Part shown: positions 1 through 47,023 of the stretch, one piece after another
Numbering within the stretch: position 1 is the stretch's first letter
Layout: each line of letters opens with the position of its first letter
Made by a program: the position numbers and the translations under genes
Origin: an uncultured Piscirickettsiaceae bacterium
Lineage (GTDB): Bacteria; Pseudomonadota; Gammaproteobacteria; GCF-002020875
Reading direction: 5' to 3'
Assembly: GCA_964416755.1 (NCBI GenBank)
Contig: CAYQFH010000006.1
Coordinates: 1 to 47,023, forward strand
DNA: 47,023 nt
The notes under the pieces: model-generated
Told to the model about the DNA's origin: nothing
The model's database searches: none
The model's input: only the letters and a program-made list of their open reading frames with translations

Positions 1-2
1 GT

Positions 3-1496
3 TTGAATGCAGGGAATCAAGAGGTCAGTGCGGGAAATCGTGCTCTGTTGATTGATTCTCAAGAGTCCAATGCGCACAGTTTGCGGTCCATTCTGGGTTT
101 TATTGAGTGGGGGGAGTTGGAGTGGGTCAGTGATCTTGAACAGGCCAAGGTGTTTCTGAGTGAGCAGGATTCAACCACAATGCTGTTTGTGAATACTCAG
201 GAAGGTGAGAGTTATGAACAGTGTTACCAGATATTGAGAGAGGTTGATCTCTCTGTTCCACTACTCTTTCTGAATGAAGCGATTACAGAAGAGGAGGTTG
301 AACTGCCTGGAACTCTGGTTGATGGTGTACTGGGTCTGCTCTCATTACCGATCAAGCAGGCGCAGTTGATCACACAACTGGAGCAGGCGGCTGCCTACAA
401 CAAGCGGCGCAAGAGTCGGGCGGCCCGTAAAGATGTCAGTGGTCTGTTTCCCGAGATGATCGGCAGCAGCCCGGCGATGAATCAGGTGCGCCAACTGATG
501 GCTCAGGTTGCTGAATCAGATGCCAATGTATTGATTTTAGGAGAGTCTGGTACCGGTAAAGAGGTGGTGGCCCAGAGTCTCCATCGACACTCTCAGCGGA
601 AAAACAGTGCATTCGTGCCGATCAACTGTGGTGCGATCCCGGCAGATTTGCTGGAGAGTGAGCTGTTTGGTCATGAGAAGGGGGCCTTTACCGGGGCTGT
701 GACCACACGCAAGGGGCGCTTTGAGTTGGCCGAGGGAGGCACCATATTCCTCGATGAGATCGGCGATATGAGTCTGCCGATGCAGGTGAAATTGCTGCGT
801 GTGTTGCAGGAGCGCATCTTCGAACGTGTGGGTGGGGTAAAGAGTATCCAGTGCAATGTGCGGGTGATGGCGGCGACGCACCGTGATCTGGAGGACAATA
901 TCAAGGATGGTAAATTCCGTGAGGATCTCTTCTACCGTCTGAATGTCTTTCCTATTGAATTGCCACCGTTGCGCGAACGCACCGGGGATATCGCACCACT
1001 GGTTGAATCTCTGACCGAGCGGTTGGAGCAGGAGGGGCGTCCGGTCTCTCGCTTGATGCCGAGTGCGATTTTTGCGCTCTCCCAGTACCACTGGCCAGGC
1101 AATGTGCGTGAGTTGAATAACCTGATAGAGCGACTGGGCATTCTTTTCCCCAATGAGGAGGTGGAGGCGGTTGACTTGCCGGAGCGTTACTTCCCGGATG
1201 ATCTGGAGTTGCCAGAGATGGAGGAGGTGGAGTTTGAGGAGGATCTGCCGCTGATTGCCTCGGATGAAGTGAGCAGCATTGAGCAGGAACTCAATAACGG
1301 TGGGGAGCAGCCGGTGTTGCCATCCGAGGGGTTGGATCTGAAGAGCTACCTCTCCTCTCTGGAGGAGGATCTGATTCGTCAGGCGTTGATTGAGTGTAAT
1401 GGAGTGGTGGCGCAGGCGGCAAAGTTGCTCAATGTGCGCAGAACCACACTGGTTGAGAAGATGAAGAAGTACGACCTCAACCGTGAAGAGATCTGA
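3..1496 (+). CDS. fleQ: Sigma-54-dependent master flagellar activator (FleQ/FlrA family)
   Basis: N-terminal receiver-like FleQ domain. AAA+ sigma-54 activator core with Walker [15 protein letters not shown] loop, and ELFGHEKGAFTGA...RFELAEGGTIFLDEIGDM. C-terminal Fis-type HTH (AAKLLNVRRTTLVEKMKKY). Sits directly upstream of fleS/fleR. The only in-frame start is TTG at 3, so the 5' end may be cut by the window edge. Confidence 0.85.
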   Translation: MNAGNQEVSAGNRALLIDSQESNAHSLRSILGFIEWGELEWVSDLEQAKVFLSEQDSTTMLFVNTQEGESYEQCYQILREVDLSVPLLFLNEAITEEEVELPGTLVDGVLGLLSLPIKQAQLITQLEQAAAYNKRRKSRAARKDVSGLFPEMIGSSPAMNQVRQLMAQVAESDANVLILGESGTGKEVVAQSLHRHSQRKNSAFVPINCGAIPADLLESELFGHEKGAFTGAVTTRKGRFELAEGGTIFLDEIGDMSLPMQVKLLRVLQERIFERVGGVKSIQCNVRVMAATHRDLEDNIKDGKFREDLFYRLNVFPIELPPLRERTGDIAPLVESLTERLEQEGRPVSRLMPSAIFALSQYHWPGNVRELNNLIERLGILFPNEEVEAVDLPERYFPDDLELPEMEEVEFEEDLPLIASDEVSSIEQELNNGGEQPVLPSEGLDLKSYLSSLEEDLIRQALIECNGVVAQAAKLLNVRRTTLVEKMKKYDLNREEI

Positions 1497-1510
1497 TCTG
1501 CGGAACTGTA

Positions 1511-2737
1511 GTGGTGACTGAAGAAGCTGCACAGGAGGTCACAGAAGAGATTACAGATCCTGTTCTGCAGCAGAAGCGGCTGCTGGAGCTGGAGAGCGCG
1601 TTTGTCGAGTTTGCCCGCATGTCGGAGGGGTTGGAGGCCTCCTACCATGCACTGCAGGATCAGGTCTCCGAGTTGACTGAGGAGCTGGCTGCTGCACGTA
1701 GCGAGCGACTCAAGTATCTACAGGAGAAGGAGAAGATTGCCAACCAGTTGGCGCGTCTGCTGGATGCATTGCCTGGAGGTGTAGTGGTGCTGGATCAGGA
1801 TGGGATGATTCAGACTGCCAATCCGGCAGCGCAGCAATTCTTTGAAGAGTCGTTGGAGGGGGAGCTGTGGGAGCAGGTGTTGCAGCAGCATCAGCAACCG
1901 GGAGAGTCCGCACTGGAGAAGGATCTGCAACTCAAGAGTGGCCGTATTCTAGAACGCTCCAGTAGCCATCCTGTAGAAGGAGAGGAGATTCTGCTCTTCA
2001 GTGATGTGACCGAGACCCGCGAGTTACAGCACCACCTCAATCAGAATCGTCGATTGGCCTCAATGGGGGAGATGGCGGCCTCACTGGCACATCAGGTCAG
2101 GACTCCTCTGGCTGCCGCTCTGCTCTATGTTGCTCATCTGGAGAAGCATGAGCTGAGCGATGAGAAGCGGCTGCAGGTCTCTGCCAAGCTGCGCTCCCGC
2201 CTGCACCACCTCAATGGGTTAATCAAGGACATGCTCCACTACGCCCGTGGAGGAGATTCAGGCGATGAGGAGATTGAGGTAGGAGGATTTGTTGAGGCGC
2301 TGCAGCAGACACTGGAGGAGGAGTTAAAGCGTACCCTCAAGGGTGAGTTTGTATGGGATCTGCAGTTGGATGCCAACTTCAGTTTTGTGGGTAATCGGGA
2401 TGCACTGCTCACCTCGGTGCAAAATCTGGTCAATAATGCGATGGATGTAACGGATGGTGAGGTCAATATCACCTTCCGTATGCTGGCTATCGGAGAGCAT
2501 GGGCTGGAAATGCAGGTGGCAGATGATGGTCCGGGTATCCCCAGAGAGATGCAGGAGCAGATTTTTGAACCATTCTATACCAGCCGTGCCCGGGGTACCG
2601 GGTTGGGTCTTGCGGTCGTGCAGGCGGTTGCCGACGCGCATGGAGGGGTGGCACGGGTTGAGTCCGTTGAGGGGGAAGGTGCACTGTTTGCCATTCGCCT
2701 TCCGGTTGCGGGTGCCTCATCCCAAGGGAAGGAGTGA
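1511..2737 (+). CDS. fleS: Soluble PAS sensor histidine kinase (FleS/FlrB family)
   Basis: No TM segment. Coiled coil plus PAS-like region (GGVVVLDQDGMIQTANPAAQQFF). HisKA H-box (MAASLAHQVRTPLAAA). HATPase_c motifs (NLVNNAMD, DDGPGIP, GTGLGLAVV). Position between fleQ and fleR. Confidence 0.8.
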   Translation: MVTEEAAQEVTEEITDPVLQQKRLLELESAFVEFARMSEGLEASYHALQDQVSELTEELAAARSERLKYLQEKEKIANQLARLLDALPGGVVVLDQDGMIQTANPAAQQFFEESLEGELWEQVLQQHQQPGESALEKDLQLKSGRILERSSSHPVEGEEILLFSDVTETRELQHHLNQNRRLASMGEMAASLAHQVRTPLAAALLYVAHLEKHELSDEKRLQVSAKLRSRLHHLNGLIKDMLHYARGGDSGDEEIEVGGFVEALQQTLEEELKRTLKGEFVWDLQLDANFSFVGNRDALLTSVQNLVNNAMDVTDGEVNITFRMLAIGEHGLEMQVADDGPGIPREMQEQIFEPFYTSRARGTGLGLAVVQAVADAHGGVARVESVEGEGALFAIRLPVAGASSQGKE

Positions 2738-2806
2738 GGGGAGATATTCCCGCCGGGTTGTGGAATAATGTATCGATCTTTATTTGAGTGAAAGGTTGAT
2801 TGGTCT

Positions 2807-3244
2807 ATGGATAATGGTCGCTACAGCGTTGGAGTTTTGATCGCGGTTCTGCTCTCCCTGTTTGCTCTGCCAGTTGTTGCAGAGGAGGAAGAGGATCCTC
2901 CGGTCATCATCAGTGAGTATCTTGCGTTGGGAAAAGAGCCATTCAAGGTCAATCTGAGTGGCAAGGGGGAGCATGTGATGGTGCTACATGCGCAGGTTTA
3001 TGTTACCACCCAGCGTGCCAAGGATGGCATCATCTTGCATCTGCCCAAGATCCAGAATGACGTGCTGGAGTTGTTGGGAGAGCAGACCTACAAGAAGATG
3101 AAGAAGACCAAGCACAAGAAGAAGCTGCGCAATAAGGTGTTGAAGCTGATTCGCAAAGTGATGGAACAGCGTGAAATTTTGAACAAGCCGAAGAAGCAGG
3201 AAGAGGTGGCAGAGGTTATCTTTACCCAGGTACTGCTTCAATAG
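2807..3244 (+). CDS. FliL-family flagellar basal-body-associated membrane protein (FliL-like)
   Basis: N-terminal TM helix (VGVLIAVLLSLFALPVV). Pattern Y-LALGKEPFKVNL...VMVLHAQVYV...LPKIQNDVLELLGEQT...KKKLRNKVLKLI...VAEVIFTQVLLQ follows the FliL family layout (YxxL-x-FxVNL, LPxxRxxLLxLL, and C-terminal V-x-V-x-FT-x-F/L-hydrophobic-Q). Assignment is by eye only. Confidence 0.55.
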   Translation: MDNGRYSVGVLIAVLLSLFALPVVAEEEEDPPVIISEYLALGKEPFKVNLSGKGEHVMVLHAQVYVTTQRAKDGIILHLPKIQNDVLELLGEQTYKKMKKTKHKKKLRNKVLKLIRKVMEQREILNKPKKQEEVAEVIFTQVLLQ

Positions 3245-3273
3245 AGCGTTGAGGAGAGAGGAAGGTCAGTTTT

Positions 3274-4668
3274 ATGAGTCATTCGAAGGTATTGATTGTA
3301 GAAGATGATCCTGATCTGAGAGAGGCGCTGGTCGACACACTTGAGCTCTCCGATTTCGAGGTAATGGCAACCGAAAATGGTCACGAGGCACTGGAGTGGA
3401 TTCAGAATGAGGAAATCGGTATGGTCTTCTCCGACGTGCAGATGGATCACATGGATGGTCACACACTGCTGAAGACCATTCGCGCCAGAATGCCGCACCT
3501 TCCGGTGGTGCTGATGACCGCCTATGGCACCATCGACAAGGCGGTCGAAGCGATGAATGATGGAGCGGTCAACTATCTGGTCAAGCCCTTTGAGGCGGAT
3601 ACCCTGCTGGAAACGGCTGAGAAGTATATCGATCGGGATGCCAGCTCGGAAGACGACTTTGTTGCCAATGACGAGAAGAGTCGCGAGGTGCGCTCCATGG
3701 CGCAGCGGGTTGCAGAGAGCGACGCCACCATCATGATCATGGGAGAGAGTGGTACCGGTAAAGAGGTGCTTTCACGTTATATCCATACCAATTCCAGACG
3801 CAAGACAGGCCCGTTTGTGGCAATCAACTGTGCGGCGATCCCGGAGAATATGTTGGAGGCGATGCTCTTCGGATATGAGAAGGGTTCGTTTACCGGTGCC
3901 TACAAATCCAGTGCCGGAAAATTTGAACAGGCACAGGGGGGGACACTGCTGCTGGACGAGATCTCGGAGATGGATCTGCTGCTTCAGGCCAAGCTGCTGC
4001 GCGTACTGCAGGAGAAGGAGGTGGAACGATTGGGTGGCAAGGAGCCGATTCCTCTGGATGTGCGTGTGCTCTGTACCACCAACAGGGACATGAAAAAGGA
4101 GGTGGCCGCAGGAAACTTCCGTGAGGATCTCTACTATCGCCTCAATGTTTTTCCGCTGGAACTGCCTGCACTACGTGAACGTCCGAATGATATTGTGCCG
4201 ATTGCCAAGCGTCTGATTCAACGCCATGCACCAGCCGATCAGCCACTGCCGGTGATGAATAACGAGGCGGAAGAGAAACTTCGTAACGCTCAATGGCAGG
4301 GAAATATACGTGAACTGGAGAATGTGGTGCAGCGCGCACTGATTCTCAAGCGAGGCGGGGAAATTCTGCCAGATGACCTCTTGATGGAGATGGGGGGAGG
4401 TGACCAAACGGTTGTTGCCCCTGAAGTAGTGGATGTTGCAGAGCCATCCGTCCAACCCATTACAGAGTCTCCTTCAGAGGCAGCAACACAATCTGCCTCC
4501 ACGCCACCTTCCGGGAGTTTGAAAGAGCAGGAGACGCAGATGATTCTCGAAGCACTGGCCAATTCGATGACGCGTCAGGAGGTTTCAGACAAGTTGGGTA
4601 TCAGCCCACGCACACTGCGCTACAAAATTGCCCGATTGAAAGAGGCGGGATACGAAATTCCGGGCTAA
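3274..4668 (+). CDS. fleR: Sigma-54-dependent response regulator (FleR/FlrC family)
   Basis: REC domain ([11 protein letters not shown]...[13 protein letters not shown]...KPF). AAA+ core ([25 protein letters not shown]). C-terminal HTH ([20 protein letters not shown]). Good RBS (gagaggaagg) ahead of the ATG. Confidence 0.88.
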
Positions 4669-4677
4669 GTTGAAAAA

Positions 4678-4693
4678 TGGTATGTTTGTTGCT
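4678..4693 (+). promoter_or_regulatory. Sigma-54 (-24/-12) promoter upstream of fliE
   Basis: TGGTATG-TTTG-TTGCT. GG and GC have the canonical spacing of consensus TGGCAC-N5-TTGCW. Lies in the fleR-fliE intergenic region. Confidence 0.6.
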
Positions 4694-4798
4694 TGTAAGT
4701 TACTAAATAGGTGGCAAATGCCAATAAATAGTCGATAATATGGATACAAAGATGCACAATCGATTGTATGTAATTGAAACCTTAGAGGGAGCAGATCA

Positions 4799-5131
4799 GT
4801 GAACGATTTAGATATGAACCGTCTGTTGACACAGATGCGAACCCTCTCCAGTGAGGTGAAAGGTACGGCTTCGACCCCGGCAGCGTCAGAATCTGGTGCG
4901 ACAGAGGGTCCTGATTTTTCCGCACTTCTGAAAGATTCTGTAAACAAAGTCAATGAGTTACAGAAAGAGTCCGGTGCAATGAAGACCGCCTTTGAACAGG
5001 GCGATCCAAATGCAGATCTGGGACAGGTAATGGTTGCTGTGCAGAAAGCGGATGTCTCCTTTCAGGCCGCAACTCAGGTGAGAAATAAGTTGATCACAGC
5101 CTATCAAGAAATCATGAGAATGCAGGTATAA
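4799..5131 (+). CDS. fliE: Flagellar hook-basal body complex protein FliE
   Basis: FSALLKDSVNKVNELQKESGAMKTAFEQGDP..LGQVMVAVQKADVSFQAATQVRNKLITAYQEIMRMQV is the typical FliE C-terminal signature. GTG start at 4799 is preceded by agaggga; ATG at 4814 is an alternative. Confidence 0.9.
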   Translation: MNDLDMNRLLTQMRTLSSEVKGTASTPAASESGATEGPDFSALLKDSVNKVNELQKESGAMKTAFEQGDPNADLGQVMVAVQKADVSFQAATQVRNKLITAYQEIMRMQV

Positions 5132-5169
5132 TCAGTATTTTATATTGATTTAATGATGGTTGATCGCTC

Positions 5170-6897
5170 ATGGCAGAAGCAGATGCAGCAACTCTGGATG
5201 AAGCTCCAGAGGAAGAGTCCCCGAAAGGTCCTTTAGAAAACCTCGCTGATATGCCGGTTGCCCGGCAAATTGGCGTTTTTTTCGCTTTAGCGGCAAGTAT
5301 TGCCATCGGCTTCTGGGTGGTGCTCTGGTCGCAAGAGCCGGATTACGCAATTCTCTTCAATCAAGTGGATCAGCAGGAGATCAACGAAGTGGTCTCCACG
5401 CTCAGTACAGCACAGATTGAACACAAGGTGAACATGGCCACTGGCGCTATCCAGGTGGAGCACGGTGAATTGAACCGTGCTCGTCTCCTGCTGGCAGCCA
5501 AAGGGTTGCCACGCACGACAGCTACCGGTTTTGATGTGCTGGAGAAGGATGATGGTTTTGGCATCAGTCAGTTCCGCGAGCGGGCTCGCTACCATCGTGC
5601 AATGGAGGGGGAATTGGCCCAATCGATCTCCTCTATTCGTAGTGTGCGCTCCGCACGTGTCCATCTGGCACTTCCCAAACAGTCGGTTTTTGTACGCAAG
5701 CGGATTCCGCCCAGTGCATCGGTTGTGGTTGATCTCTACGCGGGTCGTACTCTGGAAAAGGGGCAGGTGGCTGCCATTGTTCACATGGTCGCTTCCAGTA
5801 TTCCTGACTTGGAGTCCGGGCAGGTGACAGTCATCGATCAGGCGGGACGACTGTTGACCTCCAATGATGACAATGAGATCGCCCTCTCGACTAACCAGCT
5901 TGACTATGTAACCAACCTTGAAGAGAGTTATGTTGCCCGTATCCAGAATATCCTGGGTCCAATGATGGGCATGAATAATGTTCGTGCCCAAGTCTCTGCC
6001 AAGGTTGACTTCACCTCTATAGAAGAGACACTGGAAGATTATACTCCGGAAAAGAATGCAATCCGTAGTGAGCAGTTGCGTGATGAGCGTTCCGGGAAAC
6101 TGGGTGCAATGGGGATCCCCGGTGCATTGACCAACAATGCAGAGGCGCTGGATGATGAAGAGGGTGGAAGCCCTGATGGGTTCAATAACTCCAGCAAAAC
6201 AAGGAACTATGAGCTGGACCGTGTGCTGCGTCACAGCAAGAAGGCCCCCGGTGTGTTGCAGAGCCTCTCGATTGCAGTTGTAGTGGATGAACCCTTTGAA
6301 GAGGTGGAGGTGGCACCTGCCGCTCCTGCAGAGGGTGAAGAAGCCGCTGCTGAAGGGGAAGAGGGTGCAGAACCTGCGCCGCCACCACCGCCCAAGCGTC
6401 GCCCTCTGACGGAAGAGGAGATGGAGAAGATCCGTTCTCTGGTAAAGGACGCGGTCGGCTTTGATCCTCAGCGCGGTGACACCTTGACGGTAACCAGTGC
6501 CGCATTCCATGTCGAGAAGGTGGAACCTCTGCCGGAAATTCCAATCTGGGAGCAGAGCTGGTTCAAGCCACTGGCGAAACAGGCACTGGCTGGATTGGTG
6601 GTACTCTCCCTGATTCTGTTTGTGCTGAAACCGATGGTGGGTGGTTTGATGCCTCAGCCTGCACTGGCTGGAGTCGGTGAAGGTGTAGAGGGTGAAGGTA
6701 CAGACGAAGCTGGGGGCAGTGGAGAAACGGCAGAGGAAGCAGCAGAGCGTGAGCGTGATGAAATTCTGGATGGCGACATGCCGCCGGGCTATGAAGAGCG
6801 ATTGCTTGCTGCACAGAAGATTGTGGATGAAGAGACTGATCTGGCAACACTGGTTCTGAAGAACTGGTCGGCAGAGGGTGAGGAGGAGGTTGAGTAA
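5170..6897 (+). CDS. fliF: Flagellar MS-ring protein FliF
   Basis: YscJ/FliF family pattern (GFDVLEKDDGFGISQFRERARYHRAMEGELAQSISSIRSVRSARVHLALPKQSVFVR). Two TM segments. 575 aa, with an Ala/Glu/Pro-rich insertion. Confidence 0.92.
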   Translation: MAEADAATLDEAPEEESPKGPLENLADMPVARQIGVFFALAASIAIGFWVVLWSQEPDYAILFNQVDQQEINEVVSTLSTAQIEHKVNMATGAIQVEHGELNRARLLLAAKGLPRTTATGFDVLEKDDGFGISQFRERARYHRAMEGELAQSISSIRSVRSARVHLALPKQSVFVRKRIPPSASVVVDLYAGRTLEKGQVAAIVHMVASSIPDLESGQVTVIDQAGRLLTSNDDNEIALSTNQLDYVTNLEESYVARIQNILGPMMGMNNVRAQVSAKVDFTSIEETLEDYTPEKNAIRSEQLRDERSGKLGAMGIPGALTNNAEALDDEEGGSPDGFNNSSKTRNYELDRVLRHSKKAPGVLQSLSIAVVVDEPFEEVEVAPAAPAEGEEAAAEGEEGAEPAPPPPPKRRPLTEEEMEKIRSLVKDAVGFDPQRGDTLTVTSAAFHVEKVEPLPEIPIWEQSWFKPLAKQALAGLVVLSLILFVLKPMVGGLMPQPALAGVGEGVEGEGTDEAGGSGETAEEAAERERDEILDGDMPPGYEERLLAAQKIVDEETDLATLVLKNWSAEGEEEVE

Positions 6898-7907
6898 TGG
6901 CTGAGCCGGATATTAGTCGTTTTTCAGGCATTGAACGTACTGCGGTTCTGCTGATGGCGCTGGGTGAGGACTCTGCCGCATCGGTTTTGGCAAAGATGGA
7001 TCCGAAGGAGGTTCAGGAGCTGGGCATGACCATGTCCACGCTCAAAAATGTGACCACTGACGAGTTGCGAGGTGTGCTGGGAGCATTTATCAATGACACC
7101 AAGGGCATCACCGCAATGGGGATGAACTCGGAAGACTATATTCGCAATGTGCTCTCCAAAACGTTGGGAGGAGACAAGGCGGATAGTCTGCTCAACCGGA
7201 TGAGTATGGGTACCAGCGCCAATGGATTGGAAGCCCTGAAGTGGATGGATGCCCAAGCGGTTACCGAGATGATCCGTAATGAACACCCTCAGGTGATTGC
7301 CGTGGTACTCAACTTTCTGGAAGATGAGCATGCTGCAGAGGTCATTGGTGGTTTCCCCAAACGCCTGCAGATGGATGTCATGTTGCGTCTTGCATCGGCT
7401 GAAGGTATTCAGTCGGATGCGCTGATTGAATTGAATGAGGTCTTTGACAAGGTGGCCTCCTCCAGTGGACACACCTCCAATGAAGTGGGTGGCGTTTCGA
7501 CTGTCGCCAATATTCTCAACTATGTTCAGGGTGGTATTGATCAGGATATTCTGGCGGGCATCGAAGAGGTTGATCCTGAGCTGCGTCAGGAGATCGAAGA
7601 CCAGATGTTTGTCTTTGATGATCTCGTAGGCGTGGATGATCGTGGTATACAGGCGATTCTGCGTGATGTGCCTACAGAGAAGCTGGCAGTTGCCCTCAAG
7701 GGGGCAGATGATGGTGCCAAGGATAAGTTTATCGGTAACATGTCCAAACGTGCGGCAGATATGATGCTGGAGGATATGGAGGTGATGCCGCCAATGAAAC
7801 TCAGCGAGGTGGAAGCTGCGCAGAAAGAGATTATCGCAATCGCCAAGAAGCTGGCTGAGGATGGCACCATTGCCCTGGGTGGCGCAGGTGGTGAGGAGTA
7901 CGTCTGA
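6897..7907 (+). CDS. fliG: Flagellar motor switch protein FliG
   Basis: Full-length FliG pattern (GIERTAVLLMALGED.AA.VL..M...EVQ; C-terminal MSKRAADMMLEDME...EVEAAQKEII). Start overlaps the fliF stop (TAATG). Confidence 0.95.
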   Translation: MAEPDISRFSGIERTAVLLMALGEDSAASVLAKMDPKEVQELGMTMSTLKNVTTDELRGVLGAFINDTKGITAMGMNSEDYIRNVLSKTLGGDKADSLLNRMSMGTSANGLEALKWMDAQAVTEMIRNEHPQVIAVVLNFLEDEHAAEVIGGFPKRLQMDVMLRLASAEGIQSDALIELNEVFDKVASSSGHTSNEVGGVSTVANILNYVQGGIDQDILAGIEEVDPELRQEIEDQMFVFDDLVGVDDRGIQAILRDVPTEKLAVALKGADDGAKDKFIGNMSKRAADMMLEDMEVMPPMKLSEVEAAQKEIIAIAKKLAEDGTIALGGAGGEEYV

Positions 7908-8884
7908 TGCAGTGTACCAAGAAAAATGTGGTCTCATTGATTCGAGGAGATGAGAATCATGTGGCTTCTGCGACGGCATGGGAAGCACCCGATATTCTAT
8001 CGGTTGTCGATCAGCAGTCAGAGGAGCCTGAGCTGACTGAAGAGGAGATTACGCTCCAAAGGGCCTATGAGGAGGGCCTGGCCAAGGGGCTGGAAGAGGG
8101 GCGTGCACAGGGGTTTGAGCAGGGAAAGGCGGAAGGCTTTGAGGCAGGGAACAGTGAGGCGCGACAGCAGGTTGAAGAGCAGGGGCGCCAACAACAGGAG
8201 GCATTCGGAGCACAGGCAGAGGAGACTCTGAATGGGCTCAATGCACTGGTTCATGCTTTGCAGAATCCTTTGGAGAACCAACTGGATGAGACTGTCAATC
8301 GTGCAATTGCAACCTTGGTACATCAAGTCTCCACTCAGGTGATCAAGAGTGAGTTGGAGATTAATCCTGAACATATTGTCACCGTGGTCAAAGAGCTGTT
8401 TCAGCAACTTCCAATGACGGATCGTGAAGTGCGTTTTCATCTTCATCCAGAGGACAAGGCGCTGTTGGAGTCCGGACTTCAACTCTCTTCCGGTGCATTT
8501 CAGTGGCGTATGGAGTCTGACGAGCAGATCGCCCGTGGGGGTTGCCATGTGGAATCTCACAACTTTAGTGTGGATGAGACTGTAGAACAGCGGCTGGAAC
8601 AGTCGGTGCGTAAAGTATTTGGCCTCTCCTCGGAAGAGCTGGCTGCTCTCAATGAAGAGGGACAGTCAGAGATTGAAGACGATACTGTGGCAGAAGAGAC
8701 AGAGTCTGATGTGGATAGCGGCGACGCTGATGAGGTTAGTGAGTTGGATGAGCATCCAGACGTCGAGGGTGATGAAGCTGCTGAGCAGGCTCTAGAGGCC
8801 CCAGAGACCGTGGCGGCGGAAGAAGTGCCTTCTTCGATGGAAGCAGAGCAGCAACCAGCGGAGACCTCTGCGGAGGCGAACTAA
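7907..8884 (+). CDS. fliH: Flagellar export ATPase regulator FliH, with a long acidic C-terminal tail
   Basis: Glu/Gln/Ala-rich coiled-coil centre (EGLAKGLEEGRAQGFEQGKAEGFEAG) and a FliH C-domain ending near GGCHVESHNFSVDETVEQRLEQSVRKVFG. About 85 extra Asp/Glu-rich residues follow. Start is coupled to the fliG stop. Confidence 0.8.
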   Translation: MQCTKKNVVSLIRGDENHVASATAWEAPDILSVVDQQSEEPELTEEEITLQRAYEEGLAKGLEEGRAQGFEQGKAEGFEAGNSEARQQVEEQGRQQQEAFGAQAEETLNGLNALVHALQNPLENQLDETVNRAIATLVHQVSTQVIKSELEINPEHIVTVVKELFQQLPMTDREVRFHLHPEDKALLESGLQLSSGAFQWRMESDEQIARGGCHVESHNFSVDETVEQRLEQSVRKVFGLSSEELAALNEEGQSEIEDDTVAEETESDVDSGDADEVSELDEHPDVEGDEAAEQALEAPETVAAEEVPSSMEAEQQPAETSAEAN

Positions 8885-10251
8885 TGGCTGTTGAACAGAG
8901 TGTGCGACTACAGCAGACACTGGATCGACTGAGTCAACGTGCAGCAGAGGAGCAGGAGCCTGTTATCAAGGGGCGTCTGCGGCGCATGGTTGGACTTACA
9001 CTGGAAGCAGTGGGCTGCCAGGCCCCGTTGGGGGGGCGCTGTATGGTTGAACTTGCGGATGGTTCGCAAGCAGAGACCGAGGTTGTCGGATTCAATGATG
9101 AGAGCCTCTACCTGATGCCGGTGGGCGATCTCCAAGGGGTTACTCAGGGTGCGCATGTTGTTCCAAGTAGCAAGCAGTTTCAGGTCCCGGTAGGGGACGG
9201 TCTGTTGGGACGTGTGGTGGACGGTGCCGGTAATCCGATTGATGGCAAAGGCCCAATTGATGCCTTTGAGCACCGTTCACTCAATGGACGGCAAGTCAAC
9301 CCCCTGAACCGTTCTGTAATCAGTGAACCACTGGATGTGGGAATCCGTGCGATCAACTCCCTGCTTACGGTAGGGAAAGGGCAACGCATTGGCCTGTTCG
9401 CAGGAAGCGGTGTCGGCAAGAGTGTTCTGCTCGGGATGATGACACAATCAACGGCTGCTGATGTGGTCGTGGTAGGGTTGATTGGAGAGCGTGGTCGAGA
9501 GGTGCAGGAGTTTATCCAGAAAATTCTGGGTGAGGAGGGGATGCAGCGTGCGATTGTGGTGGCAACACCGGCAGATGACTCTCCGCTAATGCGGATGCAT
9601 GGTGCCATGTTGACCCACACGATTGCCGAGTACTTCCGGGATCAGGGCAAGGATGTACTGATGCTGATGGACTCTCTGACCCGTTTTGCGATGGCGCAAC
9701 GTGAGATCGGTCTCTCTGTTGGTGAACCCCCAACTACAAAAGGGTATCCCCCTTCGGTATTTGCCAAACTGCCCAAACTGGTTGAGCGTGCCGGCATGGG
9801 AGGTGAAAAGGGTGGATCAATCACTGCTTTTTATACCGTGCTGGTTGAGGGGGGTGATCATGATGAACCGATTGCTGATGCAGCCCGAGGCATTTTGGAC
9901 GGTCACTTTGTGATGTCCAGAGAGATTGCAGCCAGTGGCCGTTACCCTGCGATTGATGTGGAGCTGTCGGTCAGTCGTGTAATGAATGATGTGGTTTCAC
10001 CGGAACATCAACAGCTGGCACAACACTTCCGTCAAATCTACGGGCGGTATAGCCAGAATGAAGATCTGATCAGTGTAGGTGCCTATCAGCGAGGGAGTGA
10101 TCCGCGTATTGATGAAGCGATCAGCTACTATCCATTGATGAATCAGTTTTTGAGTCAATCACGTGGCGAGGCAGCGGATATAGCGACCAGTGTCACCACA
10201 CTGGTACAGCTGTTTCAGAGCCAGCAGCAAGCACAACAGGCGGCTGGTTAA
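8884..10251 (+). CDS. fliI: Flagellum-specific ATPase FliI
   Basis: Walker A GSGVGKS and Walker B VLMLMDSLTRFA. F1/T3SS ATPase family pattern throughout. Confidence 0.95.
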   Translation: MAVEQSVRLQQTLDRLSQRAAEEQEPVIKGRLRRMVGLTLEAVGCQAPLGGRCMVELADGSQAETEVVGFNDESLYLMPVGDLQGVTQGAHVVPSSKQFQVPVGDGLLGRVVDGAGNPIDGKGPIDAFEHRSLNGRQVNPLNRSVISEPLDVGIRAINSLLTVGKGQRIGLFAGSGVGKSVLLGMMTQSTAADVVVVGLIGERGREVQEFIQKILGEEGMQRAIVVATPADDSPLMRMHGAMLTHTIAEYFRDQGKDVLMLMDSLTRFAMAQREIGLSVGEPPTTKGYPPSVFAKLPKLVERAGMGGEKGGSITAFYTVLVEGGDHDEPIADAARGILDGHFVMSREIAASGRYPAIDVELSVSRVMNDVVSPEHQQLAQHFRQIYGRYSQNEDLISVGAYQRGSDPRIDEAISYYPLMNQFLSQSRGEAADIATSVTTLVQLFQSQQQAQQAAG

Positions 10252-10254
10252 TTG

Positions 10255-10692
10255 ATGGCCAATAAAAAGCGGGCAGATCGGCTGAACAGTGTCATTCAGA
10301 TTGCGGAAGATGCTGAGAAGAAGGCCTTTGCGGAGCTTGCAAAATGCCGTGAAGAGATTCAGCACCAGGAAGCCAAACTGGAGGATTTGGTTCACTATCG
10401 CAGTGAGTACCATCAAGAGATGAAGCAGACAGGTTTGGCCACCATGCCTCAGCAGATCCAGAACCGCTTCTCTTTTTTACAAAAACTGGAGAGTGCAATC
10501 TCAGGGCAGGAAGAGCAGATCTCTGCCTGGGGAGATCAGGAGAGTCGTCTGCAGAAAGTCTGGATGGAGAAGCGTGTCCGTTGCCGAGCGCTGAATAAAG
10601 CTACAGAACATCGTAAAGCTGAATTTCTGCGAGAGACAAAACGTCGAGAACAGAAGCAGCTGGATGATTTGGCTGTGAATCGGAGAAAATAG
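10255..10692 (+). CDS. fliJ: Flagellar export chaperone/stalk protein FliJ
   Basis: ~145 aa all-helical coiled-coil protein immediately after fliI, with a typical FliJ charge pattern. ATG at 10255 is preferred over the TTG at 10252 listed in the ORF track. Confidence 0.75.
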   Translation: MANKKRADRLNSVIQIAEDAEKKAFAELAKCREEIQHQEAKLEDLVHYRSEYHQEMKQTGLATMPQQIQNRFSFLQKLESAISGQEEQISAWGDQESRLQKVWMEKRVRCRALNKATEHRKAEFLRETKRREQKQLDDLAVNRRK

Positions 10693-10772
10693 TCAGGATT
10701 GAAGAGGTTGGTACGCAGGTTGCATTTATCCCTTCCAGTATAGAGTCCAAAAATAATAATAAGGAAAACTGG

Positions 10773-12122
10773 ATGGAAGCGACACTCAACCCTCTGCTAT
10801 CTACCTCCAAGCAGGTGCAATCAGGCCTTTCTGCGGCAACCAGCGATCTGTTCTCGATAGATTCGGGTAATCTAATGAAGAATCAGTCTACAGAAGACTC
10901 CTTTTCTGATCTGCTGCAAGAGAAAATTGATAAAAAACGTTCTGCCAAGAGAGAGGAGCGGAATAATTTGCCGCTTGGTGGCAAAGAGGAGTCAATTCAG
11001 CCAGAGAGAAATAGGAAGTCTGAGTTGAATAAAGAGGATTCAGTGGTAAAGCAGGCGGAGAATTCTCGTGAAGGAGAGACAGAAAAGCAGAGATCCGCAG
11101 AGCAAGCCGGTCACAGTAAGGAGCAGTCTGAACAGACAGCGTCTGATGCGGAGCCAAATGCGGCAGATGGTGCTGAGGATGGTAGTGATGTAACTGCTGA
11201 AGGATTGGTATCAGATCAGATACTAGTGGCAGAAGATGGAGAGGCCTCAGAAACCGATAACCCTGAAGCAATGCTGAATGCATTGCAGCAGCCTGTTTCC
11301 GGGAATCAACAAGAGACTGTTGCGGTTGTCTCTCCGCAAGCTGCAGCCAACCAACAACACAACGTAACTGAGGAGGCCGTCGAGCTGGATGAAGCCCTGA
11401 TGGAAGAAGAGATGGTGAAACGGGCATCCGCTGAGCAGGGGCGTGGCAGAAGTCCGAACCTTCCTCCTGAGCTTCAGAAAGGGGACCAGCAGATTCACCT
11501 GAATGAAGAGATGAACCTCAAATCCGCAATGAATGCACTAAAAGAGCAGCATGCTGCGGGTGCAATGGCAAGTGGACAGGGGACGGGAGGGGAGCAAACT
11601 TCCCAGAATGGAGGCAATCAGTCCATGAATTCACTCTTCTCGGCAGCTGATCCGGTCAATTCTGCAGAGCGCCCTGTCCAGTTGAAAGGGATGACGGTGA
11701 CTCCGCAGTCGAGACAGTGGTCCTCGGAACTGGGTGAACGTATCCTCTTCATGGCTGGAAAGAAGATTCAGAGCGCAGAGATCCGGCTCAATCCACCCAA
11801 TCTGGGATTGATGGAGGTGAAACTGGCGATCAGCGGTGAGCAGGCGCAACTGGTTTTCCAGAGTGGCAATGCCAATGTGCGTGATGTGCTGGAATCGGCG
11901 GTACCCCGTATTCGTGAGATGCTGGAGCAGAACGGAATCACTCTGACTGATGTTACGGTCTCGGATGGTAAGCAGCAGCAAGAGAGTGCTGAGTCTGGAG
12001 AAGGCGAACAGCGTAGAGGGGATGGCAGCCTTGGCGGTTTGGGAGAAGGTGTTGATGAAGAGGTTGTGCCCATCTCCTCAATGGCAGTCGATCGAATCGG
12101 CCTGGTCGATTACTATATCTAA
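10773..12122 (+). CDS. fliK: Flagellar hook-length control protein FliK
   Basis: Disordered Glu/Gln/Ser-rich N-terminus. C-terminal Flg_hook domain (AEIRLNPPNLGLMEVKLAISGEQAQLVFQSGNANVRDVLESAVPRIREMLEQNGITLTDVTV). Position after fliJ. Confidence 0.82.
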   Translation: MEATLNPLLSTSKQVQSGLSAATSDLFSIDSGNLMKNQSTEDSFSDLLQEKIDKKRSAKREERNNLPLGGKEESIQPERNRKSELNKEDSVVKQAENSREGETEKQRSAEQAGHSKEQSEQTASDAEPNAADGAEDGSDVTAEGLVSDQILVAEDGEASETDNPEAMLNALQQPVSGNQQETVAVVSPQAAANQQHNVTEEAVELDEALMEEEMVKRASAEQGRGRSPNLPPELQKGDQQIHLNEEMNLKSAMNALKEQHAAGAMASGQGTGGEQTSQNGGNQSMNSLFSAADPVNSAERPVQLKGMTVTPQSRQWSSELGERILFMAGKKIQSAEIRLNPPNLGLMEVKLAISGEQAQLVFQSGNANVRDVLESAVPRIREMLEQNGITLTDVTVSDGKQQQESAESGEGEQRRGDGSLGGLGEGVDEEVVPISSMAVDRIGLVDYYI

Positions 12123-12162
12123 CCCATAAGTGAAGTGATAGCCGATAACCGGGGGTGCTGTT

Positions 12163-13197
12163 TTGATTGATGGGCTGGAGGATCAGCAGATTATTGCATT
12201 GGTGGTGGTGCTGACGGCATCGCTGTTGGCAGCAATCGGATATCTGGTAGCACGTCTGAGTCGCCTCTCCCGGAGTCAACCTTCCGCAGAGCCGACCATC
12301 GTTAAGGATGAGCGCTATGATCGGTTGGTGCAGCAGCTATCCGCACTTGAATTGAATGTTGATGCATTGCACCAGGCTACCACGGTGAGTGCCCCGGACG
12401 TGGGGCAATTCCTCAGCCGTCTGGCAGAACATATTCAACTCCTTGAGAGGATGGCAGAGCAGCAGTCAGCTTCTGAACCGGTGATTCAAGTGCCGGCAAT
12501 GGTAGACGATAATGGCCAGATGGAGGCACTGCAGTCGCAACTGGTACAGCAGCAACAGGGCATACAGCGGGTTGGAGAGCGAATGCAGACAATAACGGCA
12601 TTGCTCTCTCAAATGCGGGGTCAGTTACAGCAGCCACTGGATGAGTCGGAAAAGGAGGGGGCAGGGCCTGAAGTGGATGTCTGTATTGATAATCTGCAGC
12701 AGTTGTCGATGATGGTCAGCAGTGCATCCGATGAGATTACCAGAGCCAGTGATCAGATTCAGCGCCTTGAGGTGGATAGTGTCAATGTGGGTGGGGTACT
12801 GGACGGGATTGGAGAGATTGCCGAACAGACCAATCTGTTGGCGCTGAATGCAGCGATTGAGGCAGCACGTGCAGGAGACCAGGGGCGTGGTTTTGCGGTT
12901 GTGGCGGATGAAGTGAGAACATTGGCGCAACGTAGTCAGGATCTGACTGGTGAGATCTGGGAGCGGGTTGAAAACTGGAAAGAGATTACCAGCGAAGCGA
13001 TGGAGGCTGCAGCTGAGAGTCGTTCAAAAATGACCCGGGGATTGGACCAACTGCAGACTTTCAGCCATTCGCTGCATTCCATAGCGGAGCACCATGGTGC
13101 TGATGCAGGACGTGAAATGGAACTGGTGCAACCTCTCCAGCAGCTGGCAGAGGCAGTAGAGTTGCTCAGTGAAGAGGTGAAGTTGCTACAGCCGTAG
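12163..13197 (+). CDS. Miniature membrane-anchored methyl-accepting-chemotaxis-protein signalling-domain protein (no sensor domain, no HAMP recognised)
   Basis: One N-terminal TM ([21 protein letters not shown]). Gln-rich coiled coil. MCP hairpin-tip signature [44 protein letters not shown] start with gggggtg RBS, 40 nt after the fliK stop. Confidence 0.7.
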
Positions 13198-13207
13198 TCA
13201 ATTCAAC

Positions 13208-14356
13208 CTACCAGGACCGGACCAGGTCAGTTGTCTGAATGCCGAGTAGAGAGGCATCCACATCGGTCATCCCTGAGGCCCGTGTATTGGAGACCTGTGT
13301 GATCTGCAGTGTAGCCAGGATATTAAGCGGGTTCTCTTTTTCCACAATGACCAGTCGATCACCGGAGTGTATTCCTGCATTGCGTCCAACCGGCAAGGTG
13401 ACCACGTTACCCTGGATGGAGTCGATACCGGTAACCATTGGCTGGCAGGAGAGCTCATCCAGCAGTTTGCGTGTCTGAGTAGTAATCAGTTGCTGAAAAC
13501 CACTTCCGGTACTGGAAGAGAGAAAGCGATGGCTGCCAACGGGGATGTTTCTGCCTACATAGGTGGTCCCCAATACGGTCACTCCCTCCTGGTGTTGAGC
13601 AATCAGATCACCAGTGGCACCATCGTAGAGTGTAGTCTGAACTTCAAGATAACGTTGTTGTACCTGATCTTGTACAATACCAATCAGTGAGGAGATCCCC
13701 TTCATCGGGCCGCTCTCGGCCAGATCTCCAACAGCTTGACGACCCGCCTGTTCCAGTGTGCCGGCTACAATGAACTGTACACCACTCTGCTGGGCAAGCT
13801 GCTGTATCTGCTCCTGAAGCTCTCCATAATTGCCACCTTCAACGGCATAATCACTGAGGTTGACCGCTTTCAGTGAAGGAGAGTGGTTGATTTGGCGAAT
13901 CAGCATTCCGGCCAATCCCTGTTCAACGGCTCTCAGATCACTGCTGTCATGGAGTGCATGGTTGGTGAACTGGGTGACCCCAATACGCTTGTTGTGCACC
14001 AGTGCATCAGGCGAACCGCAGTGGAGCGAGTTGTCTCCGACATCGGCCGAGATTCGCACATGGTAAATCCCATCCTCCTGCCACTCCTGCAGCATATGTA
14101 CCTTGCCCACCTTGCCCTGTGTGCGGATACGGAAGGTATCGGAGCGAATGGAGAGGTTGTTCATGATGGTGTCCGAGGTGACCTGGGCACCATTCTCCAA
14201 ACTGGCCTGATTCATTGCATCCAGTGTTGCCAGATAACGTGCTGTAGAGAGGTCATTATGGCGGATGGGTGCCTTGCCCTCCGACGTGAGGAATACTGCA
14301 GCAGCTGATTGGCTCAGCAACGTGGCAGCGAGTAGTGCAATAAATTCTCTTTTCAT
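13208..14356 (-). CDS. FlgT-like periplasmic flagellar outer-disk (H-ring) assembly protein
   Basis: Signal peptide (ALLAATLLSQSAAA). 382 aa, close to Vibrio FlgT (~377 aa). Three-part layout with a C-terminal small-barrel motif (VTGIDSIQGNVVTLPVGRNAGIHSGDRLVIV) like the FlgT_C domain. In an operon with a FlgP-like gene. Assignment is by recollection of family features, not by search. Confidence 0.5.
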   Translation of the reverse strand: MKREFIALLAATLLSQSAAAVFLTSEGKAPIRHNDLSTARYLATLDAMNQASLENGAQVTSDTIMNNLSIRSDTFRIRTQGKVGKVHMLQEWQEDGIYHVRISADVGDNSLHCGSPDALVHNKRIGVTQFTNHALHDSSDLRAVEQGLAGMLIRQINHSPSLKAVNLSDYAVEGGNYGELQEQIQQLAQQSGVQFIVAGTLEQAGRQAVGDLAESGPMKGISSLIGIVQDQVQQRYLEVQTTLYDGATGDLIAQHQEGVTVLGTTYVGRNIPVGSHRFLSSSTGSGFQQLITTQTRKLLDELSCQPMVTGIDSIQGNVVTLPVGRNAGIHSGDRLVIVEKENPLNILATLQITQVSNTRASGMTDVDASLLGIQTTDLVRSW

Positions 14357-14368
14357 GGCAACATCAAG

Positions 14369-15439
14369 TCAGCGAGCATTATAACTATAAGGCTTGATTG
14401 TATTCGATTGTTCCATGGATTTCAGAATATTACGCTCAATCTGTTGCTGCTGCCGTGTCAGTCGTTCCAACTGGCTATTCATTGTATCCAACTGCCGGGG
14501 TGAAGTGGGGGCTTGCGTCGGTTGAGGTTGGGATGATTGCTGTTGTGCAATCTTCTCAACCAGTGCCTGCAGACTACTTTGTGCGTGTGCCAATGATTGC
14601 TGTTGTCTGTTCAGATTGGTGAGCTGTTCCAGCAGTGTCTCCGGTAGAGTCGGGGTTGCAGGAGTTTGCGTGTCGACTCTGTCGATGCTCTTTGCCATTG
14701 AGGATTGAGCAGAACGGATCTGCTCGTATTGTGCCATCAGTTGATCCAGTTTCTCCTCCAGTCGCTTGTTGGAACTGGAGGTAACATTGGTGCGAGACTG
14801 CTGTTGTTGCACTTGTTCAAACTGTACCTGTTGCTGCTGAATTTGTGTCAGTTGTTGAGTCATCAGGTCGAAGCCTGAGAGATCTATCGTTGGGGGAGCA
14901 CGGCTGGAGATCTTCTTGATCTCTTCAGTGATCTGCCTAGTGTACTCTTCCTGGTTCTGTTGCCGGGTCAGCAGGGTAGCAATTTGTTGATTTTGATCGA
15001 CCAGCTGCTGTTGCTGTGTTTTTTGAATCTGTTGCAGTGTTTCAGTGACGCTATCTGGCAGTGAGATCTGTGCAGAGGGAGCAGGGAGTGTGGCAATTGA
15101 TTGCTGTGTCTGCTCCAGCCGATTCTCAATTTCTGACAGTTGATTGATGACTGGATGGAGATTTGTGGATGTCTGACTGCGTTGACGGTTAGCAATCAGA
15201 TCGAGGGTTGCCTGTATCTGATTGAGCTGCTCAATATTGGGTAGGTCGTCCGATGAGGTGGTGGCCCGGGATGGGTTGAACGGTTTTCCGCTCAGCGCAG
15301 CAAGCTGTTGGTTCAACTGCTGCTGACCATTGCGTACCTCAAGAATGAGCAGGGTAAACAGTGTGGCAAGGCTGAACAGCCCCAAGGTGATAAAGAGCAC
15401 CAGTGAGGTGAACAGACCTTTGGGTTGTGTGTTGCTCAT
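14369..15439 (-). CDS. Gln-rich coiled-coil protein with an N-terminal membrane anchor (unknown function)
   Basis: TM helix (LFTSLVLFITLGLFSLATLFTLLILE), then ~320 aa of Gln/Leu/Thr-rich predicted coiled coil. No recognisable family. Lies between the flgP-like and flgT-like genes on the same strand. Confidence 0.55.
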   Translation of the reverse strand: MSNTQPKGLFTSLVLFITLGLFSLATLFTLLILEVRNGQQQLNQQLAALSGKPFNPSRATTSSDDLPNIEQLNQIQATLDLIANRQRSQTSTNLHPVINQLSEIENRLEQTQQSIATLPAPSAQISLPDSVTETLQQIQKTQQQQLVDQNQQIATLLTRQQNQEEYTRQITEEIKKISSRAPPTIDLSGFDLMTQQLTQIQQQQVQFEQVQQQQSRTNVTSSSNKRLEEKLDQLMAQYEQIRSAQSSMAKSIDRVDTQTPATPTLPETLLEQLTNLNRQQQSLAHAQSSLQALVEKIAQQQSSQPQPTQAPTSPRQLDTMNSQLERLTRQQQQIERNILKSMEQSNTIKPYSYNAR

Positions 15440-15550
15440 CGCACTCTATAGCAATCGAAAATTCTCCACCCCCTGCTGAGGGAGGCGCAGGAGGCAGAGA
15501 AGAGGGTCACCCTCTACTCAAGAAGAGGAGAGGGGCTTGCGATATCCAGC

Positions 15551-15985
15551 TTAGAAGCTGTTGGCAATATCGAAGAAGTCCTGGTCGATGACCATCTCTA
15601 CAACGGTTTCGTAGTTGCCGTTGCCGATTGGGTTGATGCTGACGATCTCGGCACCACGCAGATAGGCATCGACATAGACGCGGAAGTTATCGTTCTTGGC
15701 AACCATCGAGGAGACAGTGGTGGAACCGTTGACACGTACGCCATAGACCTGCTCGGAAAGTGCACGGTAGGCGTCCATCTTGGAAGCACGGATTGAGGTC
15801 AGCATACGCTGTCCATCAGAGTATCCTTCGTAGGTGCTCTCTGCGCCGTAACCGATGGCAGAGATACGGACGGGCTCTGCAAAACCGATCTCTTCCGCAC
15901 CTGCAGGTGCAGCCTGTGCTGTAGTGCCCCAGGCCATCAAGAGGGCAGGGGCCAGAGGGAGGATGTTATTCAATTTACGTTTCAT
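15551..15985 (-). CDS. flgP: FlgP-like (LPP20 family) flagellar basal-disk/H-ring protein
   Basis: Signal peptide (ILPLAPALLMAWGTTAQA). LPP20/FlgP pattern VRISAIGYG...QRMLTSIRASKMDAYRALSEQVYGVRVNGSTTV...VDAYLRGAEIVSINPIGNGNYETVVEMVID. Start moved to ATG 15985 (MKRKLNN...), which has an aggaga RBS; the ORF track starts at 16015. No lipobox Cys, unlike Vibrio/Campylobacter FlgP. Confidence 0.65.
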   Translation of the reverse strand: MKRKLNNILPLAPALLMAWGTTAQAAPAGAEEIGFAEPVRISAIGYGAESTYEGYSDGQRMLTSIRASKMDAYRALSEQVYGVRVNGSTTVSSMVAKNDNFRVYVDAYLRGAEIVSINPIGNGNYETVVEMVIDQDFFDIANSF

Positions 15986-16042
15986 GATTGTGCTCTCCTG
16001 TCTAATTGTCATCATGTTGTTTTGGTTGTTATTGCTTTTTGG

Positions 16043-16690
16043 TTACGGGAATGTGATTCCCTGGTTATATCCTTCCGGGAATTGTGATCCTCGTCCACGT
16101 CGTTTCTTCGGACCATCTCCCAGCAGTTCATTCAGCTTCTGTTCGATACGCTTGAGGTCTGCTCTCATGTTGCGTACCTGTTTACCGGCCTGTGAGGCGC
16201 CGCGAACAGAGCGTTTGATCGATGCTGTGTCACTATTGAGGTTTTCAGCAAGCTGGCGCAGGATCAGTTGTGTGTCTGTCAGCATCATTGTGATTTCTGA
16301 AAGATCACCGTCTTCACCTTCATACTCATCTTCGTATTCGCCATCTTCTTCGTCACCTTCCTCATCGGACTCTTCTTCATCCTCATCGGACTCCTCTTCA
16401 TCCTCATCGGCATCTTCGTCCTCTTCATCTTCGTTAGGGAGGAGAACACCTGCCAGGGCGGAGATCTGTTCACCCATACCCGGAACCACCTCGCCGTGCA
16501 GTTCGGTAATTTTGGTGCTCATCTCCTCGACCATGGCACCATCGCCACCGGAAGGGAAGAGGATCAGATAGACCAGAATTGCGATATTGAGGACTACAGA
16601 AAGCGCGCCCAGGATCAGTGGAACCAGACCACCGCCGCCACCGCCGCCTTCTTCCTCTTCGCTCTCGTCGTTTGCTTCGTCTTTAGCCAT
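16043..16690 (-). CDS. Poly-acidic single-pass membrane protein (unknown function)
   Basis: Acidic N-terminus, Gly7 run, and TM (LVPLILGALSVVLNIAILVYLILF). ~45-residue Asp/Glu block (DEEDEDADEDEEESDEDEEESDEEGDEEDGEYEDEYEGEDGD). Basic helical C-terminus (KRSVRGASQAGKQVRNMRADLKRIEQKL...KKRRGRG). No recognisable family. Confidence 0.55.
   Translation of the reverse strand: MAKDEANDESEEEEGGGGGGGLVPLILGALSVVLNIAILVYLILFPSGGDGAMVEEMSTKITELHGEVVPGMGEQISALAGVLLPNEDEEDEDADEDEEESDEDEEESDEEGDEEDGEYEDEYEGEDGDLSEITMMLTDTQLILRQLAENLNSDTASIKRSVRGASQAGKQVRNMRADLKRIEQKLNELLGDGPKKRRGRGSQFPEGYNQGITFP
16360..16422. repeat. Three tandem 21-bp repeats encoding the (D/E)7 heptads of the acidic protein
   Basis: cctcatcggactcttcttcat / cctcatcggactcctcttcat / cctcatcggcatcttcgtcct are head to tail. 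On the coding (minus) strand they give DEDEEES-like heptads. Confidence 0.8.
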
Positions 16691-16749
16691 AATCTTCGTT
16701 TCTTGTTGTTAACTATTATTAATGGTTAATGCTTTGTCGATCCGGCAGG

Positions 16750-18081
16750 TTAAAAGAGCTCTACATCGCCATCCTGCATGGAGGACTTGGAACTGCTGCT
16801 GCTGGATGCCAACGAGCCGCGTGCCTGTGAAATTGCCCCTTGCAGCGTACCCAATTGCTCCTGACAGTCGCTGCCACTACTGACACTGCCCTGTAGCTGG
16901 TGGACACTGTTGTCAATCTGATCTGCAAACTGCTGCAGATTGTTGGTCTGGCCGTCGAGCTGTCCCAGAATCTGTGAGACGATATCCTCGAACTGGAGAG
17001 AGCGTACTGCGATCGATACATTGTCATCCACCTGGGTAATCATTCCCGAGATCTGCTCAAGCTTGGTAGAGACGGCATTGTTCATCTTCTCCAGGTCATA
17101 CATCATGTTGTCTACGGTAGATTTGGAGGTGAGCGCTTCGTTCACGTCTTCTGTGGCCACTTTGGAGACGATGGAACGTACATCATCAATAGTGGTTTTG
17201 GCCTGTTCTGCCTGGGCACGAATCTGCTCATTGAGCTGGTTGGAGTGGAGAGAGAGCTTTCTCACCTCATCGGCAACCACCGCGAATCCTCGACCGGCAT
17301 CACCGGCACGTGCGGCCTCAATGGCTGCATTCAGTGCCAGCAGGTTGGTCTGATCCGCAATGCTCTTTACATCGACCAGCAGGGTGAAGATCGCCTCGAT
17401 CTGTCCCACCATCTCATCAATCTTGCCGACGGTTTCAGTACTGCGCTGTCCCACATTGGAGAGCTGTGCAACCAGCTTCTCCATCACCTGGGTGGTTTCG
17501 TTGGAGAGCTGCTGGAAGCTGAGGGCCTGTGAGTCTGAACTGCCTTCACCGGAAGCCAGGCTTTCGATCAGAGAGACGACAACATCGTGCTCTTGTTGGG
17601 TGTGGTCATTCAGGTTATTGAAACTATTGTTAAGGTTGGTGATTGCATCCTTGATGATGTCCCGGATGTTGGAGGTTTTCTCCTGAATGGAGGAGGATTC
17701 ATGGCGCAGGTACTGTCCAATCTCTGTTGTGATACCGCTGATCTGAGGCGTGATATTGACAGCTTCTGCCATCGGCATTGCAATGGGTTCGGGGACTGGC
17801 TCTGGAGCAGGTGCGGACGCCTCGGCCTCCTGAGCAGGTGTCTGTGCTGTGGTGGCTGCTTGCTTGCTATTCAGCAGTGCCATAATGGTCCATGCAGTTG
17901 CAGTGATCACCGTTAGAATAATTGGCACGATACCCGCTCCGAGCAGAATCTCCGAGATGATCGCAATTATGGTGATGAGCAGGGCAGGCCAGTAAAATTC
18001 TATGAAATTACTGCTGTTCTGTTGTGCACTGTTGCTGTTCGACTTATCCATAATAGTTACGTATGTTCTATGCTGTTTCAA
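16750..18081 (-). CDS. Methyl-accepting chemotaxis protein with a TM hairpin and no periplasmic sensor domain
   Basis: Two adjacent TM helices ([40 protein letters not shown]), then a Pro/Ala linker and long helical region. MCP tip signature [44 protein letters not shown] start at 18081 is supported by a gaggaag RBS. Confidence 0.8.
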
Positions 18082-18157
18082 ATTCTTCCTCTTGAGCGTG
18101 CAACATCCAGAGTTGCAGTTTCAAGAGGCTTTCCAGTGGCGCTTAATTCCAGTAGGT

Positions 18158-18184
18158 TTATCGGCGCGGCTTTTTTTCTCTTTA
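18158..18184 (-). promoter_or_regulatory. Sigma-28 (FliA) promoter for the MCP/acidic/flgP/Gln-rich/flgT-like operon
   Basis: The minus strand reads TAAA-gagaaaaaaagccgc-GCCGATAA. This is an exact match to the core TAAA-N15-GCCGATAA consensus, ~75 nt upstream of the MCP start. Confidence 0.65.
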
Positions 18185-18276
18185 GAAATCAATTGGTTCT
18201 AAGGTTTTTCTTAGTGCGTGATAAGAGTGTTCTCATACTCCGTCACATTGTTATATTTCTCGCTGCAACCCTTTAT

Positions 18277-18291
18277 GCAAGGCGTATGCCA
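18277..18291 (-). promoter_or_regulatory. Candidate sigma-54 promoter (minus strand) upstream of the sigma-28 promoter
   Basis: The minus strand reads TGGCAT-ACGCC-TTGC with canonical GG-N10-GC spacing. It is ~195 nt upstream of the MCP start and just downstream of the flhB-like stop. Confidence 0.4.
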
Positions 18292-18325
18292 TGGAGAGAA
18301 TGACAACAAATTGGCGTTATCCGGT

Positions 18326-18598
18326 TTATGAAATCTGTTTGCCGGAGAGTTGATAGGCAAATGCGATAATTTCGGCAACGGCAATATAGAGATTTTCCGG
18401 GACTTCGCTGCCCAGCTCAACGGCAGAGAGCAGCTGAACCAGTTCCGGTTCTTCATAAAGTGGAACATCATGCTCTTTTGCCAGAGCAATAATCTGCTCG
18501 GCAATGACCCCTTTTCCGGTTGCGGTAACCTTCGGGGCGCCAGTACCGTCATATTGGAGGGCAACAGCGAGGTCGAGCGATTTCTCTCTCTTTTCCAT
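18326..18598 (-). CDS. Stand-alone FlhB C-terminal (FlhB_CC-like) domain protein, EscU/YscU/HrcU switch-protein family
   Basis: 90 aa. LDLAVALQYDGTGAPKVTATGKGVIAEQIIALAKEHDVPLYEEPELVQLLSAVELGSEVPENLYIAVAEIIAFAY matches the FlhB/YscU cytoplasmic domain downstream of the NPTH cleavage site. There is no TM region and no NPTH motif. Confidence 0.8.
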   Translation of the reverse strand: MEKREKSLDLAVALQYDGTGAPKVTATGKGVIAEQIIALAKEHDVPLYEEPELVQLLSAVELGSEVPENLYIAVAEIIAFAYQLSGKQIS

Positions 18599-19672
18599 CT
18601 ATGCCTTGATTGAGAATCCGGTGGTGGTTGAGCTGGGTTCAGGAGCCACATCATGAATATTCTTCTGACGGCTGAAGAGGGTACCGGGTTGCAGTCCCGC
18701 AATCGATAGAGCTGACTCCAGCGTTTCGATCTGCTCCGTTATCAGAGCGCTGGTCTCTTCCTTTGCTGTCAGAAAGTGGATGTCCAACTGGTCGTTATGG
18801 TGAATGGCGTGAATCTCCATTTCACCCAGTTGAGGAGGATTGAGCTGAATCTCGATATGCCAGCGGGACCGGTTCTCATCTTCACTCTCCTGCTGTTGAC
18901 GGAATTTCAGCGCGGCCTGCTGTGGGTTGTCCTCAACCATAAAGGGGATCTCTACCTGCCAGCTTCGCTGTGTGGAGTCCCGACTTCCCTGGTCTGGTTG
19001 TGAGGAGGGAGAACCTTGCGCCTGACTCTGTGCGCTTTTGAGTTGATTGAGCTCAATGCGTGCAATCATCGATTCAATCTGTTGTAGCGCCTTCTGTTGT
19101 CCGGGTTGATTGAGCAGTTTGGCTTTGAGCTGCAGCAGTTGCATCTTCAGATCCCCTTTAAGGGACTCTGTTCTGTTGTGGAGCAGGTTGTTCTCCATAA
19201 AGGTTCCGGACTTGCCAATCTGCTGTTTGACCACTTTGGGGTTGAAGAGTTGAGTGATGGTCGGGAGTTGTTGCAGGATCTGCTGAATTGCCATCTGTCC
19301 GCCACTGCCCGTGGTTTGGCTCTGCATCAGCTGCCCCAGATTCTGCAGTGCCTGGGGAAGTGGTAACTGTTTGGGGTAGATTTTCTGTCCGAGTGCATCG
19401 GTCGGAGAGGTGGCAGGCTTGCTAATGGTCAGCGTGATCTGTGGTTGTAGCTGGGCCACAGTCAGTTTCAGTTGTTCACCACTACGCAATGGAAGATCGG
19501 TTTTTGCACTGAGTGTCCCTTGTGGTAGTTGCAATTCTGCCTTTCCACCACGACTGAAGAGCACCGTGGCCTGCAGTTGATCCCCCAGCTGCAAGCGTGG
19601 CAGAGAGCCAGTCTGGTTGGTGACTGCCAGTGTCTGACTGGTTGCGGTTACGGGGGGGGCGGTGATGTTCAA
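18599..19672 (-). CDS. FliK-like protein (second Flg_hook-domain protein)
   Basis: C-terminal Flg_hook-type domain (WHIEIQLNPPQLGEMEIHAIHHNDQLDIHFLTAKEETSALITEQIETLESALSIAGLQPG). Gln-rich middle region. Its stop directly abuts the flhB-like start. Apparent TTG start with no clear RBS. Confidence 0.65.
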   Translation of the reverse strand: MNITAPPVTATSQTLAVTNQTGSLPRLQLGDQLQATVLFSRGGKAELQLPQGTLSAKTDLPLRSGEQLKLTVAQLQPQITLTISKPATSPTDALGQKIYPKQLPLPQALQNLGQLMQSQTTGSGGQMAIQQILQQLPTITQLFNPKVVKQQIGKSGTFMENNLLHNRTESLKGDLKMQLLQLKAKLLNQPGQQKALQQIESMIARIELNQLKSAQSQAQGSPSSQPDQGSRDSTQRSWQVEIPFMVEDNPQQAALKFRQQQESEDENRSRWHIEIQLNPPQLGEMEIHAIHHNDQLDIHFLTAKEETSALITEQIETLESALSIAGLQPGTLFSRQKNIHDVAPEPSSTTTGFSIKA

Positions 19673-19795
19673 TGGGGTTGGTATTCTTTTTGCAGCAGGG
19701 GGTTACTAAAAGGGAGTGGACGTTTTTATGGCATAAGACTTGGGTAAGGCGTCAGTAGGAATTTACTCAAGTTTAGGACGATACAGTGATCCATG

Positions 19796-19822
19796 TAAAG
19801 TTCTAACCAACCCAGACGATAA
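19796..19822 (+). promoter_or_regulatory. Sigma-28-type promoter upstream of the acidic triple-motif protein
   Basis: TAAA-gttctaaccaaccca-GACGATAA. Spacer is 15 nt, with one mismatch to GCCGATAA. Lies ~75 nt upstream of the ATG at 19896. Confidence 0.5.
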
Positions 19823-19838
19823 TGCGATTAGAGAACCA
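19823..19838 (-). promoter_or_regulatory. Weak candidate sigma-54 promoter for the fliK-like/flhB-like pair
   Basis: The minus strand reads TGGTTC-TCTAA-TCGCA. GG-N10-GC spacing is correct, but there are three mismatches to TGGCAC-N5-TTGCA. Confidence 0.3.
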
Positions 19839-19895
19839 GTGTCAGATAGATAAAGCCGTGTACGGTTTGTGCACAGATAAAATGAGATAACAGTT

Positions 19896-21011
19896 ATGGC
19901 AGAAGATCAAGAGAACGGGGTTGAGGCTGAAGCAGAAGAGGAGCTCGATATTGATGCACTTCTTGATGATGTGGCAGAAGGTGGAGAAGGTGGCCCTGAA
20001 GATGTAGAAGATGAAGCAGCAGTAGATGTCGATAGCGTACTGGATGATGCAGTTGAAGATGCGCCTGCAGAGGGGGCTGATGAGATTGTTGCTGAAGATG
20101 ATATTGATGCCATTATGGATGATGTGGCATCAGAACCTGAAACGCCTGCAGAGGAAGAAGTGATCGATGAGATTACAGAAGTGGCTGATGAGCCAGCTGC
20201 TCCGACAGCACCTGCTGAATCACCTGCTCCGGCAGCAGCGCCATCAACAGGGGGGGCATCTTCTGCGGAGCTGGATGGAGTGGTCGCACGGCTGAATGCT
20301 GCAGTAGAGAAGAGTGAATTTATTACCCAGCAACTGGAGGAACGCCACTCTGCGGCAGAACGGTTTGTCAAAGGGGTGAAAGAGGCCTCTAAAGAGCTGA
20401 AGGCAGATCAGGCATCAATCGGTGATGTGGAGAAGAACAGCAAACTGGGGATGATCCTGGGTGGAGTTACCCTGCTGCTCTCCGGTGCGGTACTGGGGCT
20501 GGTAGTCACTGAAGACAAGGAGACGATGCTCTCTCAGGTTGAAACGGTCAGTGCTTCGGTCGATGGCGTGGGAGAAAATGTCAACCTGATTGCGGGTCGT
20601 ATCTTTGAACAGCAGCAGCAGATGGATGAGGCGATGGCCTCTTTTGCCTCTCTGAAAGAGGCGTTGGAGAAGCTGGAGAGTCAACCTGCACCAGCCCCTG
20701 CACCAGCGACACAGGATCCTGTTATGGTAGAGGGTGGTGATGGTGTAGAGGGAGGAGAAGCCGCCATGCCGGAAGTTGCAGTCGACTTCACAGTGGTTGA
20801 AGAGAAGATTGACGAAACCCAGCAGAAGATTCTTGCACTGCATGAGCAGATCAAGAGCAGTGAAGCGCATCTGCCGGAGTTGAAAGCCTACCTTGAACAG
20901 TTGAGTGTTGGACAGCAGCAGCTCAGGCAGGAGCAGGAGAGGTTAATGCAGCTGCAACAGATGATGCTGGAAGCGAAAGAGCGAGGGAAGACAATCTATA
21001 AATTCCCGTAA
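19896..21011 (+). CDS. Single-pass membrane coiled-coil protein with three N-terminal acidic D-x-D-A-L-L-D-D repeats (unknown function)
   Basis: N-terminal ~80 aa carries three ~26-aa repeats headed by LDIDALLDDV, VDVDSVLDDAV and DDIDAIMDDV. Then a Pro/Ala linker, a helical region, a TM (LGMILGGVTLLLSGAVLGLVV) and a C-terminal Gln-rich coiled coil. No recognisable family. Confidence 0.6.
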   Translation: MAEDQENGVEAEAEEELDIDALLDDVAEGGEGGPEDVEDEAAVDVDSVLDDAVEDAPAEGADEIVAEDDIDAIMDDVASEPETPAEEEVIDEITEVADEPAAPTAPAESPAPAAAPSTGGASSAELDGVVARLNAAVEKSEFITQQLEERHSAAERFVKGVKEASKELKADQASIGDVEKNSKLGMILGGVTLLLSGAVLGLVVTEDKETMLSQVETVSASVDGVGENVNLIAGRIFEQQQQMDEAMASFASLKEALEKLESQPAPAPAPATQDPVMVEGGDGVEGGEAAMPEVAVDFTVVEEKIDETQQKILALHEQIKSSEAHLPELKAYLEQLSVGQQQLRQEQERLMQLQQMMLEAKERGKTIYKFP

Positions 21012-21040
21012 TACGATAACGGTGGAGTGAATCAGAAAAT

Positions 21041-21071
21041 GCCGGTGGGGCAACCCTCACCGGCATTTTTT
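21041..21071 (+). terminator. Rho-independent terminator
   Basis: gccggtgggg-caa-cccTcaccggc stem-loop (~10 bp, GC-rich) followed by attttttgt. Confidence 0.75.
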
Positions 21072-21078
21072 GTGTGGC

Positions 21079-21094
21079 TGGCATACTAATTGCT
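21079..21094 (+). promoter_or_regulatory. Sigma-54 promoter upstream of flgB
   Basis: TGGCAT-ACTAA-TTGCT with canonical spacing, ~50 nt upstream of the flgB ATG. Confidence 0.65.
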
Positions 21095-21144
21095 CGAAGG
21101 TTGATGACGTTCAAATAAGTAACAGAAAACCGGCGGATAAGATT

Positions 21145-21531
21145 ATGCCTAATGTACTCGACAACTATCTGGGTGTGCATACACAAGCACTGCAGGTGCG
21201 AACCAAAAAGACCGAACTATTGGCCGCCAACCTTGCCAATGCCGACACTCCCGGATACAAGGCGAAGGATATTGACTTTCGTTCTGCACTGAAGATGGCC
21301 TCCAGTGAGAAGATGAAGACAACGCATTCTCGACACTTTGATTTCAGTGGTCAGGATGCAGGTATGGTGCAGTTTCGTGTCCCTACACAACCATCTGTGG
21401 ATGGCAACACAGTAGAGGCCCATATCGAACAGGGTGAGTTTATGGATAACGCCATGCGTTACCAGGCCACTGTGCAGTTTCTGGGTGGAAAATTCAAATC
21501 GCTGAAATCCGCTTTGCAACCTCCACGATAG
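21145..21531 (+). CDS. flgB: Flagellar proximal rod protein FlgB
   Basis: LGVHTQALQVRTKKTELLAANLANADTPGYKAKDIDF and C-terminal YQATVQFLGGKFKSLKSAL. ATG at 21145 is chosen; the ORF-track start at 21070 lies inside the terminator/promoter region. Confidence 0.9.
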   Translation: MPNVLDNYLGVHTQALQVRTKKTELLAANLANADTPGYKAKDIDFRSALKMASSEKMKTTHSRHFDFSGQDAGMVQFRVPTQPSVDGNTVEAHIEQGEFMDNAMRYQATVQFLGGKFKSLKSALQPPR

Positions 21532-21554
21532 GTGGAATAAAGGAGAAATAGACG

Positions 21555-21980
21555 ATGCCACTATTTGATGTATTTGATATCTCCTCCTCCGGTATGCATG
21601 CACAAAATGTACGCCTGAATACCGTAGCGAGTAATCTGGCCAATGCTGAGACTGTTGCCAGTACAGAAGAGGAGGCCTACCGAGCCAAGGCACCTATTTT
21701 TGAAGAGATTCTCAAGAAGGCGGGAAACAGTCCAATCGAGAAAGCGGGTGGTGTGCGGGTCAAGGAGATTGAGACCAGCAATGCCGAGATTGAACGGCGC
21801 TATGCACCCAACCACCCAATGGCCAATAAGGATGGGTTCATCTTTGCCACCAATGTCAATCCGGTGGAGGAGATGGCCAACATGATGTCCGCCTCACGCT
21901 CCTATGAGAGTAATGTAGAGGTGATCAATACCACCAAGCGGTTATTGATGCGTACCCTGCAAATGGGCAAGGGGCAGTAG
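21555..21980 (+). CDS. flgC: Flagellar proximal rod protein FlgC
   Basis: FDISSSGMHAQNVRLNTVASNLANAETV...GFIFATNVNPVEEMANMMSASRSYESNVEVINTTKRLLMRTLQ. Confidence 0.95.
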   Translation: MPLFDVFDISSSGMHAQNVRLNTVASNLANAETVASTEEEAYRAKAPIFEEILKKAGNSPIEKAGGVRVKEIETSNAEIERRYAPNHPMANKDGFIFATNVNPVEEMANMMSASRSYESNVEVINTTKRLLMRTLQMGKGQ

Positions 21981-22056
21981 TAGCGGGTGAGTGGTAGGTA
22001 GTGGATCGTGGGTAGATGCCTATTCACGGAATGGTCAATCCACCAATCATTAAACA

Positions 22057-22072
22057 TGGCACACCCTTTGCA
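22057..22072 (+). promoter_or_regulatory. Sigma-54 promoter upstream of flgD
   Basis: TGGCAC-ACCCT-TTGCA is an exact consensus match, in the 135-nt flgC-flgD gap. Confidence 0.65.
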
Positions 22073-22115
22073 TTTTCGTCATTGAACGAAAAATATCAGT
22101 TACAGGGATATCACG

Positions 22116-22781
22116 ATGGAAGTCTCCAACACAACAACGACACAGTTTACCAACACACTCACTGCAGAGAATGCCGATATCAGCCAGTCTCTGGGGCAGG
22201 AGGATTTTCTCAAGTTGATGGTGGCACAGGTGCAGAACCAGGACCCCTTTGCTCCGATGGAAAACGGGGACTTTATTGGTCAGATGGCACAGTTCAGCTC
22301 TGTTGATGGTATCAATGCGATGAATGATTCACTGGAGAAGATGTCTGCGGCATTCTCTCAGGGGCAGAGTTTGCAGGCGGCAAGCCTGGTAGGGCGGCAA
22401 GTTGTGGCGCCCTCCGCTACGGCAAATTTGACCACGGGTACCCCTATGCAAGGGGAGATAGAATTGACTGAGAGTGTCTCCTCTCTGGGGCTGGAAATCC
22501 GCGATCAGAGTGGTGTGTTGGTACAAACACTGGATTTGGGTGCACAGGTTCCCGGTCGTATTGCATTCAGTTGGGATGGTAATAATATTGAAGGAAAACA
22601 ACAGCTTGATGGTAAATATTTTATCAATGCATCGGCCCAGGTTGGGGGAGAAACCAAGGGGTACACCACATTGACAGCCATTAAGGTGGATAGTGTCTCC
22701 TTGGCAGGGGGGACGACTCCACAGCTCTATCTGGCAAATGGCACGAATATTGGATTAGACAAGGTCGAGCAGATTCATTAA
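22116..22781 (+). CDS. flgD: Flagellar hook capping/assembly protein FlgD
   Basis: LGQEDFLKLMVAQVQNQDPFAPMENGDFIGQMAQFSSVDGI is the FlgD N-domain signature. C-terminal FlgD Ig-like region. Confidence 0.9.
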   Translation: MEVSNTTTTQFTNTLTAENADISQSLGQEDFLKLMVAQVQNQDPFAPMENGDFIGQMAQFSSVDGINAMNDSLEKMSAAFSQGQSLQAASLVGRQVVAPSATANLTTGTPMQGEIELTESVSSLGLEIRDQSGVLVQTLDLGAQVPGRIAFSWDGNNIEGKQQLDGKYFINASAQVGGETKGYTTLTAIKVDSVSLAGGTTPQLYLANGTNIGLDKVEQIH

Positions 22782-22836
22782 TTGAACTGCAATAATAAAT
22801 TTAGACAGTTAACACTTACGTTTGAGGGAATAGAAC

Positions 22837-24852
22837 ATGGGCATCGGACATAGCGGATTGAGTGGAGTTAAGGCGGCAACCTTTGACCTCTCTGCAATTG
22901 GTAACAATATCTCCAATGCGGGAACCGTAGGCTTCAAGAAATCCACGGTTGAATTTGCGGATGTAATGTCAGGGACTGTAGGTGGTGGTGTGGAGGTCTC
23001 TGACCTGCGCCAGTCATTTGATCAGGGCAGCATTCAGGGCACTGGTAACACTTGGGATCTGGCAATCTCAGGGCGTGGCTTCTTCAAGGTTTCTGAAGGT
23101 AGTGATGACCCCAATGTGGCCGTAAAGGACAACTACTATACCCGAAACGGCTCATTCGGTGTGGATGCTGATGGTTATGTAGTCAACTCTCGTGGTATGC
23201 GCCTCCATATGTTCGAGGCAAAAAATACCGGTACTACTGTAGAGTTCCCTGTTTCCACCAACACCACCGAGATCCAGATTGAACAGACCGATGCAGTGGC
23301 CAAGGCCACGGAAGAGCTGACCGGTGTATTCAATGTGGATGCACGTGTAGCTGCACGAGGCCGGGCAGTTGAGCCCAGTACGGCGGATCTTGAATCTTCC
23401 GATGATGGAACGGTTCCATTGACCATGCCCACTGCCTCGGATACCAATCGATTGACGGTTGGAAGTAGTTTTATCCTGAATGGGATTACGGTTGAGGCAA
23501 GCGGTAGTGCACAACTCAATGGTGGGCCAGCCAACTCCACCTTCCCTGCCAACTCCGAATTCAAGATGCGGGATCTGGATGGTAACGTGGTCACGATCAG
23601 TATCGGTACCGGAACCAAACTGGATGACTTCAAGACGGCCATCAACGCAAAAACCGATGATACCGGCGTGGTTGCCGAGTATCTCAGTTCTGGACAACTG
23701 AAACTGACCTCCACCGAGGGAGATATTGTGATCTGGGATTCCGGTGCAGATACCATCATTGAGGATCTTGGCTTTACTGTACCCACACCAGGCACGGCGG
23801 TGGCGCAGAATGAGGTTATTGAGCCGGGTGTTTCCCTGGATTCTCTGGCCAATGATATCAATGCCTCCGGTACCGGTGTCACCGCAGCTATTATCCAGCA
23901 TAAAGGAGCTGATGTGATCCAGATGAGTGCATCGGTCAATATTGAGATTGCTGCAGGTACCGGAGTCACCAGAGGGGCAGACACTACCGGCGATCTGCTC
24001 GATTTTGCCGGACTTGCGCCGGGACCAACCAATGTCTCTTATGATGGAGTGGTAGACCCGACCAATGACCTGACTTACGACCATTCAGTGACCTCGATTC
24101 TGTATGACACACTGGGTTCCAAACAGACGGTCAACACCTTCTTTCAGAAGATCACTGATGGTCATTGGGAGGTGTTTGCACAACGGGTTGACTCGCTGGG
24201 GAATACCTATCCTGCAGACAAGGCGGAGACCCTTAAGGTGGCAACCTTGATGTTTGATAACACCGGTGGTCTGACCCAAGTCTACTCAGGGGAGAACTCA
24301 GGGGATGCCGAGATTACTGCAAACCCCTCTTATGACACTACAGCGGCGGTTCCGGTAACGGCCAATGGGGCAAAAATTACCATCCCTACCGGCTCTGCGG
24401 CAGTGGGCAAGGATGAGTTCCTGACCATGGATATTGCAGGGACCAACCAGTTTGCCGGCAAGTTCCGCATTATTGACCTCTCTCAGGATGGTTACTCCAG
24501 TGGTGCGTTGACGGGGGTTGATGTGGATGAAGATGGCGTCATTCGAGCCAGTTATACCAACGGCAATACCGAAGAGCTGGGCAAAGTGGCACTGTTTGAA
24601 TTCAATAATCCACATGGATTACGTCAGGAAGGCGGTGTACTCTGGGCTGAGACCAATGATTCTGGTGATGCCCGTCCCGGTGAGCCTGGTGAGTCGATCT
24701 TTGGCCGCATCAAGTCGCAGTCTCTGGAGAGCTCTGCAGTGGATGTGACTTCCGAGCTGGTGAATCTGATTACCGCGCAGCGTAACTTCCAGGCCAACTC
24801 CAAGATGATCAGTGCCAGTAAAGAGATGAATCAGGTGGTATTGAACATCTGA
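22837..24852 (+). CDS. flgE: Flagellar hook protein FlgE (enlarged, 671 aa)
   Basis: N-terminus HSGLSGVKAATFDLSAIGNNISNAGTVGFKKS. C-terminus LESSAVDVTSELVNLITAQRNFQANSKMISASKEMNQVVLNI. Large Thr/Gly/Asp-rich central insertion. Confidence 0.9.
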   Translation: MGIGHSGLSGVKAATFDLSAIGNNISNAGTVGFKKSTVEFADVMSGTVGGGVEVSDLRQSFDQGSIQGTGNTWDLAISGRGFFKVSEGSDDPNVAVKDNYYTRNGSFGVDADGYVVNSRGMRLHMFEAKNTGTTVEFPVSTNTTEIQIEQTDAVAKATEELTGVFNVDARVAARGRAVEPSTADLESSDDGTVPLTMPTASDTNRLTVGSSFILNGITVEASGSAQLNGGPANSTFPANSEFKMRDLDGNVVTISIGTGTKLDDFKTAINAKTDDTGVVAEYLSSGQLKLTSTEGDIVIWDSGADTIIEDLGFTVPTPGTAVAQNEVIEPGVSLDSLANDINASGTGVTAAIIQHKGADVIQMSASVNIEIAAGTGVTRGADTTGDLLDFAGLAPGPTNVSYDGVVDPTNDLTYDHSVTSILYDTLGSKQTVNTFFQKITDGHWEVFAQRVDSLGNTYPADKAETLKVATLMFDNTGGLTQVYSGENSGDAEITANPSYDTTAAVPVTANGAKITIPTGSAAVGKDEFLTMDIAGTNQFAGKFRIIDLSQDGYSSGALTGVDVDEDGVIRASYTNGNTEELGKVALFEFNNPHGLRQEGGVLWAETNDSGDARPGEPGESIFGRIKSQSLESSAVDVTSELVNLITAQRNFQANSKMISASKEMNQVVLNI

Positions 24853-24885
24853 TAAAAATTCCCGGTTAGTGCCCAGAGGGGCAGC

Positions 24886-24925
24886 AGCCTGCTATCTGAT
24901 TTTGAACAGATAGCAGGCTTTTTTG
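24886..24925 (+). terminator. Rho-independent terminator after flgE
   Basis: agcctgctatctg-attttgaa-cagatagcaggct (13-bp perfect stem) followed by tttttt. Confidence 0.8.
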
Positions 24926-24929
24926 TGGT

Positions 24930-24945
24930 TGGCATATTTACTGCA
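24930..24945 (+). promoter_or_regulatory. Sigma-54 promoter upstream of flgF
   Basis: TGGCAT-ATTTA-CTGCA with canonical GG-N10-GC spacing, ~57 nt upstream of the flgF ATG. Confidence 0.6.
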
Positions 24946-25001
24946 TTCTTATTTGGCACGAATAGCTTTGGAATGAAACGTCAGTAAAACGGCAGAAAAC
25001 T

Positions 25002-25742
25002 ATGGATCGAATGCTCTATACCGCAATGACCGGTGCCACCGAGATGGTACATGCACAGAGTGTCACTGCAAATAATCTGGCCAATGCAACGACGCATGGC
25101 TTCAAGAAGGATCTGGCAGTGATGATGCACCGTCCGGTACGTGGAGAGGATGATTCCCGTCACTATGCGGTTGTGACAACAGAAGCACAAGATTTTAAGC
25201 AGGGGCAATTGCTGACGACAAACCGGGATCTGGATGTTGCAGTGGATGGAAACGGCTGGCTTGCTGTCGCTGGACAGGATGGTACGACGGGATATACCCG
25301 CTCCGGTTCGCTGTTAGTCAGTGGAGATGGCTTCTTGCGCAACCGTTCTGGAGAGATGGTGCTGGGAAACGAGGGGCCAATCTCCATTCCTCCCGATTCA
25401 CGGGTAGAGATTGCCTCGGATGGTTCAGTCAATGTGTATGGAACGGGTGATTTTGAGGGGGATGTGGCGCAGATTGATCGCATTTTGTTGGTCAATCCAG
25501 ATTTGCAGGAGTTGAAGAAAGGGGATAACGGGCTGTTTCAAATGAAGAACGGCGGAGAAGCTGAGCCAGAGGCCGGGGTCCGCCTGCTTACAGGTGTATT
25601 GGAAGGAAGCAACGTCAGTGCAATTGAAGCGATGACTGAGATGATCCAGACCTCACGTCAATATGAGATGCAGGTCAAAATGATGAAGACTGCAAATGAC
25701 TTGTCCCAGCGCAGTAGTTCTATTTTACGGGTAATGGGTTAA
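25002..25742 (+). CDS. flgF: Flagellar proximal rod protein FlgF
   Basis: MDRMLYTAMTGATEMVHAQSVTANNLANATTHGFKKD and C-terminal LEGSNVSAIEAMTEMIQTSRQYEMQVKMMKTANDL. Confidence 0.9.
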   Translation: MDRMLYTAMTGATEMVHAQSVTANNLANATTHGFKKDLAVMMHRPVRGEDDSRHYAVVTTEAQDFKQGQLLTTNRDLDVAVDGNGWLAVAGQDGTTGYTRSGSLLVSGDGFLRNRSGEMVLGNEGPISIPPDSRVEIASDGSVNVYGTGDFEGDVAQIDRILLVNPDLQELKKGDNGLFQMKNGGEAEPEAGVRLLTGVLEGSNVSAIEAMTEMIQTSRQYEMQVKMMKTANDLSQRSSSILRVMG

Positions 25743-25768
25743 TAGAGAATTAGTTAGGAGAGAACGTA

Positions 25769-26710
25769 ATGTTTAATTCATTGTGGGTGGCAAAGACAGG
25801 AATGGAAGCACAGGATTTTCGTGTGCAGACCATTGCCAACAATATGGCAAATGCTTCCACCAACGGATTTAAAAAAGATTTGGCCCATTTTTCCTCTTTG
25901 GGCTATTCAACTGTCCGGAGTTCTCAAGGGAAGGCGGAGACAGGAGACAATGACTCTAGCGCCCCTTTAATGATAGGGCATGGTGTGCAGGTTGCCGGAA
26001 CATCCAAGGTTTTTACGCAAGGTGAGAAGAAAGAGACAGAAAACTGGACAGATCTGTATATTGGGGGTGAGGGGTATTTTGTCTTGTCTGGGAATGATGA
26101 AGATAGCCCGGGTGAGGGGCCAGTGTTTACCAGAGACGGCCACTTTGAGATGATTGAAACAACCTCAGGTTCTAATATTTTCAGGCTTAGACATGTTTCC
26201 TCGGGAAGGTATCTGATGGGTGAAAATGGACAGAACCCTGCTGGAACGAACATGGCTGTTACCGGGCCTACAGATATATTGGAAATTGATATCAACTTGG
26301 GCACCAGAGTTACTTCTGGAGCGGGTACGGGTACTTTTCCTGACGGTGTAGCCAACACATTGCATGTGGATCAGGATGGAACGGTTTGGGAGGAAGATGG
26401 CGGGGGTAGTAAACATGCGGATTCTGTCAGAGCGATGATCCCCATAGCCCGTTTTGGTTCTCAAGCAGGGTTGATTCCTGAAGATGGAAACGTTTTTCAG
26501 GATAATGAGGGTCGAACGGGTGGTGCGGTTTTCAATGATGCCGATGACAGTGGATTTGGCATTATCCGTTCTCATGGTCTTGAGAACTCAAATGTTACTG
26601 TAATTGATGAAATGGTAAATATGATCGAGGCGCAGCGTGGTTATGAGATGGGCTCCAAGGTGTTGGAGAAGGCGGATGAGATGATGAGCACACTGATTCA
26701 ACGCACTTAA
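25769..26710 (+). CDS. flgG: Flagellar distal rod protein FlgG (divergent, 313 aa, with insertions)
   Basis: SLWVAKTGMEAQDFRVQTIANNMANASTNGFKKD and C-terminal LENSNVTVIDEMVNMIEAQRGYEMGSKVLEKADEMMSTLIQ. Position between flgF and flgH. About 50 aa longer than the ~260-aa enterobacterial protein. Confidence 0.85.
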   Translation: MFNSLWVAKTGMEAQDFRVQTIANNMANASTNGFKKDLAHFSSLGYSTVRSSQGKAETGDNDSSAPLMIGHGVQVAGTSKVFTQGEKKETENWTDLYIGGEGYFVLSGNDEDSPGEGPVFTRDGHFEMIETTSGSNIFRLRHVSSGRYLMGENGQNPAGTNMAVTGPTDILEIDINLGTRVTSGAGTGTFPDGVANTLHVDQDGTVWEEDGGGSKHADSVRAMIPIARFGSQAGLIPEDGNVFQDNEGRTGGAVFNDADDSGFGIIRSHGLENSNVTVIDEMVNMIEAQRGYEMGSKVLEKADEMMSTLIQRT

Positions 26711-26724
26711 CCGAGTAGATTAAG

Positions 26725-27453
26725 ATGAAAGTAGTTACAAAAGTTTCAATTGTATTGATGACAGGGACATTACTGAGTGGGTGCGTTTCCAACCCTGAAC
26801 GCCACCGTGCAACCTGGGAGCCTGTTGCACCACCAACACAGCCAAAGAAGGTCGTGACCAATGGTTCAATCTATCAGGCCAGTGAGAATGAATCCCTTCT
26901 GTCGGATAAGCGTAACTGGGCTGTGGGTGATCTGATCACCATTGTCCTTGATGATGATGACATGAATGCCACCAAGAATGCGAGTAGCTCGGTAACCAAG
27001 CAGGATAATAGCCCGCAGGCCCTTTTTGATTATGCGGTTGGATCAACGGGCCTGCCATCCAAGGTGCTGCCGGCAAGTGCTACGGGCGCTACTGCCAGTA
27101 GAAACTTTGAGGGGAGTGGAGCGCTCTCCAAGGATAATACATTGGAAGGAACAGTCACTGTTACTGTGGTTGAGGTCTTTGCCAATGGCAACCTGCGTGT
27201 AAGGGGTGAGAAGCGGGTGACCATCAACGATGGAGACGAAGTGATCCGAATTTCGGGTATTGTCCGCTCACAGGATATCGGTGACCATACCGCTACCACC
27301 GAGGCGATCTGTCAATGGTCCAACAACTGCGTCTCCTCGATGAATGTGGCAGATGCCCAGATTGTCTATGTTGGTGAGAGTGGTATGTTGGCCAGTGCCT
27401 CCAGTCAGGGCCTCCTGGGGCGCTTCTTTATGAGCGCACTCTGGCCTTTCTAA
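26725..27453 (+). CDS. flgH: Flagellar L-ring lipoprotein FlgH
   Basis: Lipobox LLSGC. GSIYQASENESLLSDKRNWAVGDLITIVL and NGNLRVRGEKRVTINDGDEVIRISGIVRSQDI. Confidence 0.92.
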   Translation: MKVVTKVSIVLMTGTLLSGCVSNPERHRATWEPVAPPTQPKKVVTNGSIYQASENESLLSDKRNWAVGDLITIVLDDDDMNATKNASSSVTKQDNSPQALFDYAVGSTGLPSKVLPASATGATASRNFEGSGALSKDNTLEGTVTVTVVEVFANGNLRVRGEKRVTINDGDEVIRISGIVRSQDIGDHTATTEAICQWSNNCVSSMNVADAQIVYVGESGMLASASSQGLLGRFFMSALWPF

Positions 27454-27460
27454 GCTCAAT

Positions 27461-28651
27461 ATGAATGAGGAAAAGCAGATGGATACTTCTATGGATCAAG
27501 AGCTGGAACAGTTGAGAGTGCGCAAGCAGAAGCGTCCCATTGGTATTGTGTTGTTTATTGCGATCATTACGTTGGCTTCTCTCTGGGTCTTCTCATCCCA
27601 GGCAAAGGCGGAGCGTATCAAGGATATCTCCTCAGTCTCCGGTGTGCGGGATAACCCATTGACCGGGTATGGTGTAGTAGTTGGCCTGAAAGGGGGCACA
27701 GGGGATAGTTCCAATGTCACCAAACAGAGTCTCCAGGGATTGTTGAAACGGTTTGGTATCCAGATTCCAGCAGGAAGCGAGTTTGATCTTGGTGATGGAC
27801 AAGCCGCAGCAGTGATGGTGACTGCGCAATTGCCTCCGTTTTCCAAGCAGGGCCAGACGCTGGATGTGACGGTTTCTACCTTGGGAAGTGCCAGTGATTT
27901 GACCGGTGGCACCCTGTTGATGACTCCTCTGAGAGGTGCCGATAATCAGGTCTATGCGGTGGCTCAGGGCAGTCTGGTTGTGAGTGGTTTTGGTGTAAGT
28001 GGGCAGGATGGTTCCAAGGTGACGGTCAATACCACCACGGTGGGCAGAGTACCGGAAGGGGCGATTGTTGAGCGTGAGGTACCCACCCGTTTTGTACGCA
28101 AGGGCCGTATGACCTTCAACTTGCATCAGAGCGACTTCACGACTGTAAAACGTGTAGTGGATGCAATTGATGAACTTTATGGTAAAGGGACTGCCGAGGC
28201 GGTTGATTCAGTCTCCATTGAAGTGATGGCACCAAAGAATCCACGTCACCATGTTGAATTTCTCTCCATGCTGGAGAATCTGGAAGTTGCTCCGGCAGCA
28301 GCGCCAGCCAAGGTAATCATCAATTCAAGAACTGGAACTGTGGTGATTAATAATAGTGTCAAAGTGAGTCCTGCTGCAGTAACGCATGGTTCGTTGGTGG
28401 TTACGATTAAGGAAGGTAAAGAGGTAACGCAACCCAATATGTTGGCTGGTGGTGAGACAGTAGTACAGAATGACTCTGAAATTGCGGTTGCTGAAGAGAA
28501 AAATCCAATGTTTATGTTTGATGGTGGTGTCTCACTTGACCAGTTGGTGGATGCAGTCAACGCCGTTGGGGCAGCTCCAGGAGATCTGGTTGCCATTCTG
28601 GAGGCATTGAAGCGGGCTGGTGCATTGAAGGCACAACTGGTGGTGCTGTAG
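27461..28651 (+). CDS. flgI: Flagellar P-ring protein FlgI
   Basis: Signal peptide ending SSQAKA then ERIKDISSVSGVRDNPLTGYGVVVGLKGGTGD. C-terminal GAAPGDLVAILEALKRAGALKAQLVVL. The true start may be downstream of the listed ATG, because the N-terminal extension precedes the signal peptide. Confidence 0.93.
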   Translation: MNEEKQMDTSMDQELEQLRVRKQKRPIGIVLFIAIITLASLWVFSSQAKAERIKDISSVSGVRDNPLTGYGVVVGLKGGTGDSSNVTKQSLQGLLKRFGIQIPAGSEFDLGDGQAAAVMVTAQLPPFSKQGQTLDVTVSTLGSASDLTGGTLLMTPLRGADNQVYAVAQGSLVVSGFGVSGQDGSKVTVNTTTVGRVPEGAIVEREVPTRFVRKGRMTFNLHQSDFTTVKRVVDAIDELYGKGTAEAVDSVSIEVMAPKNPRHHVEFLSMLENLEVAPAAAPAKVIINSRTGTVVINNSVKVSPAAVTHGSLVVTIKEGKEVTQPNMLAGGETVVQNDSEIAVAEEKNPMFMFDGGVSLDQLVDAVNAVGAAPGDLVAILEALKRAGALKAQLVVL

Positions 28652-28686
28652 TAGCAATTTGGAATGGCTTTTGCTTTAGAGAGACT

Positions 28687-29085
28687 ATGATGGATACCAG
28701 TATACATGCAGCAACAGCTTCGATGACGCAAGGTGTTTCTTCGACAGAGAATCTGCGGGGTCTTGCCAATACCGATCAACGGGCAGCATTGAGAGAGGCA
28801 ACTCAGCAATTTGAGGGGCTGTTTATTCAGATGATGCTGAAGAGCATGCGTTCAACTGCAGGCGGTGGAATGTTTTCCAGTTCTGCAACCAGAACTTTCC
28901 AGGAGATGCAGGATACCGAAATGGCCAAGCGGATTGCTGCGAATGGAGGTCTTGGGTTGACTGAACAGATTATTGATTCTGTGATGCAACAAGCGGGTAT
29001 AAAATCAGGGGCTGTAACTGCACCTGTCGATACAGCACCACAGAATACACGCACATTTCTACAGAGTCGAGGCGTGGCTGAGTAG
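28687..29085 (+). CDS. flgJ: FlgJ N-terminal rod-binding domain only (no muramidase domain)
   Basis: ALREATQQFEGLFIQMMLKSMRS...FQEMQDTEMAKRIAANGGLGLTEQI is the Rod-binding family pattern. The protein stops at 132 aa with no glucosaminidase domain. Confidence 0.75.
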   Translation: MMDTSIHAATASMTQGVSSTENLRGLANTDQRAALREATQQFEGLFIQMMLKSMRSTAGGGMFSSSATRTFQEMQDTEMAKRIAANGGLGLTEQIIDSVMQQAGIKSGAVTAPVDTAPQNTRTFLQSRGVAE

Positions 29086-29086
29086 C

Positions 29087-30091
29087 ATGAGGGCGTTGTT
29101 TGGTTTTGTAGTATTGCTCTGCTCTGGCTCTGCTCTGGCCGGATTGGCTGATCCGAGTGCAGGGAAGATGGTGGTTTGGCCCAATATCCCGTTTATTTAC
29201 GCTTCGGATATTGAAGAGTACAAAATGGATCGAGACCTTTTCAAAGGGCTGCATACCGGGGACAAGGATCCTGCAGTATTGAAAGCTGCCCTGAAACAGG
29301 TGGATAAGCTCTATCAGCACCACAAGGATCGTGCTACTGACCGATTGGGGCGTAGCTACAATACCGAATTGATCGGGCACTACGATCGTCTGATCAAAGA
29401 GCAGCAAATCAAGGAGGAGCGACTTGGTTTCTCTTTCAAGGAGATCACCCCGGCCAACCTCTCGGAGGAGCTTGATCTGAAGGCCGAGCCGCTGGAACAG
29501 TTGAAGGGCCGGGAGGATGTGGTGGGCGTGGTTGCCTATGTCACTACAACGAAAATGAGCCAGAATCAGCTCCGAGCCACCCTGACGCTGATTCAGGTAG
29601 TTGATGGCGTCTCCAGAAGTTTTACCGTGACAGATCAAGCACACAGAATTGCCAAACGTCATGCACGGCAGCTATTCGACTATCTCTACGGCCCGGCGTT
29701 TCCGGATTACAGAAACCCGTTGAAAAGTATGGTCTGGCTGCTGCCGGCACCTACGGATCAGGGGCGGCTGGTTTCCCGGATGCAGGCAGAGATTGCCTGC
29801 AGATCCCAGGAGGGTTTTTTGCCTTCGGTGGAGCAGTTGATACTGGGAGAGCAGGCAGGCCCCTACCATGACGGTATTATCTTGAAACCGGGGCAGTTTT
29901 ACCATGCAGCCCAGGACAAGCGTTATTTGGCGGGGGAGACCACAGACCCAAGAGGAAAAGTACGGCTCTTGCGTTCAGACCGGCAGACCGCACGTTACTA
30001 CTGCATTCAGCAGAAAATGGAGCCTGCACCTGCTGCAACAACAGCCCAGATTGCCAACCCGCAACCGGAGCCAGCTGTTCCAGCCCAGTAA
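29087..30091 (+). CDS. Secreted protein of unknown function between flgJ and flgK
   Basis: Signal peptide (MRALFGFVVLLCSGSALAG). Starts 1 nt after the flgJ stop. C-terminal ~110 aa (WLLPAP...AEIACRSQEGFLPSVEQL...ARYYCIQ) loosely resembles C-type-lectin-like/DUF1566-type folds. No glycosidase or transglycosylase motif recognised. Pro/Ala-rich tail. Confidence 0.5.
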   Translation: MRALFGFVVLLCSGSALAGLADPSAGKMVVWPNIPFIYASDIEEYKMDRDLFKGLHTGDKDPAVLKAALKQVDKLYQHHKDRATDRLGRSYNTELIGHYDRLIKEQQIKEERLGFSFKEITPANLSEELDLKAEPLEQLKGREDVVGVVAYVTTTKMSQNQLRATLTLIQVVDGVSRSFTVTDQAHRIAKRHARQLFDYLYGPAFPDYRNPLKSMVWLLPAPTDQGRLVSRMQAEIACRSQEGFLPSVEQLILGEQAGPYHDGIILKPGQFYHAAQDKRYLAGETTDPRGKVRLLRSDRQTARYYCIQQKMEPAPAATTAQIANPQPEPAVPAQ

Positions 30092-30198
30092 AACCACGCT
30101 CGGCAAATCTTGCCAGAGTGGTAGTTGATTTCTCTATTTTTCACCTTAATCGATCTATATTCGTGCAAAAACAGTTAAATAGATCAAAGTTCTGAATC

Positions 30199-30214
30199 TG
30201 GCACGTTTCGTGCT
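30199..30214 (+). promoter_or_regulatory. Sigma-54 promoter upstream of flgK
   Basis: TGGCAC-GTTTC-GTGCT with canonical spacing, 40 nt upstream of the flgK ATG. Confidence 0.6.
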
Positions 30215-30253
30215 TTTCTTGTTGTAGCAAAAAGAATTGATGACAACAAGATT

Positions 30254-32287
30254 ATGACAACATCACCTTCACTTCTAGGATTAGGCACCTCAGCATTGAG
30301 CGCATATCGCTCAGCGCTCTCTGTGACCAGTAATAATATCTCCAACGTTGGGGTGGAGGGGTACTCTCGCCAGCGAGCTGATCTTGATGTGGCGGATTCA
30401 TTGAGATCCAACATCGGTTACATGGGGAATGGTGTTGAGACTGTGGATGTCTCCCGAACCTATGATCAGTTTTTGACGCGCAACCTCAATACCGCAATCT
30501 CCAGTGGTAGTCATTACGACACCTATCATAAATATGCCTCAACAATTGATGAGATGGTGGCAGATCCTGAAACAGGAATGACACCTGCACTGACCTCATT
30601 CTTCAACTCCATGCATGATCTCTCCAATAATCCCTCCTCCATTCCAGCCCGACAGGTGATGTATGGTGAAGCGGAAGCACTGGTGACCCGGTTCAACTCC
30701 ATTCATCGGGAGATGGAGACGGTGCGTGATCAGACAAGACAGGAGATGGCATCCATTGTTGAGACCATCAACGGAATCTCTCGCTCCATTGCAGAGTTGA
30801 ACGGACGGATTGCGGAGTCTGCAGCGAGCAACACAGGTCAGCCCAATGAGCTGCTGGATCGTCGAGATATATTGACCAAGGAGTTGTCTGAGTATATCGG
30901 TGTTACCACGATGGAGCAGGACGGTATGGTCAGCGTCTATATTGGAAAAGGGCAGGCGTTGATTACTGACAGCAACCATAAGGAGTTGACGCTTGGGGAT
31001 AGTCAATACTCTGGCAGTGGCGACCTCTCGCTCTATGCGGTGAATGGTAATAACAAAATTGATATCACCTCTGCGCTCAAGGGTGGACAGATGGGAGGGA
31101 TTCTTGAGTTTACCGATGAGGTACTGAATCCTGCAGAGTCATCACTGGGTCGGATCGCTCTCTCATTGGCATCAACGCTGAATGCACATCATCGAGATGG
31201 TTTTGGCATGGGCGGAGATTCTGATACCGGACTCGACTTTTTTGATTTGGGTGTGATGAATACGGATTCCAATGGTTTCGATATCATGGAGTTGAAAGAG
31301 GCCGTGGTGTTCAATAACTCCAAGGCAGAATTGACCGTCTCAATCCCCATGAGTAACAGCAAGATTGAGGTGGGGCCAGTCACTACGGATGCAGTTTCAG
31401 GTCTGACTATCAATGGGGTTGCGATCTCGGATGTGGCTGCGGGTGCCTCAAAAGCAGAGAGTGCTGCAGCCATGGTCGCTGCAATCAATAGTCAGTCAGA
31501 CAATACCAAGGTAACAGCCGAATTGGGTGCCGATAACAAGATCAAACTGCTCTCTGACAAGGATATTAAAGTTGGTGTGAACAGTGGCGGTGATATCTCT
31601 GCGACCGGGCTTAAAGAGGGTAACTACAGGATGCTGAGAGATTCTCTGAAAGAGCTGACTGCAGATGATTATGCTGTTTCGTATGAGGATTCAGGTTATG
31701 TGATTACCAATCTCAAAACGCAGGCACGACGCGAACTGACTAATGATGAAGAGCAGCAGTTGATTGATATGGGACCCAATGGAGTTGGAATTGTCCACGA
31801 CGGTCTGACCTTCAGGTTGAATAATTACAAGGGGGCGATGGAAAGAGGAGAGCGTATTGAGATCCAGGCAACGCGCAATGTTGCACAGAATCTCGGGCTC
31901 TCTCTCACCTCCTCGCAACTCTCATCCATTGCGGCTTCAGATACAGTGGATCAGTCTGGAAACAATAACAATATACTGAAAATGATTGCGTTGCAGACAG
32001 ATAAATTGATGTCTGCCAATGCAAAGGGTGATGCAACAACCGGCCTGCAGGATGGTTATGGACAGATGGTCTCTGATATCGGTATCCAGACTCATTATGC
32101 AGATGTGAATAGGATTGCGCAGGAATCTGTACGCAACCATGCACAGAATGCGAGAGACAATAATGCTGCAGTGAATCTGGATGAAGAGGCAGCCAATCTG
32201 ATGAAGTTTCAGCAGATGTATCAGGCATCCACAAAAGTGATTTCAATGGCGGATAAGCTGTTTCAGTCCGTATTGAATGCCGTGTAA
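30254..32287 (+). CDS. flgK: Hook-filament junction protein FlgK (HAP1)
   Basis: LGLGTSALSAYRSALSVTSNNISNVGVEGYSRQ and C-terminal VNLDEEAANLMKFQQMYQASTKVISMADKLFQSVLNAV. Confidence 0.9.
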   Translation: MTTSPSLLGLGTSALSAYRSALSVTSNNISNVGVEGYSRQRADLDVADSLRSNIGYMGNGVETVDVSRTYDQFLTRNLNTAISSGSHYDTYHKYASTIDEMVADPETGMTPALTSFFNSMHDLSNNPSSIPARQVMYGEAEALVTRFNSIHREMETVRDQTRQEMASIVETINGISRSIAELNGRIAESAASNTGQPNELLDRRDILTKELSEYIGVTTMEQDGMVSVYIGKGQALITDSNHKELTLGDSQYSGSGDLSLYAVNGNNKIDITSALKGGQMGGILEFTDEVLNPAESSLGRIALSLASTLNAHHRDGFGMGGDSDTGLDFFDLGVMNTDSNGFDIMELKEAVVFNNSKAELTVSIPMSNSKIEVGPVTTDAVSGLTINGVAISDVAAGASKAESAAAMVAAINSQSDNTKVTAELGADNKIKLLSDKDIKVGVNSGGDISATGLKEGNYRMLRDSLKELTADDYAVSYEDSGYVITNLKTQARRELTNDEEQQLIDMGPNGVGIVHDGLTFRLNNYKGAMERGERIEIQATRNVAQNLGLSLTSSQLSSIAASDTVDQSGNNNNILKMIALQTDKLMSANAKGDATTGLQDGYGQMVSDIGIQTHYADVNRIAQESVRNHAQNARDNNAAVNLDEEAANLMKFQQMYQASTKVISMADKLFQSVLNAV

Positions 32288-32315
32288 TCGGCTATAGAGG
32301 AACAGGAGAGAGAAG

Positions 32316-33245
32316 ATGCGTATTTCAACCATGACCATGCAGAACCAGGGTGTAAACGCAATGCTGGACAAGCAGGCAGACCTCAGCAAGACAGAATTGC
32401 AGCTTGCGACGGGCCGAAAAATTTTGCGTCCATCGGAAGATCCGGTCAACTCATCCATGGTGCTCAATCTCAAGGAGTCGATTGCAATCTCTGAGCAATT
32501 CATGCGTAATGCTGATATGGCAACAACATCGCTCTCTTATCAGGAGTCCACGCTGGAGGGCGTGACTGAGAATATTCAACGTGCGCGTGAACTGGCACTG
32601 CAGGGGATGAGTGATACCAACTCAACCTCAAGTCGTAAAGCGATTGCGATGGAGCTGGAGCAGATTCGTGAGGCGATCTTCAATCTGGCCAATACCCGCA
32701 ATGAGCAGGGTGAGTATATTTTTGCCGGTGCGGTGACGCCCACTGCTCCGGGTCCATTCAAGAGTATGGAGCCTGGCACGGGTGAGGTGACGTTTGATGG
32801 CAGCGACTCCAATCGCCAGATCCAGATTGGTATTGGTCAAAAGGTGATCTCCAGAGATAGTGGGGTTGACATTTTTGGTGATCTCAATAGTGCGGACAAG
32901 GATGATCTCTTTTCCACTCTGGGTAATCTGATTGAATGGTTGAACCCTGCGGATCCGGCTAATCCTAAAGTAACCTCCTCTGATGGAATTCTGGGGAATC
33001 TGGACAAGGGGTTGGATCGCATTTTGGCCGTTGAGGCAAGAATTGGTGCACGTATGAACATGATTGAGCGTCATACCAATGTAGAGAGAAGCTTTGTTGA
33101 CAAGATGAAAGAGAATCTTTCCGGTATCAATGACGTTGATTATGCTGAAGCAATCTCTCAATTCAATATTGACCAGGTTGGGCTGCAGGCCGCTCAGCAG
33201 GCCTATACCAAGATCCAGGGCCTCTCTCTGTTTCAATACATCTAA
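32316..33245 (+). CDS. flgL: Hook-filament junction protein FlgL (HAP3)
   Basis: MRISTMTMQNQGVNAMLDKQADLSKTELQLATGRKILRPSEDPV and C-terminal flagellin-like DYAEAISQFNIDQVGLQAAQQAYTKIQGLSLFQYI. Confidence 0.87.
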   Translation: MRISTMTMQNQGVNAMLDKQADLSKTELQLATGRKILRPSEDPVNSSMVLNLKESIAISEQFMRNADMATTSLSYQESTLEGVTENIQRARELALQGMSDTNSTSSRKAIAMELEQIREAIFNLANTRNEQGEYIFAGAVTPTAPGPFKSMEPGTGEVTFDGSDSNRQIQIGIGQKVISRDSGVDIFGDLNSADKDDLFSTLGNLIEWLNPADPANPKVTSSDGILGNLDKGLDRILAVEARIGARMNMIERHTNVERSFVDKMKENLSGINDVDYAEAISQFNIDQVGLQAAQQAYTKIQGLSLFQYI

Positions 33246-33271
33246 AATAAAATCCTGTATCCTTGCGCGCC

Positions 33272-34297
33272 ATGCGCAAGAGTGACTTCAACTTTGACCT
33301 GCCGACAGAGCTGATTGCACAGGCTCCCCCGGAAAACAGAGGGGAGAGTCGTCTGTTGGATCTGACCACTGGTGATGTCTCCACCGATCGCAATTTCAAT
33401 GAAATTACCCAACTGATTTATCCTGAAGATCTGTTGGTCTTTAACGATACCCAGGTGATTCCTGCTCGTCTGTTTGGTCGCAAGGAGAGCGGAGGCAAGG
33501 TTGAGCTGCTGGTGGAGCGTGTTACCAGTCCTGATCAGGCGCTGGCCCATATCCGTGCCAGTAAAGCGCCGAAACCGGGAACCTCTCTACTGCTGGAAGA
33601 GCAGGTCAGTGTTGAGGTGATCGGGCGTGAAGGGGCACTCTTCCAGGTGCGGTTTGACTCAGGTAAAACAGTGATCGAATGGTTGGATGAGTATGGGCGT
33701 ATGCCGCTGCCCCCCTATATTGAGCGTGAGGCCAATGTGGAAGATAGTGATCGCTATCAAACGGTCTATGCGCGTCACAAGGGGGCGGTTGCTGCACCGA
33801 CGGCAGGGCTGCACTTTACTGAATCTCTGCTGCAAGATCTCCTGCAACAGGGGGTAGAGCAGGGATTTGTGACGCTTCATGTGGGAGCGGGCACTTTTCA
33901 GCCAATGCGTACGGAACGGATTGAAGATCATGTGATGCACAGTGAATGGTGCCAAGTTAGTGAGACGTTGTGTGAACAGATTCAAGCAGCCAGAGAGAGG
34001 AAGGGGCGAATCATTGCAGTAGGCACTACGGCTGTACGTAGTCTGGAATCTGCGTCGAAAAGCGGTGAAGTTGAACCGTTTTGTGGAGAAACCGATATTT
34101 TTATTACACCGGGCTATGAATTTAAAACGGTCGACGCGCTACTCACCAACTTCCATCTGCCAGAGTCGACTTTGATGATGCTGGTGACCGCCTTTGCTGG
34201 ATATGAACGGGTGATGGCAGCTTACCAACATGCTATTGAGCAGCAGTATCGATTCTTCAGTTATGGTGATGCGATGTTTCTCAACAGGAAGAGGTAG
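33272..34297 (+). CDS. queA: S-adenosylmethionine:tRNA ribosyltransferase-isomerase QueA
   Basis: MRKSDFNFDLPTELIAQAPPENRGESRLL, PLPPYI, YQTVYA..GAVAAPTAGLHFT, and GTTAVRSLES. ATG at 33272 is preferred to the TTG at 33263. Confidence 0.95.
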   Translation: MRKSDFNFDLPTELIAQAPPENRGESRLLDLTTGDVSTDRNFNEITQLIYPEDLLVFNDTQVIPARLFGRKESGGKVELLVERVTSPDQALAHIRASKAPKPGTSLLLEEQVSVEVIGREGALFQVRFDSGKTVIEWLDEYGRMPLPPYIEREANVEDSDRYQTVYARHKGAVAAPTAGLHFTESLLQDLLQQGVEQGFVTLHVGAGTFQPMRTERIEDHVMHSEWCQVSETLCEQIQAARERKGRIIAVGTTAVRSLESASKSGEVEPFCGETDIFITPGYEFKTVDALLTNFHLPESTLMMLVTAFAGYERVMAAYQHAIEQQYRFFSYGDAMFLNRKR

Positions 34298-35410
<1,113 letters not shown>

Positions 35411-35447
35411 GTTAAAATTCCGCGCAGTTTTCTGTTTCTCACCATTT

Positions 35448-35507
35448 AGAGGACACAGCGTTCATGGAGGATTGTTTTTAACCTCTGTGCGCTCTGTGTC
35501 CTCTGTG
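35448..35507. repeat. Structured intergenic element: 11-bp inverted repeat plus three 9-bp-spaced CTCTGTG direct repeats
   Basis: agaggacacag (35448-35458) pairs with ctgtgtcctct (35494-35504). CTCTGTG occurs at 35483, 35492 and 35501. Lies between tgt and yajC. Confidence 0.5.
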
Positions 35508-35541
35508 GTTACAACGCTTTTATTTTTTGGAGAGTTAAGTG

Positions 35542-35877
35542 ATGAGTTTCTTTATTAGTGACGCAATGGCTAACGCAGCACCTGCAGCTGAACAGGCACC
35601 CGCATGGGCCGGCTTGCTGCCAATGGTAATCCTCTTTGTGGTCTTCTACTTTCTGCTGATTCGTCCCCAGCAGAAGAAGGCGAAGGAGCACACCAATATG
35701 GTGAATGAGCTCTCCAAAGGGGATGAGGTAGTGACTGCCGGGGGCATCCTTGGAAAAATTCGCAAGGTGGGTGAAAACTTTGTCGATCTTGAGGTGGCCG
35801 ACAATATCACACTGACTGTGCAGAAGCAGCAGGTTGCGCAGCTGATGCCTAAGGGCACCCTGAAGTCCAACAACTAA
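35542..35877 (+). CDS. yajC: Preprotein translocase subunit YajC
   Basis: LLPMVILFVVFYFLLIRPQQKKAKEH..MVNELSKGDEVVTAGGILGKI is the YajC signature. ATG at 35542 lies 8 nt after ggagag. Confidence 0.92.
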   Translation: MSFFISDAMANAAPAAEQAPAWAGLLPMVILFVVFYFLLIRPQQKKAKEHTNMVNELSKGDEVVTAGGILGKIRKVGENFVDLEVADNITLTVQKQQVAQLMPKGTLKSNN

Positions 35878-35904
35878 AAACTACCCACGACTTATTAACA
35901 AACC

Positions 35905-37779
35905 ATGATTAATCAATACCCCCTATGGAAGTATCTGCTGATCGGATGGGCGGTGCTGACTGCGGCCACCTATGCACTGCCCAACCTCTATGGTGAAGAT
36001 CCTGCAGTACAGGTCTCGCTCTCCGAGCGCGGTACCATGCCGGTGGATACCGCAGAGCGCATCACGGCGCTGCTGGATCGGCAGTCGGTTTCCTATAAGT
36101 CGGTAGCGCAGGAGGGGGATAAGCTGCTGGCCCGTTTCCACAATACCGGGGATCAGCTGGTGGCACTCGACCTGATCCGTAATCAGTTGGGTGATGGGTT
36201 TATCTCTGCGCTCAATCTGGCGCAGACCACACCGGAGTGGTTGCGTGGTCTGGGAGGAGAACCGATGTACCTCGGTCTGGATTTGCGTGGTGGTGTCCAC
36301 TTTCTGATGGAGGTGGATATGGATGCGGCGATCACCAAGGCAGAGGAGCGTTACGTCAGTGATCTGCGGGTGATTCTGCGCAAAGAGAAGATCCGCTATA
36401 AGCGCATCACTCGCAATAATGGAGGCGGTGTGCTGCTCAGCTTTACAGATAGAACTGTGCTTGAGACGGCGATGAAACGGATCGAGCAGGAGTATCCGCG
36501 TCTGCTGATGCGTGAATTGGAGGCGGCAGGTACAGTTGAGCTGCTGCTGACCATTAGCGAACAGGAGATTGATGAGGCCCGCAAGTTTGCGCTACAGCAG
36601 AATATTACTACGCTGCGTAACCGCGTCAATGAACTGGGTGTGGCGGAGCCGGTAATTCAACAGCAGGGCAAGAACCGCATTGTAGTGCAATTGCCGGGGG
36701 TTCAGGATACCGCACGTGCCAAGGAGATTCTGGGCGCGACGGCAACGCTGGAGTTTCGTCTGGTCTCCGAGGGCAATGACCCTTACGAAGCGGCATCCAG
36801 CGGACGTGTGCCTGCAGGTGCATTGCTCTACAAGGAGCGAGACGGCAATCCGGTACTGTTGAAGCGCCGTGTACTGTTGACCGGTGAGTCGATTATCGAT
36901 GCCTCCTCCGGTATCGAGCAGCAATCGGGCAGTGCCGCAGTATTCATTACCCTGGATGGCAAGGGTGCGCGCCGCATGTCCAACGGTACCCGTGACAACA
37001 TCGGTAAACGCATGGCTGTGGTCTTTATCGAGAGCAAGAGCGAAACTCAGGTTCGAAAAACAGAACAGGGTGAGGAGCGCATCAAGGTGCGCAAGACCAA
37101 GCAGGAGGTGATCAATGTTGCGGTCATTCGTGATCAGCTCGGAAAACGCTTCCAGGTAACCGGACTGGATAGCACTGAAGAGGCGAGAGACCTGGCGCTA
37201 CTGCTGCGTGCCGGTGCGCTGGCGGTGCCGATGGAGATCGTTGAAGAGCGTACTGTCGGCCCAAGTCTGGGTCAGGACAATATCGACAAGGGCTTCCTCT
37301 CGGTGATGATCGGCTTTTTACTGGTGCTGGTCTTTATGGCGGTCTACTACAAGACCTTCGGGCTGGTGGCCAATCTGGCACTGACCCTCAATCTGGTGCT
37401 GATTGTGGCGGTATTGTCGATGATCCAGGCGACACTGACCCTGCCCGGTATTGCCGGTATCGTATTGACGGTCGGTATGGCGGTTGATGCTAACGTGCTG
37501 ATCTTCGAACGTATCCGTGAGGAGTTGCGCATTGGCAACACCCCGCAGGCCAGTATCCATGCAGGATATGACAAGGCCTTCTCCACCATCATGGATGCCA
37601 ACGTTACGACGCTGATCGCGGCAATCGTACTGTTTGTCTTTGGTACCGGGCCGATCAAAGGGTTTGCGGTGACGCTCTCTATCGGTATCGTCACCTCGAT
37701 GTTTACCGCCATCATGGGGACACGCGCGGTGATCAATCTGATCTACGGTGGCCGTAAGGTCGAGCAGTTATCCATCTAG
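35905..37779 (+). CDS. secD: Protein translocase subunit SecD
   Basis: Large periplasmic loop and C-terminal six-TM SecD pattern (LGLDLRGGVHFLMEVD..., VEERTVGPSLGQDNI, GIAGIVLTVGMAVDANVLIFERIREE). Confidence 0.96.
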   Translation: MINQYPLWKYLLIGWAVLTAATYALPNLYGEDPAVQVSLSERGTMPVDTAERITALLDRQSVSYKSVAQEGDKLLARFHNTGDQLVALDLIRNQLGDGFISALNLAQTTPEWLRGLGGEPMYLGLDLRGGVHFLMEVDMDAAITKAEERYVSDLRVILRKEKIRYKRITRNNGGGVLLSFTDRTVLETAMKRIEQEYPRLLMRELEAAGTVELLLTISEQEIDEARKFALQQNITTLRNRVNELGVAEPVIQQQGKNRIVVQLPGVQDTARAKEILGATATLEFRLVSEGNDPYEAASSGRVPAGALLYKERDGNPVLLKRRVLLTGESIIDASSGIEQQSGSAAVFITLDGKGARRMSNGTRDNIGKRMAVVFIESKSETQVRKTEQGEERIKVRKTKQEVINVAVIRDQLGKRFQVTGLDSTEEARDLALLLRAGALAVPMEIVEERTVGPSLGQDNIDKGFLSVMIGFLLVLVFMAVYYKTFGLVANLALTLNLVLIVAVLSMIQATLTLPGIAGIVLTVGMAVDANVLIFERIREELRIGNTPQASIHAGYDKAFSTIMDANVTTLIAAIVLFVFGTGPIKGFAVTLSIGIVTSMFTAIMGTRAVINLIYGGRKVEQLSI

Positions 37780-37806
37780 GTTTGGAGCCATTTTTGGAAT
37801 AAGACA

Positions 37807-38742
37807 ATGCAGATTATCAAGGAAGGACTTGGATTGGACTTTATGGGCAAGCGTGGTCTGGCTGCGCTTGTCTCGGCAGTGCTGATCGTTATTGCGCTGG
37901 GTTCACTCTTTACGTTGAAGCTCAATCCGGGAATCGACTTTACCGGCGGTACCCTGATTGAGGTGGGCTACAGTGCCCCCGCAGAGCTGAACCAGATTCG
38001 TGCTGCACTGGATGGTGCCGGTCTGGATGGTGCTGTGGTGCAACATTTCGGTACCGCACAGGATGTACTGATCCGCATCGCACCACGTGAGGGGATGAAG
38101 TCGGCTGAGCTGAGTAGTACCGTGCTCAGTACCCTGAAGAGCACTGGTGAGGTCAGTATGCGTCGTGTTGAATTTGTCGGTCCACAGGTGGGTGATGAGC
38201 TGACCGAGGATGGTGGTTTGGCGGTGCTCTTTTCTCTGTTTGCGATCTTGATCTATGTGGCACTGCGCTTCGAATATCGTTTCTCGGTGGGGGCAGTGGC
38301 GGCGCTGGTGCATGATGTGGTCATCACACTGGGCATCTTTTCGCTGCTGCAGATCGAGTTTGACCTGACGGTACTGGCGGCCATTCTGGCGGTGATCGGT
38401 TACTCGCTGAATGATACCATTGTGGTGTTTGACCGTATTCGTGAGAACTTCCGCAAGCTGCGCAAGGGAACGCCAACCGAGGTGATCAACTTTTCTCTTA
38501 ATCAGACCCTGTCACGTACTCTGATGACTTCGGCCACCACCCTGATTGTACTACTGGCACTCTTCTTCCTTGGGGGGGAGATCATCCATGGATTCGCTCT
38601 GGCGTTGATTGTCGGTGTAATAGTCGGAACTTACTCCTCGATCTATGTCGCCAGTAACACCATTCTGGCGTTGGGAATCAGTAAAGAGGATCTGATGCAG
38701 CCGGAGAAGGAGGGGGCGGATCAGCCCGATTCAGTGGTCTGA
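37807..38742 (+). CDS. secF: Protein translocase subunit SecF
   Basis: GIDFTGGTLIEV, VGPQVGDEL, and IGYSLNDTIVVFDRIREN. Confidence 0.96.
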   Translation: MQIIKEGLGLDFMGKRGLAALVSAVLIVIALGSLFTLKLNPGIDFTGGTLIEVGYSAPAELNQIRAALDGAGLDGAVVQHFGTAQDVLIRIAPREGMKSAELSSTVLSTLKSTGEVSMRRVEFVGPQVGDELTEDGGLAVLFSLFAILIYVALRFEYRFSVGAVAALVHDVVITLGIFSLLQIEFDLTVLAAILAVIGYSLNDTIVVFDRIRENFRKLRKGTPTEVINFSLNQTLSRTLMTSATTLIVLLALFFLGGEIIHGFALALIVGVIVGTYSSIYVASNTILALGISKEDLMQPEKEGADQPDSVV

Positions 38743-40082
38743 TCTTTTCCGTTCAGCGTATTCAGCATCGGTTTGAGATGCTTCAGTGTCAGATAGAGCA
38801 GTGCGGGCAGATGGAAAAGCAGCACTACAGCAATCACCAGATCGGCCAGTGACCAGATGGTGATGACTGGAATCAGTGGACCGAGGAAAGTGACCACAAT
38901 AAAGAGGTAACGAAAGTTGCGAACAGAGCCTCTGCTCAGATAACCGTAACAGCGCTCTGCAAAGTAGGAGAGATTGATGATAGAGGTGAAGGCAAACAGC
39001 GTCAGTGCCACCACCACAATCCATTTGCCACCATCGCCATAGAAGTTCTCGAACGAGAGTGAGGTGAGATAGGCTCCATTGAACTCCATCCAGTAACCGC
39101 CACTCAATACCACCAGGCCGGTGATGGTGCAGATGATCAGCGTATCTACGGCGGGAACCAGTGCAGCGAAGAGCATGTTGCGGCGTGCCCCTTCACTGTT
39201 GGAGGCGTGCAGAAATGGAGCAAACCCAAGCCCTGATCCATGGGAGAAGACGCCACGAGATACACCAAACTGCATCGCCTGCAGTACGCTATAACCGACA
39301 ACACCGCCTGCTATCGACCAGGGGGAAAATGCCGACTCAAACACATTCGACAGCTGTTGCAGTGTCTCGGCAGGGTTGCTCAGCAGAATGATCAATCCGG
39401 CTCCCACATAGAGCAGTAGCATCCATGGCATCAGACTGACGCTCATCTTCACGATGCGCTGCAATCCTCCAAGGATGATAATGGCCACCAGCGAGGCAAA
39501 CAGAATGGCGACCAGGATGTTGGAGGTGCCAATCTCATTCTCCAGCGCGTGTGCCACGGAGTTGGTCTGGATTGCATTGGCAAAGAGTCCGGTTAGCAGA
39601 ATTGCGGCTGCAATCAGGCCGGGAAGCCAGTTCCAGTAACGACTCTTCTTGAAGGCGGGATCAAGGTAACTCATCGGTGTCGACCAGGCTGGATGATCCG
39701 GGTCAGCGGACTGATGGTGTAGCGTCAGCCAGGTAGAACTCATGCGAAAGCTCATGCCGACCAAGGCAGAGACCCACATCCAGAAGAGGGCACCGGGGCC
39801 GCCGAGGTGGATGGCTGTACTGACTCCGGCAAGATTACCGACTCCGACGGTAGAGGAGAGTGCGGTAATGAATGCATATCTGGATGAGATGGTTCGTTGA
39901 TGGGGAGTACTGGCAGATTCTGATGGCTGGAAGAGATTCCTGAACTCGGTTTTGACAAAATCGATCAATGCACGCCATGCAATAAAGCGGCTCAATAACA
40001 GAATCAGCAACCCCACCTCCAGATAGAGGAAGGTGAGCAGAGGGTTCCAGAGTGCTGCCGTGAGCTGATCCATGAGAGCCAT
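38721..40082 (-). CDS. Alanine/glycine:cation (sodium) symporter family transporter
   Basis: ~11 TM helices. AGCS-type motif LSSTVGVGNLAGVSTAIHLGGPGALFWMWVSALVGM. 453 aa. Its 3' end overlaps the secF 3' end by 22 nt (convergent). Confidence 0.6.
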   Translation of the reverse strand: MALMDQLTAALWNPLLTFLYLEVGLLILLLSRFIAWRALIDFVKTEFRNLFQPSESASTPHQRTISSRYAFITALSSTVGVGNLAGVSTAIHLGGPGALFWMWVSALVGMSFRMSSTWLTLHHQSADPDHPAWSTPMSYLDPAFKKSRYWNWLPGLIAAAILLTGLFANAIQTNSVAHALENEIGTSNILVAILFASLVAIIILGGLQRIVKMSVSLMPWMLLLYVGAGLIILLSNPAETLQQLSNVFESAFSPWSIAGGVVGYSVLQAMQFGVSRGVFSHGSGLGFAPFLHASNSEGARRNMLFAALVPAVDTLIICTITGLVVLSGGYWMEFNGAYLTSLSFENFYGDGGKWIVVVALTLFAFTSIINLSYFAERCYGYLSRGSVRNFRYLFIVVTFLGPLIPVITIWSLADLVIAVVLLFHLPALLYLTLKHLKPMLNTLNGKDQTTESG

Positions 40083-40167
40083 TATACCTTTACGCTATCC
40101 GGGTAGACTCCATATCTTGATGCTTTGTAACCATTTTTTTGTTACTGTCCGGTGTATAGGGCGGTAG

Positions 40168-42453
40168 ATGTTTGGCATCTTGGATGAGACTTTTGATGGG
40201 GACGTAATCTGGATGAATCTTCGTAGTGTATTACTGGTGGATGATGAGCAGCAAATTCTGGATACCTACCGTGTAATTCTGTCGGGGGAGGAGAGAGACC
40301 ATACACTGGATGAGTTGTCAGCCATAGTGGGGTTGACCGATGAGCCGGATGTGGAGGAGAGGGAAGTTTTCAAGTTGATTGAGGCAACCCAGGGGGAGGA
40401 AGCGCTGGAGAAGCAACGACAGGCGATGGCAGAGGGTAGTGCGCCGACGGTTGCGCTGGTGGACATGCGGATGCCGCCAGGCATTAACGGGTTGGAGACC
40501 TCGATTCGTCTGCGGCAACAGGATCCTTCAATTTTTATCATCATCATCACGGCGTACAGTGATGTTGAAAGCGATACCATGCAGCTGGCACTGCAGTATG
40601 ACTTTATGTTTCTGAAAAAGCCGGTTATTCCTGAAGAGCTCTATCAAATTGTGCGCAATGCGGCCAATGCCTACCAGAGCGGTGAACGGGGTATGGTCAA
40701 AAAAGAGCTTGATCCACCGCTTTATCTGGATGACCTCAGAAAACAGCAGGTATTGCTGGTCGATGATGAACCGATGATGCTGAAACTGGCAGAGGCGATT
40801 CTGGTGCAATATCTGCAAGTGACGGTGATCACTGCAAGTAGTGGGCAAGAGGCGCTGCAGTTGGCTCATAACCTCCATCCTGATCTGATTCTGCTCGATG
40901 TAAAGATGTCGGGTATGGATGGCTATACGACCTGTCAGGCGCTAAAGGCTGCAGACACAACCAAAGATATTCCGGTGATCTTTCTCACCGCGCAAAGTGG
41001 TGATGAACAGGTGATTAAAGGATTTCAGATGGGAGCAGTGGACTATGTCAGCAAGCCCTTCTCGAAACCGATTCTGGTGGCGAGAGTCTCCACCCATCTT
41101 AATCTCTACAAACAGAGCCGACGTCTGAAGATGCTCTCCACTACAGATAGCCTCACAGAGCTACCCAACCGTGCTGCATTTGAGACCTACCTGGAGATGC
41201 GCCTGCAGAGTGCGGCTGAGGAAAAAGAGAAGAGAGAAGATGGATCTATACCGCCTCATAGTTATTTTGCGCTGCTCTTTATCGATCTGGATCGCTTCAA
41301 GCCGGTCAATGATGAATTGGGGCATGAGGTAGGAGATCAGCTGCTGCAGGCTGTTGCCGGACGCTTGCGCAAGAATGTACGAGAGATGGATCTGATCTCA
41401 CGGATCGGTGGTGATGAGTTCGTGTTGATGGTAGGGGGAGATGTCACTGTTGAACATGTGGCTCTGGTGGCGGATAACCTGGTGGATGTTCTATGCCAGC
41501 CGTTTCATATCGAAGGGCATGCTATCCAGATTGGAGCCAGCGTCGGTAGTGCAATCTTTCCGATTGATGCTGAGGATGGCGAAACGCTACTGCACCATGC
41601 TGATATGGCGATGTATGAGGCCAAGGCGAAGGGGAGAAATTGTCACGTCTCTTTTTCCAGTGATTTTAAACAGCATCTTGAACAGCAGGAGCAGTTGATT
41701 CGTGATTTGAGAGTGGCTTTGGAAGAGGGACAGTTCAAGTTGCTGTTTCAGCCACGGTTTGAGTTGGAGTCACGGAAGGTCATTGGTGTCGATGCGCTGT
41801 TGCGCTGGAACCATCCACAGCGTGGATTGTTGGAGGCGAAGGAGTTTATTGATGTTCTGATGGAAGGGCGGCTGGGAGAGTTGGCGGAGCGTTCCGTGCT
41901 GAGGATGGTCTGTCAACAGATCAAGGAGTGGGAGGAGAGGTTCGGAGAATCTCCGGTGATTACGGTCAATCTCTCTGAGGATCGTTTTAATCTGCGGGAT
42001 CTCGATCAACATATCTTGAATATAGTGGAAGAGATCGGGCTGTCCGAAAAGGGGATGTCGGCGCTTGAATTTGATGTGAGTGAGGCGTTGCTACTGAAAC
42101 AGCCGGAGTTTGCCATGGAGCAGTTGCAAAGGCTGAACCAATTGGGGACAAAAATTGTGTTGGGTGATGCCTGTGAAAAGAGTTTATCGATAGAGTGGTT
42201 AATACGGTTCCCGTTGAGTGGTCTCAAACTCAGCCGTTCCATGGTAGAACGGATTGGTGATGTTCAGGGTGAGCAGGTATTGAAGGCCACGCTCTGTGTT
42301 GCCAGAGAGTTGAATTACCCGGTGGCTGCCGAGGGAATCGAGAGCGAAGTACAACTTGCTTTTCTGCAGCAGGTGGGGTGTAGTGCTGGCTCAGGGTATC
42401 ATCTACACACTACGGTAAGCGGTGATGAGATCGCGGCACTGATCTCCGGATAA
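40168..42453 (+). CDS. Dual-receiver GGDEF-EAL protein (intact GGDEF with I-site, degenerate EAL)
   Basis: REC1 (VLLVDDEQQ...VALVDMRMPPGINGLE...KKP, with an insertion). REC2 (VLLVDDEPMM...LILLDVKMSGMDG...KPF). GGDEF domain (NRAAF...DLDRFKPVNDELGHEVGD...REMDLISRIGGDEFV). EAL-like domain with DALLRW, LGDACEKS and KLSRS in place of EALLRW, DDFGTG and K-x-D. The start could be the MNLRS at 40213. Confidence 0.85.
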   Translation: MFGILDETFDGDVIWMNLRSVLLVDDEQQILDTYRVILSGEERDHTLDELSAIVGLTDEPDVEEREVFKLIEATQGEEALEKQRQAMAEGSAPTVALVDMRMPPGINGLETSIRLRQQDPSIFIIIITAYSDVESDTMQLALQYDFMFLKKPVIPEELYQIVRNAANAYQSGERGMVKKELDPPLYLDDLRKQQVLLVDDEPMMLKLAEAILVQYLQVTVITASSGQEALQLAHNLHPDLILLDVKMSGMDGYTTCQALKAADTTKDIPVIFLTAQSGDEQVIKGFQMGAVDYVSKPFSKPILVARVSTHLNLYKQSRRLKMLSTTDSLTELPNRAAFETYLEMRLQSAAEEKEKREDGSIPPHSYFALLFIDLDRFKPVNDELGHEVGDQLLQAVAGRLRKNVREMDLISRIGGDEFVLMVGGDVTVEHVALVADNLVDVLCQPFHIEGHAIQIGASVGSAIFPIDAEDGETLLHHADMAMYEAKAKGRNCHVSFSSDFKQHLEQQEQLIRDLRVALEEGQFKLLFQPRFELESRKVIGVDALLRWNHPQRGLLEAKEFIDVLMEGRLGELAERSVLRMVCQQIKEWEERFGESPVITVNLSEDRFNLRDLDQHILNIVEEIGLSEKGMSALEFDVSEALLLKQPEFAMEQLQRLNQLGTKIVLGDACEKSLSIEWLIRFPLSGLKLSRSMVERIGDVQGEQVLKATLCVARELNYPVAAEGIESEVQLAFLQQVGCSAGSGYHLHTTVSGDEIAALISG

Positions 42454-42462
42454 GTTTGAGTA

Positions 42463-43074
42463 CTAGAAACTCCACTCTTTCTGAGTGCGTGCGTAGTAGA
42501 AGCGATAGCCTAATAGCGCAGTCAGGAATGCGGCGTAACCCAGCACGTCAGTAGGGTTCCAGGTGCGCAGCAGGAAGTAGTGGACAATGGTGAGGAAGGT
42601 GACTGCGTAGACCATCGAGTGGATCCTCTTCCAGTTGCGCCCCAATGCACGCATGCGGCTATCGTTTGCAGTCAGGGCAATCGGCAGCATCAACAGCCAG
42701 GCGAGGAAGCCAACTGTTACATAAGGCAGCTTCACTACATCCATGGCAAATTCAGTGAGGATAAAGGTATCTTCACGCCAGATGTAGATCAGGAAGTGCA
42801 GCGTGGCGTAGAAAAAGGCAAATAGTCCAAAGGTGCGCCTGAATTTAAGCAGAGAATTCCAGCCAAAGGTGCGGCGCAGTGGAGTGACTGAGAGAGTGAT
42901 CAGCAGGAAAACCAGTGAAGCCTCTCCAGTAATGCCGATAATCTCCCAGGAGGGGTAGTCCCCATAGCGGCCCGTCAGCGCATACCATGCCATCTCATAG
43001 AGTGGATAGAGACTCAACACGAAGATGATAATCTTCTGTAATTGCAGTTGGGGATCGTGACCAGATGCGCTCAT
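42463..43074 (-). CDS. msrQ: MsrQ/YedZ-like ferric-reductase-type haem-binding membrane protein
   Basis: ~200 aa, six TM helices. LLITLSVTPLRRTFGWNSLLKFRRTFGLFAFFYATLHFLIYIW is the YedZ-family pattern with conserved His residues. Confidence 0.55.
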   Translation of the reverse strand: MSASGHDPQLQLQKIIIFVLSLYPLYEMAWYALTGRYGDYPSWEIIGITGEASLVFLLITLSVTPLRRTFGWNSLLKFRRTFGLFAFFYATLHFLIYIWREDTFILTEFAMDVVKLPYVTVGFLAWLLMLPIALTANDSRMRALGRNWKRIHSMVYAVTFLTIVHYFLLRTWNPTDVLGYAAFLTALLGYRFYYARTQKEWSF

Positions 43075-43083
43075 GGCGAGGAA

Positions 43084-43638
43084 TTATATACTTGCGTCAC
43101 CGGCAGTTTCAATGATTTTACCCTCTACTCCAAACAGTTGGGTATAGATCTCACGCAGTCGTTCAGCATCCTGTCGAGTGGCGGGTGTGTCATCTGTCAG
43201 TAGCAGGATATTCTCTCCCTGCTCTGGTGCAGGTGTGATCTTGATGGGGAGGGGGCGTTGACGGATTTTCTCGATAATCTGTGTGGTCTCCGGTAGATCC
43301 TGTTGCAACTGCAGTTGTACCTGAAAATGGGTTCTGGGAGTGTCAGTGGCAACAGGGTGTGAACTCACTGAGGAGGGGGGGGCTACTGGTGCAGTAGAGT
43401 GTGTCACTTCCGAAAGTGGATACAGATACCAGACAGTGGGCAGCAGTATGATAAGGAGCAACAGGCTGTATTTTCTGCGCTGGTTGCTCCGTTCCACCTG
43501 TGCGGCGGCCTGAAGCCACTGTTTGAGACGAGATCTTGGTCGCTTTCCCTTTGTCTGTTGCAGTTTTTCGAAACGTTTCTGAATCCGCTTCAGGGTTCTC
43601 TGCTGATAACGCTCTTTGAACTGTTGTTTGAGGCTCAT
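43084..43638 (-). CDS. Basic N-terminus, single-TM protein of unknown function
   Basis: Lys/Arg/Gln-rich N-terminus, a TM (YSLLLLIILLPTVWYLY), and a ~100-aa C-terminal domain. No family recognised. Confidence 0.4.
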   Translation of the reverse strand: MSLKQQFKERYQQRTLKRIQKRFEKLQQTKGKRPRSRLKQWLQAAAQVERSNQRRKYSLLLLIILLPTVWYLYPLSEVTHSTAPVAPPSSVSSHPVATDTPRTHFQVQLQLQQDLPETTQIIEKIRQRPLPIKITPAPEQGENILLLTDDTPATRQDAERLREIYTQLFGVEGKIIETAGDASI

Positions 43639-43653
43639 AGAGAGGGAGAGTGG

Positions 43654-43956
43654 TTATCCGAGGATCAACTTTGCCTGCTCATCGATATAGCGTTCCACTT
43701 TTCCCTGAAACAGGCCGGCAAGCATCGGCAGTTCAATCTCGATGGTGATCGCTGTTTCAGAGAGCGTGACAGCCCCCTTGATCGAGAATCCAGAGTAGTC
43801 ACCGCCCAGATTGTAGCGGTCTCCATCACGCTCAAAACGGATGCCGCTGCCGGACTGGTTGGAACCGGTTTCAACATTGGCCTGTTGGAGCACCTTCTCA
43901 TGCAGTCGTTCCAGTGGTAACTGGTGTGCAAACTGTTTTCGAACCCGTTTTCCCAT
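43654..43956 (-). CDS. Small soluble protein, possibly of the polyhydroxyalkanoic-acid-system (PHA_gran_rgn-like) family
   Basis: 100 aa. Pattern F-R-G...GF-KG-V-L-E-A-T-E-ELP-L-LF-KVE-I resembles the ~90-aa putative PHA system protein family. Weak assignment from memory. Confidence 0.3.
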   Translation of the reverse strand: MGKRVRKQFAHQLPLERLHEKVLQQANVETGSNQSGSGIRFERDGDRYNLGGDYSGFSIKGAVTLSETAITIEIELPMLAGLFQGKVERYIDEQAKLILG

Positions 43957-44012
43957 CGCTTTTTAATAACCTTTGCTTTTCTCTAAATTGATGGGGAAGT
44001 ATACTCGCGCGC

Positions 44013-45449
44013 ATGAAATATTCACAACAGATGGAACGTCGTCTGCAGGTGCTGGAGCAACATCTGCAGGAGGAGAATCCGGTACTGCTGGATGTGGTCA
44101 AAAGCTTTCGTCAGCTTGATCGGGTGGCGCATCAGATGGGTTTTATCTCGCCGGATGACTCCTATGCGACTCATGTCTCCTGGTGGCCGCTGATCTCCGT
44201 ATTGGGTACTTTTTCTGCGGGTAAATCCAGTTTCATAAACAGCTATTTGGGGGTTAAACTTCAACAGACAGGTAATCAGGCGGTGGATGATAAATTCACT
44301 GTGGTGACCTACACTCAGGACAGTAAACCACGCACCATTCCCGGGCGTGCACTGGACGCTGACCCCCGTTTCCCGTTCTTCCATATCAGTCACGATATCG
44401 AGGAGGTGGAGTCCGGAGAGGGGGATCGAATTGATGCCTATTTGCAGCTCAAGACGGCACCGAGTGATGTATTGAAAGGTCGCATTCTGATCGACTCTCC
44501 GGGGTTTGATGCCGACCAGCAGCGTACCGCAACACTGCGTATTACCGACCGTATGATTGATCTCTCTGATCTGGTGCTGGTCTTCTTTGATGCGCGCCAC
44601 CCTGAGCCGGGGGCGATGAAAGATACTCTACAGCACCTGGTTGCCGAGGCGAGACAGCGCCATGACTCCAACAAATTTCTCTACATTCTCAACCAGATCG
44701 ATGTGACTGCCCGGGAGGATAATCCTGAGGAGGTGGTGGCGGCCTGGCAGCGGGCGCTCTCCCAGCAAGGGCTCACCACGGGTCGCTTCTTCCGTATCTA
44801 CAATCCTGAGGTGGCCTTTCCGATTGAGGATGAGGCTTTGCGTGAGCGTTTTGAGCGCAAGCGGGATGAGGATCTTTCTGAGATTCAGGATCGTGTCGAC
44901 CAACTCGATATTGAGCGGGCCTACCGTATTGTTGGTATGTTGACCCACACTGCACGCTCCATTCAGGAGCGTTGGTCCCCGAAACTGAAATCATTGGGGA
45001 GGGAGTGGCGGCACAAGGTGCTGGTGGGGGATGCTGTGGCCGCTGGGGTGGTGGTAGTGGCGCTGCTGCTGTTGAGTTTGCAACAGGGGTGGTGGGATGG
45101 CCTCAGTTTTCAGCCTCCATTTGAACTGTCTATTACACTGTTTGCGGGAGGTGCTGTATTGGCGCTGTTGGCTCACTTTGGAGTACGGCGCTGGATTGCC
45201 AACCGTATTGTCAAACGGATGCGAAGAGAAGGTGGGGAGACACCCTCCTCGGAGATTGAAGGGGTGGTAGCTGCATTCCGTCGTAATACGCGGCCCTGGT
45301 TCTCGATCTTTCACCCCTTCCCGGTGGGTTGGAACCTCTTCTCACGCAAGAAGATCAGTCAGGTATTGCTGGATGCGGACGACTACATTCAGTCACTGAA
45401 TGATCGCTTTACCGACCCTTCCGGAAAAAGAGAGATTGAGCAGAACTGA
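44013..45449 (+). CDS. Dynamin-family-like membrane-associated GTPase
   Basis: G1 GTFSAGKSSFINSYLG, G3 LIDSPGFD, G4 LNQID. Helical stalk-like region and two C-terminal hydrophobic segments (AAGVVVVALLLLSL, ITLFAGGAVLALLAHF). Confidence 0.6.
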   Translation: MKYSQQMERRLQVLEQHLQEENPVLLDVVKSFRQLDRVAHQMGFISPDDSYATHVSWWPLISVLGTFSAGKSSFINSYLGVKLQQTGNQAVDDKFTVVTYTQDSKPRTIPGRALDADPRFPFFHISHDIEEVESGEGDRIDAYLQLKTAPSDVLKGRILIDSPGFDADQQRTATLRITDRMIDLSDLVLVFFDARHPEPGAMKDTLQHLVAEARQRHDSNKFLYILNQIDVTAREDNPEEVVAAWQRALSQQGLTTGRFFRIYNPEVAFPIEDEALRERFERKRDEDLSEIQDRVDQLDIERAYRIVGMLTHTARSIQERWSPKLKSLGREWRHKVLVGDAVAAGVVVVALLLLSLQQGWWDGLSFQPPFELSITLFAGGAVLALLAHFGVRRWIANRIVKRMRREGGETPSSEIEGVVAAFRRNTRPWFSIFHPFPVGWNLFSRKKISQVLLDADDYIQSLNDRFTDPSGKREIEQN

Positions 45450-45478
45450 TCTGCTGATTAAGGCTGGATGACCGAGTG

Positions 45479-45892
45479 TTATCCGGAAAGTATTCTCGGC
45501 CAGCGGTCGTGGATGGCATCCTCATGTTGTGGAGTAATGGTGACCACATAGACCCGCTGCTCATCGCCCTGTTGGGCCAGTAACCCCTGAATCCAGCGTC
45601 CCCGGGTGATATCAAACCAGTGGCTGTTGCCCTCGTTGTCCTTCTCCATGAAACTGAGTGCCTTGATTTTCACTGGACGGGGAAAGTAGCGATCCCAACG
45701 GCCTGCATAGATGGAGTCGAGCCGTGCCCATCCTCCCTGTGGCAGTTGACCATGCTGTTTTTGTCGTCGTCCCCATGGCATGAGCAGGGGTGAGTGATCG
45801 TTACGCATTGCGACGGGTAGTTGTGCTGCAGGGTTGGGAAAGTAAACCCGAACCGGTTGGCCGTTGTGAAAATAGTAGATGCCGCCACACAT
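45479..45892 (-). CDS. Miniature SRAP (SOS-response-associated peptidase, YedK/HMCES)-like protein
   Basis: Starts MCGG (Cys2). LMPWG, ARLDS, FMEK and AIHDRWPRIL align with the YedK motifs (F/M)WG, NARVET, FEWK and IHDRRPLVL. Only 137 aa versus ~220. The start overlaps the polymerase stop (TGATG). Confidence 0.5.
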   Translation of the reverse strand: MCGGIYYFHNGQPVRVYFPNPAAQLPVAMRNDHSPLLMPWGRRQKQHGQLPQGGWARLDSIYAGRWDRYFPRPVKIKALSFMEKDNEGNSHWFDITRGRWIQGLLAQQGDEQRVYVVTITPQHEDAIHDRWPRILSG

Positions 45893-47023
45893 CAGATGGT
45901 TTTTCGGTGTCCATCAGGGCGCCATGCGGGAGAGATCACATTAGGCATGGTGGAGCGGTGGAGTAGTGAGGCAGGAGCTACGGTAAACTCACCATAGCGG
46001 CTGTTGATCTGATCCATCACCCGGTTGACGACAGGCTGTGGTGGTTCTGTAAACAGATCCAGTTGCTGATGGGCACGTTCATCGGGGTTGAGTGCGGTCA
46101 CCTGCACCTGATGAATGCCTTCCCTTTGCCATTGATGCTCCATCACCTGTTGAGCCAGTCGGTAGACTACGCTTCCATCATCGGTAGGGGAAGATCTCGG
46201 CTTTTCACTGATCCAGCCGTTGTTGCTCTTGAGTCCGATATAGAAGTGACTGGCGACCATCTGGTGTTTTCGCAGACGTGCGCCCACCTTTTCTGACATG
46301 TGGCGCAGATAGGTAGGAATAGTCTTCTGGTCTCGGGTGTTGGGTGGAATCACCTTGCCATGGCCAATCGATTTGGGAGGGGCAATATGGTTACTGACTG
46401 GCTCAGGGTCTTGCCCCTGTGCCATCAGCCAGATCCGCTTTCCCAGATTTCCAAAGCGCCTGGAGAGCACCGATATTGGAATCTGCTTCATCTCTCCACA
46501 GCGAGTAACCCCATGCTGCTCAAGGAAACCGCCAATTCCCCTGTTGATGCCACAGAGTGCAGTGACCGGAGTATCTGCCAACCGTGCTGCAGCTTCCCAG
46601 GGAGGAATGATGGTGAGTCCATCTGGTTTGTTCTGTTTGACAGCAAATTTTGCGGTGGTTTTATCTCCGCTGACACCGATTGAACAGAGTAGCCCCGATG
46701 CCTTGAATACCACCTGTTTGGCACGTTGTGCGATTGCCTGCGGTGAACCCCAGAGTTGTTGCACATGGGTTGCGTCCAGAAAACACTCGTCGACAGAGAA
46801 GATTTCGATATCTGGAGTGACCTGTTGTAGAGATTCCATGATTGCGCTGGAGACCTCAATATAGCGTTCCGGATGAGAGGGGATACGGATCAATTGTGGG
46901 CAGAGTTGCAGTGCTTCGGGTAGCCGCACCGGTATGGATACCGAATGCGCGTGCTTCGTAGGAGGCGGTAATGATTGTAGTGCCTTGACTGCCATTGGTA
47001 ATGCAGATTGGTCGGCCCAGCCA
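45892..47023 (-). pseudogene. Y-family DNA polymerase (DinB/Pol IV-like), 5' end beyond the window, with an apparent frameshift near 46928
   Basis: The main frame encodes RLPEALQLCPQLIRIP...IEIFSVDECFLD...KTTAKFAVKQNKPDGL...RRFGNLGKRIW (palm, fingers, thumb and little-finger pattern). The preceding conserved segment WLGRPICITNGSQGTTIITASYEARAFGIHTG is in a different frame (47023-46928). The main frame has a TAA at 47001-46999, and the upstream frame stops near 46870. Confidence 0.6.

Follow-up and report, generated by a model that had tools for sequence, protein, structure and literature searches.

The interval between fliK and flgB in the genome of an uncultured Piscirickettsiaceae bacterium lies within a window of 47,023 nucleotides, the whole stretch of DNA that was analysed. 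It holds a block of about 8.9 kb and runs from the end of fliK at 12122 to the start of flgB at 21145 (Table 1), and these boundaries, as well as the positions and strands of the nine enclosed ORFs, agree with the preliminary description of this DNA. Six of the nine are known genes, namely flgT, flgP, fliK2, flhX, and two genes for membrane-anchored MCPs without a sensor domain. The other three, ORF3, ORF5 and ORF9, are orphans encoding single-pass helical proteins.

Table 1. Genes and sequence elements in and around the fliK-flgB block
Feature	Position	Strand	Remarks
-10 element upstream of ORF1	12142-12149		GCCGATAA
ORF1, short MCP (344 aa)	12163..13197	+	MCPsignal E = 3.8e-34
ORF2, flgT (H-ring protein)	13208..14356	-	signal peptide; FlgT_N/M/C
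ORF3, Gln-rich orphan	14369..15439	-	N-terminal TM anchor, helical region, C-terminal peptide
ORF4, flgP (H-ring protein)	15551..16015	-	LPP20 43.3 bits (cut-off 25.9); signal peptide
ORF5, orphan bitopic protein	16043..16690	-	TM 22-44; no family
ORF6, MCP	16750..18081	-	MCPsignal E = 7e-26; two-TM hairpin
sigma-28-type motif ahead of ORF6	18158-18184	-	perfect TAAA-N15-GCCGATAA
sigma-54-type motif, ORF6-ORF5-flgP-ORF3-flgT operon	18276-18291	-	motif match, TGGCATACGCCTTGCA
ORF7, flhX	18326..18598	-	Bac_export_2 profile positions 261-334 of 335, E = 3e-19
ORF8, fliK2, second FliK C-terminal-domain protein	18599..19672	-	Flg_hook E = 3.6e-15
sigma-28-like motif ahead of ORF9	19796-19822	+	one mismatch
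ORF9, orphan bitopic protein	19896..21011	+	acidic N-terminal region; TM 182-206; no family
ORF9 D[IV]D[AS][LIV][LM]DD motifs	from 19947, 20025 and 20100		three in the window copy
hairpin terminator	21033-21072		-29.3 kcal/mol, z = -5.97; inverted repeat I20
ORF containing flgB	21070-21531
sigma-54-type motif of flgB	21079-21094	+	TGGCAT-N5-TTGCT, TGGCATACTAATTGCT

The family assignments made earlier were reproduced by profile searches: MCPsignal in ORF1 and ORF6, the three FlgT domains in ORF2, LPP20 in ORF4, and Flg_hook in ORF8. In ORF2, FlgT_N (51.5 bits) and FlgT_M (34.1 bits) score over the Pfam cut-offs and FlgT_C (25.9 bits) slightly below its cut-off of 27; the profile matches the solved Vibrio FlgT structures 8z5n (E = 1e-13) and 3w1e (E = 1e-12). 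ORF4 matches the solved FlgP chains 9yds (E = 1e-11) and 8z5n_2 (E = 1e-10), and has no lipobox cysteine; the window protein and all aligned orthologs are free of Cys. ORF7, which had been called FlhB_CC-like, is indeed the C-terminal part of Bac_export_2 (TIGR00789 flhB_rel, 90 bits, below the cut-off of 117); it is equivalent to FlhB_CC, the C-terminal product of cleavage, and has neither a TM region nor an NPTH site. The stop of ORF8 abuts the flhX start.

ORF1 has one N-terminal TM helix and lacks periplasmic, HAMP and PAS domains. Four of the nine products had been reported to match no family, this mini-MCP among them; it is a plain MCPsignal protein, so only three such products are left. 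ORF6 has no periplasmic domain, carries a Ser-rich C-terminal linker, and ends in a conserved peptide, SMQDG followed by DVELF, DIDLF or EIDLF. Its orthologs are 64-85% identical, and its translation probably begins at the ATG at 18051.

Gene order and transcription units

Comparison with related uncultured Thiotrichales/"Piscirickettsiaceae" genomes, with FlgT identity of 60-79%, and inspection of the window established the following features of the block: (i) the nine-gene order from fliK to flgB is kept in all 11 independent loci that reach both flanks (L001-L003, L005-L007, L009, L010, L013/L014, L016 and L017), and in each full locus an ORF1 ortholog follows fliK in the same orientation, (ii) the GC content of 0.48-0.54 is uniform over the block and its flanks, and (iii) no integrase, IS element, tRNA, flanking or terminal repeats were found in the block, and an Rfam scan gave no matches. 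A divergent relative (L008, L011, L012 and L015) has neither of the MCPs nor the Gln-rich ORF3; ORF1 is absent from L011-type relatives, and znuCBA stands in place of ORF6 in L011/L012. The divergent relative retains ORF9, fliK2-flhX and ORF5-flgP-flgT, which adjoin flgB in L011, L012 and L015 despite rearrangement. The genes therefore co-occur and stay linked to fli and flg genes in 11 loci, with a subset kept in the divergent lineage, and a single nine-gene unit is not supported. The block had been said to split the fli and flg operons. It does lie between them, but the wording is overstated: the fliE-K and flgB-L operons are independent, and the block is conserved gene content between them, not an insertion.

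The block holds four or five transcription units, probably separately regulated, rather than the three proposed before, ORF8-ORF7 and ORF9 being divergent and separate. ORF1, on the same strand 40 nt past fliK, may belong to the fliE-K operon; no good -35 accompanies the -10 element upstream of it. The gaps within the minus-strand operon, calculated from the ORF coordinates, are 59, 27, 111 and 12 nt, as in the range of 12-111 nt given earlier. Equivalents of the sigma-54-type motif of this operon were found in L001-L003, L005-L007, L009 and L010, and in L008, L011 and L012 the motif is directly upstream of ORF5. One-mismatch equivalents of the sigma-28-type motif ahead of ORF6 occur in L001, L003, L005, L009 and L010 and are gone where the MCP is gone. 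The promoter type of ORF9 varies: the sigma-28-like motif ahead of it has equivalents in L002, L003, L009 and L010, so that about half of the loci carry it, L006 and L007 carry a sigma-54-like motif at the same position, and no type was assigned for other loci. The terminator hairpin, with an A-run on its 5' side and a T-run on its 3' side, sits between ORF9 and the flgB promoter, whose sigma-54-type motif recurs in L001, L002, L003, L005 and L010. Sigma-28 promoters and a strong terminator had been described as bounding the block; the terminator at about 21040 stands, but the best sigma-28 site is internal, the ORF1 end has a -10 element only, and the flgB promoter is of the sigma-54 type.

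Orphan membrane proteins

ORF3 ranges from 223 to 524 aa in total length. Its N- and C-termini are conserved in nine loci, the C-terminus being an invariant PY[SR]Y[NQR]AR peptide, and the helical region between them is variable in length. ORF5 is composed of an acidic N-terminus, the TM segment, a helix, a poly-Asp/Glu stretch (about residues 84-127), a conserved helix (residues 128-189), a basic patch, and a conserved G[IV][ST][FY]P end. A global search yielded 20 ORF5 homologs, all at least 46% identical and all in this clade, and ORF5 is directly upstream of flgP in every locus checked. In ORF9, the motif-bearing region is followed by a Pro/Ala linker, a helix, the TM segment, and a C-terminal region that is helical and invariably ends in YKFP. 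An exhaustive search with its C-terminal 236 aa found five relatives among 1.84 billion representatives, and no relatives were detected outside this clade.

The D[IV]D[AS][LIV][LM]DD-type motif is unique to ORF9 among 303,325 six-frame residues. DIDALL is present at the N-terminus in all 15 ORF9 copies for which this terminus is available, with up to three further copies; in the window protein it occupies residues 18-23 and precedes a flexible acidic linker. AlphaFold2 places a short helix at each motif. DIDALL comprises six residues in an acidic region, and may have arisen by convergence, as an amphipathic helix whose partner differs from those considered below.

Scans of Pfam, NCBIfam and PDB profiles returned no family for ORF9, no family or PDB profile match for ORF5, and nothing but coiled-coil noise for ORF3. 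The AlphaFold2 models of ORF5 and ORF9 are low-confidence, consisting of helices plus disorder (pTM 0.19-0.20; pLDDT 60 for ORF5). Since the TM segments and terminal peptides of ORF3, ORF5 and ORF9 are kept across orthologs, all three are real genes. We infer that ORF5 and, in most members, ORF3 are clade-specific helical proteins anchored in the inner membrane. For ORF9, the K/R counts around the TM segment (2-5 before, 1-2 after) favour an N-in topology, and for ORF3 and ORF5 the charges favour neither orientation.

Proposed roles and alternative readings

Because of the synteny, the uniform GC content, the conserved promoter motifs and the lack of relatives of ORF5 and ORF9 outside the clade, the block is supported as a lineage-specific flagellar accessory set and not random cargo, as had been proposed. 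We consider it likely that the uncultured marine Thiotrichales of this clade carry the segment as a fixed accessory component of their polar-flagellum locus, with the roles of its units proposed jointly as follows. ORF5 and ORF3 would be motor-associated partners docking by their conserved C-terminal peptides, by analogy with MotF, and may make up for the absent lipid anchor of FlgP and for FlgO, whose gene is not detectable in the block. The fliK2-flhX pair presumably acts on the export-specificity switch. The ORF6 MCP is an optional first gene of the flgP/flgT operon with its own sigma-28 promoter, and the short ORF1 MCP trails fliK. ORF9, probably a late gene in the loci with the sigma-28 motif, would display one to four DIDALL-type helices on a cytoplasmic N-terminus and place its C-terminal half in the periplasm. 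Judging by its motif, it may provide a docking site at the membrane, close to the motor, for CheY-P or else for FlhG; in FliM and FliY, CheY-P binds at EIDALL (PMC9126983).

Should the target of DIDALL be FlhG, a MinD-like protein that regulates flagellar number, instead of CheY-P, ORF9 would be a membrane landmark or sink tuning flagellar number and placement. In Shewanella, FlhG binding requires the EIDAL motif of FliM, which also suffices for it (10.1101/2022.04.21.489128), pole-linked motor control in polar flagellates uses single-pass membrane proteins such as ZomB with the landmark HubP (10.1101/2021.07.06.451403), and in L011 flhF and flhG are found some 3 kb away from the module. However, the late sigma-28 promoter of half the loci is more in keeping with a gene for chemotaxis or motor function than with control of early assembly, and we regard this alternative to CheY-P docking as rather unlikely.

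The three orphans might also be envelope or other non-flagellar hitch-hikers, their low-complexity regions having no specific function. They have no family, structure or experimental link, a large share of each is low-complexity or disordered, and one lineage does without ORF3. Nevertheless, ORF5 stays just upstream of flgP behind the conserved sigma-54 motif after rearrangement of the locus, ORF9 adjoins flgB in 15 of the 15 checkable loci, and the terminal peptides and the DIDALL motif point to specific partners, which makes hitch-hiking improbable.

The preliminary description had raised either a motor accessory or a motor-tethered chemosensory assembly. The first is supported as a lineage-specific accessory set. 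The second, in which the two MCPs and the orphans form a receptor array attached to the motor, would fit the two MCP genes in a flagellar locus (one co-operonic with flgP and flgT), the CheY-docking-like motifs of ORF9, and the conservation of ORF6 with its C-terminal peptide across the clade. It is weak because the divergent relative lacks both MCPs and ORF3 and still has ORF9, ORF5, flgP and flgT. Moreover, the sigma-28 promoter vanishes along with the MCP, no cheA or cheW is present in the window, and sigma-28-controlled MCP genes are commonplace in flagellar clusters; we thus judge such an array very improbable. Insertion of horizontally acquired cargo, suggested by interruption of the Pseudomonas- and Vibrio-type layout, is effectively refuted by the GC content, the absence of mobile-element signs, and the unchanged site of the block in species-level genomes with FlgT identity as low as 60%.

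Comparison with known flagellar systems

Some parts of the block that had seemed odd have precedents. In Vibrio, flgT and flgP are known beside the flg operon, with flgT and flgO-flgP upstream of it. The three-domain architecture of FlgT, the LPP20 fold of FlgP, matches of both to chains of solved Vibrio motor structures, the position beside the flgB-L operon and the sigma-54-type promoters of flg operons are shared. In contrast to Vibrio, FlgO is not detectable in the block, flgA, flgM and flgN are not adjacent, and flgP and flgT lie in an operon that also encodes two orphan bitopic proteins and, in most cases, an MCP; genes for FlgO, MotX and MotY may lie outside the regions covered here, which are the window and the 20-kb loci. 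In Vibrio, a lipidated Cys of FlgP ties the H-ring to the outer membrane (10.64898/2025.12.02.691832); FlgP of the block lacks this residue.

The FliK-like/FlhB_CC-like pair has been described as the fliK2-flhX operon in Pseudomonas putida (10.1101/2021.08.29.457346). With P. putida (PP_4328/PP_4329) and Helicobacter pylori FlhX the block shares an FlhB_CC-like protein of about 90 aa without a membrane domain, and with P. putida also the order of a FliK C-terminal-domain gene directly followed by flhX and the flagellar-cluster linkage. The P. putida operon is FliA-dependent, whereas no sigma-28 motif with up to two mismatches was found upstream of ORF8.

The N-terminal DIDALL of ORF9 resembles the N-terminal EIDALL peptide of FliM and FliY and, presumably, the C-terminal CheY-binding helix of CheZ. 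Unlike FliM and FliY, ORF9 is anchored in the membrane, contains no FliM, FliN or CheC domain, and has the putative docking motif in up to four copies.

In Rhodobacter sphaeroides, a system without MotX and MotY, the clade-specific single-pass membrane protein MotF is recruited by FlgT and acts on the MotB plug (PMC7277832). ORF3 and ORF5 share with it the concept of a clade-specific bitopic protein encoded with FlgT and FlgP, on which MotF depends; the likeness is conceptual. ZomB of Vibrio and Shewanella has the same layout as ORF3 and ORF5, that is, an N-terminal TM segment leading into a helical region, and at the C-terminus a short conserved motif, which in Shewanella is required for function (10.1101/2021.07.06.451403). 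The likeness is one of layout and not of aligned sequence, the motif being KKKW in ZomB and the termini PYSYNAR and GITFP here. Set against these systems, flgT, flgP and fliK2-flhX are the parts already known, and ORF5 and ORF9 are membrane proteins restricted to this clade.

Gene content and promoter motifs of the locus

Gene family assignments identify the window as a polar-flagellum locus, in which nine genes (ORF1 to ORF9) occupy the interval between fliK and flgB (see the table). The preliminary description was largely right about this block, and each of the nine ORFs was found at the place and in the form that it had described. Known families cover six of the nine block genes; the other three, ORF3, ORF5, and ORF9, are orphans that encode single-pass (bitopic) membrane proteins. 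Intergenic gaps in the run from ORF6 to ORF2 are 59, 27, 111, and 12 nt. A terminator near 21040 was not picked up by a generic promoter/terminator scan and was confirmed by direct folding as a hairpin at 21033-21072 (-29.3 kcal/mol, z = -6).

Genes of the locus, with family matches (Pfam/NCBIfam for ORF1 to ORF9) and other remarks
Gene	Position	Strand	Match or remark
fleQ-like	3-1496		5' of block
fleS-like	1511-2737		5' of block
FliL-domain gene	2807-3244	+	small, 145 aa; PF03748, E = 4e-14
fleR-like	3274-4668		5' of block; followed by fliE, F, G, H, I, J, K
fliK	10773-12122		last gene before block
ORF1 (MCP)	12163-13197	+	MCPsignal
ORF2 (flgT)	13208-14356	-	FlgT_N, FlgT_M, FlgT_C
ORF3 (orphan)	14369-15439	-	no match
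ORF4 (flgP)	15551-16015	-	LPP20
ORF5 (orphan)	16043-16690	-	no match
ORF6 (MCP)	16750-18081	-	MCPsignal
ORF7 (flhX)	18326-18598	-	Bac_export_2, last 75 positions only; TIGR00789 flhB_rel
ORF8 (fliK2)	18599-19672	-	Flg_hook
ORF9 (orphan)	19896-21011	+	no match
flgB to flgL	21145-33245		3' of block; flgB through flgJ, unassigned 334-aa ORF, flgK, flgL
flgE	22837-24852	+	long, 671 aa, with Flagellin_IN motif insertion
flgG-like	25769-26710	+	rod protein, 313 aa; Pfam matches to terminal rod domains only
flgH	26725-27453	+	LSGC lipobox
flgJ and next ORF	28687-30091	+	FlgJ: 132 aa, rod-binding domain only
334-aa ORF	29087-30091	+	between flgJ and flgK; no Pfam match at E <= 0.01
queA, tgt, yajC, secD, secF			housekeeping; after flgL
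Response regulator-GGDEF-EAL	40168-42453	+	3' of secDF; two receiver stretches
Dynamin-family GTPase	44013-45449	+	3' of secDF

Outside the block, the FliL-domain gene is flanked by the fleS-like (kinase) and fleR-like (regulator) genes, an odd place for a fliL paralog. The 334-aa ORF may encode a further clade-specific flagellar protein or the absent peptidoglycan hydrolase.

The block had been described as bounded by sigma-28-type promoters. A sigma-28 motif without mismatch does exist inside the block, 5' of ORF6 (18184-18158), whereas the motif 5' of flgB is of the sigma-54 type (TGGCAT-N5-TTGCT at 21079). Other sigma-54-type motifs (TGGCAC/T-N5-TTGCA-like) precede flgD, flgF, and flgK on the plus strand (22057-22072, 24930-24945, and 30199-30214, respectively) and suggest that the flg cluster may contain several internal sigma-54 promoters. 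Another sigma-54 motif (18291-18276) lies 5' of the ORF6-ORF5-flgP-ORF3-flgT operon and recurs in the related loci L001-L003, L005-L007, L009, and L010; in the lineage that lacks the MCPs, such a motif is found directly 5' of ORF5. The sigma-28 motif between the sigma-54 site of the operon and the MCP gene is present in five loci and is gone where the MCP is gone. The H-ring operon therefore resembles a sigma-54 unit of the basal-body class, with the MCP having its own late promoter. Upstream of ORF1, only a -10 element GCCGATAA was found. The sigma-28 site upstream of ORF9 has one mismatch in the window; sigma-28-like sites also precede ORF9 in L002, L003, L009, and L010, and sigma-54-like sites in L006 and L007.

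Conservation of the block and its optional genes

The block is not an insert. GC content is flat (0.48-0.54) across the block and its flanks, and neither RNA families (Rfam scan) nor mobile-element-like repeats (repeat scan) were found in the block. Its sole long inverted repeat (103 nt, 12817-12919 versus 17259-17361, 80% complementary) encodes the conserved MCP tip, which ORF1 and ORF6 carry in opposite orientation, and might permit inversion or gene conversion.

An exact-sequence look-up of the window FlgT gave no record, and a similarity search yielded only relatives of 60-84% identity, all from marine metagenomes or MAGs. The comparison set comprised ten species-level genomes, labeled as uncultured Piscirickettsiaceae, Thiotrichales, or Gammaproteobacteria, and seven further metagenomic contigs. 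All loci that reach both flanks contain, in this order, fliJ, fliK, ORF1, flgT, ORF3, flgP, ORF5, ORF6, flhX-like, fliK-like, ORF9, and flgB on identical strands; L006 carries an insertion of about 3 kb between flgT and ORF1 (L006 11140-14353). The gene order kept across related loci supports the proposal that the block is a lineage-specific accessory set rather than cargo.

A divergent lineage (L008, L011, L012, and L015) shows a different arrangement: flgC, flgB, ORF9, fliK2, flhX, znuCB, znuA, ORF5, flgP, flgT, and, past flgT, fliA, flhG, flhF, flhA, flhB, and fliR. Both MCPs and ORF3 are missing from it. The stable core therefore consists of ORF9, fliK2-flhX, and ORF5-flgP-flgT, always beside flgB, and ORF1, ORF3, and ORF6 are optional genes. 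These comparisons do not support two other readings, a nine-gene unit and a motor-tethered chemosensory assembly. In L011 and L012 (3267-4152 and 7136-9850), the znuCB/znuA zinc-transporter cluster takes the place of the MCP in the flhX-ORF5 interval, and a gene of the lactate/malate dehydrogenase type and Rnf/Nqr genes, not flgD, come after flgB-flgC.

The MCPs are most likely ordinary late-class passengers of the locus, outside any obligatory complex. Both match PF00015 (118.5 bits for ORF1, 91.5 bits for ORF6) with a conserved signaling tip sequence, and neither has a sensor, HAMP, or PAS match at E <= 0.1. A single TM helix is present in ORF1, whereas ORF6 forms a TM hairpin without a periplasmic loop; the likeness of the two proteins is confined to the signaling hairpin. 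The C-terminal part of ORF6 (residues about 359-443) includes an invariant 10-residue segment; canonical MCPs carry D-x3-Q at the equivalent position. The segment resembles the CheZ catalytic motif AxxFQ-DxxxQ (PMC7750401), and past it a Ser-rich linker leads to a conserved terminal peptide, SMQDG followed by DVELF, DIDLF, or EIDLF, a layout that recalls the CheZ linker and CheY-binding tail or the MCP pentapeptide tether. Membership in the CheZ family is rejected because no PF04344 match was obtained even at E <= 10.

H-ring proteins and orphan membrane proteins

FlgT and FlgP are identified both by families and by solved structures. The Pfam domains of FlgT score 51.5 bits (N, cut-off 28.8), 34.1 bits (M, cut-off 31.2), and a marginal 25.9 bits (C, cut-off 27); the clade FlgT profile spans residues 9-336 of 8z5n FlgT (E = 1e-13) and also matches the solved Vibrio chains 3w1e (E = 1e-12), 9yec, and 9ydo. 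The FlgT N-terminus MKREFIALLAATLLSQSAAAVF, read by eye, looks like a Sec signal peptide that would direct the protein to the periplasm. FlgP matches PF02169 (LPP20; 43.3 bits, cut-off 25.9) and the solved FlgP chains 9yds (E = 1e-11) and 8z5n_2 (E = 1e-10). It has a signal peptide, and neither the window protein nor any aligned ortholog contains a cysteine, whereas FlgH of the same window keeps its lipobox, which implies a putative H-ring lacking a lipid anchor through FlgP.

For the orphans ORF3, ORF5, and ORF9, searches of Pfam, NCBIfam, and PDB by sequence and profile returned coiled-coil or low-complexity noise or nothing, and paralogy among the three was ruled out (hhalign profile-profile probabilities <=5%). 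ORF5 and ORF9 are clade-restricted. Word-index searches, a metagenome scan with ORF5, and an exhaustive phmmer search with the C-terminal half of ORF9 (236 residues against 1.84 billion representatives) recovered relatives from the same clade only, bar one phmmer match at E = 8.6e-4, read as spurious: 20 homologs of ORF5, each at least 46% identical, and, in the phmmer search, five of ORF9, all at least 40% identical. AlphaFold2 with alignments modeled helices and disorder only (pTM 0.20 for ORF9, 0.19 for ORF5).

All three orphans end in conserved terminal peptides. In ORF5, an acidic N-terminus precedes a TM helix and a further helix; a poly-Asp/Glu stretch then leads to a highly conserved helix (LSEITMMLTDTQLILRQLAENLN...), which is followed by a basic patch and the terminal peptide G[IV][ST][FY]P. 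ORF3, of 223 to 524 aa across orthologs, opens with a conserved TM anchor, continues as a helical region rich in Gln, and ends in the invariant peptide PY[SR]Y[NQR]AR. Lys/Arg counts beside the TM helix are weak or ambiguous as to the topology of ORF5 and ORF3. ORF5, and ORF3 where present, would be inner-membrane-anchored helical partners docking via their C-terminal peptides.

ORF9 consists of an acidic N-terminal region, a Pro/Ala linker, a helix, a TM segment (182-206), and a helical C-terminal half that closes with an invariant YKFP; 2-5 Lys/Arg before the TM helix versus 1-2 after it favor a cytoplasmic N-terminus. Three motifs lie at residues 18, 44, and 69 of the window protein (ELDIDALLDDVA, AVDVDSVLDDAV, and DDIDAIMDDVA), the first including DIDALL (residues 18-23). 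Each was modeled by AlphaFold2, at low confidence, as a short helix (19-28 for the first), and copies 1 and 3 share 87% of their DNA sequence over 30 nt. Where the N-terminus is complete, orthologs have one to four copies and always the first. All 15 ORF9 orthologs whose N-terminus is covered carry the stricter pattern [DE]ID[AS]L[LM]; a six-frame search of the window and 17 loci (303,325 residues) gave 15 occurrences, each in the N-terminus of an ORF9 ortholog. The C-terminal helix with which CheZ binds CheY (...QVDDLLDSLGF) shares the pattern of EIDALL-type motifs. A 26-aa query around DIDALL, too short and compositionally biased, had no match in PDB. The window contains no cheY, fliM, or flhG.

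Comparison with known flagellar systems

Periplasmic scaffolds and lineage-specific accessory proteins underlie much of the diversity in motor torque and behavior, and the known examples come mostly from a few cultured genera. The locus adds a conserved candidate set from an abundant uncultured marine clade, in which three orphan bitopic proteins are genetically tied to flgP and flgT. The functions proposed for it below are all ones that we infer.

In FliM and FliY, CheY-P docks on a conserved N-terminal motif, the EIDALL peptide (PMC9126983), which is also both required and sufficient for the binding of FlhG (10.1101/2022.04.21.489128). The DIDALL motif of ORF9 likewise lies in a modeled short N-terminal helix, which supports a putative role of ORF9 as an inner-membrane docking site for CheY-P or FlhG; ORF9 would hold either protein close to the motor. 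To our knowledge, ORF9 is the first candidate for a membrane-anchored protein with multiple copies of this FliM-type CheY/FlhG docking motif.

The fliK2-flhX genes, adjacent in all loci, correspond to the P. putida operon PP_4328/PP_4329, which is FliA-dependent and of unknown function there (10.1101/2021.08.29.457346), and extend this pair past Pseudomonas. ORF7, of 90 aa and without a TM domain, matches Bac_export_2 positions 261-334 of 335, starts in the alignment just past the NPTH cleavage site of FlhB, and scores 90.1 bits with TIGR00789, under the cut-off of 117.35; ORF8 matches Flg_hook at E = 3.6e-15 and ends at 18599, with ORF7 starting at 18598. As to the FliA (sigma-28) dependence seen in P. 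putida, motif scanning alone found no TAAA-N15-GCCGATAA match with <=2 mismatches upstream of ORF8.

The V. cholerae H-ring is composed of FlgT (C26 symmetry) and the lipoproteins FlgP and FlgO (C58), for which Cys18 and Cys16, respectively, provide the outer-membrane anchor (10.64898/2025.12.02.691832). The Cys18-type lipobox anchor is rejected for the cysteine-free FlgP described here, and the block has no FlgO-like gene: FlgO is an alpha/beta lipoprotein encoded directly 5' of flgP, whereas ORF5, which holds this position, has no family match, and its predicted structure is entirely helical and includes a TM segment. FlgT and FlgP would form a natural variant of the H-ring, attached otherwise than in Vibrio.

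A joint reading, which we consider rather unlikely in its entirety, would make bitopic ORF9 a new kind of motor-proximal adaptor: its one to four FliM-like DIDALL helices would bind cytoplasmic CheY-P (or FlhG), while a coiled coil in the periplasm and the YKFP tail would insert into the unusual, non-lipidated FlgP/FlgT ring of a motor without detectable FlgO. ORF3 and ORF5, the latter likewise with a tail ending in [FY]P, would add new components associated with the ring. If true, the three proteins would couple chemotaxis output, or the control of flagellar number, to the periplasmic scaffold.

Two accessory proteins of other bacteria offer analogies for the orphans. ZomB combines a TM helix with a conserved C-terminal motif (10.1101/2021.07.06.451403), a layout echoed by ORF5 and ORF3; identity with ZomB, which has an N-terminal TM helix and a C-terminal KKKW, is rejected, as the orphans end in PYSYNAR (ORF3), GITFP (ORF5), and YKFP (ORF9). 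In R. sphaeroides, FlgT recruits the lineage-restricted MotF (PMC7277832), and by analogy ORF5 and ORF3 are proposed as comparable membrane-anchored partners.

Follow-up and report, generated by a model that had tools for sequence, protein, structure and literature searches.

The window, that is, the whole 47,023-nucleotide stretch of DNA of an uncultured Piscirickettsiaceae bacterium that was analysed, contains a coding sequence at positions 19896..21011 of the forward strand, on which all the features described below also lie. The 371-aa product is a predicted bitopic inner-membrane protein of an unnamed orphan family, for which no Pfam or NCBIfam family was found at the cut-off. The start codon is backed by the N-terminus MA[ED][ED]QEN, kept in 12 orthologues. 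At every locus with both flanks, the gene is located between the fliK-like/flhB-C-like pair and flgB, with the exception of the P0008 locus, where flgB is replaced and the gene lies upstream of the usual flgB position. The structural-gene neighbours are represented by flgB-L and the genes for FlgT and an LPP20 (FlgP-like) protein; the last two, together with FleQ and FleS/FleR, are also part of the polar-flagellate regulatory set that is present. Neither cheY nor flhG was found in the 47 kb window, and no Rfam match was obtained in it.

Two promoter-like sites were detected upstream of the gene by pattern matching. The first, TGGTATTCTTTTTGCA (19679..19694), is of the sigma-54 type and lies 201 nt upstream of the ATG. 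It is one of six matches to TGGYAY-N5-TTGCW in the window, against 0.39 expected; all six are in or near the flagellar gene cluster, and a same-strand site of this type precedes the orthologue in 6/7 distinct loci. The second is of the sigma-28 (FliA) type, as claimed by a first-pass annotation made from the sequence of the window, and consists of TAAAGTTC-N11-GACGATAA (19796..19822), ending 73 nt before the ATG; the sigma-28 consensus is TAAAGTTT-N11-GCCGATAA. The pattern TAAA-N15-GNCGATAA has two exact matches in the window, with 0.33 expected even when one mismatch is allowed, and a relaxed equivalent (TAAAG-N-[GT]NC[GT]AT) was found in five of the seven distinct orthologous loci. Judged by its promoter-like site, the gene would belong to the sigma-28 (FliA) regulon. 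Since the conserved sigma-54-type site is also present, the gene is not purely late; this site points to expression from the hook-basal-body stage onwards and not solely with the chemotaxis genes. The adjacent MCP gene likewise has both a sigma-54-type and a sigma-28-type site.

Downstream of the stop codon, there is a strong intrinsic terminator (21033..21072), consisting of an 18-bp hairpin with a U-run 3' of it (dG -29.3 kcal/mol, z = -6.2); hairpin-like sequences, read by eye, also occur 3' of the stop codon in orthologous loci. It is followed by the sigma-54-type promoter of the flgB operon, TGGCATACTAATTGCT (21079..21094, pattern match), and a site of this type is kept downstream of the orthologue in seven of the eight loci scanned. 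Because the flgB operon has a separate sigma-54-type promoter, the gene is its own, monocistronic, transcription unit.

The N-terminus of the protein, MAEDQENGVEAEAEEE, lacks a hydrophobic segment, so that no signal peptide is present. Residues 1–125 consist of 37% Asp and Glu and carry a net charge of -46. The region of aa 79–122 (20130..20261) is an acidic, then Pro/Ala-rich, disordered linker with pLDDT below 50, hypervariable with indels among orthologues; its Pro/Ala part covers approximately aa 99–122, and the length of the EP/PA repeat differs even between the near-identical loci L005 and L013. Next comes a predicted cytoplasmic juxtamembrane helix with an invariant V-K-G signature (aa 123–175, 20262..20420), modelled as helical by AlphaFold2 over its whole length, with a conservation of 0.71 and with LIVMF in 60% of heptad a/d positions, against 11% elsewhere. 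A single transmembrane helix, aa 183–204 (20442..20507), is predicted from hydropathy, AlphaFold2 and the positive-inside rule. Its hydrophobic core, aa 186–204, MILGGVTLLLSGAVLGLVV, is the sole hydrophobic segment of the protein, with a Kyte–Doolittle value of 2.35 (range of segment means in the family, 2.1–2.6).

The C-terminal part is represented by two predicted periplasmic coiled-coil helices. Helix 1, aa 210–262 (20523..20681; AlphaFold2 and orthologue alignment), holds the most conserved block, SVDGxxExxxLIxxRIFEQQxQMD, and has LIVMF in 87% of heptad a/d positions, against 11% elsewhere. Helix 2, aa 299–367 (20790..20996), is Gln-rich (17% Gln), with LIVMF at 63% of a/d positions, against 16% elsewhere, and pLDDT block means of 60–94, mostly 84–94. 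The protein ends with IYKFP (20994..21008), of which YKFP is invariant among orthologues. As a whole, the AlphaFold2 model (pTM 0.20) is an all-helical, half-disordered chain. The number of Lys and Arg residues is 3–5 in the N-terminal flank of the transmembrane helix and 1–2 in the C-terminal flank in 12/12 orthologues, which predicts a cytoplasmic N-terminus (N-in/C-out) in all 12. A bitopic N-in inner-membrane protein is predicted accordingly from three features: the absence of a signal peptide, the single hydrophobic helix and the charge bias. The Pro/Ala linker, the transmembrane helix, the Gln-rich coiled coil, the missing signal peptide and the cytoplasmic N-terminus had all been proposed by the first-pass annotation, and each was recovered here, the last as a prediction.

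The family is tiny and unnamed, was met in the flagellar gene cluster only and is limited to a handful of uncultured Piscirickettsiaceae-like, marine-type gammaproteobacterial MAGs. A search of 1.84 billion representatives with the family HMM gave seven matches, each of them to a member or a fragment of the family; neither a remote homologue nor another carrier of the N-terminal module was found in this set. A Pfam scan of the whole protein at E<=1 revealed weak coiled-coil-type matches only, with no FliM, SpoA or CheZ model, and the NCBIfam scan gave nothing above the cut-off and no fliM model. A match to TIGR04211 (SH3_and_anchor) was rejected: its score was 29.5 bits against a curated cut-off of 65, and it was confined to the coiled coil (aa 292–365). 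Likewise rejected as evidence were apparent short isoforms without the acidic tail: the reading frame of P0011 is open to the contig end, and P0009 is probably an internal-start call, since it is identical in the alignment to the C-terminal part of P0007. No description or name of such a protein was found in the literature searched, which agrees with the first-pass annotation, to which no description of a CheY-P-tethering function for this architecture was known.

Three acidic repeats, correctly located by the first-pass annotation, were found in the N-terminal part of the protein. Motif 1, aa 14–29 EEELDIDALLDDVAEG (19935..19982), with the core LDIDALLDD at aa 17–25 (nt 19944–19970), is FliM_N/CheZ_C-like and universal in orthologues. 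Motif 2, VDVDSVLDD (aa 43–51, 20022..20048), and motif 3, DDIDAIMDD (aa 68–76, 20097..20123), are the other two copies, the latter being lineage-variable. At the DNA level, the motifs form a three-copy direct repeat with a spacing of 78 and 75 nt (26 and 25 aa), with 87% identity between copies 1 and 3 over 30 nt. According to AlphaFold2, the tail is disordered, and short helices coincide with the motifs at aa 19–28, 49–52 and 70–78. The core pattern D-[IVL]-D-[ASGD]-[LIVM]-[LIVM]-D occurs three times in residues 1–125, against a mean of 0.0012 expected from 100,000 composition-preserving shuffles, none of which contained two or more copies.

Residues E15, E16, D18, I19, D20, L22, D24 and A27 of motif 1 are invariant in the 12 orthologues, down to 42% identity, so that the possibility of a non-conserved motif, considered in the first-pass annotation, does not hold. 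Column conservation is 0.90 for motif 1, against 0.39–0.46 for the flanking linkers; the periplasmic blocks reach 0.75–0.78. The invariance of motif 1, while the adjacent linkers are hypervariable with indels, points to a selected short linear motif. A motif is present at the position of motif 2 in ten of the 12 full-length orthologues, and the copy number varies from 1 to 5, motif 1 alone being universal; the triplicate arrangement thus exists in the 371-aa protein and is not a feature of the family. The distant members P0014 and P0015 contain exactly one copy, E[LV]DIDALLDEVAGG, located near the N-terminus as in FliM, and four or five copies arose in other lineages via recent duplication, the expansion being independent in different lineages. 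As judged from these sequence patterns, the motifs form a genuine short-linear-motif module, which is conserved and is set in an architecture that is new. The opposite view, also raised by the first-pass annotation, of a generic acidic low-complexity region, in which the D-x-D-x-L-L-D-D strings would be chance products of the composition and would bind no specific partner, agrees with the strong acidity of residues 1–125 and with the lack of a profile or PDB sequence match for the motifs, but is very improbable in view of the shuffling result, the independent expansions and the helices placed on the motifs, and is effectively refuted by the pattern of motif conservation.

The first-pass annotation had compared the repeats with the FliM N-terminus and the CheZ C-terminus, and this likeness holds for the helical core. 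The corresponding peptides of E. coli K-12 are SQAEIDALLNG in FliM and SQDQVDDLLDSLGF at the C-terminus of CheZ. Motif 1 (LDIDALLDDVA) has IDALL in common with E. coli FliM (residues 11–15), and the helical core of the form [ED]-I-D-A-L-L is present as D-I-D-A-L-L at aa 18–23, corresponding to E-I-D-A-L-L at aa 10–15 of E. coli FliM, with Asp in place of the Glu that precedes the I-D-A-L-L core in the LSQxEIDALL peptide of FliM and FliY (and some FliN). With residues 205–213 of CheZ, motif 1 has [IV]D-LLD-[LV] in common. The likeness does not extend to the segment N-terminal of the helix: Glu residues stand where FliM (LSQAEIDALL) and CheZ (SQDQVDDLL) of E. coli have their common 'SQ' prefix, and all orthologues aligned read E-E-E-L instead of L-S-Q-x. 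Five isolated motif peptides, searched against Pfam and NCBIfam at E<=10, matched no FliM or CheZ model, the lone match being a spurious one to xseB (E=0.13), and phmmer with residues 1–100 found no PDB sequence at E<=10. Since profile methods do not connect the motifs with FliM and CheZ, the likeness is without statistical support, as expected for motifs of approximately 10 residues.

Similar to the FliM peptide, motif 1 is located near the N-terminus, in a disordered, predicted cytoplasmic segment of a protein with flagellar-regulon signals. Unlike FliM, the carrier is a predicted bitopic membrane coiled-coil protein and not a C-ring protein; it contains neither the CheC-like middle domain nor the SpoA domain, and the motif is found in tandem, in 1–5 copies. 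With the CheZ peptide, the motif shares an acidic amphipathic helix [IV]-D-x-L-L-D-x-[LV], joined to a long helical body through a flexible linker, and the logic may be alike, namely, a peptide tether raising the local concentration of CheY-P. In contrast to CheZ, the peptide is N-terminal and not C-terminal, the terminal Phe is absent, and there is no match to the CheZ domain. A catalytic D-x3-Q pair of the CheZ type on the cytoplasmic helix was considered and rejected, the Gln columns being variable among orthologues; since no conserved D-x3-Q pair is present on this helix, there is no evidence for phosphatase activity. A CheC/CheX-like D-x3-E-x2-N string (DGVGENVN, aa 223–230) was also discarded, as its position is in the heptad coiled coil, predicted to be periplasmic; the downstream Pro spacing of CheC/CheX is not matched by this string either.

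The FliM N-terminus binds FlhG (FleN) in monotrichous bacteria, and in B. subtilis both FliY and FliM carry the EIDAL motif. EIDAL is the CheY-P site (PMC6946799; bioRxiv 10.1101/2022.04.21.489128), and in polar flagellates the EIDAL of FliM is also the site of the MinD-like ATPase FlhG, for which it is 'necessary and sufficient' (bioRxiv 10.1101/2022.04.21.489128; see also PMC12826062). CheY-P is thus not the sole candidate partner, and both partners of FliM are candidate partners of the 371-aa protein. The reading of the first-pass annotation, in which the protein could tether or sink phosphorylated CheY or another receiver at the membrane near the motor, is partly supported; FlhG was overlooked there. 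Because FlhG of B. subtilis binds FliY and not FliM (PMC12826062), the choice of partner depends on more than the core.

The leading hypothesis, to which we assign a probability of about 0.4, is that the motifs dock CheY-P; its main rival is the docking of FlhG. The anatomy, the conservation of the motifs, the predicted topology, the regulon signals and the synteny are results of the analysis; what the protein binds, where in the cell it is located and how it acts on physiology are inferred in the following scheme. In the proposed architecture, the gene encodes a lineage-restricted, flagellar-regulon, single-pass inner-membrane protein with N-in/C-out topology, the periplasmic C-terminal coiled coil of which, with its YKFP end, probably oligomerises and anchors the protein to the envelope or a flagellar structure. 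In the cytoplasmic half, a strongly acidic disordered tail of approximately 120 residues, followed by the conserved juxtamembrane helix, displays 1–5 (three in this protein) helix-forming peptides [LV]-D-[IV]-D-[AS]-[LMI]-[LMV]-D-[DE]-V-A, which copy the helical core of FliM 'EIDAL' and resemble the C-terminal peptide of CheZ. These peptides may dock phosphorylated CheY or a CheY-like receiver at its alpha4-beta5-alpha5 face, and the oligomer at the membrane would then serve CheY-P as a multivalent tether, antenna or sink.

Several observations were counted for CheY-P docking, namely, the excess of motif copies over chance, the invariance of motif 1, the single copy of the distant members and the expansions in other lineages, the sigma-28-type promoter in 5/7 loci and the MCP gene with the same pair of sites, the likeness to two independent CheY-P-binding peptides (of FliM and CheZ), the N-in topology predicted in all 12 orthologues, the strict synteny and the AlphaFold2 helices on the motifs. 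Counted against it were the missing 'SQ' prefix, the sharing of the EIDAL site by FlhG, the conserved sigma-54-type site, the dependence of partner choice on more than the core, the lack of cheY in the window and the failure of profile methods to link the peptides to FliM or CheZ.

Alternatively, the protein may be an accessory of the envelope or motor with a mainly periplasmic job, the coiled coil and YKFP binding the stator, the H/T-ring or peptidoglycan-associated structures, and the tail motifs binding a partner other than CheY-P or FlhG, for example, REC-like domains of FleQ/FleR, FliG, a stator loop or a polar hub. The structural genes among the neighbours are consistent with such a role, and so is the position of the most conserved blocks, found in the juxtamembrane helices and in the periplasmic segment SVDG...FEQQxQMD rather than over the whole tail; motif 1 itself, however, is no less conserved than the periplasmic blocks (0.90 vs 0.75–0.78). 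Precedents are provided by MotV (ZomB) and MotW of Vibrio and Shewanella, lineage-restricted, membrane-bound accessories of polar flagellates, which modulate motor switching or speed and have genetic links to FliM, FliG and CheY-like domains (PMC8789113). The 371-aa protein resembles them in its restricted distribution, membrane location and polar-flagellate setting and differs in domains (TPR/MIT, and Ig with coiled coil and K-rich tail, in MotV/MotW) and shares no sequence similarity with them; MotV/MotW are not reported to carry an EIDAL-like motif, nor are they encoded beside flgB.

Acidic multivalent hubs able to recruit many different clients are known as well. [quoted passage not shown] Both proteins have a periplasmic part and one transmembrane segment, together with a long cytoplasmic region that is highly acidic and contains repeats, but in the 371-aa protein the order is reversed, with the acidic tail N-terminal and the periplasmic part C-terminal; LysM and FimV TPR are absent, and the protein is approximately four times smaller. 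Homology to HubP/FimV was not detected either with the family HMM in the 1.84 billion representatives or in the Pfam and NCBIfam scans. Given that motif 1 reproduces the FliM_N core residue for residue and that no data of the present analysis point to another partner, we consider the accessory role with a different tail partner unlikely.

In the main rival reading, the EIDAL-like peptides would bind FlhG (FleN), docking it or acting as a decoy, and so recruit or sequester it at the membrane or pole, whereby the state of flagellar assembly would be fed back onto flagellar number and FleQ/FlrA activity. The polar-flagellate regulatory set speaks for this, as does the conserved sigma-54-type site, which would place expression during basal-body assembly, when FlhG acts. 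On the other hand, flhG is absent from the 47 kb window, and the sigma-28-type promoter and the likeness to CheZ_C point to chemotaxis; we know of no report of CheZ_C binding FlhG. A preprint on theoretical modelling (bioRxiv 10.64898/2026.07.15.738709) proposes a central role in number control for an FlhG–FliM buffering complex, which was counted in favour; counted against was the weakness of the FliM–FlhG interaction in Vibrio (bioRxiv 10.1101/2022.04.21.489128). Taken on its own, docking of FlhG appears unlikely.

It is through the EIDAL peptide that the chemotaxis signal universally enters the flagellar motor, and in polar flagellates the peptide is also the handle coupling FlhG to C-ring assembly. 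To our knowledge, and in agreement with the literature searched, it has been described solely on C-ring proteins (FliM, FliY and some FliN), with a look-alike in CheZ. The impact of docking outside the C-ring is limited by the confinement of the family to a few Piscirickettsiaceae-like MAGs and by the indirect assignment of the partner. If the motifs do bind CheY-P or FlhG, some bacteria would possess an extra tunable pool of sites for one of these ligands beside, but outside, the rotor, as a simple means to buffer, localise or sink the signal. It is also possible, if somewhat doubtful, that the protein represents a new class of accessory, an oligomeric, membrane-anchored, multivalent 'EIDAL decoy' competing with FliM for both CheY-P and FlhG. 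Switching sensitivity and/or flagellar number would then be tuned from outside the C-ring, and the capacity of the decoy would be adjusted in evolution via the motif copy number (1–5). The family is also a clean natural experiment in the copy-number evolution of a short linear motif.

The open reading frame 19896-21011 (+) encodes 371 aa, and its product would be a bitopic, oligomeric protein of the flagellar regulon. Its disordered cytoplasmic tail would offer docking peptides of the EIDAL type (the short N-terminal docking peptide of FliM) to a soluble protein normally recognizing the FliM N-terminus; we give this general model a probability of about 0.6. The three tail motifs reported by the first-pass annotation are present where it placed them: motif 1, LDIDALLDD (aa 17-25, nt 19944-19970, +), motif 2, VDVDSVLDD (aa 43-51, nt 20022-20048, +) and motif 3, DDIDAIMDD (aa 68-76, nt 20097-20123, +). 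In the DNA they constitute a direct repeat of three copies, spaced at 78 and 75 nt, copies 1 and 3 sharing 87% identity across 30 nt.

In the AlphaFold2 model, obtained with a 13-sequence alignment and used for secondary structure only (mean pLDDT 57.5, pTM 0.20), the tail is disordered and its sole helices (19-28, 49-52 and 70-78) coincide with the three motifs. The Pro/Ala linker is likewise disordered; a juxtamembrane helix (aa 123-175), TM helix (aa 183-204), helix (aa 210-262), disordered linker (aa 263-298) and confident helix (aa 299-367; pLDDT block means 60-94, mostly 84-94) are also predicted. The three long helices are each heptad-periodic, with LIVMF at 60%, 87% and 63% of positions a/d and 10-16% elsewhere, so the protein is probably an oligomeric coiled coil, and oligomerization would probably multiply motif valency. 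The single hydrophobic segment (186-204, Kyte-Doolittle 2.35) and the heptad helix 299-367 with 17% Gln agree with the TM helix and Gln-rich coiled coil proposed earlier. No signal peptide was found in the protein, and each of the 12 full-length orthologues has 3-5 Lys/Arg among the 20 residues that precede the TM segment, with 1-2 following it. Given the positive-inside rule, and since an N-tail of 185 residues without a signal peptide is hard to translocate, the acidic tail is predicted to be cytoplasmic, as the first reading had it, and the coiled coil periplasmic. Should the motifs bind another partner, the main function could be carried by this periplasmic coiled coil, a possible but rather doubtful reading; mean column conservation is 0.71-0.78 in the TM and coiled-coil blocks, 0.90 in motif 1 and 0.62-0.63 in motifs 2 and 3. 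The string DGVGENVN (aa 223-230, nt 20562-20585) is a nearly invariant D-x3-E-x2-N, which we take to resemble the active-site consensus of CheC/CheX/FliY phosphatases. A CheC/CheX-like active site was rejected on account of the heptad coiled coil, the predicted periplasmic side and the misfit of downstream Pro spacing, and the likeness is probably coincidental.

In Pfam and NCBIfam scans the protein stays below the cut-off of every model; the best profile match, TIGR04211 on the coiled-coil stretch, scores 29.5 bits against a cut-off of 65 bits. The protein is none of FliM, CheZ, HubP/FimV and TIGR04211, since their defining domains, tested with Pfam and NCBIfam, are absent. Among 5.8 billion proteins a word-indexed search revealed 13 relatives, and when 1.84 billion cluster representatives were searched in full with an HMM, the 7 matches were all family members or fragments; no name beyond 'hypothetical protein' was found in any source searched. 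GTDB-representative genomes with the protein are MAGs titled 'uncultured Piscirickettsiaceae bacterium' or 'Gammaproteobacteria bacterium'. Short forms of the family were rejected as artefacts. The frame of relative P0011 is open up to the contig end, and P0009 aligns with the C-terminal part of P0007 as the same sequence, from which we infer an internal-start call.

The window contains a polar-type flagellar cluster with genes of FleQ, FleS, a FliL-like protein and FleR, fliF-K and a chemoreceptor (MCP); FlgT, LPP20 (FlgP-like) and two unknown genes on the opposite strand; and a second MCP gene. The FliL-family gene (2807-3244, +) is flanked by the genes of a FleS-like kinase and a FleR-like sigma-54 activator and does not lie beside fliM. 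The conserved unknown genes of the FlgT/LPP20 cluster, of 355 aa (14369-15439, -; no Pfam family, weak SMC/DndD-like coiled-coil matches only) and 214 aa (16043-16690, -; no Pfam family and no matches), may encode further H-ring or outer-disk components. Downstream of the cluster are genes of a GGDEF-EAL protein that matches Response_reg twice (40168-42453, +; REC-REC by stretch count), another receiver-domain protein encoded near flagellar genes, and of a dynamin-family GTPase (44013-45449, +).

Divergent from the motif protein gene are genes of a stand-alone FlhB C-terminal-domain protein of 89 aa (18326-18598, -; TIGR00789 flhB_rel, 90 bits, below cut-off) and a second FliK-like protein with a Flg_hook domain (18599-19672, -), the canonical fliK being located at 10773-12122. 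This pair is kept in all orthologous loci retrieved with the upstream flank. The flgB rod/hook cluster lies 3' (FlgB by domain match, the remainder by synteny with orthologous locus L001). The slot is the same in every orthologous locus with both flanks, including those of the two most distant members, P0014 and P0015, with P0008 as a partial exception. Downstream of the P0008-lineage orthologue a PAS-HisKA-HATPase-REC hybrid kinase (L006 7445-9676, -) replaces flgB, the sole synteny break seen. In L018, the most distant locus, the fliK-like gene and the orthologue are separated by an extra 123-aa ORF (9567-9938, +) with no NCBIfam match.

The sigma-28-type promoter noted in the first-pass annotation was located upstream of the gene as TAAAGTTC-N11-GACGATAA (19796-19822), with relaxed equivalents in 5/7 distinct loci. 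Exact TAAA-N15-GNCGATAA matches occur twice in the window, before this gene and before the neighbouring MCP gene (16750-18081, -), in the latter case as TAAA-N15-GCCGATAA (18158-18184, -). Sigma-54-type sites also precede both genes, TGGTAT-N5-TTGCA (19679-19694) and TGGCAT-N5-TTGCA (18276-18291, -), the former having counterparts in 6/7 loci; this shared pair of promoter-like sites suggests co-regulation of the two divergent genes. TGGYAY-N5-TTGCW would be expected 0.39 times in the window and was found six times, each time within or close to the flagellar cluster, at 4678, 10709, 18276(-), 19679, 21079 and 22057, by position preceding the fliF region, fliK, the MCP gene, the motif protein gene, flgB and flgD, respectively. 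No promoter-like sites were found within 330 nt of the L018 orthologue. Given the strong intrinsic terminator after the stop codon (dG -29.3 kcal/mol, z = -6.2) and a separate sigma-54-type site of flgB (21079-21094), the gene is predicted to be monocistronic. It probably belongs to both the middle (RpoN) and late (FliA) flagellar classes, and its class alone does not tell whether it serves chemotaxis or assembly.

The N-terminus of E. coli K-12 FliM is MGDSILSQAEIDALLNG, and the C-terminus of CheZ is ...ASQDQVDDLLDSLGF. Motif 1 (EEELDIDALLDDVA) has in common with FliM the contiguous I-D-A-L-L and with CheZ the pattern [IV]-D-x-L-L-D-x-[LV]. In the CheY-FliM16 structure the I-D-A-L-L helix residues reportedly contact CheY, with Asp pairing with Lys119 of CheY. 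Both E. coli peptides have 'SQ' before the helix, whereas Glu residues are found there in 12/12 orthologues, and this difference counts against simple equivalence. CheY-P or a CheY-like receiver is the most likely ligand, if a tentative one: the motif resembles each of the two peptides that bind CheY-P, the gene and its MCP neighbour have a sigma-28 signal in common, and a tether or sink would be expected to be multivalent. FliY and FliM of B. subtilis both carry EIDAL motifs. The FliM motif is called 'EIDAL', with CheY-P as its partner (PMC6946799; bioRxiv 10.1101/2022.04.21.489128), and FlhG, the MinD-like ATPase of flagellar number, is its second partner in monotrichous bacteria (bioRxiv 10.1101/2022.04.21.489128; PMC12826062). 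For FlhG of S. putrefaciens the motif is 'necessary and sufficient' (bioRxiv 10.1101/2022.04.21.489128), while FlhG of B. subtilis binds FliY, not FliM (PMC12826062), so the EIDAL core alone would not fix the partner. As a ligand FlhG is unlikely, but it would be the main rival to CheY-P.

Residues 1-125 include 26 Glu and 20 Asp (net charge -46). Among 100,000 shuffles of these residues the core D-[IVL]-D-[ASGD]-[LIVM]-[LIVM]-D occurred on average 0.0012 times and never twice, against three observed; the motif is not a by-product of acidic composition. Scanning the window in all six frames showed the core [DE][IVL]D[ASGD][LM][LMIVF] in no other real gene. In an alignment of 12 orthologues, with identity as low as 42%, M1, A2, E15, E16, D18, I19, D20, L22, D24 and A27 are invariant, as is the C-terminal YKFP, and L17, L23, V26 and G29 are nearly so; mean column conservation in the linkers flanking motif 1 is 0.39-0.46. 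P0014 and P0015 contain exactly one copy, E[LV]DIDALLDEVAGG, close to the N-terminus; P0010 and the L013 orthologue contain four, two of them identical, and that of L010 five. The orthologues of L005 and L013 are near-identical, yet differ by a 16-residue (A/E)P repeat expansion in the Pro-rich linker, whose length thus appears polymorphic over short time scales. Conserved islands within a disordered tail that is hypervariable and rich in indels, together with lineage-specific copy-number expansion, fit a functional short linear motif and refute plain low complexity of the acidic tail, the alternative named in the first-pass annotation and a highly improbable one.

HubP/FimV follows the same logic of periplasmic anchor, TM segment and acidic multivalent cytoplasmic region (PMC12918733), but in reversed order and with no domains in common; MotV/ZomB and MotW are likewise lineage-restricted membrane-bound motility accessory proteins (PMC8789113). 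No EIDAL-like motif carried by a membrane protein came up in targeted literature searches. The family is limited to a few uncultured genomes, and docking to the partner that we infer is easily tested in vitro. We find the evidence for a real motif module convincing; what would be new is not the docking peptide, which is known, but its carrier and its tandem arrangement.
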